Shown here: piece by piece, positions 1 through 56,021 of the stretch
Layout: each line of letters starts with the position of its first letter
How positions within the stretch are numbered: the first letter of the stretch is position 1
Origin: an uncultured virus (IMG/VR IMGVR_UViG_3300050821_004776)
Taxonomy: Duplodnaviria > Heunggongvirae > Uroviricota > Caudoviricetes
Direction: 5' to 3' (one strand)
Virus record (IMG/VR): IMGVR_UViG_3300050821_004776
DNA: 56,021 bases
Program-made: the position numbers and the translations under genes
Notes under the pieces: model-generated
What the model was told of the DNA's origin: nothing
Seen by the model: the letters and a program-made list of their open reading frames with translations, nothing else
The model's database searches: none

Positions 1-12
1 GTCATTGGATTA

Positions 13-68
13 CCTCTCGTTTTGTGCCGCTGTTGGCGGGGGCAGTCCAGACTTACTCCCGATGGGCG
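13..68 (-). repeat. Intergenic start-associated repeat, copy 1 (variant A)
   Basis: CCTCTCG (GAGAGG RBS on minus strand) plus 45-bp core GTGCCGCTGTTGGCGGGGGCAGTCCAGACTTACTCCCGATGGGCG at 24-68; precedes an ATG at 5 that runs off the window. Confidence 0.95.
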
Positions 69-72
69 GTGG

Positions 73-246
73 CTAGCAGTGTGCTGCTGTGTACAGGTAG
101 ACCTGACCGTTGTCAGAGTAAGCGCATACTTGGATTTGTGCCGTGCGCGATGCCGGGCGGGGCATTGTGCGGCCTGTTAGCAACCCTGCCGCAAACATGA
201 GAAGAAACAGGCCGGCTAGCAGAGAGAGAAACATGATGCGGCTCAT
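73..246 (-). CDS. Small secreted or membrane protein (57 aa)
   Basis: Hand-translated MSRIMFLSLLAGLFLLMFAAGLLTG...; hydrophobic N-terminus; fills the gap between the 252 gene and repeat 1. Confidence 0.7.
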   Translation of the reverse strand: MSRIMFLSLLAGLFLLMFAAGLLTGRTMPRPASRTAQIQVCAYSDNGQVYLYTAAHC

Positions 247-251
247 GGCGG

Positions 252-527
252 TTACTTGCTAAGGGGAAGGTTCAGCCAGATTCCGGCGCGTTCCGCCATG
301 TCTCGCCGCGCGCGGTCAAACGCGCAATCGTCCGTGTCGGCGCGGAAGACAGGGAAGTAGCGGCCTGAATAGTAGGACGCATAGCGGTCATGGGCGTGCG
401 TTCGCCACGTGACGCAATTACCGGCAGGGTCCATTCCCATGACGACGTATTCGCCTACCGATACGGGGGTAGCCGCGATAATCTGATATCCGGCATTGTA
501 GGTATCGAGCTTGGGAGTGATCAGCAT
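252..527 (-). CDS. Hypothetical protein
   Basis: ORF track; GAGAGG RBS supplied by repeat 2. Confidence 0.85.
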   Translation of the reverse strand: MLITPKLDTYNAGYQIIAATPVSVGEYVVMGMDPAGNCVTWRTHAHDRYASYYSGRYFPVFRADTDDCAFDRARRDMAERAGIWLNLPLSK

Positions 528-535
528 TTCTGTAA

Positions 536-593
536 CCTCTCGTTTGGTGTGCCGCTGTTGGCGTTGGCAGTCTGGGCTTACCAGCGATGGGCG
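536..593 (-). repeat. Intergenic start-associated repeat, copy 2 (variant B)
   Basis: Core GTGCCGCTGTTGGCGTTGGCAGTCTGGGCTTACCAGCGATGGGCG at 549-593. Confidence 0.95.
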
Positions 594-597
594 GTGA

Positions 598-879
598 TCA
601 AGACGCGTTCGCGTGCAGTGCGTAGCTGTAAGCCGTTACGGCTTCGGCCATACGATCGGGCGCTAGCCGCGCTAGTTCCGCGAGGATACCAGCGGCACGC
701 GCTTCAATCTTTTTCGCCTCATTGGTCGCCGTCACCCAGTCTGCGGGAAGGTCGGCATCGGACGTACACGCCGCGCGCTTTGCGGCGTTGCGCCACGTTG
801 CCACGTGATAGCCATCCTCCTTTAGCGCGTGAATGGCCGCTTGGATCATGTCCGGCGTGAGCGGTATTCCGGTTTTCAT
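598..879 (-). CDS. Hypothetical protein
   Basis: ORF track; GGAG RBS, 4-bp overlap with upstream gene, stops just before repeat 2. Confidence 0.85.
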   Translation of the reverse strand: MKTGIPLTPDMIQAAIHALKEDGYHVATWRNAAKRAACTSDADLPADWVTATNEAKKIEARAAGILAELARLAPDRMAEAVTAYSYALHANAS

Positions 880-1112
880 GAGCGTGATTCTCCCGTATAT
901 TCCAGCAGGTGAGTAAGGCAGAGAAGGTAAGCCGCGTCGTCGGTATCCTCCGGTATGACATCACTGTCTGGGTCCAGGCACCACGGGCAATCCTCCCCGG
1001 CGGGGTTCTCGCCGCGCGTGGGGTCGTAAGGCACGGTCACGATATCGTCGCCGGTATCGGCTTGATAGCGCGCGTAACTGGCGTCGTCATACCACGCGTC
1101 CGTTCCTGGCAT
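876..1112 (-). CDS. Hypothetical protein with CPWC...CLTH possible Zn site
   Basis: ORF 876-1226 re-started at MPGTDAW (1112), directly after the 1117-1269 ORF. Confidence 0.7.
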   Translation of the reverse strand: MPGTDAWYDDASYARYQADTGDDIVTVPYDPTRGENPAGEDCPWCLDPDSDVIPEDTDDAAYLLCLTHLLEYTGESRS

Positions 1113-1116
1113 GTCG

Positions 1117-1269
1117 CTACTTCCCGCTCTCTTGCGGCGTGGCCTTGCGGACCATACGTCGGGTGGCGCGCTTGCGGACGGACCGCGCGCGGGGGTCTGG
1201 GTAGTCGTCATCGCGTTGCATCGCACGGTACAGCGCCGTGCGGCTGAATCGCGTAACCGGGGCAGTCAT
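1117..1269 (-). CDS. Small basic protein (50 aa)
   Basis: Hand-translated MTAPVTRFSRTALYRAMQRDDDYPDPRARSVRKR...; GGGAG RBS; tiles the gap. Confidence 0.65.
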   Translation of the reverse strand: MTAPVTRFSRTALYRAMQRDDDYPDPRARSVRKRATRRMVRKATPQESGK

Positions 1270-1284
1270 GGCGTCTAGTCTCCC

Positions 1285-1500
1285 TTACCTGACCGTAGGC
1301 ACGTAGCCTTGTGCGGCTAGTTCCGCACGCGTGAGCGGACCGGAGTAGCCGCGCCGGCGCGCGTTACGCTTGCGCGCTTCCATAGCCTTACGTTCGCTCT
1401 CTGCCCGTTCCGCTTGCTTGCGGGCATTGAGTTTGCCGATAACCGCTACGGGGTTATCGCGCGATACGAATTTGCCGTTGCCGGCCCGGTAGGCAGTCAT
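1285..1500 (-). CDS. Small basic hypothetical protein
   Basis: ORF track; RBS from repeat 3. Confidence 0.85.
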   Translation of the reverse strand: MTAYRAGNGKFVSRDNPVAVIGKLNARKQAERAESERKAMEARKRNARRRGYSGPLTRAELAAQGYVPTVR

Positions 1501-1507
1501 TGTGAAT

Positions 1508-1563
1508 CCTCTCGATTGGTGCCGCTGTTGGCGGGGGCAGTCCAGACTTACTCCCGATGGGCG
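1508..1563 (-). repeat. Intergenic start-associated repeat, copy 3 (variant A)
   Basis: Core 1519-1563 identical to copy 1. Confidence 0.95.
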
Positions 1564-1566
1564 ACC

Positions 1567-1764
1567 CTATTTGGCGTCTTTGTCCGCCCAGAGGCGGGTG
1601 ATCTCGGCAACGGTAGCCGCGTCTAGGGTGATGATAGCCTTTCGGCCTTTGACGCTAGCCGGACCGTCCGTGACCGTCGCCGCTACCATGACGCCTAGTT
1701 CGCCGGCGGTGGCGACGTGTGATCTCTCGGCATTGGCTACCCATATCATTCTGCTTACCGGCAT
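1567..1764 (-). CDS. Hypothetical protein
   Basis: ORF track; GAGGAG RBS; stops at repeat 3. Confidence 0.85.
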   Translation of the reverse strand: MPVSRMIWVANAERSHVATAGELGVMVAATVTDGPASVKGRKAIITLDAATVAEITRLWADKDAK

Positions 1765-1776
1765 GGCCGTGTCTCC

Positions 1777-2064
1777 TCAGATCAGGTTGCGGATGACGTT
1801 GTACAGGAACTGGTCACAGAACGGGAAAGGCGGGTTGACGAAATACGCCGTTACCTCGTATTCCACGTTCGGTGCGTTGGGCACGGTGTAACGCGCGGGA
1901 GTGTGCGTCTTTTCGCCGATAAGCGCGGCGTTCATTATGTCTATGACTTCATCGATTGTGAGTTTGAAGTCCGTCAGCCCGTGCGTCTGTGACAGCAGTT
2001 CAGTGCACGCGTCATTTAGGTTGACGCCCGCCGCTAGCACTTCGGTTGATCGGTAGATGCTCAT
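1777..2064 (-). CDS. Hypothetical protein
   Basis: ORF track; RBS from repeat 4. Confidence 0.85.
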   Translation of the reverse strand: MSIYRSTEVLAAGVNLNDACTELLSQTHGLTDFKLTIDEVIDIMNAALIGEKTHTPARYTVPNAPNVEYEVTAYFVNPPFPFCDQFLYNVIRNLI

Positions 2065-2073
2065 TTTGGATTA

Positions 2074-2128
2074 CCTCTCGTTTGTGCCGCTGTTGGCGTT
2101 GGCAGTCTGGGCTTACCAGCGATAGGCA
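2074..2128 (-). repeat. Intergenic start-associated repeat, copy 4 (variant B)
   Basis: Core 2084-2128; two differences from copy 2 at the distal end. Confidence 0.95.
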
Positions 2129-2138
2129 GACACTCGCT

Positions 2139-2411
2139 CTAGGCGACGGTAACGACCGTAAGGTCAAAGACGTTGGCGTAGTATTCTTGCGTGTATTCGG
2201 ACGGTTTGCCGTCATCCCATGTGACGCACACCCTTGCAGTGCCGTTGTACTCCGGTCCGCGCGTCACCAGGTCAAAGGTCGCGACGTCGCCGCGAAAGTC
2301 CGTGACAGTGCTTCCCCGCGTGATGACGTTGCCGTCCGCGTCCGTGACGCGGTATTCCGGCCGTCTCGGCATGGGCGTGGTAAGTCTCACTATGCGCGCG
2401 TTCCTGGTCAT
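2139..2411 (-). CDS. Hypothetical protein
   Basis: ORF track; RBS from repeat 5. Confidence 0.85.
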   Translation of the reverse strand: MTRNARIVRLTTPMPRRPEYRVTDADGNVITRGSTVTDFRGDVATFDLVTRGPEYNGTARVCVTWDDGKPSEYTQEYYANVFDLTVVTVA

Positions 2412-2419
2412 TCGCGAAT

Positions 2420-2474
2420 CCTCTCGTTTGTGCCGCTGTTGGCGTTGGCAGTCTGGGCTTACCAGCGATGGGCG
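2420..2474 (-). repeat. Intergenic start-associated repeat, copy 5 (variant B)
   Basis: Core 2430-2474 identical to copy 2. Confidence 0.95.
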
Positions 2475-2480
2475 GACACG

Positions 2481-2729
2481 TCACCAAATGGTGGCTATGG
2501 TGGTGATCCCCCAAAGCGTGGGCCGGCGACTGGCGACGGACCGCGCGGTTACGTGGATCACGTATGTGGTGTCGCTATCCACTGTGCAGACAGCGGAATC
2601 CCGCACCGTGAACGCGTCTATGAGCACTTGGACGCCACCAGGTGGCGTGTCCGGGAACACCCGCCCGATGAACGTGCGGAACTGCCGGCGCGTCATCTCG
2701 GCAGGGTCAGAGAAAGCGGTAATGGGCAT
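2481..2729 (-). CDS. Hypothetical protein
   Basis: ORF 2481-2777 re-started at MPITAF, after the stop of the upstream gene. Confidence 0.75.
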   Translation of the reverse strand: MPITAFSDPAEMTRRQFRTFIGRVFPDTPPGGVQVLIDAFTVRDSAVCTVDSDTTYVIHVTARSVASRRPTLWGITTIATIW

Positions 2730-2734
2730 GGGAT

Positions 2735-2932
2735 TTAGCCTTCCCGTTGGATGTAGTGAAGCCACGCGGCACCCCAACCCGCGTGAACGCGCGTTCCGCC
2801 ACTGTGAACAGCGAACACGTTAATGGTGTCCGTATAGGTGGTTTTGGTTTCCGTGACCGTCGCGCCGGCGAGACGTCCGTCTAGGAATTTGTCGCCGGCT
2901 TGCAACCGTGACGTGTAAACAGCGATTTTCAC
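2735..2932 (-). CDS. Hypothetical protein
   Basis: ORF track; GTGA overlap with upstream gene. Confidence 0.75.
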   Translation of the reverse strand: MKIAVYTSRLQAGDKFLDGRLAGATVTETKTTYTDTINVFAVHSGGTRVHAGWGAAWLHYIQREG

Positions 2933-3180
2933 TGCCCTATGCCTTCCCTCATGCGGTAGTACATTGACGGACCGCCATGCTTGCGATTCGCCATTGTGTT
3001 AAGCGACGGATATTCCGCGCGCTTGCGCGTGTCCGAAGCTATTCCGGACAGAGTGTCATCCGCTGCACCGTAACGGGCACGTTCGGTTGACTTGCGCGCT
3101 TGGGTAACGCGCGCTTGCGCCGTGAAATGCGCGGTAGCCGCTATCCGGCTACCGCGCGTCTTCCCGCGAGTGGACCGCAT
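2929..3180 (-). CDS. Basic hypothetical protein
   Basis: ORF 2929-3201 re-started at MRSTRGK. Confidence 0.7.
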   Translation of the reverse strand: MRSTRGKTRGSRIAATAHFTAQARVTQARKSTERARYGAADDTLSGIASDTRKRAEYPSLNTMANRKHGGPSMYYRMREGIGQ

Positions 3181-3182
3181 GA

Positions 3183-3308
3183 CTACGGACGCCATGCCCA
3201 CAGAGACGTGCGCGGGTACGTCGGGGCCAGATACGGCATATTCGGAAGCAACTCATCTATTGCTTCCATTTCTGGCCAGGGATTAGCTAGCGACGGAAAC
3301 TGACTCAT
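3183..3308 (-). CDS. Small protein (41 aa), first gene of the leftward operon
   Basis: Strong GGAGGT RBS; MSQFPSLANPWPEMEAIDELL... Confidence 0.6.
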   Translation of the reverse strand: MSQFPSLANPWPEMEAIDELLPNMPYLAPTYPRTSLWAWRP

Positions 3309-3326
3309 TTGATACCTCCGTTTACA

Positions 3327-3667
3327 GGCTACGGCTTACGCGTTATCGCGGTAGCACCGTAGCCAGTCTGCAAGGGCCGGAATTGAGGCTTATGAGGAGA
3401 GATAGCGCGGGGCATAGCGCAACGGAGCGTTACCCGTGGCTTATATCACTCATGCGACGTTCAATCCCGGCCCTTAGGGGATTCGGTGGGGTCTAAACCC
3501 ATTGCCTGTGTCCGTAGTCCGGACGGGCGATTAGGTGGTTACCGTAAGCGCTAGGCGCACGTGCTGTTGTTGTATACCTAACTGAATAGGTTTCCAAGCA
3601 CGTCAAGCGCGGAAAGTGACCGGTTAAATCGTCCGTCCGAATGTCACACGTCTATTGCCGAATCCTT
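3327..3667 (+). ncRNA. Putative structured RNA or ssDNA domain 1
   Basis: Helices 3327-34/3357-64, 3372-86/3461-75, 3479-86/3658-65, 3520-32/3627-39, 3559-65/3597-3603; wobbles mostly G.T on the plus strand; no ORF. Confidence 0.5.
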
Positions 3668-3815
3668 AAAGCAAAATGACTGTTTCAGTTAACGTCCGAA
3701 ACTTTCAAAAGTGACGATTTGAATTGGCTATTTCAGTGAAACATCTTCTGACTACCGGGTTGCCAGTCCGGTAATTACTCTGGCCTGTTATACGGCGTGT
3801 AGCCGTATCGAGATA

Positions 3816-3922
3816 CGTACACAACTCCGATTGATCGCTATTCGCGTCCACAACTCGGATTGATCGTTACCGCGTACACAACTCGGATTGATCGCTTTCG
3901 CGTACACAACTCCGATTGATCG
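3816..3922. repeat. 4 x 22-bp direct repeat, period 28-29 (iteron- or operator-like)
   Basis: CGT(A/C)CACAACTC(C/G)GATTGATCG at 3816, 3845, 3873, 3901. Confidence 0.95.
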
Positions 3923-3933
3923 TCGGCTTATCT

Positions 3934-4315
3934 CTAGGGTCCAAAGGTCAGTGTGTCCGACTCCTGAAACAGAGGCGACTCATTACGAGGTTAGTCGCGT
4001 ACCCCATGATGGTGTGTGCAGTATCGCCGGCAGTAGCTATACACTCTCACGTTACCCGCACTAACCGCTTTCCCTAGGTGGGTGGCAACTGGAATAAACC
4101 TGCCTATTTGAACACCTAGGTAATCGCGGTAGCTATACGCGGATGATAATCAGTCGGTCAAAGTATGCGCCTAGGCGCGGTCCGTACAGATTATCGCTGT
4201 AACGCTACCCTTCGCTACGCGTTGCCTTACATCATGCACGCGCAATCATGTCAATGTAATGCACTAGCGGCGATACGCGGTTGAGGCGATTAAGGTTCAG
4301 ACCGGTAGACCCTAG
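3934..4315 (+). ncRNA. Putative structured RNA or ssDNA domain 2
   Basis: Closed by CTAGGGTC 3934-41/GACCCTAG 4308-15; inner helices 4021-29/4268-76 and 4073-80/4113-20. Confidence 0.45.
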
Positions 4316-4737
4316 GACCTACCCATTCCCCATCTTGCGTAACGAGACGCTAGCGGCTAAACCGCAAGCATTGCCGACCACACCTAGCACAAGACACGCG
4401 CATCGGTTGCGACATGCCAGGCGACGTTCCGCCCGGCGGCCGGTCGGGTAATTGAAGTTGTAAGGCCAACCGTACACCAGGTGCACCATGTTGGATGTAA
4501 CGAGTTGATAACGACCGTTGACACTGTGTCTGACCTGCGAAAATGCGGCCGTTCGGTAGCTGACCAGGTGATTTGGTGTGTAGCGAGGTAACGCCCAACG
4601 CCGTCTGTACGGTCCGGAGCGCCACGCTGCGGACCGTACTCGGGAGAGATCGGGCACGGACACGCGCGCGGTATTGAGCCGCTTAGAATCGTTCTCTAAA
4701 TTACTAGCCGGTAGGCAAGTTACCGTTCCGTGACATA

Positions 4738-4812
4738 GGGCCACCAGGCCACCAGGTCGGGGCCACCAGGTCGGGGCCACCAGGTCGGGGCCACCAGGCC
4801 ACCAGGTCGGGG
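4738..4812. repeat. Tandem 14-bp repeat CCACCAGGTCGGGG with partial units
   Basis: About 4 full and 2 truncated units, read directly. Confidence 0.9.
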
Positions 4813-4821
4813 TACGCAAAA

Positions 4822-4857
4822 GCGCCGGCCCTTGGGATCGATCCCAAGGGCCGGCGC
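4822..4857. repeat. 36-bp perfect palindrome (possible minus-strand terminator)
   Basis: GCGCCGGCCCTTGGGATC/GATCCCAAGGGCCGGCGC, preceded by AAAA. Confidence 0.9.
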
Positions 4858-5524
4858 GGGCGGTGGCTAGCGCGCGTCTGCGCGTGCTGTAAACCCGTAG
4901 TTGTCCAGACCGTCACGTTCGGGCGGGTAGACGTCCAATTCGTATCCACGGTCTAGCAGGTCATTCGCGCGCGTGAGTGCGACTGAGAAGTCGGCATCGC
5001 TGAAAACGATCACCTTGTGGCCTAGAATCGACATGATCTTGAATCCTTCCGTATCGGTGCGCGGGTTGTGCTGGCACCGATCCTAGTCGGCGCGCCAAAT
5101 CCGGTCTACATTACTGGCAAGTTACCCGCATAATTCGCATTTGTCCGGTTTGCCCGGGTTTGCGGGGATATATGGTATCCGGCTGCTGACGTTTTCGCAG
5201 GTCAGCACCCAATACCCTCTGTACGGTCCGGAGAGCGATTCTCAGGCACTCAACCCGGTTCTGGGTAGCGGATGACCCTATCGGCATTCTGTCAATTTCG
5301 TAGCATTTGTCCGGTTTGTGTATTCGCGCAGGTCACAGGGCTGAACCTACAGGCATGTACTAGCATGTACAGGTATAGTGTAAGGGGCTTCGCTAGATTG
5401 TTCTAATCGTACGGTTGACCAGCGGATACGCGGTATGTAGGTAATGCCGACCGTATAGGTGTGGTTTGCTTGCAATACGGACATTCCGGACATCGGCCAT
5501 ATTCGTTACTTAGGCTAACTAACT

Positions 5525-5656
5525 ACTATGGTTAGCTAGGCTAACGACTATGGTTAGCTAGGCTAACGACTATGGTTAGCTAGGCTAACTACTATGGTTA
5601 GCTAGGCTAACTACTATGGTTAGCTAGGCTAACTACTATGGTTAGCTAGGCTAACT
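5525..5656. repeat. 6 x 22-bp tandem repeat with internal palindrome
   Basis: ACTATGGTTAGCTAGGCTAAC(G/T); contains GTTAGC-TAG-GCTAAC. Confidence 0.95.
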
Positions 5657-5808
5657 ACTGACGGTCGTATGGTCTAGACCACTACTGCGGACATACCTCG
5701 CATACCAGCACATATCAGGACATACCGGACACGCGGACCGCCGACCTGCGCAGTGTCACGCTATATGCTGACATAGTGTGGAATGTCCGTTATGTCATGA
5801 CATTGTGC

Positions 5809-5864
5809 GACATTCCCACCATGGCATGACATTCCCACCATGGCATGACATTCCCACCATGGCA
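5809..5864. repeat. 3 x 19-bp tandem repeat
   Basis: GACATTCCCACCATGGCAT at 5809, 5828, 5847. Confidence 0.95.
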
Positions 5865-5939
5865 CGCTATGTACCATTAAAGGATGGTATAATACGATAT
5901 GTCCGATATTTACCATTAAAGCACCATTAAAGACGATTT

Positions 5940-6090
5940 ATCGTACTATGTCATAATTTAGGGTGATTTTTTATGACATTCCCACGCAGGACGTCCTGCT
6001 GACTCAATTCCCTCCCCGGGTCGGATTACCCAAGAGACGAACGCGTGTTCGAGTCTCGAAAAGCGCCGCTGACCTGCGAAAACGTCTGTT
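5940..6090. other. Probable genome terminus or cos region
   Basis: Boundary between the AT-richer repeat zone and the rightward HNH/terminase arm; GGGGTGATTTTTT...TTCCCTCCCCG resembles siphovirus left ends (inference). Confidence 0.35.
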
Positions 6091-6161
6091 ACGCGAGTTC
6101 ACGTCTCGACAATTCACGACGAGTTCGCGATCGGGGGGAGAAATCGGCTACTGTTTGCGCC

Positions 6162-6959
6162 ATGCCCAGTAAACCCAATACGCCTTGCTTCGCTTGCGGC
6201 CGGCTGCTCTGGATCACGGCGACTTCACGCGCCAAACCGATCTGTCAGCCGTGCCGCCGTAAGATGGGATACAGGCCCTGCGCTCAGTGCGGGAACCTGT
6301 TTAAGCCGCAGAAGCGGAAGGGCAAGTTCTGCTCGCGTAAATGCTTTAACGAATCGCGCCCGCAGCGCGTTGATCCGCGAGAAGCCCGTAAAGCTTCGTC
6401 CCGTGCACGTAAGCTTGCCAAGCAGAAGACGTGGGACGGCATCCCCGATCGCGAGATTTTCGAGCGCGCGGCCTGGGCTTGCCAGCTCGGGCCGTGGTGT
6501 AAGACCCCTGATCGCCCTATTTCCGCTGACGCGCCGTGGAACACCCCGCTCGCGCCTGAAATCGACCACATTATCCCGCTCAGTTACGGCGGCCTGGATG
6601 CCGAGGGCAATAAGCGGGCTGCTCACCGCGCCTGCAACCAGAGCCGGAACAATCGCATGACAGATGGCGAGAAACTGTTCATGCGCGAGCATCCCGAGCT
6701 GCTGCTGGCGAAAGCGCGGCTGGCGCTGCTGCCCCCGCGCAAGAAACGGGAGCCTAAGCCTCCGAAACCGCCGAAACCAGTCCGGGTCTGCTGTTGTGAG
6801 GGCTGTGACGCGGTCTGCCAGCGACGCGTATGCCCTGATTGCGCTGTGACAGTTAACCGGCATCGCGCGCAGCAGTATTATTACCTCAAGCGGGGCTTGA
6901 CTCCGCCGGACCCGTGGTGGGCGGCTTCAGGGCTCACGGAGCATCAAGCGCATTCTTAG
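6162..6959 (+). CDS. HNH endonuclease with multiple CxxC Zn motifs
   Basis: EIDHIIPLSYGG...NKRAAHRACNQSR; start moved to ATG 6162 after a TACTGT -10 box. Confidence 0.9.
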   Translation: MPSKPNTPCFACGRLLWITATSRAKPICQPCRRKMGYRPCAQCGNLFKPQKRKGKFCSRKCFNESRPQRVDPREARKASSRARKLAKQKTWDGIPDREIFERAAWACQLGPWCKTPDRPISADAPWNTPLAPEIDHIIPLSYGGLDAEGNKRAAHRACNQSRNNRMTDGEKLFMREHPELLLAKARLALLPPRKKREPKPPKPPKPVRVCCCEGCDAVCQRRVCPDCAVTVNRHRAQQYYYLKRGLTPPDPWWAASGLTEHQAHS

Positions 6960-7112
6960 AGTTTTACACGGTATGCGGCGCTTTTCGCCGGTTTAGCGCG
7001 GTTTACGCGATTTTGCGGAAGATGCGCTCAGCCTGGGTATCGAAGGTGTACTTCCCCTGAACTGCGCCCCAAGACCGGCTGTCAGTGTAAACCCGCCCGC
7101 TAGAATCGGGCC

Positions 7113-7538
7113 ATGGGAGAGTGTGCGGAGGACGGCTGCCCGGAGTTCCGGTTCGATCAGGACGCGGCGCTGCGCGAAGGCTGGCAACAGGTCGGTGACC
7201 AGGTGTTCTGCCCCTGTCACGGCCCGATCAGGGCGATGCAGGCCCGCCGGAAGGCCCGTTTTGCCGAGTTCCGGCGCAAAATCGAGGCAAACCGGGCTGA
7301 GCTGGGCAAAGAAGACGCGCGGGGCCTCGAAGCGTTCGAGATCCTGCTCGACGCACGCGAAACCTGCGGGCCTCGTGATGAGGGGATGCGCCTGGAGCTA
7401 TCGCGGCAGATCGCGCGCATCCGGCAGGGTTTCCGCAGCTCGAAGGCCGGCCGGCTCGCTGACGAGCGCATGCGGGAGCTGGAATTCGCCCGGAAGCGCG
7501 CTGCCGCCCGGGAAAAGCACGCGCGCGGTATCCTTTAA
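7113..7538 (+). CDS. Hypothetical protein
   Basis: ORF track; TAGAAT-N6-ATG. Confidence 0.8.
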   Translation: MGECAEDGCPEFRFDQDAALREGWQQVGDQVFCPCHGPIRAMQARRKARFAEFRRKIEANRAELGKEDARGLEAFEILLDARETCGPRDEGMRLELSRQIARIRQGFRSSKAGRLADERMRELEFARKRAAAREKHARGIL

Positions 7539-7561
7539 CCGCCCCGATCCCTGGAGGTTCC

Positions 7562-8788
7562 ATGAAGCGGCGTACCCTCGCCATCCTGGTCACCCTTGTG
7601 GCCGCCTTCGGTCTTACCCTGGCTGTCGCAGGCCCGGCCTTCGCCAGTCAGCCGGCACCGGCCGGCATGTCTGACACGCCTTACTCCACCTACGTGAATC
7701 TCGGCTGGTCAGCGGTGTCCGGCAGCAGCGTGTACCACTACCAGGTGGAACGCAGCAGCGACGATTCCCTGGTGGCCAGCGCCAACACGGCTAATACCTA
7801 CGCGCACAATGTCGGCCCGCTTACCGCCAGCACCGGTTACCGGTGGCGCGTGTCGAGCTACACGCCCACAGGCGCGTGGACCGGCTGGAAGTCCTTCACC
7901 ACGACCTCGTCGGGCGGCGGCGGAGGCGGCACGTTCTCGTGTACGACCGGTCCCGCGCCTGGCGGCGACTGCGGCCCGTATTCCGATCCGGCGGTCGCGC
8001 CGAGCGTGAACGACTTCCCGCCCGGTAATACCGGTGACGGCCCCACCACCGTGGAGAACCAGGCGGTCGGCGGTAACGGCTGGACGTCCACCCTTGGCGC
8101 GAACAGTCCCGAGGACTGGGCGGCGGCAGTGAACGTCACGGCAGCGCAGGCGAGTGCGTGCGGGGGCTGCGTCGCGGCGTACGTATCCACCCAGAGCGAT
8201 ACCTATAACAACAACGACTGGAGCACGGGCGAGCCGGCCACGGTCCCGCTGAGCGACTTCAGCGACGTGACATCGAGCTACACCAGCGCGATGCCGGCCG
8301 CCGCCTCGGGCGTGACCGCCGAGAGCGCGTACGACGTGTGGACCAATGCGTGGAACGGCGAGACGATGATCTGGACCGACCAGCAGAATCGTCTCGGGGA
8401 TACGCCTGGCCTGGCATGCGGTACCGGCCAGCCGGCGAATTCCTCCAGCCCGTCCGACACCTACATGGGCGTCGTCGCGACTAACGTCTCGTTCGGCGGC
8501 ACCAATGGCGTGCCCGTCGAGAGCTGGGATCTGTGCGTGAACGGCACGCCCGCTGCGGCGGACGCGGTCAATGACAACGTCGAGTACATCTGGTACCTCC
8601 CCGGCGCTCAGCAGGATTCCGGTTCCGTGGATGTCCAGGCGATGGTCCAGTACGAGATCAGCCATGGTCTCCTGCCGGCCAATAGCGGTTACACCGCGAT
8701 CAACTACGGCTTCGAGATCTGCCAGACCAATGGCACGCAGAACTTCTCGGTGGCCAAGTACACGATCACGGGCTACCCGGCTAGCTGA
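7562..8788 (+). CDS. Secreted fibronectin-III plus GH12-like glycoside hydrolase
   Basis: Signal peptide (PAFA/S); FN3 (LGWSAVSG...YRWRVS); SAYDVW...ETMIW and YGFEIC motifs. Confidence 0.7.
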   Translation: MKRRTLAILVTLVAAFGLTLAVAGPAFASQPAPAGMSDTPYSTYVNLGWSAVSGSSVYHYQVERSSDDSLVASANTANTYAHNVGPLTASTGYRWRVSSYTPTGAWTGWKSFTTTSSGGGGGGTFSCTTGPAPGGDCGPYSDPAVAPSVNDFPPGNTGDGPTTVENQAVGGNGWTSTLGANSPEDWAAAVNVTAAQASACGGCVAAYVSTQSDTYNNNDWSTGEPATVPLSDFSDVTSSYTSAMPAAASGVTAESAYDVWTNAWNGETMIWTDQQNRLGDTPGLACGTGQPANSSSPSDTYMGVVATNVSFGGTNGVPVESWDLCVNGTPAAADAVNDNVEYIWYLPGAQQDSGSVDVQAMVQYEISHGLLPANSGYTAINYGFEICQTNGTQNFSVAKYTITGYPAS

Positions 8789-8851
8789 TAGGCTTGACGC
8801 TAGTCCCGGACGGCGGAAGCGCCCTGCACGCTGTCGTCGTCCGGGGATCAT

Positions 8852-8928
8852 AGCGGGGTGGAGGAGTTCGGCACCTCGGCGGCCTCATAAGTCGCAGATC
8901 GCGGGTTCAAATCCCGCCCCCGCCACCA
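8852..8928 (+). tRNA. tRNA-Met(CAT), initiator-like
   Basis: Full cloverleaf, anticodon loop CTCATAA, T-loop TTCAAAT, encoded CCA, 1:72 mismatch. Confidence 0.95.
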
Positions 8929-9100
8929 GGAATAATCGCGCAGGCGGCGAGGTTATGCAGGCTATGAACTCAATCGTGACTATTCTCGTCGCCATTTACC
9001 GCGCCAACCCGCTGCGCCCGCATTGCGTGCAGCCCGACCAGCATGTCCGCCTGTGCCGCTGGCTTGGCTTGGACGGCCCCCGCTGCGGGGACTTCGACGG

Positions 9101-9715
9101 CTAATGCAGGGTTACGAAAAGAACCGTGGCGAGGGCCGCTAGCGCCGAGATGGCCGCGATCACGAGGGCAATCTGTGAGTGCCGCCCTTGTGTCGCGGCC
9201 TTGTCCTGCGCCTGCGCAAACGTGGTCTGCCACCGGATGTCCTCTACCGAAGAACTGACTCCCTGGTCTTTGCCGGCCCCGAGATCGAGCCGGGAAGTCA
9301 GCCGCAGCTCCAGGGTGTTCATCCGCTCGGTAAGCCGGCTCAGCCCCTCGTCAAGCTTGTCCACCAGTGCCCGGTGAGCGCTTTCGTATTCGGCGCGCGG
9401 CAGGAACGTCCGGGCCTGGTCGGAGAGCTGGCCACGGAACTCGTTCCCGGCCCTGAACCGCTCGCCTGCGGCGGTCTCCGCTTTGTCGCTCGCTTCCTTG
9501 GACGCGGTCAGGGCTGCCTGAACGGCCTTGTCCGCCGCGTCGAACGCTGTTTTCATGGCCGTCTGCTGAGCGACGAACGCGGCGTCGGTGGCCTTAGTCT
9601 GCGTCGCGTAGCGTTCGTCCAGCTTGGCGCTCAGGTCACGCAGCAGGGTTTCCAGGTACGTCCTGAGGGTGTCGATGGTCCAGCCGCTCGCGCTGTCCAT
9701 GGTCTCGCCGCTCAT
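9101..9715 (-). CDS. Coiled-coil protein with C-terminal transmembrane helix
   Basis: ORF track; TACCCT-N6-ATG; only leftward gene in the rightward arm. Confidence 0.85.
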   Translation of the reverse strand: MSGETMDSASGWTIDTLRTYLETLLRDLSAKLDERYATQTKATDAAFVAQQTAMKTAFDAADKAVQAALTASKEASDKAETAAGERFRAGNEFRGQLSDQARTFLPRAEYESAHRALVDKLDEGLSRLTERMNTLELRLTSRLDLGAGKDQGVSSSVEDIRWQTTFAQAQDKAATQGRHSQIALVIAAISALAALATVLFVTLH

Positions 9716-9749
9716 GCTGCCAGGGTAGGGGGTGCGTTAGGATGACGCC

Positions 9750-10022
9750 ATGTCACTAGACGAGCAGTGGGCCGAAGCCCTGGACGACGTCGCCCTCAGT
9801 TACCTGTATGCCATCTGCGACCGGCTGATCGAGGGGGACGACAAAGTAGAGCCCTACGCGCATTTGCGCACCAAGGGCGAGCAGGACACCGCCTGGGCGG
9901 TCAAGCACGAGTTCGAGCGCCGCCTGGCCGCACAGGACGGTAACGACGATCCGCTCTCTTCCGAGTTTCACGGCGGTGTCTGGTACACGGCTGGCGCTCG
10001 CCGGCAAGCTGCTACCGCATGA
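9750..10022 (+). CDS. Hypothetical protein
   Basis: ORF track; TAGGAT-N6-ATG. Confidence 0.8.
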   Translation: MSLDEQWAEALDDVALSYLYAICDRLIEGDDKVEPYAHLRTKGEQDTAWAVKHEFERRLAAQDGNDDPLSSEFHGGVWYTAGARRQAATA

Positions 10023-10225
10023 AGTCTTACGTGATGACCGTCCTCGAAGAGGAGACCGCAGGGCGCAAGGGCCTGTACGGGCTCCACATCGAAGAAGACG
10101 GCGAAGCCCAGGGAGACGGCGCTGTCCGGGGCGGTCTCGCGGACGCGCTCTACTGGCTGGCGTTCGCGGAAGGCCAGGTACTCGATGGCAAGCTGACACC
10201 GCATGAAAGGAGTCCGCATGACTGA
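10019..10225 (+). CDS. Hypothetical protein
   Basis: ATGA overlap. Confidence 0.75.
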   Translation: MKSYVMTVLEEETAGRKGLYGLHIEEDGEAQGDGAVRGGLADALYWLAFAEGQVLDGKLTPHERSPHD

Positions 10226-10379
10226 AGTCCTGGACGATGACGAACTTCTGCGGAGCGCCCTGGAATTTTTCATGCACGGGGACGCGTTCTTGCGAGTTAG
10301 CTACGATGAGGGCGAGCCTGCGGGCGTGAAAACGGTCTGCCTGCACGAGGGCTGTAGTCCTGCCTGGGAGGGCGCATGA
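10218..10379 (+). CDS. Hypothetical protein (53 aa)
   Basis: AAGGAG RBS; MTEVLDDDELLRSALEFF... Confidence 0.7.
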   Translation: MTEVLDDDELLRSALEFFMHGDAFLRVSYDEGEPAGVKTVCLHEGCSPAWEGA

Positions 10380-11002
10380 CTGACGTCGATCACCCCGCTT
10401 ACTACGGCGGGGACGAAAATCCCTATGAAGCCATCAAGGTCATCGAGGCGTGGGGCCTTGGTTTCCGGCTCGGTAACGCGGTCAAGTACATCGGCCGTCC
10501 GCAGAAGGGTGCGCATCTCGAAGATCTCCGGAAGGCCCGCTGGTACCTGGACCGGGAGATCGGGGCGCTGGAGGCAGAGGCGGCTGAGCGCGAGGAGCGC
10601 GCTGCCGCTTCCCTGAACTTCCCTGGCCGGCTCCACGGCGATGGCGGTGAAACGCCCGGCATCTACGACCAGATGACAGCCGCCGGGGAGGCGTGGGCCG
10701 GCGTGCTGCCGGAAACCGCGCCCCTGAAGGCTGTGTCCGCCGGCGACACGGTCCCGGTGCAGGCGCATGAGGTGTTCCCGTCCGTTAACTCAACCTGGAC
10801 CTGGGAGTCCGGGACGCCGGACGAGTGCAGGGTCCAGGTTGAGCAGGTGACCAAGACCCGGGGCAAGCGCAGCGTGAAGTGCCTGATTTTGCAGGTGAAT
10901 AACGCTGACGAGCAGAAGAGGGTCGGGGACACCTACGACGTGCCGCCCGAGCGTTTCTGGGAGGCCGTGCTGCCGCGCCTGGAGGCTAAGGATCGTGCCT
11001 GA
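10376..11002 (+). CDS. DUF3310-domain protein with C-terminal extension
   Basis: VDHPAYY...EAIKVIEAWGLGFRLGNAVKYI...EDLRKARWYLDREI. Confidence 0.85.
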   Translation: MTDVDHPAYYGGDENPYEAIKVIEAWGLGFRLGNAVKYIGRPQKGAHLEDLRKARWYLDREIGALEAEAAEREERAAASLNFPGRLHGDGGETPGIYDQMTAAGEAWAGVLPETAPLKAVSAGDTVPVQAHEVFPSVNSTWTWESGTPDECRVQVEQVTKTRGKRSVKCLILQVNNADEQKRVGDTYDVPPERFWEAVLPRLEAKDRA

Positions 11003-11654
11003 GGAGAAGGGCATCGAGCAGGAGGCGCGGGACCTCGTATACGGGGCTCGCGCCGCCAGCTACGGCCATCCCCGCGCCGATTTCGCGATCATCGCCAGGG
11101 TGTGGTCGGGTCTTCTCCAGGACGTGCTGAAGGACGGCGCGGAACTGGACGCGCACCGGGTGGCCGTCCTGATGACCGGGCTCAAGCTGGCGCGCCTGGT
11201 GAACTCCCCCCTGTACCGCGACTCCCGCGTGGATGTCGTCGGCTACATGCTGACGATGGAACGCCTGGACGAGGCGGCTGAGGAGTCCCCGTGCGGGCAC
11301 AAATCCGCGTGCGACTGTGCAGAGCCTCGCTGCCCCGCTCACGGGAAATCCCGCTGTCCGGCGTGCTCGCAGAACCCTGTACCGGAGAACTGCCAGTGCG
11401 GCTATTTCGCCTCTACGGGCATGCACTGGGATACGTGCCCTGGCCGTGTCCGGTCTTTCCCCGCGCCGGAGCCAGCTTACGACCAGGCTCTCCCCTGGCA
11501 GCCCCCCGGCAGGGTCATGCAGTGCATGGGCGTGTGCTGGGTGCGAGATCCGGCAGGACGCGCCTGGCTGAAGGAAAGCGGCGACCGGTGGGTACGGCTC
11601 ACCGAAAGTGCCGCCGCGCCGTACGCCGAGCATGAGTCCCGGTGCCATAAGTGA
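10995..11654 (+). CDS. DUF6378-domain protein with Cys-rich tail
   Basis: LVYGARAASYGHP...FAIIARVWS...LKLARL...DSRVDVVGY. Confidence 0.8.
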   Translation: MPEEKGIEQEARDLVYGARAASYGHPRADFAIIARVWSGLLQDVLKDGAELDAHRVAVLMTGLKLARLVNSPLYRDSRVDVVGYMLTMERLDEAAEESPCGHKSACDCAEPRCPAHGKSRCPACSQNPVPENCQCGYFASTGMHWDTCPGRVRSFPAPEPAYDQALPWQPPGRVMQCMGVCWVRDPAGRAWLKESGDRWVRLTESAAAPYAEHESRCHK

Positions 11655-12094
11655 GGATCTATCTCGCCGGCAAGATGACCGGCCTGCCGTATTTCAACGC
11701 GCACTGGTTCGACGGTGCCACGGTGAAGCTCCGGTCCCTGCCCGGCATCACGGAAGTGTGCAATCCGGTGGAGCACGACCGGGAACTGGGCTTCGAGCCG
11801 CTCAGGGTCTCCTCCGGCTCCCTGGAAGAGGCGGCGGCACTGGGTTTCCGTCAGGACGTCGCGCTCGGCTGGGACTGGACGTGGATCGCGCGGTACGCGG
11901 ACTGCGTGGTGGCCGGCCCGAGCTGGACGGACAGTCCCGGCGCTATCAGCGAAGTCGCCTGTGCTCAGGCTCTGCGCAGGCCCGTGTACGAGTACGGCCC
12001 CTTCCTGCGGAACTACGGGGGGCTGTCCTTGCTTGCCTGCGCGCTGCCGCCCATTATGGAACTAGGCGGACAGGCGGGGAAAGGAATCGGGTGA
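11651..12094 (+). CDS. DUF4406 / nucleoside 2-deoxyribosyltransferase-like protein
   Basis: MRIYLAGKMTGLPYFN...NPVE...WTDSPGAISE. Confidence 0.85.
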   Translation: MRIYLAGKMTGLPYFNAHWFDGATVKLRSLPGITEVCNPVEHDRELGFEPLRVSSGSLEEAAALGFRQDVALGWDWTWIARYADCVVAGPSWTDSPGAISEVACAQALRRPVYEYGPFLRNYGGLSLLACALPPIMELGGQAGKGIG

Positions 12095-12303
12095 CCGAGC
12101 GGAACACGGAGAACTTCCAGGCACAGTACGTCCCGCCCCCGCCGGCTCAGGACGGCCACATCTGGGTCAAGGCCCCGGTGGACGCCAGGGGCAATAAGCT
12201 GTATTCCGATCTGCACCTGAGCCCTGAGCACGCCGAAGACCTGATCGCGGCGATCCAGGTCGGGCTGAAGGCTTACCTGGATTACGTCGCCGGCCTAGAC
12301 TGA
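12091..12303 (+). CDS. Hypothetical protein
   Basis: GTGA overlap; AAGGA RBS. Confidence 0.7.
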   Translation: MTERNTENFQAQYVPPPPAQDGHIWVKAPVDARGNKLYSDLHLSPEHAEDLIAAIQVGLKAYLDYVAGLD

Positions 12304-12307
12304 GACT

Positions 12308-12739
12308 GTGAGCTATCCGGAGTGGGGCGTCTCTGCCGGTCCTGTGCGGTGCCGTGGCTGCAAGGAGGCACTGCTTCCCGGTTCCCCGATCTGGATCAAG
12401 TCCAAGGGTGTGTACTACTGTAACAGTTGCGGGCTGATCGCTGAGCAGAACCTTGGGGAGATCAAGCCCGGCGGTATCGAAGAGGGCCTCATCAGGGACC
12501 TGGGCAAATTTCCCGAAGAGGCCATCGATACCGCCCTGTCCAAGTCCGCGCTGTACATGGCCCGGCAGCTCGACAACGGCGACGTAGCTCCCCGTGAGGT
12601 CACGCAGTACACCAAGGAGATCCGGCTCAATTTCTTGCAGATCATGGAGCTGTACCCGCCCGAGGAAGAGGCCGACGACACCGAAGACCGGCGTGAGAGG
12701 CTCCAGGAGCGCCGCCGTCGTGAAGCGGGCGGAATTTAG
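12308..12739 (+). CDS. terS: Probable terminase small subunit
   Basis: Helical ALYMARQLDNG...VTQYTKEIR with acidic then Arg-rich tail, as in actinophage TerS; lies upstream of TerL. Confidence 0.55.
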   Translation: MSYPEWGVSAGPVRCRGCKEALLPGSPIWIKSKGVYYCNSCGLIAEQNLGEIKPGGIEEGLIRDLGKFPEEAIDTALSKSALYMARQLDNGDVAPREVTQYTKEIRLNFLQIMELYPPEEEADDTEDRRERLQERRRREAGGI

Positions 12740-12765
12740 CTCGCGGGCCGGGTGTTACAGCCGTC

Positions 12766-13038
12766 ATGACGGACACGACACCAGACCGCCTGCGCATCCC
12801 GGGCAAGGACAATTACGGGAAGCTCCGGCAGGAGTTCGCCGACACGCTAGCAGCGGCAGACGACGCTGAGTACCTGAAGATCGCGGAAGAGCACATCTGG
12901 CTCTCGGCTTTCGCGACCAGTAACCCGCGCTCGGACTGGCACTGGCAAGCTGCTGCCTGCTACGACGAGGCCAAGCGCCGGGGCAGCCCCGGCTTGTACG
13001 AACGGGCCTGGAAGCGGGCATCGGGAACGGGGGATTAA
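12766..13038 (+). CDS. Hypothetical protein
   Basis: ORF track. Confidence 0.75.
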   Translation: MTDTTPDRLRIPGKDNYGKLRQEFADTLAAADDAEYLKIAEEHIWLSAFATSNPRSDWHWQAAACYDEAKRRGSPGLYERAWKRASGTGD

Positions 13039-13478
13039 TGAACGATAACGACGAGACGCGGCCGGTCACCGCTGACGAGGTCATCGCTTTCGCTCGCGAG
13101 CACGGCTTTCCCATGACCGCGTGGCAGGAGAAGGCAGTCCGGGACCTGCTGTCCGGTGAGTTCACGATCGGCGACATCTGGAAGGCACCCCCTCGGGCCA
13201 CCGCGATTCCGCCTCATGTGCGGCAGTGGCTCGAAGGCTGCGCCTGGGACGCCGTGCCCGTGATCCGGGATGAGATGCCCGGACTTCCGCTTGACGAGCT
13301 GACTGAGGCCGTTAACTCCTGTCCGTGCGCCGGTACCGGCTGGCTCGGCCGCGAATGGCTGGAGAACCGCGAGCCGGCATGCACGTGCGGTGAGCAGACC
13401 GATGATTTCGAGCACACGCTGCACGCCATCGACTGCGATGCTGTTCCGTGTCCCTTCTGCCCTCTGGAGACGTTGTAA
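13038..13478 (+). CDS. Hypothetical protein, Cys-rich C-terminus
   Basis: TAATG overlap. Confidence 0.75.
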   Translation: MNDNDETRPVTADEVIAFAREHGFPMTAWQEKAVRDLLSGEFTIGDIWKAPPRATAIPPHVRQWLEGCAWDAVPVIRDEMPGLPLDELTEAVNSCPCAGTGWLGREWLENREPACTCGEQTDDFEHTLHAIDCDAVPCPFCPLETL

Positions 13479-13768
13479 TGCCGCCGTGGGAACACCAGGG
13501 GATCAAGACCCGGCGCATCCTCCTGATGGTCTTCTACGAGGGGCCATGGGAGAGGCTGCAAGGTCTTCTCCTGGGCGTGCGGAGTGATCCCGGCATGCCG
13601 CTCCGCTGGGAAGTCGGGCACAATCCCACGGGCCTGTGCTGGGTGGCCGGCAAGGCCGCCGAGTGGTGCGAAACCCGGGATTACGTGTGGCGCGAGCGGT
13701 ACGCTAGGAACGGGAAAAAGCCCCGCGATCGCTGGCGCAGGAGCCATCATGACGATGCCGAAGCATGA
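13478..13768 (+). CDS. Hypothetical protein
   Basis: TAATG overlap; GGAG RBS. Confidence 0.65.
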   Translation: MPPWEHQGIKTRRILLMVFYEGPWERLQGLLLGVRSDPGMPLRWEVGHNPTGLCWVAGKAAEWCETRDYVWRERYARNGKKPRDRWRRSHHDDAEA

Positions 13769-14009
13769 TCATCCCGGTTACGGGTGGCTGGCGGTAGCAG
13801 GCGTGGTAATAGCCGCCGACGCCACGGGCAACCGGACACTCAGTGAGCTGTTCCGCACCTCGGCGAGGCACCCTGTCGCAGGCCCGTTCGTGGTCGTCGG
13901 CTGGGGGACGCTCACCGCGCACCTGTTCGGCCTCATCCCGCCGCAGTACGACCCCGTGCACCAGCTCGCCTGCCGGTCCAGGAGCTGCACTCATGCCCGA
14001 ATCCGGTAA
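13749..14009 (+). CDS. Small membrane protein
   Basis: AGGAG RBS; GWLAVAGVVIA...TLSE...WGTLTAHL. Confidence 0.75.
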   Translation: MTMPKHDHPGYGWLAVAGVVIAADATGNRTLSELFRTSARHPVAGPFVVVGWGTLTAHLFGLIPPQYDPVHQLACRSRSCTHARIR

Positions 14010-14325
14010 GCCGCGCGGGTATCTCTGGGCGCAGGACGAGCTGGACATCTTTCACGCGCACCCGGACTTCACCCCCAGGGAACTGCACGAGCTGCTGCCG
14101 CACCGGAGCATATCGGCTATCGCGCAGCTCAGGCAGCGCGGCCAGTTCAAGAAGGCGTCTCCGGCGGTCAAGGCCACGGGCGAGTACGTAGAGACCGTCG
14201 CCGGCTACCTGGTGGACGAGTCCGCGTGCATGGGGATCTGGCTGAGATGGAATGGCTACACGTCCTACCGGGAACTGATCCGGGACTCGCGCGGCTGGGT
14301 CACGGTCCTGTGTACCGCGAAATGA
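13993..14325 (+). CDS. Hypothetical protein (possible HTH)
   Basis: AGGAG RBS; W..DEL...LLPHRSISAI. Confidence 0.7.
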   Translation: MPESGKPRGYLWAQDELDIFHAHPDFTPRELHELLPHRSISAIAQLRQRGQFKKASPAVKATGEYVETVAGYLVDESACMGIWLRWNGYTSYRELIRDSRGWVTVLCTAK

Positions 14326-14417
14326 GTTACGCGCCGTGAACTACTGCCACAAGTGCGGCCAGTGGCGCTGGATCAGCTTGTGGTACATGTGCAAGGAGTG
14401 CGGGGAGGCGTTCATAG

Positions 14418-14711
14418 ATGACACGACGGCAGCGGAACCCTATTGGGACGAAGCTGATGAGCCTGGATAAGGAACCAGGCCGGGTAACTGTCACGCCTAT
14501 TGAGGGCGATCCGGAGTGGTGGGGCTACTGGGTCGCCTATGTGGGTGATGTGCGGGTGAACGGCGGCCTGTGCAAGACCAAGTGGCAGGGCCGGGACCGG
14601 GCTCGCGCGGCTATCTCTAATTACCGGGCCAAGAGGTGGGTCCAGACGCATATCTGGGACGTCGAGACCTTCGCGTGGCTGGACAAGAGAGAGCTGCCCG
14701 ACCAGGACTAG
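14418..14711 (+). CDS. Hypothetical protein
   Basis: GGAGG RBS. Confidence 0.75.
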   Translation: MTRRQRNPIGTKLMSLDKEPGRVTVTPIEGDPEWWGYWVAYVGDVRVNGGLCKTKWQGRDRARAAISNYRAKRWVQTHIWDVETFAWLDKRELPDQD

Positions 14712-14720
14712 ACTGCCTGT

Positions 14721-16400
14721 GTGACCACCCCGCGCGTAGAGCGCATCGAGCTGCCAGACGGCACGTTCATGGAAGGGCCGCTGCTCGGCAGCCAGATGCC
14801 CCGCCTGTATAAGCTGCCCGACCGGCATACTGAGCGCGTTCCCGACTGCCCCATGTGCGAGCTTGAGGGCGCAGAAGGGCACGGTCACGGCTGCGGGGAG
14901 CATATAGCCGAAGAGGCCCTGGAATGGGCCAAGGGGTTCGGCTACGACCTGGACCCCTGGCAGCAGTGGTGCATCAGGCACATGATGAGCCGCAAGCCGA
15001 ACGGCAAATGGGCTGCGCGGAACAACGTGCTCATCGTTCCCAGGCAGAACGGCAAGGGCACCATCCTGGAGGTCCGGGAACTGGTCGGGCTCTTCCTGCT
15101 GGAAGAAGAGCTGATCATCCACACCTCGCACCAGCTCAAGACCAGCCTTAACCACCTGCTGCGGCTCAAGACCGTAATCCAGGAATACCCGGTGCTGGAC
15201 CGGAAAGTCAGCAATATCCGTGAGGGCAACGGCAAGGAAGCCATTATCCTCAAGCCGAAGAAAATCCTGATCATGGGCTCGGACAGCAAGTACGTAACCC
15301 GGCGGCGATCCTCCAAGCTCGAATTCCATGCCCGGTCCGGCTCGGCCACTTCCCGTGGTTTCTCCTGTGACTTCCTGGTCTATGACGAGGCTATGATCCT
15401 GAGCGATGAGCAGGTCGGCGCGTCGCTGCCCACCATGTCCGCCCGGCCCAACCCGCAGATCGCCTATACCGCTTCCGCTGCCCTGGAAGACGAGACGGTC
15501 TCGGTGCAGCTCGCCAAGATGCGCCTGAACATGCGCAAGGGACGCCCTAACCTGTTCGGTGCCGAATGGTCTGTCAACCCGCACGACGAGGGCTGTGCGC
15601 GGGACGAGGCCAAGGGCCGGAAGTCGAACTACTTCATCACCTGCCCGAAGCACGATGACCGCGATGATCCCCGCGCCTGGGCTCGGGCCAACCCGGCGAT
15701 GGGCTACAGGATCAGCCTGGAGTTCACGCAGGACGAACTCGACAACATGCCCGACCGGAAGTTCGACATCGAGCGGCTGGGCATCGGCAACTGGCCCTCG
15801 GACGAAGAACCCTGGATTACGATCAGCCAGCCGGCCTGGAAGGTGCTCGTTAACGAGGACCCCGGTTTCCCCACTCCGCCCGTGGTATTCGCTTTCGACG
15901 TGGCCGAGGACGGCGAGTCCGCCACCATCGCGTGCGCCTGGGAGCACAAGCAGAAGCGCATCGTCCTGGAGATTCCCCCGGACGGCTCCCGCCAGGGAAC
16001 AAAATGGGTGATCGGCCGGTTGGACAAGGCGTACAAGAAATGGCGGCCCCTGGCCATCGCCGTGCCGAAGTCCGGTCCCGGGGCAGGGCTGCTTGACGAT
16101 GCCGTACGGAAGTGGGGAGACCGTGTCTACCCTGTCGGGCCTGGCGAGGAGGCAGCCGCGTTCGCGTTCTTCATGCAGCAGGTCAAGGACAAGCGCCTGT
16201 GGCACTTCGGCGAGGAGAAGGCCGCGACGCTCTGGCACGCTGTCGGCCGCGCTGATACCCGCGTGGTCGGAGACGGCGGCAAGGCGTGGTGCCGGCGTGA
16301 CAGCGAATCGGATATCTCGCCCATCACCGCCGCCACTCTCGCGGCATACGTCCTCAACAAGAAGCGCAGGAACTACGACCTGACCAATACGGTGGCTTAA
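14721..16400 (+). CDS. terL: Terminase large subunit
   Basis: Walker A PRQNGKG, Walker B LVYDEA, ANPAMG, nuclease FAFDV...DISPITAATLA. Confidence 0.95.
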   Translation: MTTPRVERIELPDGTFMEGPLLGSQMPRLYKLPDRHTERVPDCPMCELEGAEGHGHGCGEHIAEEALEWAKGFGYDLDPWQQWCIRHMMSRKPNGKWAARNNVLIVPRQNGKGTILEVRELVGLFLLEEELIIHTSHQLKTSLNHLLRLKTVIQEYPVLDRKVSNIREGNGKEAIILKPKKILIMGSDSKYVTRRRSSKLEFHARSGSATSRGFSCDFLVYDEAMILSDEQVGASLPTMSARPNPQIAYTASAALEDETVSVQLAKMRLNMRKGRPNLFGAEWSVNPHDEGCARDEAKGRKSNYFITCPKHDDRDDPRAWARANPAMGYRISLEFTQDELDNMPDRKFDIERLGIGNWPSDEEPWITISQPAWKVLVNEDPGFPTPPVVFAFDVAEDGESATIACAWEHKQKRIVLEIPPDGSRQGTKWVIGRLDKAYKKWRPLAIAVPKSGPGAGLLDDAVRKWGDRVYPVGPGEEAAAFAFFMQQVKDKRLWHFGEEKAATLWHAVGRADTRVVGDGGKAWCRRDSESDISPITAATLAAYVLNKKRRNYDLTNTVA

Positions 16401-16541
16401 ATGGTGTCCTGGAAAGACGTCGCAGTGCATTACCCCGAGTTCGTGCAGTGGATAGTGGCTAAGTTCGGCCCGCTGCCGGACGGGGAAGTTAACAGGGCGG
16501 ACTACGAATGGTTCGCTGAGGCTTACCAGAGGAGTTCGTGA
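16401..16541 (+). CDS. Small hypothetical protein
   Basis: Hand-translated, 46 aa, abuts TerL. Confidence 0.5.
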   Translation: MVSWKDVAVHYPEFVQWIVAKFGPLPDGEVNRADYEWFAEAYQRSS

Positions 16542-16542
16542 C

Positions 16543-16641
16543 ATGAAATTTAACTGGGAAGCGCTTACGCCTCTCGGCAAAGCGGTATACGCGGCCCTGA
16601 TAATCGCGGGCATTGTTCTCCTGGTCTGGGGGCTTTACTGA
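16543..16641 (+). CDS. Small membrane peptide (32 aa)
   Basis: GAGGAG RBS; one TM helix. Confidence 0.55.
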   Translation: MKFNWEALTPLGKAVYAALIIAGIVLLVWGLY

Positions 16642-17228
16642 TGGGCATAAGGCCCGCGCTATTCAATGACATTCCCGGTGACGTGCACGCCAGTAACCAG
16701 GAACTCGTTTACCGCTGGTGCGTGGCGAAGGGCTGGTACGACGAGCCGGTCCCGTTCCTTTCGGCTATGGCCCTCCTGGTCAGCGAGATCGCCGAGATCG
16801 CGGAGGACTACGGCAGGGAAGGACTTCTCGGCGGCTGGCAGGCAAGGCCGCACACGGCGTCAGAGTTCGCTGACTGCTACATCAGGCTCCTGGACTACTG
16901 TGAGCGCTACGGTATTGCCCTGGCAAAAGCCCGGGACATCTACCAGCACACGTATGTTCAGCCGGCAATCGGCTCGATGGACCGGGCGTGCATGTGCCTG
17001 GTACAGCTCGTCGTGAAGGCCATGGAGGCATACCGGGTGCACGGTCTTGTGTCCATCGGCGAGGCCAAGTTCGCGGCTGGCGCGGAGATCGCCAAGTGCC
17101 TTGCCCGCTTCTACATCCAGCTCCAGCACACATGCGACTTCTACGGCGTGGACCTGGCCAAGGAATTCGACAAGAAAATGGCCGTCAACTGGCAGCGGCC
17201 CTACCGGCACGGGAACAAGCATGCCTGA
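16641..17228 (+). CDS. mazG: MazG-like nucleotide pyrophosphohydrolase
   Basis: LLVSEIAEIAE...SEFADCYIRLLD...KKMAVNWQRPYRHG. Confidence 0.85.
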   Translation: MGIRPALFNDIPGDVHASNQELVYRWCVAKGWYDEPVPFLSAMALLVSEIAEIAEDYGREGLLGGWQARPHTASEFADCYIRLLDYCERYGIALAKARDIYQHTYVQPAIGSMDRACMCLVQLVVKAMEAYRVHGLVSIGEAKFAAGAEIAKCLARFYIQLQHTCDFYGVDLAKEFDKKMAVNWQRPYRHGNKHA

Positions 17229-17385
17229 CCCCTGGTGCCCTTGCGGCCACGGTCCTGATGACATCTGCCTCAACGGGCTGATCTACGAATCGTGCGGCGC
17301 GGACGTGTGCGAGGGCGCGTGCGCGGACACCGGCAGGTGCCAGGGGCTGCCCGGCTGCTGTAGTGAAAGGAGCAAGAAGGCGTGA
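17221..17385 (+). CDS. Small Cys-rich protein
   Basis: MPDPWCPCGHG...; tiles between neighbours. Confidence 0.55.
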   Translation: MPDPWCPCGHGPDDICLNGLIYESCGADVCEGACADTGRCQGLPGCCSERSKKA

Positions 17386-17630
17386 GCAAATCCCTGCACT
17401 GGAAGCACGTTCCGAAAGAGCCCGAGGACAATTACCTTTCCGACGCGCTGAAGGCGAAGCTGGCACAGCGGTACTGGCAGTACGGTGGCCCGCTGGGCGG
17501 TGATCCTGTTGAAGTCAACATCCGGAATATCCCCTATCTTCAGGGGCTCGCCGATTGCGGCATTGAGGACGCCGATACGCTTATCGGGCTCATCCGCGAG
17601 CATGGGGCCGTTCTGCTCTACATGGAGTAG
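17382..17630 (+). CDS. Hypothetical protein
   Basis: GTGA overlap. Confidence 0.75.
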   Translation: MSKSLHWKHVPKEPEDNYLSDALKAKLAQRYWQYGGPLGGDPVEVNIRNIPYLQGLADCGIEDADTLIGLIREHGAVLLYME

Positions 17631-17646
17631 GCGTATGCTGGCCGGT

Positions 17647-17940
17647 ATGACTACGCTAACGGCCGACGTAGACGAGCTTTCGCGGCAGGCGCACGACATC
17701 GCCGTGCGGAATCCTCCGAGCCGCGTCCTGGAGACTGCCATCCTGGGCGTCCTGTTCATGATCGGCTGGCTTCCGGGGCGCGTGTGGTTCCACGCCCAGA
17801 AGACGATCGTGTTCATGTTCCTGGCTGTCCGGCTCGGCTGGCGCAGGGGCATGAAGGCGCAGGTGGCTGCCACGCCAGCGGGACCGTCCCCCATGCAGCC
17901 CGGTCCCGCGAATACCATGACCTGGGTCGAAAAAGGCTGA
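17647..17940 (+). CDS. Membrane protein preceding portal
   Basis: TATGCT-N7-ATG; hydrophobic segments. Confidence 0.7.
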   Translation: MTTLTADVDELSRQAHDIAVRNPPSRVLETAILGVLFMIGWLPGRVWFHAQKTIVFMFLAVRLGWRRGMKAQVAATPAGPSPMQPGPANTMTWVEKG

Positions 17941-18008
17941 TCGTAGCTCGTTAACGACCCTTCCGCTACTCTTGACGTGAACACACTTCACGGAGAGAGG
18001 GGCGGCCG

Positions 18009-20786
18009 GTGGGTCTGCGCGAGGACATCAGGGCCTCTGCCGTAGAGCAGCGTGTCATCGGCGGCGTCCCCTGGGTTCCGTGGAATTCCCCGCTGTGGCG
18101 GTTCGATTCCGGCGGCCCTGTGCATCCTTCGCGGATGGTCACCGGCCCGGACACGGCTCTCGCTCTGCCCGCGCTGTACGCCGGGGTGAAGCTCCTCGCC
18201 GACAACGCCGCGTCGATGCCCCTGCGCGTCTACCTTCAGCAGATGGGCCGCGACGGCTATCCCGGCAAGCGCCTGTGGACCGGGCCGTCCATTTTCGACC
18301 AGCCGAGCGTCATCGGGACTACGTTCCACTGGATCAACTCCCTCATGGTCTCCGTGCTGCTACAGGGCAACGCCTGGGGCTGGATCACCGGCCGCGACAA
18401 TTACGGCTACCCGACTGGCATCGAGTGGATTCCGCCGCAGGATGTCTACGTCGATGAGCACGAGAACCAGCAGTCCTGGAACCCGCTGCGATCCCGGGTA
18501 TTCGTGTTCGGCCGCGAGGTCCGCTGGTTCGGTCCTGACGCCGAGGTGTTCCACATCGTCGGCCTGCCCATGCCCGGACGGATCGAGGGCATCTCCCCGC
18601 TCCGCCAGTTCGCGCTCACCATCACCGCCGGCACTGAGGCCCAGCGTTACGGCACCGACTGGTACGCCAGCGGCGGCTTCCCGCCAGGGACCTTCCAGAA
18701 CGCCGAGATCGAGGTGGACGCCGACCAGGCCGCGCACATGCGCGCTGAGCTGGTCAGGTCCCTGCGCCGCCGCGAGCCCCTGGTCTACGGGCGTGACTGG
18801 GACTACAAGCCGGTCACGGTCCCGCCGTCCGAGGCGCAGTTCCTGGATGCCATGCAGATGAACGCCACGCACGTCGCGGCCATCCTGAACCTCCCTCCGG
18901 ACCGCATCGGCGGCACCCGGGGCGATTCTTTGACCTACAACTGCGTGGACGCCGATACCGAGATCCTGACCACGCGCGGCTGGCTGCGCCACGATCAGGT
19001 GACTAGCCAGGACACAGCCCTGACCCTCAACACGGATACCGGCTCGGCCGAATGGCAGCCAGTCCAGTCTGTTCATGTATTCGATGAAGGACCGTACCCG
19101 GTGACCCGCTGGGAAAGCCAGAGCCACTCTTCTGTCTCCACCCCGAACCATCGCTGGCCGGTGATGATCAAGGGCCGGAAGAACAGTTCACGTACGGGTT
19201 ATCGCTGGCTGACTACGGAAACCGCGCCTACCGACTCGCATATCGCCGCTGCCGCGCCGGTTGTTCCGCCGGCTGAGGCGAAGTGGTCAGACGCGCTCGT
19301 TGAGCTGGTCGCCTGGTTCTGGACCGAGGGCTGGCATAACGCATACGGCAGTGTATCGATCGCGCAGTCAGATAGCGTGAATCCGCAGAACGTCATCCGC
19401 ATCAGGCAGGCGCTCACTGAAGTATTCGGGCCATCCGGCGCGCTTCAGGTTCGTGCTGTCCCGTCCTGGCGCGAAGATCCTGGTGACAACGCCGTGCACT
19501 TCCGGCTGAATGCCAAGGCCGGACGCCAGCTCCTCGCCCATGCTCCGGGCAAGGTCGTGACGACGGAATTCCTCAGCCAGCTCACCCGGGCGCAACTGGA
19601 ACTGTTCTACCAGACATCGATTGATGCGGATGGCACACGACGTCCCGGTGACACAGGCGATGTGATGGTGCAGAAGGACCGGGCGCGGCTGGACGCCTTC
19701 CAGATCGCGGCGGCCCTGACGGGGCGGGCTGGTGTCGTCTGCGGGCCGAACAGCCGGGGCATGTATCACATGAGCGTGAAGGTTATGCCATGGGTGAAGC
19801 CAAAGGGGCATGCCCAGTACATCTCGGCTGAGACCACGGATCTTGTCTGGTGCGTCCAGACCCCGAACAAGAGCTGGTTCGCGCGCAGGAACGGCACTTG
19901 CTATTTCACCGGGAATACCACGGAACAATCCACTCTCCAGATCATTGAAGCGCTGCGGCCATGGCTCGTCAACATGGAACAGTCGTTCTCGCAATTCCTG
20001 CTGCCGCGCAACCGCATGTCGAAATTCTTCACTGACGCGCTCCTGAAGACCGACATGGAAGCGCGCATGACGATGTACCAGATTCAGCGGAACATCGGCC
20101 TGCGGACCGTGAATGAACTGCGTGATCTCGAAGACCTGCCCCCCATTGCCGGTGATATCGGGAATGAAGTACTCCCGCTTACCACCATGAATGCCATGGG
20201 CACCCGCGCCGGCGTTATCCCCAAGTCGTTCATGAAGGCCGTGGTCCTGGAAATGGACGTCGCGACCGACCGCCTGATCAAGCTGGAGAAGTACATCATC
20301 CCCCAGCTCACCGCGCAGGGCTACAACGTCCAGGCTGAGCCTCCGGCTCCGGCTGGCGGGGGGAGTTCAGGGTCCGGCAGCACCTTCGCGAATACGCCAG
20401 TAGGCGGATCGGGCCGTGCCAACGGCGGGTTCGGGGTTCCGCCCGGCAATACCTACGGGCAGGGCCAGCCGCTTACCGAGACGGTCGGCGGGCGCACGGG
20501 AACTCCCATCGGGCGGCCTAACCAGCCGCTGCCCCTGGCGCAGGACCCCGCGAGCTTCCTGGCGTCGCTGATCTCGGTCCAGCGCAATGCGGACCTGCCG
20601 TACGAGGTGCGGCTGGCCTCCCAGGAACTCCTGCTTGAGATCGCGGAAAAGCAGGCGCAGATCGCTGAGCACGAACCGGACCTGGACATTCCCGACCACC
20701 ACCTGTACGCGCCTTTCGTGCCGGGCCGCGCGGACGTCCGGGACATGGTTATGAGCACCAACGGAAAGGGAAGGGGACACCTCTGA
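18009..20786 (+). CDS. HK97-family portal protein, intein-interrupted
   Basis: VLLQGNAWG, GISPL, SEAQFLDAMQMNATHVAAILNLPP, LRTVNELRDLEDLPP. Confidence 0.95.
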   Translation: MGLREDIRASAVEQRVIGGVPWVPWNSPLWRFDSGGPVHPSRMVTGPDTALALPALYAGVKLLADNAASMPLRVYLQQMGRDGYPGKRLWTGPSIFDQPSVIGTTFHWINSLMVSVLLQGNAWGWITGRDNYGYPTGIEWIPPQDVYVDEHENQQSWNPLRSRVFVFGREVRWFGPDAEVFHIVGLPMPGRIEGISPLRQFALTITAGTEAQRYGTDWYASGGFPPGTFQNAEIEVDADQAAHMRAELVRSLRRREPLVYGRDWDYKPVTVPPSEAQFLDAMQMNATHVAAILNLPPDRIGGTRGDSLTYNCVDADTEILTTRGWLRHDQVTSQDTALTLNTDTGSAEWQPVQSVHVFDEGPYPVTRWESQSHSSVSTPNHRWPVMIKGRKNSSRTGYRWLTTETAPTDSHIAAAAPVVPPAEAKWSDALVELVAWFWTEGWHNAYGSVSIAQSDSVNPQNVIRIRQALTEVFGPSGALQVRAVPSWREDPGDNAVHFRLNAKAGRQLLAHAPGKVVTTEFLSQLTRAQLELFYQTSIDADGTRRPGDTGDVMVQKDRARLDAFQIAAALTGRAGVVCGPNSRGMYHMSVKVMPWVKPKGHAQYISAETTDLVWCVQTPNKSWFARRNGTCYFTGNTTEQSTLQIIEALRPWLVNMEQSFSQFLLPRNRMSKFFTDALLKTDMEARMTMYQIQRNIGLRTVNELRDLEDLPPIAGDIGNEVLPLTTMNAMGTRAGVIPKSFMKAVVLEMDVATDRLIKLEKYIIPQLTAQGYNVQAEPPAPAGGGSSGSGSTFANTPVGGSGRANGGFGVPPGNTYGQGQPLTETVGGRTGTPIGRPNQPLPLAQDPASFLASLISVQRNADLPYEVRLASQELLLEIAEKQAQIAEHEPDLDIPDHHLYAPFVPGRADVRDMVMSTNGKGRGHL
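18942..19916 (+). mobile_element. Intein (325 aa) with LAGLIDADG-like endonuclease remnant
   Basis: N|CVDADTEILT...TPNHRW...WCVQTPNKSWFARRNGTCYFTGN|T; AWFWTEG and SIDADG motifs. Confidence 0.92.
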
Positions 20787-20986
20787 TGTGGCCTGAAATG
20801 ATTCAGTTCGATGAAGTAAAGGCCCGTCTGATCGGCGAGGGCGTGCCGGTTGAGCGTGTCCTGGCGATCCACTCCGAACTGCGGTTCCTGCCGCTCGGCG
20901 CGCGGTACCTGATCGAGCGCCCTGAGGGCGACCTCGCGCTGCTGGCGCAGGGGACCGGCTGGTACAAGACCGAAGCTGTTGCGTGA
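20786..20986 (+). CDS. Hypothetical protein
   Basis: TGATG overlap. Confidence 0.6.
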   Translation: MWPEMIQFDEVKARLIGEGVPVERVLAIHSELRFLPLGARYLIERPEGDLALLAQGTGWYKTEAVA

Positions 20987-21046
20987 CTACACAGCCGCTT
21001 CTACCCTGGACGTGAAGACCCGTGTGTCTGTGAAGGGATGTAATCG

Positions 21047-22447
21047 ATGTCCGAGGACAGGGCAAAGCTGTCGAGCGCTGAGCGCAACGCTCTGCCTGAT
21101 TCGGCGTTCGCGTACATCGATGAAAAGGGAGAGCGTCACTTCCCGATCCATAACAAGGCGCATGTGGTCGCAGCGCTACGGCTCGGCCCGCGTTCGCCCA
21201 TGTGGTCCAAAGCAAAGGGAAAGGTCATGGCTGCTGCTAAGAAGTACGGGGTCGGCACCGACACTGACACCGACGCCGGCCGCTCGCTGGAGTCGCTGTG
21301 GCCGGAAGTGCGGTTCATCCAGTCGCCGCCCGAACTGAGGTCTGCGGGCGAAGGCGAGCCGACGCACATCACCGGTCACGCCGCCGTGTTCGAGAAGGTC
21401 TCCCGCCGTCTCGGCAACTTCCATGAGAAGGTCATGCGGACGGCGTTCGACCAGTCGAGCAAGGAAGGCTGGCCCGGCGTCATCTGCCGGTTCAACCACC
21501 GTGACGACATGCTCCTGGGCACCACCGACGCCGATACGCTGCGCTGCGCGATCGATGAGACCGGCCTGGCCTACGACGTGATCCCGCCGAACCATCGCGG
21601 TGACGTCACGGAGCTGGTGGAGCGCCGTGATGTGCGCTACTCCTCTTTCGCGTTCCGCGTCCCCAAGCCCGGTGAGGACGACTCCTGGGAAGAGTCTGAG
21701 TACGGGCTGCCCATGAGGTCACTTCACAGGGTGGAGACCGTGGACGTCGCTCCGGTCACCGACCCCGCCTACCGCGACACCACGGCGGCGGCCCGGAACA
21801 TCTCCGGCGCGATCGAGTCGCTGGCATCCTGGGTGGACGGCGACCCCGCCGAGATCCGCAGCATCCTCGAAGCCGGCCAGGCCAAGCGCCTCTTCCACCG
21901 GTCCGACCGCCCGAGCGCGCCTGCCCTGGACAAGAGGTCGGCGCAGGAGCGCGAGGAGACCCGCGTGCTGGATGATCCCGCCGTGTCGCTGCGCTCCGGG
22001 AAGGCCGCCGCAGAGCCCGTGCCCGAGGGGGACACCATGGTCCCCGAGGACGAGCGCGCCATCCGGTCCGAGGACGAGATCCGCGCGGCGATGAAGCCCA
22101 AGTCCACTGACCAGCTCTGCATGCGGTTCCACCACGGCGAGCCGTGCGTCCGGCCCACGGGTCACGCCGCTGACGGCCCGCACGCCGAAGAGGGCGGTCA
22201 CGCCGGGCTCTGCTGGGGCCGTCACGACGGGCTGCCCTGCAATCAGCACGAGGGGCATGAGGGGCAGCACACGCCCATGACCGTGGCCTCCCGTGACGGC
22301 GCGGCAGCGGGCGGAGAGCCCGAGACCCGGTCCGAAGAGCCCGTTACCGATCCGGTGCCCGAGCCGCCGAAGAACCTGTCGGCGGCTGAGGCGCTCGTTA
22401 AGCTCGCGGAAAGGCGCAAGAGCCTCACCGCGCTTGACGGCGAATGA
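21047..22447 (+). CDS. HK97-type prohead protease with DUF6582-like N-terminus and long C-terminal extension
   Basis: RFNH, YSSFAF, DVAPVTDPAYRDT; N-terminal ERNALPDSAFAY...FPIHNKAHV. Confidence 0.9.
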   Translation: MSEDRAKLSSAERNALPDSAFAYIDEKGERHFPIHNKAHVVAALRLGPRSPMWSKAKGKVMAAAKKYGVGTDTDTDAGRSLESLWPEVRFIQSPPELRSAGEGEPTHITGHAAVFEKVSRRLGNFHEKVMRTAFDQSSKEGWPGVICRFNHRDDMLLGTTDADTLRCAIDETGLAYDVIPPNHRGDVTELVERRDVRYSSFAFRVPKPGEDDSWEESEYGLPMRSLHRVETVDVAPVTDPAYRDTTAAARNISGAIESLASWVDGDPAEIRSILEAGQAKRLFHRSDRPSAPALDKRSAQEREETRVLDDPAVSLRSGKAAAEPVPEGDTMVPEDERAIRSEDEIRAAMKPKSTDQLCMRFHHGEPCVRPTGHAADGPHAEEGGHAGLCWGRHDGLPCNQHEGHEGQHTPMTVASRDGAAAGGEPETRSEEPVTDPVPEPPKNLSAAEALVKLAERRKSLTALDGE

Positions 22448-22454
22448 GTTTCCG

Positions 22455-22483
22455 GGGGACTGTTGCACGACTAAACAGTCCCC
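22455..22483 (+). terminator. Hairpin after the protease gene
   Basis: GGGGACTGTT...AACAGTCCCC. Confidence 0.5.
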
Positions 22484-22570
22484 CATAACCTGGATAGTGC
22501 AAGATCTGCTGAGGCCGTCGCGCACCCGCGCCCGGAGCCGGTGTTGATTCTCTTACCGAAAGGGAAGACA

Positions 22571-23935
22571 ATGCCCTCCGAAGTTGCCAAGCGCCTCCAT
22601 GAGGAGGTGCAGCGGGTCTACAAGGAGATCGAGGGCCTTTCGTTCAAGGCCGCCGATGAGCGTCGCGGTTTCAGTGACGAAGAGCAGAAGTCCTGGGACG
22701 ACCTGCACACCGCGCTCGACAACAGCGACCTGCGGCTCAAGCAGGTCCTGGCCGACGAGAAGCGCGCGTACGAGGCCGACGAGTCGTTCAACGCGCTTGA
22801 CCAGCGGCGCGCTGACCCGTCGATGACCCAGCCGGCGAACGCCTTCGAGGCTGAGCTGCGTTCCTTCGCCCGGGGCGAACGTGACCCGCAGACCGGTGAC
22901 CGCAAGGCCCTGGAGGTCTCGTCCACGGGGTCGCGGATCATGCGCAAGCTGGCCATGGGCCGCCCCATGTCCCCCACTGAAGTCCGTGTCCTGACGGACG
23001 GCTACGTCGGCAACGTGCCGACCACCTCCGGCGGCATCGTCCCGATCGACTTCTACGACCAGCTCCTGTCGTACCTGATCGAAGTTTCCGGGGTCATGCA
23101 GACCGGCCCGACCGTGCTCAACACCGTGGGCGGCGAGCCGATCCAGGTCCCGATCGTCAACCAGCACACCGGCCTCACCTCGGCCGGCGGGCAGGTCAAC
23201 GTCTCGGCCGGCCAGGGCGCTACGCTTCCGGGCGCTGACCCGGTGTTCGCGCAGAAGACCCTGACCGCCAACAAGTTCGGCATCATGATCCAGGTGTCGC
23301 GCGAGCTGATCGATGACTCGGGCGTCAACCTGCTGGGCTACCTGGCCATGTCGGCGGGCCGCGCGCTGGGCAACCAGCTCGGCAGCGTTCTCGTCAACGG
23401 CGGTGAGGGAATCTCCAACGGCATCCTCGTCGCGCCGGTCGCGATCACCGGCCCGGCCTCGGCCTCGGCGAACAGTGCGCTGACGGCGCAGGGCATCGTG
23501 GAAGGCGGACCGACTTACGCCAACCTGGTGGACATGGAGTACTCCGTGATCGCCCCGTACCGTCAGTCCCGGTCCTGCTACTGGCTCGCGGCGGACAAGA
23601 CCCTGGGCGTCCTGCGGAAGATCACCGATACTGTCGGCCGCCCGATCTGGGAGCCGTCTACCGTCCTCGGTGCCCCGGACCTGCTGCTGGGCAAGCCCCT
23701 GGTGGCGGACCCGTTCATGCCGGCGATCGGCGGGGCAAGCAAGTCCATCGTGTTCGGGGACTTCTCGCAGTACTTCGTCCGCATGGTCGGCGGAGTGCGG
23801 TTCGAGCGGTCTGACGACTTCGCCTTCAACCAGGACCTGGTGTCCTTCCGGGCACTGATCCGCGCGGACGGCAACCTCATGAACCCGCCTTCGGTGTCGC
23901 CGCAGCCCCTCGCGGTCTTCCAGGGTGGTAACTGA
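22571..23935 (+). CDS. Major capsid protein (HK97 fold)
   Basis: GGIVPIDF, VSRELIDDS, LLGKPLV, VFGDFSQY, DLVSFRALIRADG. Confidence 0.95.
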   Translation: MPSEVAKRLHEEVQRVYKEIEGLSFKAADERRGFSDEEQKSWDDLHTALDNSDLRLKQVLADEKRAYEADESFNALDQRRADPSMTQPANAFEAELRSFARGERDPQTGDRKALEVSSTGSRIMRKLAMGRPMSPTEVRVLTDGYVGNVPTTSGGIVPIDFYDQLLSYLIEVSGVMQTGPTVLNTVGGEPIQVPIVNQHTGLTSAGGQVNVSAGQGATLPGADPVFAQKTLTANKFGIMIQVSRELIDDSGVNLLGYLAMSAGRALGNQLGSVLVNGGEGISNGILVAPVAITGPASASANSALTAQGIVEGGPTYANLVDMEYSVIAPYRQSRSCYWLAADKTLGVLRKITDTVGRPIWEPSTVLGAPDLLLGKPLVADPFMPAIGGASKSIVFGDFSQYFVRMVGGVRFERSDDFAFNQDLVSFRALIRADGNLMNPPSVSPQPLAVFQGGN

Positions 23936-24002
23936 TCTAGCCGTGCCGAATCCGTCATCAGCAGCTATGCTGGTGGCGGATTCGCCGTTCCAGGAGGCCA
24001 TT

Positions 24003-24401
24003 ATGCGTCACGTACGACTTACCAGTGCCGTCAAGATGGACGAGCCATTTCTTGTCGGTGACGTAGGCAATGAGCCGTTTCTTGACGACCTGACCGCGAT
24101 CTTTGCCGTGAGCCATCATCTCGCGGTGTTCCTGGATGAAGAGGCCCGGCCAGGAACCGGCACTACCCGTGCTGAGCTGGAAGTGCAGGAAGCTGAGCTG
24201 GCGCTCAAGGAAGCGAACGCCGACGTAGCCGAAGAGAAAATCGAAGAAGGCCGCGCGGACGAGGTCAAGAGGCCATATGGCAATGCCCCGAAATCGGCCT
24301 GGGTCCGGTATGCCACGGCTGTCGATGCGGGGCTGTCACCGGAACGCGCTGAGGGCATGACCAAGGCGGACCTGATGAGCAGGTACGGGGAAAGGATTTA
24401 G
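24003..24401 (+). CDS. Hypothetical head-associated protein
   Basis: GGAGG RBS; C-terminal PKSAWVRYA...TKADLM. Confidence 0.75.
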   Translation: MRHVRLTSAVKMDEPFLVGDVGNEPFLDDLTAIFAVSHHLAVFLDEEARPGTGTTRAELEVQEAELALKEANADVAEEKIEEGRADEVKRPYGNAPKSAWVRYATAVDAGLSPERAEGMTKADLMSRYGERI

Positions 24402-24467
24402 CCACTACCCTAGCCGTGCGTGCCGTCCTACACTGAGTGGGAAGACCCTCTGTGAAAGGACATCATC

Positions 24468-25079
24468 GTGGCAACTGTGCAAGACGGTACCAACCCTGGC
24501 CGCCAGGGTGGGCGTCCGCAGCGCCAGTCGCCGGCCCCGCAGCGGCAGGGTCGCAACACTGACGGTACGGACCCGACCGAGCAGACCGGCCAGACCCCGT
24601 CCGAGATCTTCGGCTTCTCCCAGAGCTACAGCACCGGGGCTCCGGGCTCCTCGCCGCACGGGGCGCGCTCGTCCGACGTGACGATCCAGCCCGGCCAGCT
24701 CGATGACGGCCTCTCCGGCGTCACCGCCGCCGAGATCACCGACACCGGCCTGCCCGGCTCCCAGGGGGCGTCTAACTCCAACGGCGGCCCGGACAGCATC
24801 CGCTACACCGACCCGTTCGGGTACATGGGCAACGAGCACCGTGACTCCCACACCTCCGCGCACGTCGGCGGTACCGGTGACTGGACGCAGGCCAACGACA
24901 TGGGTTACGACTCCGGCCCGACGCTGCCCGCTCTCGAAGGCAACCGGCCGCTGAGCACGGGTGCCGGCGGCGGTTCCGTGGTGGGCGCGTCCCACCCGGA
25001 CGCCATGTCCAAGGGACCGCAGCCGCGTAACGGCAACGGCCAGGCCGCCGGCCCGCGTCACCCCGACGCCGGACGCTGA
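24468..25079 (+). CDS. Gly/Thr/Pro-rich hypothetical protein
   Basis: GAAAGGA RBS; strong GC3 bias. Confidence 0.8.
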   Translation: MATVQDGTNPGRQGGRPQRQSPAPQRQGRNTDGTDPTEQTGQTPSEIFGFSQSYSTGAPGSSPHGARSSDVTIQPGQLDDGLSGVTAAEITDTGLPGSQGASNSNGGPDSIRYTDPFGYMGNEHRDSHTSAHVGGTGDWTQANDMGYDSGPTLPALEGNRPLSTGAGGGSVVGASHPDAMSKGPQPRNGNGQAAGPRHPDAGR

Positions 25080-25263
25080 TCAATGGTCGCGCGAATCGGA
25101 GCCGTCCCGTGGAAGGGCCACCCGTTCCTGCCGTCTGCCCTGGAAACCCCGGGGCAGGGCGGCGCGGTCGGCCCGCTCCACGGCCGGCACGACGAGGGCG
25201 CGGCCATGCCCGAAGACGCTCAGCCGACACCGGCCTCGAACTGGCCGCAGGAGGTGACCACCG

Positions 25264-25569
25264 ATGACGTTTCCCCAGAAGCCGACAGTACGGGACCTGA
25301 GTGACCTCAAGGAACTCAAGAGCTTCCCGTCATTCAGCAGCTCGATGGCCGGCGGCAACATGGTCACGCAGAAGAGCGAGGACTTCGCCGGCCAGGGGTC
25401 CGACTCTGAGGCTTCGCACGACGTCGTGGCCCGCGAGATGACTGACTTCGGCAACGCGCAGAAAACCCCCGATCTGCCGGGGCCGGAGACGCCAGCCAGT
25501 GAGCTGGGCACCGCCGAAAAGGGAACCGGCTGGACGCCGGCACCCCCCGCGTGGAAGGAACTGACCTGA
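25264..25569 (+). CDS. Hypothetical protein
   Basis: AGGAGGT RBS. Confidence 0.8.
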   Translation: MTFPQKPTVRDLSDLKELKSFPSFSSSMAGGNMVTQKSEDFAGQGSDSEASHDVVAREMTDFGNAQKTPDLPGPETPASELGTAEKGTGWTPAPPAWKELT

Positions 25570-25570
25570 A

Positions 25571-25804
25571 ATGGCCTATACCGCAACTGGCGCAAACACC
25601 GGAGCCACGGCGGCGGCGATTGTCGCTGCGGCAGTCTCCGGTGTCGTCTACACCGATGCAGTCAACAACGCCATCGCTACGCTCGGCTGGTGCCCTGTGG
25701 GTACTCAGGCGTTCGTCAACGGCACGCTAGTGAAAGTGACGACCAGCGCGGGCGCGGGTTCTGCCCCCCTGTTCTCTTATGACACGGGCGGCGCTGTCAC
25801 CTGA
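25571..25804 (+). CDS. Ala/Thr-rich small protein (possible virion component)
   Basis: ORF track; AAGGA RBS. Confidence 0.75.
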   Translation: MAYTATGANTGATAAAIVAAAVSGVVYTDAVNNAIATLGWCPVGTQAFVNGTLVKVTTSAGAGSAPLFSYDTGGAVT

Positions 25805-25824
25805 TCTCCGGAAGGTAGAGGAAA

Positions 25825-26238
25825 ATGGGTTTCACGACAAACAGGACCACGCCGCAGATGGCGGCTGTCCTGGTGACCGCCGGGGCGCTGCCCGACCAGG
25901 CGCTTACCGTCCTGCATTCGGACGGCTGGCGGCCCAACTTCCCGCAGTCCCACTGGGGTGTCCTCGTCCAGGCTACGGGCGGCTGGAAGGACGGAATCGA
26001 CTCGGTGTGGGAATACGACCTCACGCCCAGTTTCGCCGGGCACACCAACCAGACGCTCGCGCAGGCCGCCGCCGCCCTGGTGACCGCCGGAGCCCTGGCC
26101 GACCAGGCCACAGCCGCCGTGCATTCCCTGGCCTGGACGCCTAACCGGGCCGTCAACCTCTGGGGCGTCTTCGTGCAGTGCACCAGCGGGTGGAACAGCG
26201 GCGCGCCGGTCTTTCAGTACAGTACGAGCCCGAGCTGA
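25825..26238 (+). CDS. Internally duplicated hypothetical protein
   Basis: Two copies of LVTAGAL.DQA...HS..W.PN....WGV.VQ.T.GW. Confidence 0.85.
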   Translation: MGFTTNRTTPQMAAVLVTAGALPDQALTVLHSDGWRPNFPQSHWGVLVQATGGWKDGIDSVWEYDLTPSFAGHTNQTLAQAAAALVTAGALADQATAAVHSLAWTPNRAVNLWGVFVQCTSGWNSGAPVFQYSTSPS

Positions 26239-26248
26239 GGAGAAGCGA

Positions 26249-26527
26249 ATGGCTACCACGTGGGGTCCGGTAGAGCACCCCGAGCAGCACAGCGTCAAGG
26301 GCATCGCCGCGCAGGCGGAAGGTGCTGTCACCGAGCCGCACCCGGGCAACCGCACTGCCGGAGCGCCGGGCACGAGCGAGAACTATGACGCCACGGACGG
26401 ACGGCACACCCTGGCCGACCACCAGGGCTGGGAGAGCGTAGACCCGCGCTCCGGCGAGGCGGTGGACGACAGCGGGCACGCGACGCGGCGATTCCCGGAT
26501 GGTCCGGGAAAATGGAGGCAGACGTGA
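26249..26527 (+). CDS. Hypothetical protein
   Basis: GAGGAG RBS. Confidence 0.8.
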   Translation: MATTWGPVEHPEQHSVKGIAAQAEGAVTEPHPGNRTAGAPGTSENYDATDGRHTLADHQGWESVDPRSGEAVDDSGHATRRFPDGPGKWRQT

Positions 26528-27288
26528 GCCCAGTACTGACCACCCGCCGCGCAGGCAAGTTCGGGCGGCTGCCCGGCCACATCCCGAACGATATCCGTGA
26601 CTTCACCTGGTACGTCGCCGGCGCGCTGCCGGCCGCCCCGGTCAAGGTCGCCCCGCCTGTCCCGCCGTCGAACGCCGATGGCACCGCCTGGGGCATGGAC
26701 GGCAACGACGAGTACGGAGACTGCGGCGTCGCCGCCATGGACCACGGCGACATGACCGTGGACCTGGGCGTCCGCGCGAAGCTCCTCGGGCTGACGCCCG
26801 TCCAGATCGTGAACTACTACCTGACGTACACGGGCGGCGAGGATAACGGAGTCGTGCTCGCTGACTTCCTTTCCTACGTCAAGCGCCAGGGGTGGTTCGG
26901 CCGCAAGCTCGCCGGCTACGCGCCGGTCTCCGTGACCGACTACAAGACCCTCCAGTTCGCGATCAACGCCTATGGCTACTCCTACACCGGCATCGCGGTC
27001 ACCGACCTGATGCAGGAGGCGTTCCAGAACGGCGACCCGTGGACTGCGGCCACCTTCGCGGACGGCAATGTCGAAGGCGGCCACTGCGTTCCGCTCGTCG
27101 GGTACGACAGCCACTACCTGTACTGCGTGACCTGGGGGGCGATCCAGCCGATCGAGTACTCGGCCTGGCACCTCATGGCATCCGAAGCCTGGGCTGTCAT
27201 CTGGGGCGAGATCCCCGCCGGCGGGCTTGACGGCCACGGCGTCAACCTCAAGGCCCTCGAAGCTGACATCAACAAGCTCAACAGGTAA
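26524..27288 (+). CDS. Papain-fold cysteine peptidase
   Basis: GNDEYGDCGVAA (Cys), GGHCVPLVGYD (His), VTWG. Confidence 0.75.
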   Translation: MSPVLTTRRAGKFGRLPGHIPNDIRDFTWYVAGALPAAPVKVAPPVPPSNADGTAWGMDGNDEYGDCGVAAMDHGDMTVDLGVRAKLLGLTPVQIVNYYLTYTGGEDNGVVLADFLSYVKRQGWFGRKLAGYAPVSVTDYKTLQFAINAYGYSYTGIAVTDLMQEAFQNGDPWTAATFADGNVEGGHCVPLVGYDSHYLYCVTWGAIQPIEYSAWHLMASEAWAVIWGEIPAGGLDGHGVNLKALEADINKLNR

Positions 27289-27302
27289 CGGCGGCCCGGG
27301 AG

Positions 27303-27761
27303 ATGGCTGTGAAATCGCGTAACAGCCTCTTCCGGCCTGCCATCTTCGGCCTCGGCGACGGGTGCATGTCCATCGTCGGGGTCGTCCTGTACCTCCTGGG
27401 CGATCAGCGGATCATCTTCGCGGCGGTCCTGTCCGGGGCTCTGTCTGCCGCGCTGAGCATGTCCGGGAACGAGTACCTGTCGGACTCCGACAACGGCCTC
27501 GGCGCGTCCGTCGTGATGGGCCTGGCGACCGCCGCCGGCGGCCTGCTGCCCGCGTTCCCGTTCCTGTTCTGGCGCGGTCCCGCCGCCCTGACCGCCATGG
27601 GCCTGATCTGCCTGGTGATCGGCCTCATTGTCGGCATCATGCGGTCCCGGGGCCGCGCTAAGCATTCGTTCTGGGCAGAGATCGGCGGCACCCTGGCGAT
27701 CTTCGCCCTCATTTTCGTGGCCGTGCTGGTCGTAGCGCTCGTGCTTCCCGCGCCGGCGTAG
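27303..27761 (+). CDS. VIT1/CCC1-family membrane protein (minimal)
   Basis: RPAIFGLGDG...SGALSAALSMSGNEYLS...GGLLPAFPF; about 5 TM. Confidence 0.75.
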   Translation: MAVKSRNSLFRPAIFGLGDGCMSIVGVVLYLLGDQRIIFAAVLSGALSAALSMSGNEYLSDSDNGLGASVVMGLATAAGGLLPAFPFLFWRGPAALTAMGLICLVIGLIVGIMRSRGRAKHSFWAEIGGTLAIFALIFVAVLVVALVLPAPA

Positions 27762-27770
27762 ACTGCGGGC

Positions 27771-28016
27771 ATGACCGATGACGACCCCCTGGTGAAGATC
27801 TCCGGCGGCCTGCTGGTATCTAAGGAACTCCTGCGCGACTGCCAGGTCAATCTTACTGAGTACCTGCGCAACCCGTACCTCCGGCCTCCGTGCCGGCCGC
27901 TGACACGCCGCCAGAAGCTCCGGAACCAGATCGCGGCTGTGCGCCTCGCCGCCGCTGAGCGCCTCTACCGGCTCGTCTCCGGCCAGGATGCGGCGGACGT
28001 GCACTGGGGCGAATAG
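27771..28016 (+). CDS. Hypothetical protein
   Basis: TAGACT-N6-ATG. Confidence 0.75.
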   Translation: MTDDDPLVKISGGLLVSKELLRDCQVNLTEYLRNPYLRPPCRPLTRRQKLRNQIAAVRLAAAERLYRLVSGQDAADVHWGE

Positions 28017-28038
28017 GGGATCAGGTAGGCTGCTGCCC

Positions 28039-28146
28039 GTGAGGATCTACCTTGACCGGCGTGACTGGTGGGTCGGCTACTACCGTGGCCCGGACTACCA
28101 CTACGTTTGCCTCATTCCTACCCTGGTCATCAGGTGGCCGCGATGA
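28039..28146 (+). CDS. Small protein (35 aa)
   Basis: MRIYLDRRDWWVGYYRG...; TAGGCT-N7-GTG; ATGA overlap with the next GT. Confidence 0.6.
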   Translation: MRIYLDRRDWWVGYYRGPDYHYVCLIPTLVIRWPR

Positions 28147-29207
28147 AAATCTACGGCTCGCATGATGGCGGCTCAGGCTGTGCGTATTACCGCATGCTGC
28201 TGCCCTTGCGGACGGTGGACAAGCACTCCCCTGACGTCAGCGTGAAGTTCTTCTGCGGCGGCCCCAAGTCGATGAGGGAAACTCATCCGCCGCTGATGCC
28301 AGAGGACGCGGCTGAGGCCGATGTGCTCGTCATCCAGCGGGCCACCGCGTTCAGCGGGCTCGGTGTCTGGCGGCGCTGGGGAACTCCGGACAAGCGCACC
28401 GTCTATGAGAACGACGACGACATCTGGAACATCACGCACGAGAACAAGCAGGCGTACGAGGTCTACAAGCAGGGCACTGAGGTCCGCGAGGCCGTCCTGC
28501 GGTACACGGCCACCAGCAACATGGTCACCACGTCCTCGCCTCACCTCGGGGACTGGCACCGTGAACTCACGCCGCACGTGCCCGTCGTGGTCCTGCCGAA
28601 TTACATCCCTGAGTACGTGCTCGGCATGCCGCATGATGACCGCAAGGGCCGGCTCCGGATCGGCTGGTCAGGCGGCGCGTCGCACGCCCGGGACATCCAC
28701 GCGGCCACGGGCGCGGTCCGGCGCTTCTGCCGCCGCTTCCCGGCCTGGGACCTGTACATCGGCGGCGTGGATTACCGCAGCTCGTTCAAGGTGCCGGAGG
28801 ACCGCTCGTTCCACGTCCCCTGGATACACATCTCCGACGACGAGGATGTCTTCTACCGGGCCATCGACTACGACATCGGCATCTGCCCGCTGCTGGACAC
28901 CAAGTTCAGCCGGTCCAAGACCCCCATCAAGGCCCTGGAGTACATGGCCCGGGGAATCCCCGTGGTAGCCAGCGACGTCGAGCCCTACCGGCGGTTCATC
29001 ACCCACGGCAGCGACGGCTTCCTGGTCAGGCACGAGCACGAGTGGCTCCGCTACCTGTCTGAGCTTGCAGGGAGCACGGACCTGAGGCATAAGATGGGCG
29101 CGGCGGCTAAGGAGACCGCCCGGCAGAACACGATCGAGGGGCACTGGCAGGAATGGGCAAGTGCGTACAAGATGCTCTTTCCCGCCGGATGGGAGTTCAA
29201 GGGATGA
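28143..29207 (+). CDS. GT-B (GT4-like) glycosyltransferase
   Basis: GCAYYRM, YENDDD, RIGWSGG, DIGICPL...SKTPIKALEYMARGIPVVASD. Confidence 0.9.
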   Translation: MKIYGSHDGGSGCAYYRMLLPLRTVDKHSPDVSVKFFCGGPKSMRETHPPLMPEDAAEADVLVIQRATAFSGLGVWRRWGTPDKRTVYENDDDIWNITHENKQAYEVYKQGTEVREAVLRYTATSNMVTTSSPHLGDWHRELTPHVPVVVLPNYIPEYVLGMPHDDRKGRLRIGWSGGASHARDIHAATGAVRRFCRRFPAWDLYIGGVDYRSSFKVPEDRSFHVPWIHISDDEDVFYRAIDYDIGICPLLDTKFSRSKTPIKALEYMARGIPVVASDVEPYRRFITHGSDGFLVRHEHEWLRYLSELAGSTDLRHKMGAAAKETARQNTIEGHWQEWASAYKMLFPAGWEFKG

Positions 29208-29539
29208 CAGACGAGAATCCGGTAGACCGGGTGACCGGGAAACCGCGCCTGATGGGCGGGCAGTGCGCTACCTGCATCGGCCGTCCCGGCAACCCTATGG
29301 ACTTGCGTTCCGGTCGCGTACGGCAGATGACGCGTGACGCGTGCCAGGGCGATACCCAGGGCATTATCTGCCATGAGACGCTGAGTTACGGAGGGCACCC
29401 CGAGCACGGCGGTCCCGCCTTCTGCCGGTGGTTCTACGACACATTCGGGTACCAGAACAACTACTTCCGCATTGTCGAGCGGCTTGGCGGATTCACCGAA
29501 GTGAGGACAGATGACAAATCCGTTTTACACGGCGGGTAA
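29204..29539 (+). CDS. Hypothetical Cys/His protein
   Basis: ATGA overlap; CATC, CHET, FCR. Confidence 0.7.
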   Translation: MTDENPVDRVTGKPRLMGGQCATCIGRPGNPMDLRSGRVRQMTRDACQGDTQGIICHETLSYGGHPEHGGPAFCRWFYDTFGYQNNYFRIVERLGGFTEVRTDDKSVLHGG

Positions 29540-30425
29540 TACCGGTAACGACGGGCTGCCCGGCACTGAGTTCCTGACGGAATACACCCGGCGGCAGATC
29601 CGGCTCCACCCCGAGAAATTCGGGTACGCGGGCAGCTTCGCCCGGGAGATGCTCAGCGTCGCTACCGCAGATGACCTGATGTACGGGTACGACCAGATGG
29701 TCGTCCGGCTCATGACGACGATCCTGTCCGGGCGCACGATCAGCGAGGAGCCCGAAGTCGCCCTGAAGCTCCCGGCTACCTGGTGGCAGCACCTCAAGCA
29801 CGCCCTGTTCACCAGCGCCCTGTTCGCCAATGCGGCGTCGTTCCGGCTCCGGAGCCAGCCTAAGCTTGCGGTCATCTGGCTCTGGCCGGTGCTCACCGCC
29901 TGTGTCCTGCTGAGCCGCTGGTACAGGAAGCATCCGGTCCGCTGGACGGAAGTCACGGCCAGAGTCCATTTCAGCCAGCACGTGCTCTACCCCGAGATCG
30001 ACGCTCCCGCGCAGTGCGGCCGGCCGGTCATCTACGAGGAGATCAGCGCGAGTTTCCCCGGCGCTCCGTTCGGCAGCAGCCTGGCGGGCGACCCGTCCCG
30101 GTTCCTGAACCGGCATGAGATCGCGAACCAGGTCTACCGGGACTGGGATCAGCCGCACGGTTCGTGGCCTGACGGCGGGACGCTCACCCCGGAAACGACG
30201 CTGCGCTGGCTTGAGGAGCACGGCGTCAATGTCGATCAGCTCGTGAAGAGGCGCGGCCTGTTATGGAGCCGGCGATCAGCGTGTTCCTGCCCAGCTACAA
30301 CAAGGGCGAATGGGTGCTCGACGCCATGCGCTCGGTGTTCGGTCAGTCCCGGGCAGACTGGGAGCTGTGGCTCCTGGAGAACTCCAGCGACGGCCGGACT
30401 AACCTCATCGTTGAAGATGAGCTGA
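29511..30425 (+). CDS. Hypothetical protein (one TM segment)
   Basis: GAGGA RBS; 3' end overlaps next gene by 163 bp. Confidence 0.65.
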   Translation: MTNPFYTAGNTGNDGLPGTEFLTEYTRRQIRLHPEKFGYAGSFAREMLSVATADDLMYGYDQMVVRLMTTILSGRTISEEPEVALKLPATWWQHLKHALFTSALFANAASFRLRSQPKLAVIWLWPVLTACVLLSRWYRKHPVRWTEVTARVHFSQHVLYPEIDAPAQCGRPVIYEEISASFPGAPFGSSLAGDPSRFLNRHEIANQVYRDWDQPHGSWPDGGTLTPETTLRWLEEHGVNVDQLVKRRGLLWSRRSACSCPATTRANGCSTPCARCSVSPGQTGSCGSWRTPATAGLTSSLKMS

Positions 30426-31036
30426 CCAGGCACTTCGGCTTGCAGGAGCTGGACGGGGACGAATGGCTGGCCGCCCTGAAAGAGAACGGCGTGCATTACG
30501 AGCGCCTGGAGGGCGCGGAAATCGAACGCAAGCGCCGCGAGACGTACATGACCTCCTGGCTCCTGAACGTGTACTACCCCGAGGCCAGCGGGAAGTACGT
30601 CTTCTACATCTCCGACGACGACATCATCGACCCGGACTGTTTCGAGGTCATGGCCGGAGAGCTGGACGCCAATCCCGAGTACCGGATCGTTTATGCGGGC
30701 CTGCGGCATTACACGCCGTCCGCGCCGGGTGATTGCGGCCCCGCTCCTGACAAGGGCATCCCGGCGCTCGATCCGAAGATGTTCCCCGGCAGCGTGGATA
30801 ACCGCGTGGACGGCGGCCAGGTCATGCACTGGAAAGCCTGCCTGGACCACCTGGTCTACCCGTATTTTGAGGAGGGCGGTTCAGGCACGGTGTCCCGGCA
30901 CGTGGACGGCATCTTCCTGGAGCGCCTGGTCGGGCGGTTCCCGTTCTGGCCCATCAACCGTTACCTCGTCACACACCGCTGGACTGAGCTGTCTGTCTGG
31001 TCATCGAAACCTCCTGACACCGAGATGTGGAGGTAG
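30263..31036 (+). CDS. GT2-family (GT-A) glycosyltransferase
   Basis: ISVFLPSYN...SVFGQS...GKYVFYISDDD. Confidence 0.9.
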   Translation: MEPAISVFLPSYNKGEWVLDAMRSVFGQSRADWELWLLENSSDGRTNLIVEDELTRHFGLQELDGDEWLAALKENGVHYERLEGAEIERKRRETYMTSWLLNVYYPEASGKYVFYISDDDIIDPDCFEVMAGELDANPEYRIVYAGLRHYTPSAPGDCGPAPDKGIPALDPKMFPGSVDNRVDGGQVMHWKACLDHLVYPYFEEGGSGTVSRHVDGIFLERLVGRFPFWPINRYLVTHRWTELSVWSSKPPDTEMWR

Positions 31037-31038
31037 CC

Positions 31039-31494
31039 GTGGAACTCCGCAAGATCACCGAGCATGATGCGCCCTATCTTGTGAACTGGCGTAACAGCAA
31101 CGCGGAGTTCTTTCCGCCGGGGCCTCCGCTCACCCTGGAATCGCACCGGTCGTGGTATCAGGGCTACCTGCGCGACCCTCAGGACCACATGTACATGGTC
31201 TGCGCACCCGGGCTGGTAGGCACCGTGGCCATCCACCTGGGGGACCGCGAGATCGGCAGGGTGATGCGCGGGCCGGTGCACGGCGAGAAGGGGGCCATGA
31301 GCAAGGCGCTGCTGGAACTGATGCGGATCTACGGCTTCGGGTCGTACATCCTGCGCGTGCTGGAAGGCAACGAGCACGCTATAGAGTTCTACCGGCGGCT
31401 CGGATTCAGCACTGAGGGGCGTATCGTCCACTACAGCGTCCCGTGCCTGATCATGCACAAGTCGATGAAAAGGAGTCCTCATGAGCGTCACTGA
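31039..31494 (+). CDS. GNAT N-acetyltransferase (PseH-like)
   Basis: LVNWRN...LESHRSWY...LRVLEGNEHAIEFYRRLGF. Confidence 0.85.
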   Translation: MELRKITEHDAPYLVNWRNSNAEFFPPGPPLTLESHRSWYQGYLRDPQDHMYMVCAPGLVGTVAIHLGDREIGRVMRGPVHGEKGAMSKALLELMRIYGFGSYILRVLEGNEHAIEFYRRLGFSTEGRIVHYSVPCLIMHKSMKRSPHERH

Positions 31495-31553
31495 CAACGT
31501 GGAGATCGGCGGAACGGTCACCTACTCCATTCGCGTTACGAAGTACCTCTGAC

Positions 31554-32099
31554 ATGCACCTTCCGTGGCGGGACCTCACTTTGCCCCTCGGCCCGGGTGC
31601 CGGTCCGGGGATTTCCACGTCACTACTGCGGGAAGAGGCCGGTGAACTCGCCCGCCTGGCCGCAGGTGCCCGTGTGCTTGAGGTAGGCGCGGCTTACGGC
31701 TTCTCCACCATCGCCATGGCCCAGACCGCCCGGCATATCGTCTCTGTCGATCTTCCCGCAGGATGGGTATGCAGTCAGAGCGCCCTGGTTTCCGGACTCA
31801 GTGCGTATCGCGTGCTTGACGCAGTCACAGTGCTGGGAGGCTCATCATTCCAGGTACTCCCGTCACTGGCGGAGAGCGGCGAGAAGTTCGGGCTGGTCTT
31901 TATCGACGGTGATCACGCGTATGACTCCGTCACGCAAGATGCCCGGAATGCCTGGGCGCTCCTGGACGAAGACGGTGTCCTGGCCTGTCACGATTACCTG
32001 GAGACGTGCTGCTGCACAGATGTCAAGCCGGCGCTCGATACCCTGTTCCCCGAAGGCCCGGCTTATACCCTCGGCTCAATGGCGGTGTACAAGAAGTGA
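31554..32099 (+). CDS. SAM-dependent methyltransferase (Methyltransf_24-like)
   Basis: VLEVGAAYGFST...FIDGDHAYDSV...HDY. Confidence 0.9.
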   Translation: MHLPWRDLTLPLGPGAGPGISTSLLREEAGELARLAAGARVLEVGAAYGFSTIAMAQTARHIVSVDLPAGWVCSQSALVSGLSAYRVLDAVTVLGGSSFQVLPSLAESGEKFGLVFIDGDHAYDSVTQDARNAWALLDEDGVLACHDYLETCCCTDVKPALDTLFPEGPAYTLGSMAVYKK

Positions 32100-32932
32100 A
32101 AGTCCTGGTAACCGGCAGCAGTGGCTTCATCGGCTCCGCAGTCTGCAATTCCCTGTCCGCTCGCGGGCATAAGATCGTTCCTTATGATCTGCCGCGCTGT
32201 GACGTCAGGGACGGAGACGCCCTTAGCGCCGAAATGCGCATCGCCCAGCCGGACGCGATCATCAACCTCGCCGGGATGCTCGGAACCCCTGAGCTGTTCG
32301 GGCACGAGGCTAAAGCCGCTGCGGTCAACGTCATCGGGGCCGTCAATGTCTACGATGCAGCAGCCCTGGCAGGTATTCCCGTAGTGCAGATCGGCACCGG
32401 ACACAAAGGCCAGCCGAATCCCTACGCCGTCACCAAGGGCTGCGCGGAAGACCTCGGCCTGTGCCGGGCACAGTTCTGCGGCGAGAAGATCGCCATCGTC
32501 CGCGCCTACCACGTCTACGGGCCTCGCCAGCCGGTCGGGCCGCCGTTCGGCACCGCCAGCGTGCACAAGTTTTTCCCGACGTTCGCTACCCGCGCTATCA
32601 GCGGCCTGTACCTGGAGCTGTGCGGCGGCGGCACGCAGATCATCGATCCGGTGTACGTGGACGATGTCGCTGATGTGCTAGTGAATGCTATCGACGGTCC
32701 GTACGGCACAGTGATCGAGGCGGGGACCGGGGAAGCTGTCAGTGTCGCCCAGGTAGCTGCCGATATCCGGGATGCGGCCGGAGCGGAAGTCCTGATTACC
32801 TCGGCAGCCAGCCGTGACGGGGAACCCGCCGGAGCTATCGTCCGGGCATCGCATCCGCAGTGTGTTAATCTCTGGCCTTATAAGGTCCCCGAAACAGTGG
32901 AGTGGTACAGGCAATGGCTGAGCAACCGGTGA
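32096..32932 (+). CDS. NAD-dependent epimerase/dehydratase
   Basis: VLVTGSSGFIGS, NPYAVTK, VYGPRQ. Confidence 0.9.
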   Translation: MKVLVTGSSGFIGSAVCNSLSARGHKIVPYDLPRCDVRDGDALSAEMRIAQPDAIINLAGMLGTPELFGHEAKAAAVNVIGAVNVYDAAALAGIPVVQIGTGHKGQPNPYAVTKGCAEDLGLCRAQFCGEKIAIVRAYHVYGPRQPVGPPFGTASVHKFFPTFATRAISGLYLELCGGGTQIIDPVYVDDVADVLVNAIDGPYGTVIEAGTGEAVSVAQVAADIRDAAGAEVLITSAASRDGEPAGAIVRASHPQCVNLWPYKVPETVEWYRQWLSNR

Positions 32933-33579
32933 ATCCCCTCGTTACCGTTGTCACCCCGACCTGGGATCGTGACTCGTTCCTGCTGCGCGCCATCATGTCG
33001 GTAGCGCTCCAGAGTTACCGGCCCATTCAGCACGTAGTGGTCTCTGACGGCCCCAATCCGGCACTGGAACGGCTCCTGCGGCCGATCGTGCGCGAGCACG
33101 CGTATACGGACTACGAGCTGACCGTAGTCTCCCTGCCCGAACACGATCCGAATGCCCGCTGGGGACATCATGCCCGGCTGCACGGCGCGGCCATTGCCAA
33201 GGGTGAATTTATCGCCTACCTGGATGACGACGATGAGCTGTATCCCGATCATGTCCAGCGGCTGGCGGACGTCCTTATCGCTAATCCCGGCATCGAGTTT
33301 TCCTATTCCCAGATCCTGATCCATGAAGTGCACGGAGACTGGGTTTCCGGAGCACAGCCGCCGCAGTTCGGGCAGATCTCCACGTCATCCATCATGCATC
33401 GCAAGAACCTGCTCAAGGTTGCCTCCTGGCGCGACGAAGGCCAGGACACCATTGACTGGGACATCGCTGCCCGCTGGCTTCAGGCTGGTGCCGGCTGGGG
33501 CTTCTATCCGGCGGTCACCTCCCAAGCCCACCGCGATGCCCCCAATGTCCAGAGTGACAGGCCCCGGAACCTCGCGTGA
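32929..33579 (+). CDS. GT2-family glycosyltransferase
   Basis: VTVVTPTW...VVVSDG...KGEFIAYLDDDD. Confidence 0.9.
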   Translation: MNPLVTVVTPTWDRDSFLLRAIMSVALQSYRPIQHVVVSDGPNPALERLLRPIVREHAYTDYELTVVSLPEHDPNARWGHHARLHGAAIAKGEFIAYLDDDDELYPDHVQRLADVLIANPGIEFSYSQILIHEVHGDWVSGAQPPQFGQISTSSIMHRKNLLKVASWRDEGQDTIDWDIAARWLQAGAGWGFYPAVTSQAHRDAPNVQSDRPRNLA

Positions 33580-34697
33580 TCCCCCTGTTCAAGCCGTCCT
33601 GCGGCGACGAAGAGATCGAGGCCGTCAGCCGGGTCCTGCGCTCCGGCTGGTGGGGCATGGGTCCGGAGACCGAGCTGTTCGAGCAGGAGTTCGCCGGGTA
33701 CACAGGCTCCCGGCACGCCGTCGCCGTCAGCAGCGGCACCGCCGCCCTCGAACTCGCCGCGCGGGCCATCGGCCTCACTGACGGGGTCGTCGCCGTCCCG
33801 GCGCTCACGTTCGTGTCCACCGCCCAGGCGATGCGGCACGCAGGCAACCAGGTGATCTTCGCCGACATCGAAGAGGACACCCTCTGCATCGACTGGGACG
33901 ATGCCGTCCGCAAGCTCTGCAAGCCGGAATACCTGAGGCGCAGCGCCGGCATCGTCCCCGTCCACTACGCCGGCCGCCTGGCCCGGATGCCTGACAGCAT
34001 CGGGTACTGCCGGGACAGCCGCCTGATCGTGATCGAGGACTGCGCGCACGCGGCGGGTACCGCCAGGGCCGGGACCTCCGGCGATGCCGGGGCCTGGAGC
34101 TTCCACGCCGTCAAGAACCTGGCCACGGGCGACGGCGGCATGGTGACCACTGACGACGAGGACGTGGCCCGCGAACTCCGCCGGCTGCGCTGGTGCGGCA
34201 TCGACCGCTCGACGTGGGACCGCGACAAGGACTCCAAAGTCGGCTACGGCTGGGATTACTGCATAAACAGTGACGGCGAGAAGGCGCACATGAACGACAT
34301 CACCGCCGCTCTCGGCCGCGTCCAGCTCCGTCATCTCGATACCCGCAACCAGGTCCGGTGCTCCATCGCCAGTATGTACAACGAGGCGTTCGCGGGCCTG
34401 GACTGGCTGAAGACGCCGCGCGTAGGTGTGTTCCAGTCCATGCACCTGTACGCGGCCCGCGTTCCCGCCGCCGATCGCCAGCGGTTCATCCAGCACATGA
34501 TCAGCCAGGGAGTCTCGGCGGGAGTTCACTACAAGCCGCTGAACCACTACCCGTTGCTGTTCCCCGGTGCCCACGGCAGCGATACCCCGGTCACCGAGCG
34601 CGTGTGGCAGACCCTGGTGACGCTGCCGCTGTTCCCGGACATGACCCATCCCCAGGTCGAGCAGGTCATCGCGGCGGTAAGGAGCTTTCCCGCATGA
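33576..34697 (+). CDS. DegT/DnrJ/EryC1/StrS sugar aminotransferase
   Basis: SSGTAAL, PVHYAG, IEDCAHA, SFHAVKNLATGDGG. Confidence 0.95.
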   Translation: MIPLFKPSCGDEEIEAVSRVLRSGWWGMGPETELFEQEFAGYTGSRHAVAVSSGTAALELAARAIGLTDGVVAVPALTFVSTAQAMRHAGNQVIFADIEEDTLCIDWDDAVRKLCKPEYLRRSAGIVPVHYAGRLARMPDSIGYCRDSRLIVIEDCAHAAGTARAGTSGDAGAWSFHAVKNLATGDGGMVTTDDEDVARELRRLRWCGIDRSTWDRDKDSKVGYGWDYCINSDGEKAHMNDITAALGRVQLRHLDTRNQVRCSIASMYNEAFAGLDWLKTPRVGVFQSMHLYAARVPAADRQRFIQHMISQGVSAGVHYKPLNHYPLLFPGAHGSDTPVTERVWQTLVTLPLFPDMTHPQVEQVIAAVRSFPA

Positions 34698-35767
34698 GGC
34701 GAATCCTGATCACCGGCATAGGCGGCTTCGCGGGCCATCACTTCTACGAGCACGTGCTGCTGAATACCCCCTGGGAGATCTCGGGTACCGACTCCTTCCG
34801 GCACAAGGGCACCACCGACCGCGTGGATCAGGTGCTCAACCCTGAGGGCCGCTGGCTCTATCCCCAGGACTGGCGGCAGCGCACGCAGATCATCACCCAC
34901 GACCTGTGCGCGCCGTTCTCCGCCCGGCAGGTCCGCGCGCTCCAGGACCGGTATATCGACTACATGGTGTGCTTCGCCTCTGAGAGCCACGTGGACCGCT
35001 CGATAACCGACCCGGTGAGCTTCTGCCGGAACAATTTCGAGGTCGCGCTCAACACCCTGGAACTGGCCAGGAAGCTGCGGCCTAAGGCCCTCATCTGGAT
35101 CTCCACGGACGAGGTGTACGGGCCTGTGGCAGCCGATGACGTGACGGGCCACCCGGAGTGGGCACCGATCCTGCCCAGCAACCCCTACGCCTCGTCCAAG
35201 GCTGCCCAGGAGGCTCTCGCGATCTCCTACTGGCGCACGTACGGCGTGCCGGTCGTCCTCGTGAACTGCATGAACATGTTCGGCGAGCGCCAGGACACCG
35301 AGAAGTTCATTCCCATGGTCATCGGGAAGGTGCTCAAGGGCGAAGAGGTCACCGTCCACGGCACGCCGGCGGACATCGGGACGCGGCATTACCTGCACGC
35401 CAGGAACCTGGCCGACGCCATCCTTTTCCTCCTGAACAAGCCTGTACACACCTTTCCGGCGCATGCCGGCGCGACCAACAACCTGACCGCCGGCCGCCCG
35501 GACCGCTACAACATCGTCGGGCCTGACCGCGTGGACAACCTGACGCTCGCGAAGATGATCGCGGAATACGCGGGGGAATCGCTGCGTTACAGGCTGGAGG
35601 ACTTCCACGCCACCCGCCCCGGCCACGACCCGCATTACGGCCTTGACCCCGCCAAGCTCACGGGGCTGGGCTGGACGCCGCCCGTGCCGTTCGGGGAGTC
35701 GCTGCGCAAGACGGTGGAGTGGACTAAGCTGCACCCAGAATGGCTTACCGCCGATGAAGCGAGGTAA
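34694..35767 (+). CDS. rmlB: dTDP-glucose 4,6-dehydratase-like
   Basis: ITGIGGFAG, ASESHVDRSI, ISTDEVYG, PSNPYASSKAA, RPGHD. Confidence 0.9.
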   Translation: MRRILITGIGGFAGHHFYEHVLLNTPWEISGTDSFRHKGTTDRVDQVLNPEGRWLYPQDWRQRTQIITHDLCAPFSARQVRALQDRYIDYMVCFASESHVDRSITDPVSFCRNNFEVALNTLELARKLRPKALIWISTDEVYGPVAADDVTGHPEWAPILPSNPYASSKAAQEALAISYWRTYGVPVVLVNCMNMFGERQDTEKFIPMVIGKVLKGEEVTVHGTPADIGTRHYLHARNLADAILFLLNKPVHTFPAHAGATNNLTAGRPDRYNIVGPDRVDNLTLAKMIAEYAGESLRYRLEDFHATRPGHDPHYGLDPAKLTGLGWTPPVPFGESLRKTVEWTKLHPEWLTADEAR

Positions 35768-35769
35768 CA

Positions 35770-35970
35770 GTGACGACACCGGAACCGCTAGATGACGAGT
35801 TCGAGCCCGAGCCGGAGATTCGCGGCGGCGACCGCCCGTCCGATTACGTCAAGGGCATCGACTGGCTAAAGAACCTCCCCGGCACCCTTCGCGAGGCGGA
35901 CGGGGAATTCACCGGGGTCTTCGAGCCGGACGGCTGCCCGGGACATGACGAGCCCGGGGACGATCAGTGA
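35770..35970 (+). CDS. Acidic hypothetical protein
   Basis: GAGGT RBS. Confidence 0.65.
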   Translation: MTTPEPLDDEFEPEPEIRGGDRPSDYVKGIDWLKNLPGTLREADGEFTGVFEPDGCPGHDEPGDDQ

Positions 35971-36209
35971 TCACCCTTGAGGCCAGGGTCTCCGGGCCGC
36001 TCGGCACCGTCTCCTACCGGGTGAAGAACTCGGCTAACGGCGAGACACGGGAGATCAAGGACCGCGAGGCCAGCCTGCTGGGGCTCCTGCTGTCGGGCTA
36101 CCCGCTCAAAGCGCAGGTGCATCCGCTGGACCTGTTCACCGACGAGTCCCTGGACCTGGGCCGCAAGGCATTCCAGGCCGCTTACAGCGGTGAAGCGAGC
36201 GCGCAGTGA
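35967..36209 (+). CDS. Hypothetical protein
   Basis: GTGA overlap. Confidence 0.7.
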   Translation: MITLEARVSGPLGTVSYRVKNSANGETREIKDREASLLGLLLSGYPLKAQVHPLDLFTDESLDLGRKAFQAAYSGEASAQ

Positions 36210-36559
36210 GGTGGCCCGGGTACCGGCGCATCCGCTTCGTTCCCCAGCGCGCGGAGATAAGCGAGGCTGAGGCTGCCGAATTCGGGGAGCGCCTGCGCCA
36301 GTCACTCAGCCAGGGAACGCCCGCTCCCGCTTCCCTGCCCCGGCATACCTATGGCGCGGGCGGCACGATCCACCAGACCGGCACCATCGATATCCAGGTA
36401 GGAAAGGACGGCGAGATCAAGGCCGTCTGGTTCCGGTGCCGGACTCTCCCGTTCACGGTCTCCGTGATGCCGGATACCCAGGAGGCGCTTAATCCCGCCG
36501 GGGAAATCGTCATTGAGGGGATCACCTACGTCGTGCTGAATGAAGGAAATCCGCAATGA
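36206..36559 (+). CDS. Hypothetical protein
   Basis: GTGA overlap. Confidence 0.7.
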   Translation: MRWPGYRRIRFVPQRAEISEAEAAEFGERLRQSLSQGTPAPASLPRHTYGAGGTIHQTGTIDIQVGKDGEIKAVWFRCRTLPFTVSVMPDTQEALNPAGEIVIEGITYVVLNEGNPQ

Positions 36560-37134
36560 TGGCTGACGCCCCGGAGATCAAGAACCTCGTGATCCACGTC
36601 GCGGAGACCGAGCACAAGTACCTTCCCCAGGCAGGGCAGGGCAACCGCTATGACCCGGTCTTCACTCCGTGGATGCCGTACCAGCCGGCGGATTTCATAG
36701 GCATCATCTGGGAGTGCATGCCCGAGATCGAGGGCAACCTGTTCCTGGACGTCGGGTGCGGACCCGGGACCAAGATAGCCATCGCGAAGACCCTGTTCGG
36801 GCTGGAGGCCGCCGGGATAGAGATCGACCCGGACATGGCCCGCGCGGCGCAGGCCGAAGGCGAGATCTGGGAAGGGGACGCGCTCGCCATCAAAGATGCC
36901 CCGGCGCTGTACGCCCATGCCGATATCGTCTGGCTGTACCGGCCGTTCCGCGACGCGAAAAGGGAAGCCGCACTGGAGAGCCTGATCACCTCGAACATGA
37001 AGCGCGGCGCGGTCCTGGCCGGAGGGTCCTGGGAGAACGCGCCGCCGAAGGGCTGGGTCACCATCGTGGACGATGTCAGCTATTCCCCCCTGGGGCAGCG
37101 CGGGCCGTGGCGGGGTGCCTGGCAGAAGCCGTGA
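36556..37134 (+). CDS. Class I SAM methyltransferase
   Basis: FLDVGCGPG, GIEID, GDAL, YRPF. Confidence 0.85.
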   Translation: MMADAPEIKNLVIHVAETEHKYLPQAGQGNRYDPVFTPWMPYQPADFIGIIWECMPEIEGNLFLDVGCGPGTKIAIAKTLFGLEAAGIEIDPDMARAAQAEGEIWEGDALAIKDAPALYAHADIVWLYRPFRDAKREAALESLITSNMKRGAVLAGGSWENAPPKGWVTIVDDVSYSPLGQRGPWRGAWQKP

Positions 37135-37427
37135 GGACGTTCACCGTCCGCTGCTGGAAGCCTCAGTGCGGCGTGCTCCTGAACGTCCAGGCCGGCGCGG
37201 CAGCGGATAAATTCGTGACCGAGGTACTCGACGCGGGCTGGGATGTCATCCTGGGCTCGGGGTACTTCGCCTGCCCCGGTCACCAGGGAGACCCCTGGCA
37301 GCAGATGATCGCCGCGAAGACCGCACAGGATACGCCGCCGAGAGAGAGGCTGTTACATGACATTTCACCCTGGGGGCCACCGGCTCCGGCCGTACTTCCC
37401 GCCCCTGGACCCCCATGGCCCTGTTGA
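37131..37427 (+). CDS. Hypothetical protein
   Basis: GTGA overlap. Confidence 0.6.
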   Translation: MRTFTVRCWKPQCGVLLNVQAGAAADKFVTEVLDAGWDVILGSGYFACPGHQGDPWQQMIAAKTAQDTPPRERLLHDISPWGPPAPAVLPAPGPPWPC

Positions 37428-37502
37428 CGCCGTCGCGCACATGATCTGCCATAACTGCGGGCGCTTGGACCCTGACCCGGGCAGCGACTGCGTCAGCGAA
37501 GA

Positions 37503-38003
37503 GTGATACCGGACATGGGCGGCAGGCCGGCGTGGGATGCGTACTTCCTGGGGATCGCGAAGGCCGTGGCGGCGCGCGGGGACTGTACCCGGCGTCAGGT
37601 CGGGGCGCTCATCACGGACACCGACCACAGGATCATTTCCACGGGCTACAACGGGACGCTCCCGGGACGGAAGGGGTGCCTGGAAGGGGCGTGCCCGCGC
37701 GGACAGCACTACGAGGCGCACGACCGGGCAGGCGATGACGAGCCCGGAAACTGCTTTACGTGCCGCACCGAGTGGCCCTGCGGCAAGGCGGTCGCGCCGG
37801 GTTCGAGCTACGATACCGGTCCTGGGGCCTGCATCGCGCTGCACGCCGAGCAGAACGCCCTCCTGTACGCGTTCCGGTCCGTTGAGGGCATGACGATGTA
37901 CATCACCGAGGACCCCTGCGATGGCTGCGTCAAGCTCATGCGCGGAGCACATCTCCGGGAAACGCGCACCCCTGTTTCCGTGCTCACCTGGGACTTACCC
38001 TGA
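37503..38003 (+). CDS. dCMP deaminase
   Basis: WDAYFL...CTRRQVGA...GYNG...HAEQNAL...PCDGC. Confidence 0.92.
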   Translation: MIPDMGGRPAWDAYFLGIAKAVAARGDCTRRQVGALITDTDHRIISTGYNGTLPGRKGCLEGACPRGQHYEAHDRAGDDEPGNCFTCRTEWPCGKAVAPGSSYDTGPGACIALHAEQNALLYAFRSVEGMTMYITEDPCDGCVKLMRGAHLRETRTPVSVLTWDLP

Positions 38004-38007
38004 AGGC

Positions 38008-38529
38008 ATGACAGGAATATCTGCCCCCGCGACGGGGCTAATCGGGCTGACCCAGATCCACGGTGACGTCGGCGAGCTGATCAGGATCGGGCAGTGGCTG
38101 AACGGCGACGGCTTCAAGCAGTGGGAACACGCGTTCGTATCCCTGGGCGCGGGCCTGATCGTTGAGGCAGAGCCCGGCGGCGCGCGGATCGGGAACGCGG
38201 ACGAGTACTCCGCTATCCACTGGTGCTACGGCATCGCGAAGCTGGCTACCCCGGATCAGCTCCAGGCGGTCGCGGACGCGGCGAGGAAATACGCAGGTGT
38301 CCCCTACAGCTTCCTGGACTACGCGGAGCTGGCCGCCCACCGGCTGCACATCCCCGTGCCCGGCCTGAAGACCTTCATCGGGGACAGCAAGCACCTGATC
38401 TGCTCTCAGCTCTGCGACCAGGCCGAACAGGACGCGGGCATCCACCTCTTCAAGGACGGGCGCTGGCCGGGGTTCGTGACTCCCGCCGATCTGTTCAACC
38501 TGGACGTGACGCTCACGCCGGGGGAGTAG
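38008..38529 (+). CDS. Permuted papain-like NlpC/P60 (YiiX-type) enzyme
   Basis: WEHAFV...VEA...GVPYS...LICSQLCD...TPADL. Confidence 0.8.
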   Translation: MTGISAPATGLIGLTQIHGDVGELIRIGQWLNGDGFKQWEHAFVSLGAGLIVEAEPGGARIGNADEYSAIHWCYGIAKLATPDQLQAVADAARKYAGVPYSFLDYAELAAHRLHIPVPGLKTFIGDSKHLICSQLCDQAEQDAGIHLFKDGRWPGFVTPADLFNLDVTLTPGE

Positions 38530-38531
38530 CG

Positions 38532-38741
38532 ATGCTGCCTGCGGTTACCGAGAAGGAACGCCGCGAAATGTGGCTGAACTTCCTGCATCACTGCGAGCTG
38601 GGTTCCGTTGTCCTGGCCGCCGACCTGACGATATGGCAGAAGCGCGGGAAGTACATGTGGCAGACAGTGGGCAGGCCCGGGGAGTATAGCGCCGAGTCCA
38701 TCGCGTCGCCAGTACGCCTGCTGCTGGAGGGGGCCGGCTAA
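38532..38741 (+). CDS. Hypothetical protein
   Basis: GGAG RBS. Confidence 0.65.
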   Translation: MLPAVTEKERREMWLNFLHHCELGSVVLAADLTIWQKRGKYMWQTVGRPGEYSAESIASPVRLLLEGAG

Positions 38742-38750
38742 GGTACCGGT

Positions 38751-38963
38751 ATGCGCGAGTTCACGCACGACGAGGAGAGCACCGACCTCACCGAAGCCGA
38801 GTGCACGGCGTTCGCCGGCCTCGTCACGTTCTCGTGCCATTACAGCCAGCAGCACAAGCTCTCCCGGTGGCTGGCGTGCTGCCGTCATGAGCAGCCCGTA
38901 TCGGTTTGCGATTTCGCCCAGCGCGAGGCCAGGAAACTGTGGCGCACGGAGGCTAGGCTGTAG
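38751..38963 (+). CDS. Hypothetical protein
   Basis: TAAGGT-N6-ATG. Confidence 0.65.
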   Translation: MREFTHDEESTDLTEAECTAFAGLVTFSCHYSQQHKLSRWLACCRHEQPVSVCDFAQREARKLWRTEARL

Positions 38964-39038
38964 TCAGGACGACCCTGGAGGTGGTGACGTATGAACGAGT
39001 GCGTAGCTGCGGCCGGGGAGGTGATCCGGATCTAGGCC

Positions 39039-39075
39039 AAGGCCCGTCGTCAGCGTCTCGCTGGCAGCGGGCCTT
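39039..39075 (+). terminator. Hairpin, probable terminator
   Basis: AAGGCCCG...CGGGCCTT followed by a pyrimidine run. Confidence 0.5.
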
Positions 39076-39137
39076 CGTCTTCCCTGTCCGGACGATGTAA
39101 GGCAGACTGGATGACGGATATCCATTAGGAGGACCCC

Positions 39138-39383
39138 GTGTCGCTAGTCGTAAGCTGCAACCACTGCCACGCGGTCGGTGTCACGGACGACTACTCGTTC
39201 CCCGACGCCGCAGTGACCTGCGCCAGCCCGGCAGACGACCCGCCCGGCAGCGTGGAAGGCTCCTGCTCAACCGCCGGCCACACCCACGAAGAGCACCTCG
39301 CGCACGTCCGGGCGACCGGTGACGCGTCCAATCGTCCCCTGACCATAACCGTCACGGGCACCACTGTTACCCCGGCAGGCTGA
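39138..39383 (+). CDS. Small Cys/His protein
   Basis: AGGAGG RBS. Confidence 0.75.
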   Translation: MSLVVSCNHCHAVGVTDDYSFPDAAVTCASPADDPPGSVEGSCSTAGHTHEEHLAHVRATGDASNRPLTITVTGTTVTPAG

Positions 39384-39384
39384 C

Positions 39385-39813
39385 ATGGCATCTATGACCG
39401 ACCAGACCCGGGTCACCGCTATCCTGAACGTGCTGAACAGCGCGTCGGGTACCCCTTCTCTGGGTACGTTTACCGCGCCCTCCAAGCTCAGGCTCATGGG
39501 CACCATGGGCTCGAATACCTCCAACGGCACCGAGCTGTCCATGACCGGTTACACCGCCGGCGGCTCAGCCTGCATCTTCACTGCGGCTTCAGCAGGGAGT
39601 GCTTCCGGCCCGTCCTCCGGTAACGGCGCGATCTCCTGGACGAACTCCAGCGGCAGCAACGCCACTATCGCGGGCGTCGAGATCTGGGACTCCGCCGGCA
39701 CGCCGCTGCGGTGGTTCCAGGGGGCATGGAGCGGCGGCACGATCACGCTGAACAACGGCAACACCCTGACCGTCGCCGTCAACGGCATCACGCTCAACGC
39801 GACGGCCTGGTGA
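39385..39813 (+). CDS. Virion structural or fibre-associated protein
   Basis: Gly/Ser/Thr-rich; GTE...GY...EIWDSAG...NGNTL. Confidence 0.7.
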   Translation: MASMTDQTRVTAILNVLNSASGTPSLGTFTAPSKLRLMGTMGSNTSNGTELSMTGYTAGGSACIFTAASAGSASGPSSGNGAISWTNSSGSNATIAGVEIWDSAGTPLRWFQGAWSGGTITLNNGNTLTVAVNGITLNATAW

Positions 39814-40082
39814 GCGGCGTGAGCACCCTCACGACCGCGAACGTCATCCCGGTTTTCCAGGCGGGACAGGCAGACCTGGTGGCACTGTTCGCCCTCCGGC
39901 ACGTCACGACGGGCGACACGATCGACCTGGCGACGATCACCAGCTTCCAGAACATCAAGCAGGCTGTCGTCATGGGCGTCTCGGCCTTCGTGGAAATCGC
40001 AGCGACATTCACCGGGACCACGGTCACGATGCCTGGCGGCCTGTCTGGCGATAGCGCCTATCTCCTGGCATGGGGGTGCTAA
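39810..40082 (+). CDS. Probable virion protein
   Basis: GTGA overlap; beta-rich. Confidence 0.65.
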   Translation: MSGVSTLTTANVIPVFQAGQADLVALFALRHVTTGDTIDLATITSFQNIKQAVVMGVSAFVEIAATFTGTTVTMPGGLSGDSAYLLAWGC

Positions 40083-40709
40083 GTGGCTAACCAGCAATGG
40101 GTATCGCTGATCAACGGGGCAAGCACCCGCGCCACAGGTCCCGGCACAACCCTCAGCGCTTCCGCGACCACCGCGACAATCAGTCCCACTCAGGCAGGTG
40201 CCCTGACCGCTGACGTCGCCGTCGTCAACCCGGACGGTTATCCTGGCGGCTGGTACCCGGGCATGCTGATCCGGGTCACGGCCCGGGGATTCGTCAATAC
40301 GGGTGGTACCACCTCAAACCTGAGCTGGCTTCTCACTGCGAACGTGGGCAATACAGGCGGCACCTACAAGACTCTCGCGACGACTACGACCCTGGCTCTC
40401 GGTACAGGCTCGCTGACGGGGCTCCAATGGGAACTGGACGCGCTGATCCGCTGCTCGGCTATCAGCCAGACGGCGGGCACGCTGCTTACCCAGGGGGCCG
40501 TGAAGATGACGAACGCCGTGCCCAGCTCCCCCTCGCTGGCAACTCCGACTGTCAACGGCCTTATCCTGCCCATGCCGAACATCTCCGGTGAAACATCGAT
40601 AGCGTCGGTGGACACATCGCAGGTCAGCGGTATCGGCTTGCGGGCTACGCTGTCGGCCGCGTTCGGGGCAGTGGCGTGCACGCAGTGGCTGGTGGAGGCC
40701 CTGGACTAA
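40083..40709 (+). CDS. Probable virion protein, Thr-rich
   Basis: ORF track; context. Confidence 0.75.
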   Translation: MANQQWVSLINGASTRATGPGTTLSASATTATISPTQAGALTADVAVVNPDGYPGGWYPGMLIRVTARGFVNTGGTTSNLSWLLTANVGNTGGTYKTLATTTTLALGTGSLTGLQWELDALIRCSAISQTAGTLLTQGAVKMTNAVPSSPSLATPTVNGLILPMPNISGETSIASVDTSQVSGIGLRATLSAAFGAVACTQWLVEALD

Positions 40710-40744
40710 CGGGAGGGACCTGACCTGACGGCGGGAGGTGACCG

Positions 40745-43405
40745 ATGGCCGTCGCCTTCGATGCTGTAGGGCCATCCAGCTCTGGCGCTGGCAACACTGG
40801 CGCTACCACCCTGTCCTGGACGCATACCGCTGTCGCTAGCGGCGTCACTCTTGTCGTCGGCGTGTCGGTAGGAAAATCTCCGGACACGGGTCTCTCCGTT
40901 GCCGTGACATGCGACGGTAACACGATGACCGCGCTGACCGGCGCTATTCATGCGGCCGGCACCACGACGGGATTTATTGCTGTATTCGGGCTGCCCAATC
41001 AGGCATCCGGCGGCCATTCGATCGTAGCTACTGTTTCAGGCGGCACCCCTACTTCGATCAGCGGCGGTTCAGCGTCCTTTTCCGGCGCGGATACCTCTTC
41101 GCCTTTTGGCACGCCAGTCACGGCTACCGGTAACGGGACATCAGCAAGCGCCACCATTACTGCCTCATCGAGCACCAGCCAGATCGTGGCGGTGGTCGGT
41201 GACGGCTCCGGCTCTGCTACCGGATGGGGTGCGACCGCTACTCGCGAATGGGCGAATAATGTCTCCTCCGGTTCCGGCTGCGGTAACAATGAAGGCGCGG
41301 TTGTAGCGGCCACAGGCAGCTCGCAAACGCTCACGGACACCATCGGGTCTGACAACTGGGCTATCGCCCTGACAGAGATTAAGGCACCGAGCGGGGGACC
41401 GGCACCAGCGCCTATCGTGCCGCCCCCGGTAACCCCGCCCGGACGGTGGTCCCCGATGGCGGCCCGGCGGTTCCGCATGCCGCCGCCCCTGCCCGCGCTC
41501 GCGCCGCCGTTCAGCATCACCTCCACGTTCGGGACCGCTACAGACGGCGGCCTGCTGCGCGTTATCGCCCTTACCGGCGCGACTGAGGCCGGCGGCGCGA
41601 TTGCCGGGTCTAACGCCACCAGCGGCGCGGCCAGCTCCACTATCACCCCGAACGGCACTAACTCCTACGTCGTCTACGTCAACGACTACGACAACACCGG
41701 TACCACCGCGACCTTCCTGGCCAATACGACAGCGATCGACAACCTGGCGGTCGGCGCGGTCGGGGAGTACACCGGATTCTTCAACGGGACTGTTACTTCA
41801 GGTGTCACCACGGCGGCCATTGGCGTTTCCGCGCCGACCGGAACCAACGCGTGGTCCCTGTACGAGGTCCTGGCCAGCGGCGGTTCCACGCCTGTCCAGG
41901 ATGCCGTGCACCAGCCTGCCTCAGGCGCGAGCGCCTCCAGCGGCACCTCCCTCACGGTGACTACCCGGCCGGGGTCGTTCGCGCCCGGTACCGTCCTGGT
42001 GGCGATGATCGTCTGGGATCAGGGCAGCGGCACCCCTGCTACCCCGGCGATCACCGACACCTCGGGCCTCGGCCTGACCTGGACCTTGCAGAATCACCAG
42101 TCCCGGTCCCAGACCAGCTCCTGGATCTACACCGCCACGATCCCCGGCGGCAGCTCGGTTATCCCCGGCGCGGCCAGCCTGTCCGGTTCCGGGACGCTCA
42201 GCGATTCCGGCGAGACGATCACCGCCCCGGCCAGCCTGTCCGGCTCCGGGACGCTCAGCGCAATAGCGACGATCACGGCCCCGGCCAGCCTGTCCGGATC
42301 GGGAACTCTCAGCACCGTCGTAAAGATCACCGCCCCTGCAAGCCTGTCCGGTTCCGGGACGCTCAGCGATTCCGCCGGCGTCCCCGGTGCGGCATCACTG
42401 TCCGGCTCCGGCACGCTCAGCGCGGTAGCGACGATCACCGCCCCTGCGGCCCTGTCCGGATCGGGAACTCTCAGCGCGGTAGCGACGATCACCGCCGTAG
42501 TCAGCCTGTCCGGATCGGGAACTCTCAGTACCGCCGCGAAGATCACCGCCCCGGCCAGCCTGTCCGGTTCGGGCACGATGGCTACGGCGGTCACGGTTAC
42601 CGCCCCTGCGGCCCTGTCCGGCTCCGGTACGATGACCACGGCGGTCACAGTTACCGCCCCTGCGGCCCTGCTGGGCTCGGGCACGCTGAGTACTCACGTA
42701 ACAGTCACCGCCCCTGCGAGCCTGTCCGGGTCGGGGACTCTCAGCGCGGTAGCGACGATCACCGCTGCGGCCAGCCTGTCCGGCTCGGGCGCGATAACGG
42801 CTGTAGGTGCCTCGTCAGGTCTCCGGCCGCCCGAGAACCTGGGCGCGACCTGCATCCCGGTCACCATCGACGGCGCGGCGACGGTCCCCGACTACGGCGG
42901 CACGGCCGGCACTGTGGCGAACACCTACGGCGGCGGCGTTACCGCAGTAGACGCGGGCGACGCTGTGTGTACTCCCGTAACGATCGACGCCACCGCTACT
43001 ACCCTGGCCAATACCTACGGCGGTACCCTGACACTAGCTAACTACGGTGCCGCGCTGATTGGATGGACGATGCAAACGGCTGCACTCACGCTCGCGGAAA
43101 ACAACGACGAGACGGTCAGCGTTGCCATCACCCAAAACGGCAGCCCCCTGAACCTGACCGGCGCGACCGTTAACATGTACCTCAAGACGGCGGCCGGAAC
43201 CGCTGACGGAAGTGCCCTGCTGCTCTCCTCGGCGGGCGGCTCCCCGGCGATCACGATTACCAGCCCGACCGGCGGACTGTGCTCGGTGGCAATCCCGCGC
43301 GCTGACCTGTACCCGGAGACCTACACGTTCTACAGGATCGACGTCGTATTCAGCGGATTGCAGAACACCGTGGTCTACGGCGCGATTACCTGGATTACTC
43401 TCTGA
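40745..43405 (+). CDS. Ser/Thr/Gly-rich fibre protein with 12 SGSGTLS repeats and BppU-like C-terminus
   Basis: Repeat block; C-terminal NGSPLNLTGATV...YRIDV...GAI. Confidence 0.8.
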   Translation: MAVAFDAVGPSSSGAGNTGATTLSWTHTAVASGVTLVVGVSVGKSPDTGLSVAVTCDGNTMTALTGAIHAAGTTTGFIAVFGLPNQASGGHSIVATVSGGTPTSISGGSASFSGADTSSPFGTPVTATGNGTSASATITASSSTSQIVAVVGDGSGSATGWGATATREWANNVSSGSGCGNNEGAVVAATGSSQTLTDTIGSDNWAIALTEIKAPSGGPAPAPIVPPPVTPPGRWSPMAARRFRMPPPLPALAPPFSITSTFGTATDGGLLRVIALTGATEAGGAIAGSNATSGAASSTITPNGTNSYVVYVNDYDNTGTTATFLANTTAIDNLAVGAVGEYTGFFNGTVTSGVTTAAIGVSAPTGTNAWSLYEVLASGGSTPVQDAVHQPASGASASSGTSLTVTTRPGSFAPGTVLVAMIVWDQGSGTPATPAITDTSGLGLTWTLQNHQSRSQTSSWIYTATIPGGSSVIPGAASLSGSGTLSDSGETITAPASLSGSGTLSAIATITAPASLSGSGTLSTVVKITAPASLSGSGTLSDSAGVPGAASLSGSGTLSAVATITAPAALSGSGTLSAVATITAVVSLSGSGTLSTAAKITAPASLSGSGTMATAVTVTAPAALSGSGTMTTAVTVTAPAALLGSGTLSTHVTVTAPASLSGSGTLSAVATITAAASLSGSGAITAVGASSGLRPPENLGATCIPVTIDGAATVPDYGGTAGTVANTYGGGVTAVDAGDAVCTPVTIDATATTLANTYGGTLTLANYGAALIGWTMQTAALTLAENNDETVSVAITQNGSPLNLTGATVNMYLKTAAGTADGSALLLSSAGGSPAITITSPTGGLCSVAIPRADLYPETYTFYRIDVVFSGLQNTVVYGAITWITL
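42164..42810 (+). repeat. 12 x ~54-bp coding repeat (TAPASLSGSGTLS)
   Basis: Counted in the translation. Confidence 0.9.
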
Positions 43406-43415
43406 GGGGGCTGGC

Positions 43416-44453
43416 ATGGGCGCGCAAGTTCTCTACGACAGTGCTACCGAAGCGACTGCCGTTACCCCGGTAGATTTCCTGAACGCCAGCGGCGTGACCA
43501 CGGACCCGGTGACCATCACCTGCGTGGTCACCGACCCTACGGGCGTCATCACGAACTACAACTACGGCGGATCACCGCCCAATAACATCATCACGCGGAC
43601 TTCGGCGGGCAATTACTCGCTGACGGTCACCGGGATCACTGTTCCCGGCCTGTACATGTTCGTCTGGGTGGGCAGCGGCAACGGAGTCCAGCAGATCACG
43701 CCCGGCACCTTCCGGCTTATCCCGCTGACCGACGTCGGCTACGGGATGCAGTACTGGTACACGGGAATGGAAGAGCTGAAGTCGCGCCTGGGGCTGCTGC
43801 CGGGGGATAAGAATTACAACTCCTTCAACTACGAGATGCAGCTCGCCATCCACTGTGTAGCCAACTGGATAAATGGCTACGCCGGCCGTCACTTCTATCA
43901 GCTCCAGGAAGCCCGGACATATTTCCCGGAGTCGATCGAGGAGACGGGCATTGATGACCTCGCGCCGTCCATGGCCGCGAACACCCTCGTCAACCTGGAC
44001 TACGACGGCGACGGCATTTTCGAGACCGCCTGGGGCAAGCCTGCTTCTCCGCTCGGCACAGGGACGTTCTACCAGCTCAAGACCGGCCGGCCGTCCAACC
44101 CTGCGGATAACTGGAACCCGAACGCCCGGGGCGGCGTCGCGTGGCCCTACAACCAGCTTCAGGCCATCCTGTACCCCGGCACGGCGGCTCCCGGCGGCCA
44201 GTGGCTCCCGTTCGTGTGGCCCTACAGCCACCTCAACCGCGTCCAGGTCATCGGCACCTGGGGCTGGGACTACATCCCGCCGGAGGTCCAGCAGGCATCG
44301 CTTATGCTGTGCACGGACATCTACAAGTCGAGGGAAGCTCCGTGGGGACTGGCAGGCACTGCCGAAACCGGCCTGGTTCGCATTCAGTCCAACCCGTGGG
44401 TAGTTGAACTTCTGCGCAGGTATGTCAATCCGAAGCGCAAGTGGGGTTGTTAG
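43416..44453 (+). CDS. Head-tail adaptor with N-terminal Ig-like domain
   Basis: [12 protein letters not shown]...[10 protein letters not shown]...[16 protein letters not shown]...VELLRRY. Confidence 0.85.
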
Positions 44454-44481
44454 CTCCAAGAAGTTCGTGTACTCTGTAGCG

Positions 44482-45171
44482 ATGCCCGTCACTTCCGGAA
44501 TCTGCAAGCTCCCCGAATGCGGTCGTCCACGCCGTGCTCTTGATCTGTGTAACGCACACTATCTTCGCTACAAAGCGGGTAAGCCCCTGGATACACCATT
44601 GCGCCCATATGCTCCCGGGCGTATGTGCTCAGTACAAGATTGTGAGAAGCCTGCGGTAGCTAAACGGCTCTGCACCGGCCACTATCAGCGTCTGATCCAG
44701 AATAAGCCAATTGATACGCTATTGCTGGAACCTGTAGAGCATGAAGCATTTTGTTCTGTAGAAAGCTGCAATAAGCCTTATGATTCGCACGGCTTGTGCG
44801 CTAGCCATGCCCGGCAAAAACGCTTGGGGAAGTCCCTAACCCCTTTGCATAAGCATAATCGCACAGCCAAACGGGGCGAAGGGCATCTAGACAAGAACGG
44901 GTACCGCAGAGTTTACGCTAACGGGAAACTCGTCGGACAGCATCGCCTGGTTATGGAACAGATAATCGGCCGGAAGCTGTACAAATTCGAGAACGTGCAT
45001 CACAAGAACGGTATCCGTGATGATAACCGGCCAGAGAACCTGGAGCTGTGGGTAAAGGCTCAGCCATCCGGACAGCGGCCGGAAGACCTCGCGTCGTTCG
45101 TTACTGCGTACTATCCTGAGTACGTACAAGCAGCGCTAGCGAAGGTGACACGATGCCTGAAGGCCCGATGA
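44482..45171 (+). CDS. Free-standing HNH homing endonuclease
   Basis: Three C.x4.C...LC..H repeats; HRLVME...[19 protein letters not shown]; lower GC. Confidence 0.9.
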
Positions 45172-45380
45172 ACATCAATGTGGAACCGAAGGCTGTGGAG
45201 GTGGAAGTCGAGACCACCAACGTGGCTGAGGACAACGTCGCCAAGCAGCAGACGGGGCTGACTGACCTGGGCAAGGACACTGAGGCGGTTCCCGCCGGCC
45301 AGGGGGTGCACTTCCCGCAGCACACGCCGAGGCTCCTGCCGGGCGGCCAGGCCACGCTCAAGGCCCTTCGCGGACAGTAG
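45153..45380 (+). CDS. Hypothetical protein
   Basis: AAGGTG RBS. Confidence 0.7.
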
Positions 45381-45383
45381 GGT

Positions 45384-45653
45384 GTGATGTGGGTTCACGC
45401 TATCGCTCACTGGCTCGTCGCTAACAACTTCTGGGTGTCGGTCCTGGCCTGGTGCGTATTCGGCAGTCTTACGGCGATCGCCGCGTGGCGGCCCCTGAAG
45501 CGTCACCAGAAGACCCAGGCGAAAATCGCCAACGACCTGGACACTAAGACCCCTGGCGGTCTTACCGATGTCCTCAACGCGGTGAACAAGCTCCGGAATG
45601 AGTGGCCGGATTACGGCGATGAAATGAGGGAGCGCCATGAAACTGACCGTTGA
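45384..45653 (+). CDS. Membrane protein
   Basis: N-terminal TM; TPGGL. Confidence 0.7.
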   Translation: MMWVHAIAHWLVANNFWVSVLAWCVFGSLTAIAAWRPLKRHQKTQAKIANDLDTKTPGGLTDVLNAVNKLRNEWPDYGDEMRERHETDR

Positions 45654-45882
45654 GGTTTTCGGCAGGGTACTGTGCCTCCAGTTCGACACGGAGAAGGCTG
45701 ACCGGGAACCTCCCGCGCAGGAATTCGAGTACGCTCCGGTTGACCCGCACAGCGTGAACGGCGGCCATGCGGAGCACGCTGAGCAGGGCAGCCTGGAAGT
45801 CCAGCACCTCAGCGGGGCCGGCGTATACAGCACACCGGAAGACCGGCGCAAGTTCGGGTTCGGTCATGGCCGCCAAGACTAA
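45637..45882 (+). CDS. Hypothetical protein
   Basis: GGGAG RBS. Confidence 0.7.
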   Translation: MKLTVEVFGRVLCLQFDTEKADREPPAQEFEYAPVDPHSVNGGHAEHAEQGSLEVQHLSGAGVYSTPEDRRKFGFGHGRQD

Positions 45883-46996
45883 GGCAGCCCCGGTCAAGGC
45901 CGCTCCCAAGAAGACGACCGCCGCCAAAGCGTCCCCGAAGGGCCTCCAGCTCTCCACCGCCCAGTGGAAGGCGTACAACACCGCCTTTTCCGCTGCCGCG
46001 TCGGCCGCCCGGAACAGGATCGCGCTTCAGTCCGCCGCCAGCGGTTTCCGGAAATACCGCCTGGCCGCCGCGTACGCCACGGTGAAGCAGTACCAGGCCG
46101 CGCGCAGGACCGCCCAGGCAGCGGCTATCGCCGCGTACGCCGCGCGCCAGTCCTGGCGGCAGTCCGTGGCCGCCCACCAGAACTCGGCGCTGCGCAACCG
46201 CATCGAGCTGGACATGTACAACCACGCCAACCTCTCCGGCCGCCTCCAGTACGCCCAGGCAGGCGAAAAAGCGTACGCCCACCAGGCCGTCATGCGGACC
46301 GTCGATAACAAGCAGGCGCTCAGCTATGAGGCCCGGCAGTTCAAGGCGATCTCCAGGACAGCGAAAAAGGCGAAGAAGTCCGTGAGCCCCGGGACGGCGC
46401 TGAGCAAGGCCCAGTCCGCGACGATCGCGCGAGCCGGAGCGCAGGCAGGGCTCAAGGCCGCCAGGTCCGCGAAATCCGCGCCGGCTGCCAAGACCGCGAA
46501 GACGCCCCGGCAGGCCACGGTGAAGGCTCCCGCCGCGACCGCAGCGGGGAAGTCGGCCAAGGCCCCGGTCAAGGCCGCCGTCACGGCTAAGGGCCGCACT
46601 GCCCGGTCACCATGGGCCGGGGACGAGACCACCCCGAACTGCATTGTCACGGCGGTGGCCAACCATCTGATCTACTCCCGGGGCGTCATCGCGAGCACGC
46701 GGGCCATAGAGGAGCTGGAAGAGGCGTGCGGCCCGGAGCCCCCGATCGAAGAGGTGCTCTGGCAGGCATGGGTGACCGGGTGGCCGCGTGACCGCAGTGT
46801 CCGCCTGCATACCTACAGGCCCGTCGAGTGGACGCCCGCGCACGAGATCACGGGGGGCGGCCTGATCATCGGCTACGAGACTGAGCACGGCCCGCACGCG
46901 GCACTGTCGCTGGCCTCGGGGGACGTCGTATCGTGGGGCGGGAAGATGAAGCGCAAGGCTCTCGTAGAAGAGGCGTGGTTCCTGCAATGGCAATAG
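45866..46996 (+). CDS. Ala/Lys-rich (histone-like) protein with C-terminal papain-like domain
   Basis: AAK/APAK-rich tracts; PNCIVTAVANH...GPHAAL...VVSWG. Confidence 0.7.
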   Translation: MAAKTKAAPVKAAPKKTTAAKASPKGLQLSTAQWKAYNTAFSAAASAARNRIALQSAASGFRKYRLAAAYATVKQYQAARRTAQAAAIAAYAARQSWRQSVAAHQNSALRNRIELDMYNHANLSGRLQYAQAGEKAYAHQAVMRTVDNKQALSYEARQFKAISRTAKKAKKSVSPGTALSKAQSATIARAGAQAGLKAARSAKSAPAAKTAKTPRQATVKAPAATAAGKSAKAPVKAAVTAKGRTARSPWAGDETTPNCIVTAVANHLIYSRGVIASTRAIEELEEACGPEPPIEEVLWQAWVTGWPRDRSVRLHTYRPVEWTPAHEITGGGLIIGYETEHGPHAALSLASGDVVSWGGKMKRKALVEEAWFLQWQ

Positions 46997-47355
46997 CGAA
47001 ACGGATAGCCGTCCTGGCGCTGCTGGCGTGTGCCGCCCTGATCGCCTGGCACCCCTGGCAGGCCGCGTTCGCCATCGGCGTTCATCCCTACCCGGCGGGC
47101 ACGCCGTGGACCTACCAGCTCTGGTCGGGATTCATCCCCGGCCTGGCTATCGCGTCCCTGCTGTCAGCCCTGGCCGCGCACCTGCGGATGATGAACTGCC
47201 ACGTGGAGAACTGCTGGCGTATCGGGCGCTACCCGGTGGCGAACAGCCAGTACAAGGTCTGCCGCAGGCATCACCCCGATGTTACCGTGCGCCAGGGGAA
47301 GATCACCCACGCGCATATCATCAGGGAACACGAGAAATGCGCCGGGCTCTCGTAG
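46987..47355 (+). CDS. Membrane protein with Cys/His tail
   Basis: YQLWSGF...NCHVENCWRIG...CRRHHP. Confidence 0.75.
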   Translation: MAIAKRIAVLALLACAALIAWHPWQAAFAIGVHPYPAGTPWTYQLWSGFIPGLAIASLLSALAAHLRMMNCHVENCWRIGRYPVANSQYKVCRRHHPDVTVRQGKITHAHIIREHEKCAGLS

Positions 47356-47807
47356 TCCTGGGCCTGAGTCTCGCGCTCGACTTCGTCTTCGGTATCTGGT
47401 TCGCCGCTGTCGAGCACATCAGCGCGTGGAACGGCCTCTACTTCGCCACCACGACCGCGTCTACCGTGGGGTACGGCGACATCACGCCGCAGGGCTGGCG
47501 CGGCCACCTTCTCGCCGTAGCGATCATGCTGACCGTGATACCCCTGTTCTCGGCTGTGTTCTCGCTGCTCACGACAGCTCTCACCACCAAGCACGTAGAC
47601 TTGCGGCATGCTGAGCTGAAGAGGCACATCGATGTCCGGCATGCTGAGCTGAAAAAGCGCGCGGAAGAGGTACACAATGGCGGACCTGACGGCAATCCGG
47701 ACCTCGATAGCCAGCCAGGTGGCGGCGAACGCGATTCCGGCGCTGAGCACGTCGGCGGAGTCCCTGGACATGATCAACCCGCCGATGTTCCTGGTGATGC
47801 CGGGTAA
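47337..47807 (+). CDS. KcsA-like 2-TM potassium channel
   Basis: GLYFATTTASTVGYGDITP filter flanked by two TM helices. Confidence 0.9.
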   Translation: MRRALVVLGLSLALDFVFGIWFAAVEHISAWNGLYFATTTASTVGYGDITPQGWRGHLLAVAIMLTVIPLFSAVFSLLTTALTTKHVDLRHAELKRHIDVRHAELKKRAEEVHNGGPDGNPDLDSQPGGGERDSGAEHVGGVPGHDQPADVPGDAG

Positions 47808-48138
47808 TCCTATATCCAAGATCGGCGTGTGCCTGGGCGAGGGCCTGCTGGACGCCGGAGGCCGGCCCGTCAGCCCCACCGAGTTTACGATCCGCGCCCA
47901 TCTCATCGTCGCCCGCGCCGACGTCATCGCCAACGTCCAGGACAACCTCGATACGTGGCTGGGGTTCGAGCGCACCGCGACGGCGGTCTCGGTCGGCATG
48001 GCCATCGCCATGGACCCGACGCTCGGCGGCACCGTGGAATGGTGCGAGTGCACGACCGAGGATTCCTACGCCCCGATAGAGATAGCCGGCATCATGTATT
48101 TCGGTGCCCGGCTCAACATGAACGTGTCAGCGAGGTAA
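47677..48138 (+). CDS. Tail terminator or completion protein
   Basis: MADLTAIR...INPP...QDNLDTWL...DPTLGG. Confidence 0.75.
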   Translation: MADLTAIRTSIASQVAANAIPALSTSAESLDMINPPMFLVMPGNPISKIGVCLGEGLLDAGGRPVSPTEFTIRAHLIVARADVIANVQDNLDTWLGFERTATAVSVGMAIAMDPTLGGTVEWCECTTEDSYAPIEIAGIMYFGARLNMNVSAR

Positions 48139-48303
48139 GAATGGCGAAAACTGTCTACACACTTAAGGAGCACTATCGTAAGATGTACCGACAGCGCAAA
48201 ATCCGACAGGCTGTGAGTGCTACAGCCAACCTGGAGGTGAGGTAGGGATGGCCAAGATTTTGCTTGTGCATCCCGGTTTAGCCCCGACTTTTCGGTCGCG
48301 GAC

Positions 48304-49323
48304 GTGTACCGGGGCTGGTACAAGGCCCTGAAAAAGCAGGGCCATAAGGTCATGCCCTACAACACCAATGAGCGCCTCACGTTCTTCGGCCGCGCTGTCT
48401 TCCAGGACTCTGAAGTACCTCCGTGCGAGCATGGCCGCCAGCCGGTGCGCAAGGCACTCCCGGACTCGGAAATGGTCGCCCAGATGGCCACGGCCGGCCT
48501 CACGGAGGCGTGCTACATTTTCGAGCCGGACATCGTGTTCTTCATCTCCGCGTTCTACCAGGCGATGAGCGCGCTGCGCGTCATCCGCAGGCACGGAACC
48601 AAAATCGTCATGCTGCACACGGAGAGCCCCTACCAGGACAGTGAGCAGATGAAGCGCGGCCACCTGGCTAACCTGAACCTGCTCAACGACCCGGCCAACC
48701 TCGAAAAGTGGGGCAGCCTGGGAGTTCCGGCGGCGTACATCCCGCACTCCTATGATCCGGACACCCATTACCCGTCGCTCCCCCGGAAGTACGGGATTGA
48801 CTTCTCGTTCATCGGCACGGCGTTCTGGAGCCGGTGCGAGTTCTTCTCCAAGATGGACCTGGACGGCATCGACACGGTGTTCGGCGGTAACGGCTGGGAC
48901 GCCATCGACCCGAAATTCCACGGGCTGTACAAGTACCTCGGGCACAAGCCGGACGAGTGCGTGGACAACGATGAGGTGGCGCGCACGTACCGCATGACGA
49001 AAGCGGGTATCAATTTCTACCGCCGTGAAGGCGAAGAAGAGCACAAAGGAGAAGGCTGGGCGATGGGTCCGCGTGAGGTGGAAATGGCGGCCTCCGGGCT
49101 GTTCTTCCTGCGCGACCCGCGCCCGGAGTCCGATGTCACGTTCCCGATGCTTCCCGCGTTTTCCGGGGCGGAGGACGCCGGGCAGAAACTCCGCTGGTGG
49201 CTGAAGCACGATAAGGAACGCGAGGCGGCGGCCGATAAGGCACTCGAAACGATCCAGGGGTGGACGTTCGATAACCGGGCACGCGATGCGGCCCAGCTCA
49301 TGGAAGGATGCGGTGTCCTGTGA
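48304..49323 (+). CDS. GT-B glycosyltransferase (CgeB-like); N-terminus frameshifted from ATG 48248
   Basis: HTESPYQD, FSFIGT, MGPREVEMAASG; upstream MAKILLVHPG lies in another frame. Confidence 0.8.
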   Translation: MYRGWYKALKKQGHKVMPYNTNERLTFFGRAVFQDSEVPPCEHGRQPVRKALPDSEMVAQMATAGLTEACYIFEPDIVFFISAFYQAMSALRVIRRHGTKIVMLHTESPYQDSEQMKRGHLANLNLLNDPANLEKWGSLGVPAAYIPHSYDPDTHYPSLPRKYGIDFSFIGTAFWSRCEFFSKMDLDGIDTVFGGNGWDAIDPKFHGLYKYLGHKPDECVDNDEVARTYRMTKAGINFYRREGEEEHKGEGWAMGPREVEMAASGLFFLRDPRPESDVTFPMLPAFSGAEDAGQKLRWWLKHDKEREAAADKALETIQGWTFDNRARDAAQLMEGCGVL

Positions 49324-49502
49324 TCTGCGCGCAATGCGCGAAAGCCGGAGATATCCGCGCGCTGTACCCGGACGTTACCGAACGAGGCAGGATGAGCAGC
49401 GCTCGTGCCCTTCACAACGCATGCACCAATCCCGCAACCTGCCCGTGCCAGCATAAGCTCCTGCCGCTGGCGGAAGTTCTCCAGGTGAGGACCGATGGCT
49501 GA
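49308..49502 (+). CDS. Small Cys-rich protein
   Basis: ICAQC...H..C...CPCQH. Confidence 0.65.
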   Translation: MRCPVICAQCAKAGDIRALYPDVTERGRMSSARALHNACTNPATCPCQHKLLPLAEVLQVRTDG

Positions 49503-49758
49503 TTACCCTCCCCGGCAGCCCGGCAATGTGACAATTCATCTCCAGCCGGGGCCGCAGCACAATTCCCTTGTCATGGACGGTTACGACATCGGCCAGTTCG
49601 TCACTGCCATGCAGCTCAGGTTCGACGTCAAGACAATGCGGCCGATCCTGATGCTGGATCTCGCGCCGTCCGCCGTGGACGTGACCGGAACCAGTGTTGA
49701 GATGCGCGGGGACTTCCGCAGCTTCCTGATCGCGCACGGGTGGCGGCCCCCGGAGTAG
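49495..49758 (+). CDS. Hypothetical protein
   Basis: GAGGA RBS. Confidence 0.75.
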   Translation: MADYPPRQPGNVTIHLQPGPQHNSLVMDGYDIGQFVTAMQLRFDVKTMRPILMLDLAPSAVDVTGTSVEMRGDFRSFLIAHGWRPPE

Positions 49759-49867
49759 TTTTCAAGCGACCGTGAACTCCCTACACTGGTACTGAGCACC
49801 CGTGGCCTGACGTAACTGCGTCCGGAGCCGGCAAGCGACCGATCACCATCTGAAAGGGTGACGTCTC

Positions 49868-50314
49868 GTGAGCCGTATCCATGGCCGCAATGGCATGGTC
49901 TACCTGGCACCGTCGCCTCCGGGCGGCGCTAGCCCTAACGCGTCCCCCATGGCCTTCGTCAGCGACTGGACCATCAACTTCACCGTGGCGAAGGTTGACG
50001 TCACCGCGCTCGGTGACTCCAACCTCGTGTGGGTGTCCGGCCTGCCAGACGCGTCCGGTGACTTCTCGGGCTTTTACGACACCGCCACGCAGCAGACCTA
50101 CGCTGCCGCGATCGACGGCCAGCCCCGCGCCATGTACCTCTACCCGTCGCTGCTGGGCGTCCAGGGGATCAACCCCGGCCAGTATTTCTTCGGCCAGATC
50201 CTCCCGGACTTCAGCTCCTCGGGCGGCGTGGCCGCTGCGGTGACGTTCAAGAGCACGTGGAACGCCGCGTCGCAGGTCCAGCGCTACCCGGCTGCCGGCA
50301 TCGCCGGTACCTGA
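49868..50314 (+). CDS. Major tail (tube) protein
   Basis: RIHGRNG...VDVTALGD...GLPDASGDFSGFYD...YLYP. Confidence 0.85.
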   Translation: MSRIHGRNGMVYLAPSPPGGASPNASPMAFVSDWTINFTVAKVDVTALGDSNLVWVSGLPDASGDFSGFYDTATQQTYAAAIDGQPRAMYLYPSLLGVQGINPGQYFFGQILPDFSSSGGVAAAVTFKSTWNAASQVQRYPAAGIAGT

Positions 50315-50422
50315 TCGTAGTGGGAGCCGCCTTGCCCGCCGGCAAGACGGCTCTCCGTATCCGTTGCCATTCCCGTGGACCTGCGGACGAGGCCCATCCT
50401 ATACGGGAACCGGAGTACCGCA

Positions 50423-50842
50423 ATGCCCCCAGCACGCAACCCCCGCCGGCAGACCGCCGACACCAAGGCGGCGAGCCTTCAGGTCCGCACGGCCGACCAG
50501 GCTGCCCGCGTCGCGAAGGACGATCGCGCCGAGGACAAGGGCGACGCCGTCACGGTCGCGCTTGAAGGCCAGGAGTTCACTCTCGCCCAGGACGTCGGCA
50601 TCATGCCCCTGATGGAGTGGGCGGCGGCCTCCGACGTGGACGTGGCTTCCGCGAGCGGCCTGCGTGCCGTCTACTACGTGCTCCAGGACGTCGTGGACGC
50701 GGATGAGTGGGCGGAGTTCCGGCGCTACGCCCGGGAGAAGAAGATCTCGGCGGAGAAGCTGCTGGACTTCGCGAACTCGGCCCTGGAGGCGCTCGCGGGC
50801 CGCCCTACCGAGGGGTCAAGTGGCTCCTCCGATGGCTCCTGA
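50423..50842 (+). CDS. Tail assembly chaperone
   Basis: Position after the tube gene; ends AGRPTEGSSGSSDGS. Confidence 0.75.
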   Translation: MPPARNPRRQTADTKAASLQVRTADQAARVAKDDRAEDKGDAVTVALEGQEFTLAQDVGIMPLMEWAAASDVDVASASGLRAVYYVLQDVVDADEWAEFRRYAREKKISAEKLLDFANSALEALAGRPTEGSSGSSDGS

Positions 50843-51312
50843 CCCAGTTCGCTTACGTTGACGGCGAGGCTCACGCCACGGGCAGCGGCAAGCAGATAGC
50901 CGAGATGACGCCCCGTGAGGGATGCAACGTCGCTTACTTCCACATCATCCGGGAGATGCGCGAAGAGGACCGTGCGGCGCGCATGGCCGGGCACAATTTC
51001 GACGCGCCCCTCCAGGACCGCATTACGCGCTTCGAGGAGAAGATCGGGCTGCGGCCGGACCACGAAGAGCTGGCGCTGTGGATGCACAAGAACGTGCTCC
51101 TTCCCGCACTGGGCCGCAAGTGGGAAGATGAAGAGGTGGCAGCGGACCTGCCCGCAGGCGTCGGCGAAGAGCACCGCTGGCGGTTCGAGGATCAGGAAGT
51201 TGACGGGCTGGACAGCTTCAAGGGCAATCCCTGGGAGCTGAAGGAAATGAGCAAGATCCGGGCAATGCGCAACGAGGCTGAGACCGCAGAAGAGGTACGC
51301 GATACCCTGTGA
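50803..51312 (+). CDS. Tail assembly chaperone extension (-1 frame)
   Basis: Open -1 frame overlapping the chaperone end, no strong own RBS. Confidence 0.6.
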   Translation, partial: PYRGVKWLLRWLLTQFAYVDGEAHATGSGKQIAEMTPREGCNVAYFHIIREMREEDRAARMAGHNFDAPLQDRITRFEEKIGLRPDHEELALWMHKNVLLPALGRKWEDEEVAADLPAGVGEEHRWRFEDQEVDGLDSFKGNPWELKEMSKIRAMRNEAETAEEVRDTL

Positions 51313-51324
51313 GGCGATGTAACA

Positions 51325-51702
51325 GTGGCAAGGCTGGCTGGCGGTATCGAATGGGATGACGTCGCCCTGGAGGACATGTTCAACAACCCGGACGGCCTCG
51401 TCGGCGACTGGCTCAAGGGCAAGGTCGCCGAGATGACGGCTATCGCCACGGCCGGCGCGCCTCTTCAGCAGCCGAAGAACTGGTCATGGGGCGCGGACTC
51501 CTCGTCCTACATGCCCCGCTCGCTGGGGTACCTGAAAGGCGGGGTCCGGCCGCACTTCCCGGCCTATACCCGGTTCGGCAGCCTCTACGGCGGGGTCAAC
51601 GCCCCGTACGGCCCGACGCTGTTCCTGGAGAAGCCCGCCCGCCAGCTCCACCACTCCTATCCTTTCCTGTCCGCTGCCCTGTACGCTGCTGTCATAGACT
51701 GA
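51325..51702 (+). CDS. HK97 gp10-like tail completion protein
   Basis: NPDGLVG...YGPTLFLEKPA...YPFLSAAL. Confidence 0.6.
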   Translation: MARLAGGIEWDDVALEDMFNNPDGLVGDWLKGKVAEMTAIATAGAPLQQPKNWSWGADSSSYMPRSLGYLKGGVRPHFPAYTRFGSLYGGVNAPYGPTLFLEKPARQLHHSYPFLSAALYAAVID

Positions 51703-51717
51703 ATGCGGAGGTAACAC

Positions 51718-54700
51718 GTGACCAGGCTGATCGGGGACGCCTATATCGCACTCCTGCCGGATGCGTCCTTGTTCCGGTCAGACGCCGACGCTAAACTGCG
51801 CGCCGCTATCAGCGGAATGAAGGCCCAGATTCCGATCACGGGCGACCCCCGGGATATCAACGCGAAGATATCCGCAATCGCCGCCGCGCTGAAGGGCCTT
51901 GACGGGAACATCCGCGTCGGAATGGACAACCGCGAGGCGCTGACCGATTCCGCGCAGGTGGCTGCCGCCCTGGAAGCGCTGCGTGCCCGCGCCGAGAACA
52001 TCCCGGTGTCCCTGGACAACGCCAAAGGTCTCGCAGAGCTTTACACCCTGCTTGCCGGAGCAGATACTCTCGGTGAGAAGCTGGAAAACCTCGAAGCCAA
52101 CATGAGCATCGAGCAGATTCTCGCCCAGTACTACAAGCTCGAAGCGAAGACTGACGAGCTGGAATCGCGGATGTCCCATATTACCGGCGATATCGACATG
52201 GGGCTTTCGGCCGAGAAGCTGGCTATTCTCATCGGGGACGCTGATCAGCTCCGCGCGATCCTCAGCGACATGCGGGCAAATACCACTGATGCCGGTTTCC
52301 TGGCTAAGATCGCCACTATGCAGGGGGCGGTAATGGGGGTCGCCAGGCAACTGCGCCACATGCCTGCTGACGCGGACACGCTGCCGATTGAGGCTTCCCT
52401 GTTCAAGATCCGGGCGCAGGTCGAGGCGATCGACAGGTCCCTGAGCACCATGGGCGGCGCGGACGAGGGGACTTTCGCCAACCTGGGCAAGATAGGCGGC
52501 AGCAGCTTCGCTAACCTGGGCAAGATCGCCGGGGACAACGCCGATGCCATCCGGCGCATGGATCAGGCTCTGCGGGACCTGAATCCCTCCGCCGGGGCGG
52601 CCGGAATGGCGCTCGCGTTCCTGGGCAAGCAGAACAGCATGATCGTCGCCAGTAACGCGGGCGGCTGGTGGGGTGCGGCGACTACCAAGATCCGGCTGTT
52701 CGGCGGAGCCCTGGACAGCGTGCTCCCGCATTTCCTGACATCCGTCAGCGTGTGGCACCTGGCGGCGGACCTGATCCTGGAATTCGCGGCGGCGTGGGGG
52801 CCGGCCCTTATCGCGGTCGGCACGTTCGCCGCTTACGCGTACCCGGTTGCCGAGAAGATCATCGGCCAGTGGAAAAATATCAACACTGTTATCGACAGCG
52901 TCGGCGGGCACCTCACTGACCTCGGCGGCAGTTTCGATACGATTCAGCGGGCCATCGAGCCGTCCATCATGATCGCGTTCGGCGAGTACATGTCCGTCAT
53001 CGGGCACAACGCCCAGGGGCTGGGCAGCGCTCTCGCCGATGTCGGCAAGGTAGTGGACGTCTGGGGCGCGGCCATGGTGGGGTGGGCGGCCAAGGCGCAG
53101 ACAGGCTTCGACAGCATCGTCAGGGTCGGTGCCAAGGACTTCGCCCAGATCGGATACGGGTTCGAGCAGTTCTTCCGTATCATTTCCTCCCTGATTAAAG
53201 ACCTTCCGGGTTACGTGCATATCCTGCTGACACTCGGCGACGCATTCCTGACGGTAACGGCGAACGTAGTCCAGGCTATGGCTCCTGTCATCAAGCTCGG
53301 CCTGGCTATTCACGGCGCAATGCTGTACATCGGCCTGGCCGTCACCGGAATTGTCGCCCTTACCCGTGCCATGGCCGCCGGGGCTATCGCGCGGTACACG
53401 GGCCTGATGGGCACGGCCCTGACGGATGCGGGCACTGCGGCCGAAGAGGGCAAGGGGAAGTTCAACGCGTTCGGCAACGCCATCGGCGGATTCGCCGGAA
53501 TACTGGCCGCAGGTTCCGTCAAGACATTCCAGTATGTCAAGAGCGTCGTCTCGGTAGGCAGGGAATCGGGCATCGCCTCGTCTGGTGCCAAGCTCCTCAA
53601 GGACGGCCTGGCCCTGATTCCCTTCGGGGGTGTCGGCCTGGCTGCCGCCGGGGTGGCTGCGGTAATCGGTACCCTCCTGTACTTCGCGCTGCGGCACGGC
53701 GCGGATGCGGCCGACCAGTTTGGCAAGTCCATGCAGAACCTGATCGCCTCTTCCAGCATCATCAATTTCCAGCGGAACATCCAGACGGCTGTCACCCAGA
53801 CCACGGGGAAGATCCGCCAGCAGGCGCAGGCAGTGCAGAGCCTCATGGGCCGGCCGCAGTCGGGCGCTAAGTTCGCGAACAGCCTCACGAACATCGCGAC
53901 GACCGGCGCGCAGAGCGAGCTTGCCAAGTATCAGCAGCAGCTCGCCGGCATCATCGGCGAGACGTCCACGTACTACACGCGCATGCAGACCCTGTCCGGG
54001 GTGTTCGGCAGCGTGGCCGGCGCGCAGAGCGCCATGAACCTCGCGGGCATATCCGCCGGGAAGATCTCCACCGAGAACAACGGCACCTGGCAGACGACGC
54101 TGACCGAGCTGAAGGGGCTGGCCGCCGGTTACGGCTACATGGGGCAGTACACCGGCCAGGCCGCCAACCAGCTCGCGACACTGAACATCGCCTCGGGTAC
54201 CACCACCAAGAACCTCCAGGCTCTCACGCAGGCCGAGAGCGCCTGGGTCAGCATGATCTCCGGCGGCGACAACGCGTTCAGCAATTTCGAGCAGGGCCAG
54301 GGAACCCTGAAGAACACGATGGGCAGCAGTGCCAAGTCGGTGCAGACGCTGAACTTCACCCTGGGGCATCTCCAGGAGAAAATACCCGCGTACGGCGCTA
54401 CGATGAACGGCCTGAGCGCGTCCTCTCTCGCTGTCCGGCAGGCATTCGACTCCCAGCTCGGCGCGGGCACCACCCTGTACGGTAATCTCCAGACCCTGGC
54501 TGTTGCCTCAGGTAACACCGCCACTAACCAGCGGGAACTCGCCAAGGCGGGCAAGGACATCGTCGCCCAGATGCTCCCGTTCGCGGCAGGGAGCAAGGAA
54601 GCCACCGCTGAGCTGTACGCGATGGCCCAGGTCGCCGGGTACACGGGCGCGGACAGCTTCAAGGGGCTGGCGAAATGGGTGGGGAACACCAAGGGCGCGG

Positions 54701-56021
54701 AAGCTGACCTGAATAAGGAGCAGGCCGCGCTCACGGTCAGCGCCGCGAAGCTCTCCACCGCCGAGAAGAACCTCGGGAACGTCCTGGAGACTTCCATCAC
54801 GGCGGCCCAGGGCGCATCGTTGTCGGCGACATTCAACCTGACGGGCGCGACCAACAACCTGACCTCGGCGCTGGCAGCCGCGCACGGGCAGGCCACCAAG
54901 TCCGTAGCCGTGTATGCCGGCGAGTACTACAACGTCCTGCTCAAGATGGGCGTGGGGACCGCCACGGCGAAGGACGACACCAACGCGCTTCTCCACCAGA
55001 TGGGGCAGACCCCGCAGGCCATCGCCCGGATCGACGCGACCCTGAGCAGGTCCGTGAGTACCTGGGGCAATTATGAGGCCGCGCTCGCGCAGAACTCGAA
55101 GGCCGCCGCTAATTTCAGGCGCGCCACGCAGCAGGATCAGAGCGCCCTCCAGTCGATTCCGGCGTTCACTAATATGTCTGCCCGGGGTTTCCAGCAGCTA
55201 TGGTCCATGATCCAGCAGCAGAACCTGGACATGGTGAACAAGAAGACCAATGATTCCAAGTCCGCATTCGAGGGACTGACCAACTACGGCGTCAAGCTGA
55301 CTAAGGCACAGCTCGATAACCTATGGCATTCCGTGGCCGGCCAGAACCTGGTCATGCTGTCCAAGCAGGCGGATACAACTAAGTCGTCGTTCATCCAGTT
55401 CGCCCGCAACGGCCTGGGGCTCAGCCAGACCGCTGCCGCGAACCTGTGGGGCGAACTGCGGCTCCAGTACCTGGACACCCTGGTAGCCAAGGGGGACAAC
55501 GCCAAGAACAAGTTCATTAACCTCGCCAAGAGCGGCTTCGATCTCACTACTGGCGCGGCCGAGAACCTGTGGAACACCCTCAAGCAGCAGTACCTGGACA
55601 CCCTCGCGACCAAGGCCGGGGAGACCAAGAAGGCGTTCGAGGGCACCGCCGGCCAGCTCGGCGTTACCAAGCAGGCGGCCGACAACCTGTGGGGATCACT
55701 GCATAAGCTCGCCGCCGGCAGCCCCTACAAGGCGGCGGAGTACACGACCTTCAGCGGCGCGGGCTCGATCAAGGCGACCCTGCACATCCCCGGGGTCACG
55801 ACCGGCGGAGTTCCCGACTACTCGCTGCTGTTCTCCGGGCACGCCGCCGGCGGTGTCATCAAGGGCCACGGCGCGGCCGGACAGGACTCCGTCCCCATCA
55901 TGGCCGCGCCCGGGGAGCTGATCATCCCGGCGTCGCACGCCGCGCACTTCGGGGTGGCGGCCAAGAAGGCGGGCATCCCGGGCTTCGCGAGCGGCGGGGT
56001 CGCCGGGCAGATCGCGGGCAT
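51718..56021 (+). CDS. Tape measure protein (partial, runs off the window)
   Basis: GTG after GGAGG; MTRLIGDAYIALLPD; same frame at the end reads HAAGG...DSVPIMAAPGE...GFASGG; Ala/Gly-rich; absent from the ORF track because it has no stop. Confidence 0.92.
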   Translation, partial: MTRLIGDAYIALLPDASLFRSDADAKLRAAISGMKAQIPITGDPRDINAKISAIAAALKGLDGNIRVGMDNREALTDSAQVAAALEALRARAENIPVSLDNAKGLAELYTLLAGADTLGEKLENLEANMSIEQILAQYYKLEAKTDELESRMSHITGDIDMGLSAEKLAILIGDADQLRAILSDMRANTTDAGFLAKIATMQGAVMGVARQLRHMPADADTLPIEASLFKIRAQVEAIDRSLSTMGGADEGTFANLGKIGGSSFANLGKIAGDNADAIRRMDQALRDLNPSAGAAGMALAFLGKQNSMIVASNAGGWWGAATTKIRLFGGALDSVLPHFLTSVSVWHLAADLILEFAAAWGPALIAVGTFAAYAYPVAEKIIGQWKNINTVIDSVGGHLTDLGGSFDTIQRAIEPSIMIAFGEYMSVIGHNAQGLGSALADVGKVVDVWGAAMVGWAAKAQTGFDSIVRVGAKDFAQIGYGFEQFFRIISSLIKDLPGYVHILLTLGDAFLTVTANVVQAMAPVIKLGLAIHGAMLYIGLAVTGIVALTRAMAAGAIARYTGLMGTALTDAGTAAEEGKGKFNAFGNAIGGFAGILAAGSVKTFQYVKSVVSVGRESGIASSGAKLLKDGLALIPFGGVGLAAAGVAAVIGTLLYFALRHGADAADQFGKSMQNLIASSSIINFQRNIQTAVTQTTGKIRQQAQAVQSLMGRPQSGAKFANSLTNIATTGAQSELAKYQQQLAGIIGETSTYYTRMQTLSGVFGSVAGAQSAMNLAGISAGKISTENNGTWQTTLTELKGLAAGYGYMGQYTGQAANQLATLNIASGTTTKNLQALTQAESAWVSMISGGDNAFSNFEQGQGTLKNTMGSSAKSVQTLNFTLGHLQEKIPAYGATMNGLSASSLAVRQAFDSQLGAGTTLYGNLQTLAVASGNTATNQRELAKAGKDIVAQMLPFAAGSKEATAELYAMAQVAGYTGADSFKGLAKWVGNTKGAEADLNKEQAALTVSAAKLSTAEKNLGNVLETSITAAQGASLSATFNLTGATNNLTSALAAAHGQATKSVAVYAGEYYNVLLKMGVGTATAKDDTNALLHQMGQTPQAIARIDATLSRSVSTWGNYEAALAQNSKAAANFRRATQQDQSALQSIPAFTNMSARGFQQLWSMIQQQNLDMVNKKTNDSKSAFEGLTNYGVKLTKAQLDNLWHSVAGQNLVMLSKQADTTKSSFIQFARNGLGLSQTAAANLWGELRLQYLDTLVAKGDNAKNKFINLAKSGFDLTTGAAENLWNTLKQQYLDTLATKAGETKKAFEGTAGQLGVTKQAADNLWGSLHKLAAGSPYKAAEYTTFSGAGSIKATLHIPGVTTGGVPDYSLLFSGHAAGGVIKGHGAAGQDSVPIMAAPGELIIPASHAAHFGVAAKKAGIPGFASGGVAGQIAG

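Follow-up and report, generated by a model that had tools for sequence, protein, structure and literature searches.

The phage genome G000 is complete at 118,021 nt and encodes an HK97-type capsid whose relatives (55-79%) are solely from uncultured soil phages; as a close relative of the genome, only a record 99.96% identical to it was found. The window, by which we mean the whole 56,021-nt stretch of this genome that was analysed, carries a 45-nt core five times, at positions 24, 549, 1519, 2084 and 2430, where none is expected (100 shuffles). For the arm genes the plus strand serves as template and does not correspond to the mRNA. On the minus strand, a stop codon lies 3-10 nt upstream and a GAGAGG motif 4-7 nt downstream of every core (5/5). 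The repeat fills the gap from a stop codon to the next ribosome-binding site and likely serves as an expression leader common to the units. The initial annotation had placed five cores between an upstream stop codon and the next GAGAGG site and had divided the arm into units of one to four genes; both the positions and the units (1, 2, 4 and 2 ORFs) are borne out. The features are as follows.

24..68, minus strand: variant A copy, the leader of a gene that begins at window position 5 and continues leftward past the window edge (G000 62005-61667)
549..593, minus strand: variant B copy, the leader of ORF 527-252
1519..1563, minus strand: variant A copy, the leader of ORF 1500-1285
2084..2128, minus strand: variant B copy carrying private changes at core positions 41 and 45, the leader of ORF 2064-1777
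2430..2474, minus strand: variant B copy, the leader of ORF 2411-2139 and the first copy in the direction of transcription
13..18, 536-541, 1508-1513, 2074-2079 and 2420-2425, minus strand: GAGAGG ribosome-binding sites
24..38 (shown for copy 24), no strand assigned: 15-nt block identical in 5/5 copies, a putative stretch of exchange separating the variable hairpin from the ribosome-binding site
37..61 (shown for copy 24), plus strand: hairpin H1, with 6 bp, a 1x2 internal loop, 3 bp and a 4-nt loop, containing all eight A/B differences
25..44 (shown for copy 24), no strand assigned: hairpin H2, a Watson-Crick stem without variation that can form on either strand and stops 6-9 nt short of the ribosome-binding site
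73..527, minus strand: two-ORF unit, with a 91-aa ORF (527-252) and a hydrophobic 57-aa ORF (246-73) that lacks a clear ribosome-binding site
598..1500, minus strand: four-ORF unit (71, 50, 78 and 93 aa)
1567..2064, minus strand: two-ORF unit (95 and 65 aa)
2139..2411, minus strand: single-ORF unit (90 aa, weak match to PHROG 35924)

No sixth core is present in the whole phage genome, where the only other partial match (27/45) is an unrelated chance match in a tail gene, and about 16 further arm genes to the left bear no copy. In two sequencing runs, a possible source of the phage DNA, the 45-nt piece assembled at about twice the flanking depth, so the repeat is present in the reads; the contigs assembled from sequencing runs contained no strain variants of the core. 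Both ORFs of the unit at 73..527 lack a Pfam or PHROG match. The 71-aa gene of the four-ORF unit has a 57% homolog in the related phage G001, where it lacks this leader, and the 90-aa gene has a 56% homolog in the relative L132, where it follows that phage's own three-way-junction repeat.

Eight core positions (16, 17, 25, 26, 28, 34, 35 and 36) distinguish variant A from variant B. Alignment of the copies agrees with the earlier description of eight differences, six of them in four stem pairs and two in the loop; only two of the four variable pairs (core 16/36 and 17/35) are changed on both sides. In copy 2084 the private changes replace T.G by T-A in an outer stem, read on the plus strand. 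H1 is fully paired on the plus (template) strand, and on the mRNA strand its 9-position stem contains one or two A.C juxtapositions. All five wobble-type changes give G.T on the template and A.C on the mRNA, and every variable pair is standard (Watson-Crick or G.T) on the template strand only, the private changes of copy 2084 included (70/70 cells). The A.C falls at a different pair in A and in B and is therefore not a fixed determinant. In the loop, CCAG gives way to CTGG, an exact inversion of a kind that can arise by template switching without selection; in variant B the changed loop and the right arm form a new perfect 4-bp stem. H2 overlaps H1, and the two hairpins exclude each other.

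Folding statistics were computed for both strands. H1 was matched by 4-6 of 1500 shuffles and its RNAalifold covariance term by 31-79 of 1500, and its retention through all eight changes has a p of 0.003-0.05 under three nulls, for a statistic picked after the data were seen and a single independent A/B contrast. The folding energy of the core is no better than that of shuffles on either strand (z 0.19 to 1.06). RNAalifold gives a covariance of 1.5 for the template strand, against 0 for the mRNA strand. Modelled as plus-strand RNA, both variants fold best into H1 (-8.5 kcal/mol in A, -7.1 in B); alone on the mRNA strand H1 reaches -7.3 (A) and -4.2 (B) kcal/mol, and with DNA parameters it is weak (-3.4 kcal/mol in A) and not the top fold in B. 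In context, its mean pair probability is 0.06-0.43 on the mRNA strand, and the range for the opposite strand is 0.01-0.92. The proposal that the structure is under selection is modestly supported: the 9-bp hairpin stands modestly above chance, with stability equal to that of shuffles, one contrast, and a loop inversion explicable without selection.

The copies also appear to have exchanged parts. All four combinations of core type and post-RBS spacer are present: an 8-nt spacer is common to copies A24 and B2084 (background 2/435 pairs), and a 4-nt spacer to A1519 and B2430 (background 6/435 pairs). This four-way mosaic likely arose by homologous recombination or gene conversion between copies. 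One contig of depth 2.2 (run X4) joins position 1518 to position 24; the join spans the complete 45-nt identity and could be a chimera of assembly, and it was left out of the argument. The suggestion that the cores are recombination sites is supported as homologous exchange and unsupported as a site-specific cassette system. Sites of an integron-like cassette array are barely credible here, even if a strand-specific imperfect hairpin with unpaired bases and units of small unrelated genes recall one: judged by the usual attC consensus, neither core nor inverse core occurs on either strand in any of the five 45-nt copies. Furthermore, the complete genome gives no match to tyrosine recombinase (PF00589), serine recombinase (PF00239) or Y1 transposase (PF01797) in searches whose controls worked (the tyrosine integrase control was positive in 14/14 genomes), the units are multi-gene, and sequencing depth is even across them.

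Relatives bear their own, different repeats at the same position, comprising palindromes, three-way junctions and one shared covarying hairpin, and those that are structured fold on the mRNA strand. Three-way junctions occur six times in G009 and four times in L132, paired on the mRNA strand. In the hairpin common to six related phages, two-sided changes affect 5 of the 10 pairs counted, and 13/13 aligned copies retain an A.C opposition. Short palindromes with TGCC/GGCA arms number 21 in G004 and 12 in G005, mostly just before the ribosome-binding site. The shared hairpin is undetected in G000, and its model misses the core. No such repeat is present in the stretches taken from G002, G003, G008 and G010, which may not be the right arm.

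Homologs of the core were sought more widely. Exact-pattern searches of viral contigs (11/64 parts scanned) gave nothing above 29/45 among the at least 121 stretches listed. Further viral-contig searches returned three loci of one contig, and 24 loci of which three belong to the same phage, with no homolog from another phage. Metagenome contigs yielded 38 loci, three of the same phage and the others single matches of at most 31/45, and genome contigs yielded one chance match. Among cultured phages the core has no match, and the capsid protein reaches about 28% at best. The covariance-model search proposed as a check brought no homolog to light either, the best E of the five-copy model being 0.29 in 350 kb of arms and 0.1 in five whole relatives. 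No Rfam family, ribozymes, riboswitches and C4-type RNAs included, matches over the cores at E up to 5. Our literature search found no description of an actinophage repeated stem-loop with covariation. G000 encodes a Cas12f-like CRISPR locus, and a link of the core to it was rejected: its spacers do not match, a visual likeness to the tracr-like and single-guide scaffolds proved weak when these were ranked among 4608 windows (38th to 3737th), and the model of the cores failed to detect the scaffolds.

The N4 virion RNA polymerase uses hairpin promoters, and the hairpin of the core is likewise best formed on the template strand; however, loop and stem differ, and no such polymerase was recognised in Pfam and PHROG scans of most predicted proteins of this genome. 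RNase III sites lie between the early genes of T7, and likewise in SPO1; those of T7 are not known to be near-identical repeats. Like them, the core is intergenic in a polycistronic region that is presumably early, but the proposed T7/SPO1-type site is a poor fit, since the mRNA stem of nine positions with one or two A.C is shorter than the 22-nt double-stranded minimum given for RNase III (PMC5371410).

The arrangement is of a kind already known from other phages. The PeSLs (promoter-early stem-loops) of T4-type phages (PMC2839356, PMC4122927) are modules with a stem-loop that begin at a stop codon, reach the next Shine-Dalgarno and start codon, and precede small orphan genes of a variable region; they have sigma-70 -35/-10 boxes, an AT-rich upstream tract and a stable terminator-like hairpin, in about 50 copies, and are associated with mini-circles and with genes gained or lost at the module between close relatives. 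They resemble our repeat as a module before small variable genes with chimeric copies from module recombination, but the cores lack the -35/-10 boxes, the AT-rich tract and the terminator-like hairpin, and number five rather than about 50. The SAS and ESAS of cluster K mycobacteriophages, with similar repeats in Microbacterium clusters EF/EG, are comparable (PMC3203893, PMC11373665, PMC7302621): a likely actinobacterial phage, an imperfect inverted repeat of about 45-50 nt directly before a conserved ribosome-binding site, and small non-structural genes in one orientation. The core differs in having no sequence likeness to them, no 17-bp inverted repeat pair with a variable spacer and no SigA-like hexamers; its arms are 4-9 bp at fixed length, and it has two variants with paired changes.

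How the core acts can be read in several ways. A hairpin in the template-strand DNA, extruded or single-stranded at entry or transcription and read by a protein as a hairpin promoter or structural operator, is the main rival to the reading preferred below, possible but doubtful. It would fit the standard pairing confined to that strand and the resemblance of the internal loop and 3' strand of H1 to the base of the relatives' shared hairpin (a mini-motif, chosen post hoc, in 18/3571 overlapping arm 45-mers), whereas H1 is weak as DNA, the relatives' motif lies on the opposite strand with a model that misses the core, and, if transitions dominate, simple arithmetic puts three to five wobbles on one strand by chance at 0.25 to 0.06. 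As to the hairpin promoter of the initial annotation, no phage sigma factor was found in the genome, no RNA polymerase was seen in Pfam and PHROG scans of most predicted proteins (the PF00940 search had no working control), and no -10 hexamer lies inside any core, the one noted being in the flank of copy 1519. A long shot is that a strand-specific template-strand DNA hairpin, with a small C/TA internal loop as in the previously undescribed six-phage hairpin, is recognised by a protein so as to launch or gate early genes and also serves as the exchange joint of gene units, in a phage without a recognisable polymerase or sigma factor. Were the plus strand instead transcribed as antisense RNA, H1 would be the best fold of both variants, but this is very unlikely, as neither a suitably placed consensus promoter nor a terminator-like match occurs at the cores, and their orientation and spacing are tied to the minus-strand ribosome-binding site. 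A search for an antisense partner of the core elsewhere in the genome gave no exact complement above 12 nt.

An ESAS-type operator in duplex DNA is unlikely, if less so than the antisense reading. Here the invariant block and the inverted TGCC/GGCA arms would bind a phage regulator, with the hairpin variation a by-product, as the palindromes of G004 and G005, small helix-turn-helix candidates in G000 (weak Pfam matches) and the proposal that ESAS are regulator sites (PMC11373665) would suggest. Against it, the arms are spaced by 12 nt here and by 4 nt in the relatives, the 1x2 asymmetry and the two-sided changes suit a fold better than a symmetric operator, and the SigA-like boxes of ESAS are lacking in the cores. 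It is improbable, too, that the core has no structural function and is a leader copied with its ribosome-binding site and homogenised by recombination, its paired changes stemming from quasi-palindrome template switching. The loop inversion, the 4-bp stem gained by B, the shuffle-like stability and the single contrast all accord with this, but inversion does not produce the two-sided changes at core 16/36 and 17/35, 45 nt are retained where a ribosome-binding site needs about 6, and relatives retain structured leaders with many-fold covariation.

Our tentative preference, held at rather less than an even chance, is a lineage-specific start-associated leader, PeSL- or ESAS-like, whose imperfect mRNA hairpin is read by a phage or host protein. 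The core would be transcribed as a leader in early mRNA, assuming early expression of the arm, and the mRNA would be the working strand, with the A.C juxtapositions tolerated. A phage or host protein would read the imperfect H1 and thereby set the stability or translation of the next gene unit, while H1 and H2 may alternate next to the ribosome-binding site. The 15-nt invariant block may be where copies swap, through homologous recombination or gene conversion. In favour of the mRNA leader are the tight order of stop, core, ribosome-binding site and start in 5/5 without an internal -10 hexamer, the retention of H1 through eight changes with folding still possible on the mRNA strand, the structured repeats of relatives that pair on that strand at the same position, and the core/spacer mosaic. 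Against it count the G.T wobbles found on the template only together with zero covariance on the mRNA, the low in-context pairing of H1 on the mRNA with shuffle-like stability, the failure to find core homologs, which leaves one independent contrast, and the left-arm genes without a copy.

With one phage, two variants and no cultured host, the element on its own has a limited reach. Actinobacterial phages have been known for more than 10 years to carry start-associated repeats (SAS, ESAS, cluster O, EG), whose function is unsettled. The soil-phage family described here fills the same slot with lineage-specific repeats, several of them covarying, and makes it possible to ask by comparison whether such elements work at the RNA or the DNA level.

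The 45-nt repeat occurs at the five window positions of the initial annotation (24, 549, 1519, 2084 and 2430), where chance predicts none, and nowhere else in the whole genome. The arm genes and their GAGAGG ribosome-binding sites (RBSs) lie on the minus strand, with 3-10 nt from stop codon to core start and 4-7 nt from core end to RBS. Along transcription the copies run B, B', A, B, A; the first four head units of 1, 2, 4 and 2 ORFs in turn, and the last precedes about 16 more small genes without any copy. None of the 13 window arm ORFs scanned received a functional annotation, one weak match to an unnamed PHROG aside. In two sequencing runs, possibly those from which the record derives, coverage of the 45-nt piece is about double that of the flanking sequence (18.9 versus 9.6; 11.8 versus 6.4), and the gene units are similar in depth to each other.

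Variants A (24, 1519) and B (549, 2430) differ, as first described, at 8 positions, all inside a 25-nt hairpin, H1 (37..61 in copy 24). In its stem two pairs are altered on both sides and two on one side only; the other two positions lie in the loop, where the change is an exact inversion. Copy 2084 (B') has two extra changes, which convert T.G to T-A in an outer stem that is looser. Standard pairs fill 70/70 cells on the plus strand, the structure being derived from these very sequences. When A and B were shuffled 1500 times under each of three nulls, taking the better strand, a hairpin of the observed quality arose in 4, 6 and 6 shuffles, the six variable columns fell in a stem of at least 6 bp in 11, 16 and 9, and the RNAalifold covariance term was reached in 31, 35 and 79 (a cruder version of the test gave 1/1500). 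Because of these counts we regard the covariation signal as genuine yet modest, post hoc and drawn from one A/B contrast. The selection on structure proposed at first is modestly supported. The cores are no more stable as folds than shuffles on either strand. A second, invariant Watson-Crick hairpin, H2 (25..44 in copy 24), can pair on either strand, overlaps H1 and adjoins the RBS; the A/B changes at core positions 16-17 sit in its bulge.

The plus strand is the template for the arm genes. Wobble pairs of H1 become A.C on the mRNA (one in A, two in B), where its energy is -7.3 (A) and -4.2 (B) kcal/mol; the plus-strand values are -8.5 and -7.1. With DNA parameters H1 is weak on either strand. 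The variation pattern by itself would favour the template strand, although three to five wobbles share one strand with a probability of 0.25 to 0.06, by arithmetic under a transition-biased null. A hairpin of template-strand DNA as the working form accounts best for this pattern, and the H1 internal loop resembles, on the opposite strand, the base of the structured motif F described below (the mini-motif occurs in 18/3571 arm windows), but the motif F model does not pick up the core, and we judge this form rather unlikely. Tentatively, an mRNA leader is the most likely of the readings weighed because of the position, the absence of promoter boxes at the cores and of any sigma factor found in the phage genome, and the structured leaders of relatives, which fold on the mRNA strand. 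Such a leader would form an imperfect H1 that a putative protein reads and that may alternate with the RBS-proximal H2. A classical RNase III site, suggested initially, is unlikely since the H1 stem is shorter than the 22-nt double-stranded minimum quoted in PMC5371410. We give a duplex operator a low probability and a mutational by-product a slightly lower one; an antisense RNA is improbable, and an att site very improbable. Profile searches of the genome, with working positive controls, found no tyrosine recombinase, resolvase or Y1 transposase.

Past the RBS, 8 nt are common to copies A24 and B2084 and 4 nt to A1519 and B2430, and all four combinations of core type and spacer type are present. 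Among 30 other arm RBS spacers, 2/435 pairs share at least 8 nt and 6/435 at least 4 nt. Since core type and spacer type each span several bases, the mosaic likely arose when copies exchanged sequence, or converted one another, within or close to the 15-nt invariant block (24..38 in copy 24); gene movement is not implied. One contig (depth 2.2) joins 1518 to 24 via a whole core, as an excised circle would; a short-word assembly chimera can look alike, and it was given no weight.

No core homolog was found in the cultured-phage, viral, metagenome, genome-contig and relatives' sequences searched, except in one 99.96% identical record. The comparison covered 16 stretches taken from 10 related records, plus six loci at which a homolog of one arm gene lies; several relatives bear their own, different repeats ahead of RBSs. 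Stretch L220 (record G004) holds 21 palindromes and L221-L222 (record G005) hold 12, with TGCC/GGCA arms as in H2 and a 4-nt centre, resembling cluster O and EG repeats; the centre is variable. Many arm genes have such a palindrome ahead of their RBS, and some of the palindromes are nested in motif F. Two mutually unrelated sets of three-way-junction leaders have U.G pairs and covariation on the mRNA strand:

L226:4344-11554, six copies
L132:5300-6604, four copies

A reverse-complement copy of the junction's 3' conserved part lies upstream in L132 (about 4965-4995). Repeated promoter-like boxes occur in L136, and no such repeat was seen in the stretches of records G002, G003, G008 and G010. 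Searches of L220, L221, L226, L132-L135 and L137 against Rfam gave no relevant match. Arm genes reappear in relatives in different order and under different leaders: in L132 the junction repeat precedes a homolog of ORF 2411-2139, and in G001 the homolog of ORF 1500-1285 stands without a repeat.

Motif F is a hairpin of the mRNA strand that lies between genes in G001, G004, G005, G006, G007 and G009:

L218:9160-9212, plus strand
L220:7964-8023, 15099-15158, 15889-15946 and 17172-17232, minus strand
L221:9228-9285 and L222:17085-17144, minus strand
L223:15610-15666 and L227:15687-15743, minus strand
L226:3376-3460, 5846-5929 and 7338-7421, plus strand

Its base, with an internal loop and an invariant A.C opposition, is conserved, and its inner hairpin is freely exchanged. 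A search with its model yielded 13 hits with E of at most 0.002, of which 9 had served to train it; in the 13-row alignment 5/10 counted pairs vary on both sides, and Rfam holds no match. The covariation is strong, and as a candidate new structured RNA motif F ranks above the core.

The window corresponds to positions 62001-118021 of a 118,021-nt virus record, which is assigned to the class with direct terminal repeats. Its sequence comes from soil metagenomes, and 57-68% GC and gene content suggest an actinobacterial host. The window plus strand encodes terminase, portal, protease and HK97-type capsid; the capsid reaches about 28% identity to cultured phages at best, and 65 IMG/VR loci show 34-100% identity. 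The other genome half encodes DNA polymerase A, primase-polymerase, SNF2 helicase, Ku, LysM transglycosylase and, beside a six-repeat array, a Cas12f-like nuclease; no link between this locus and the 45-nt repeat was found. Further features are:

L123:10704-12640 (genome 30.7-32.6 kb), Cas12f-like nuclease, six-repeat CRISPR array and tracr-like region
L122:14545-14690, separate single-guide-like copy
L123:7254-9173, exonuclease with intein/LAGLIDADG matches
L124:14318-14401 and 14560-14643, 84-nt direct repeat towards the left of the arm (96% identity, copies separated by 242 nt)
Window 3404-3443, noncoding 24-40 nt motif at the head of the arm, 90-96% conserved in G001, G007 and G009
Window 3812-3923, 28-nt tandem repeat, four copies
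Window 4747-4820, 14-nt tandem repeat
Window 4822-4857, perfect 36-nt palindrome
Window 5497-5694, 22-nt tandem repeat, seven copies
Window 5809-5865, 19-nt tandem repeat, three copies
Window 18009-20786, portal ORF (925 aa), matched in two stretches
Window 28068-38529, glycosyltransferase, sugar epimerase, aminotransferase and acetyltransferase genes within the head module
Window 47028-47807, ion-channel-domain gene

Inteins are probable in the portal ORF and the exonuclease, and the sugar-enzyme block possibly serves virion glycosylation. The low-GC, mostly noncoding stretch 3310-6040 between the divergent arms, which holds the tandem repeats and the palindrome, is likely a genome-end or origin region; the 3404-3443 motif is a candidate early promoter or packaging/entry signal.

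PMC2839356 and PMC4122927 describe PeSL elements, with which the repeat shares layout and exchange between copies; it is not a PeSL, because it has neither the promoter nor the terminator features of that group. In position and size it is like the SAS/ESAS and related repeats of actinophages, whose function is called unclear in PMC3203893, PMC11373665, PMC7302621 and PMC4351075, but it lacks their design. A literature search on actinophages found no description of such an element. The observation is confirmed and its earlier interpretation partly upheld: this is an undescribed start-associated repeat of a single phage, of a kind already known. Because relatives place arm-gene homologs under other leaders or none, the leader slot appears to be kept as a family habit while its occupant turns over. 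The one odd feature of the 45-nt repeat is its pairing on the template strand; it also bears internal signs of recombination.
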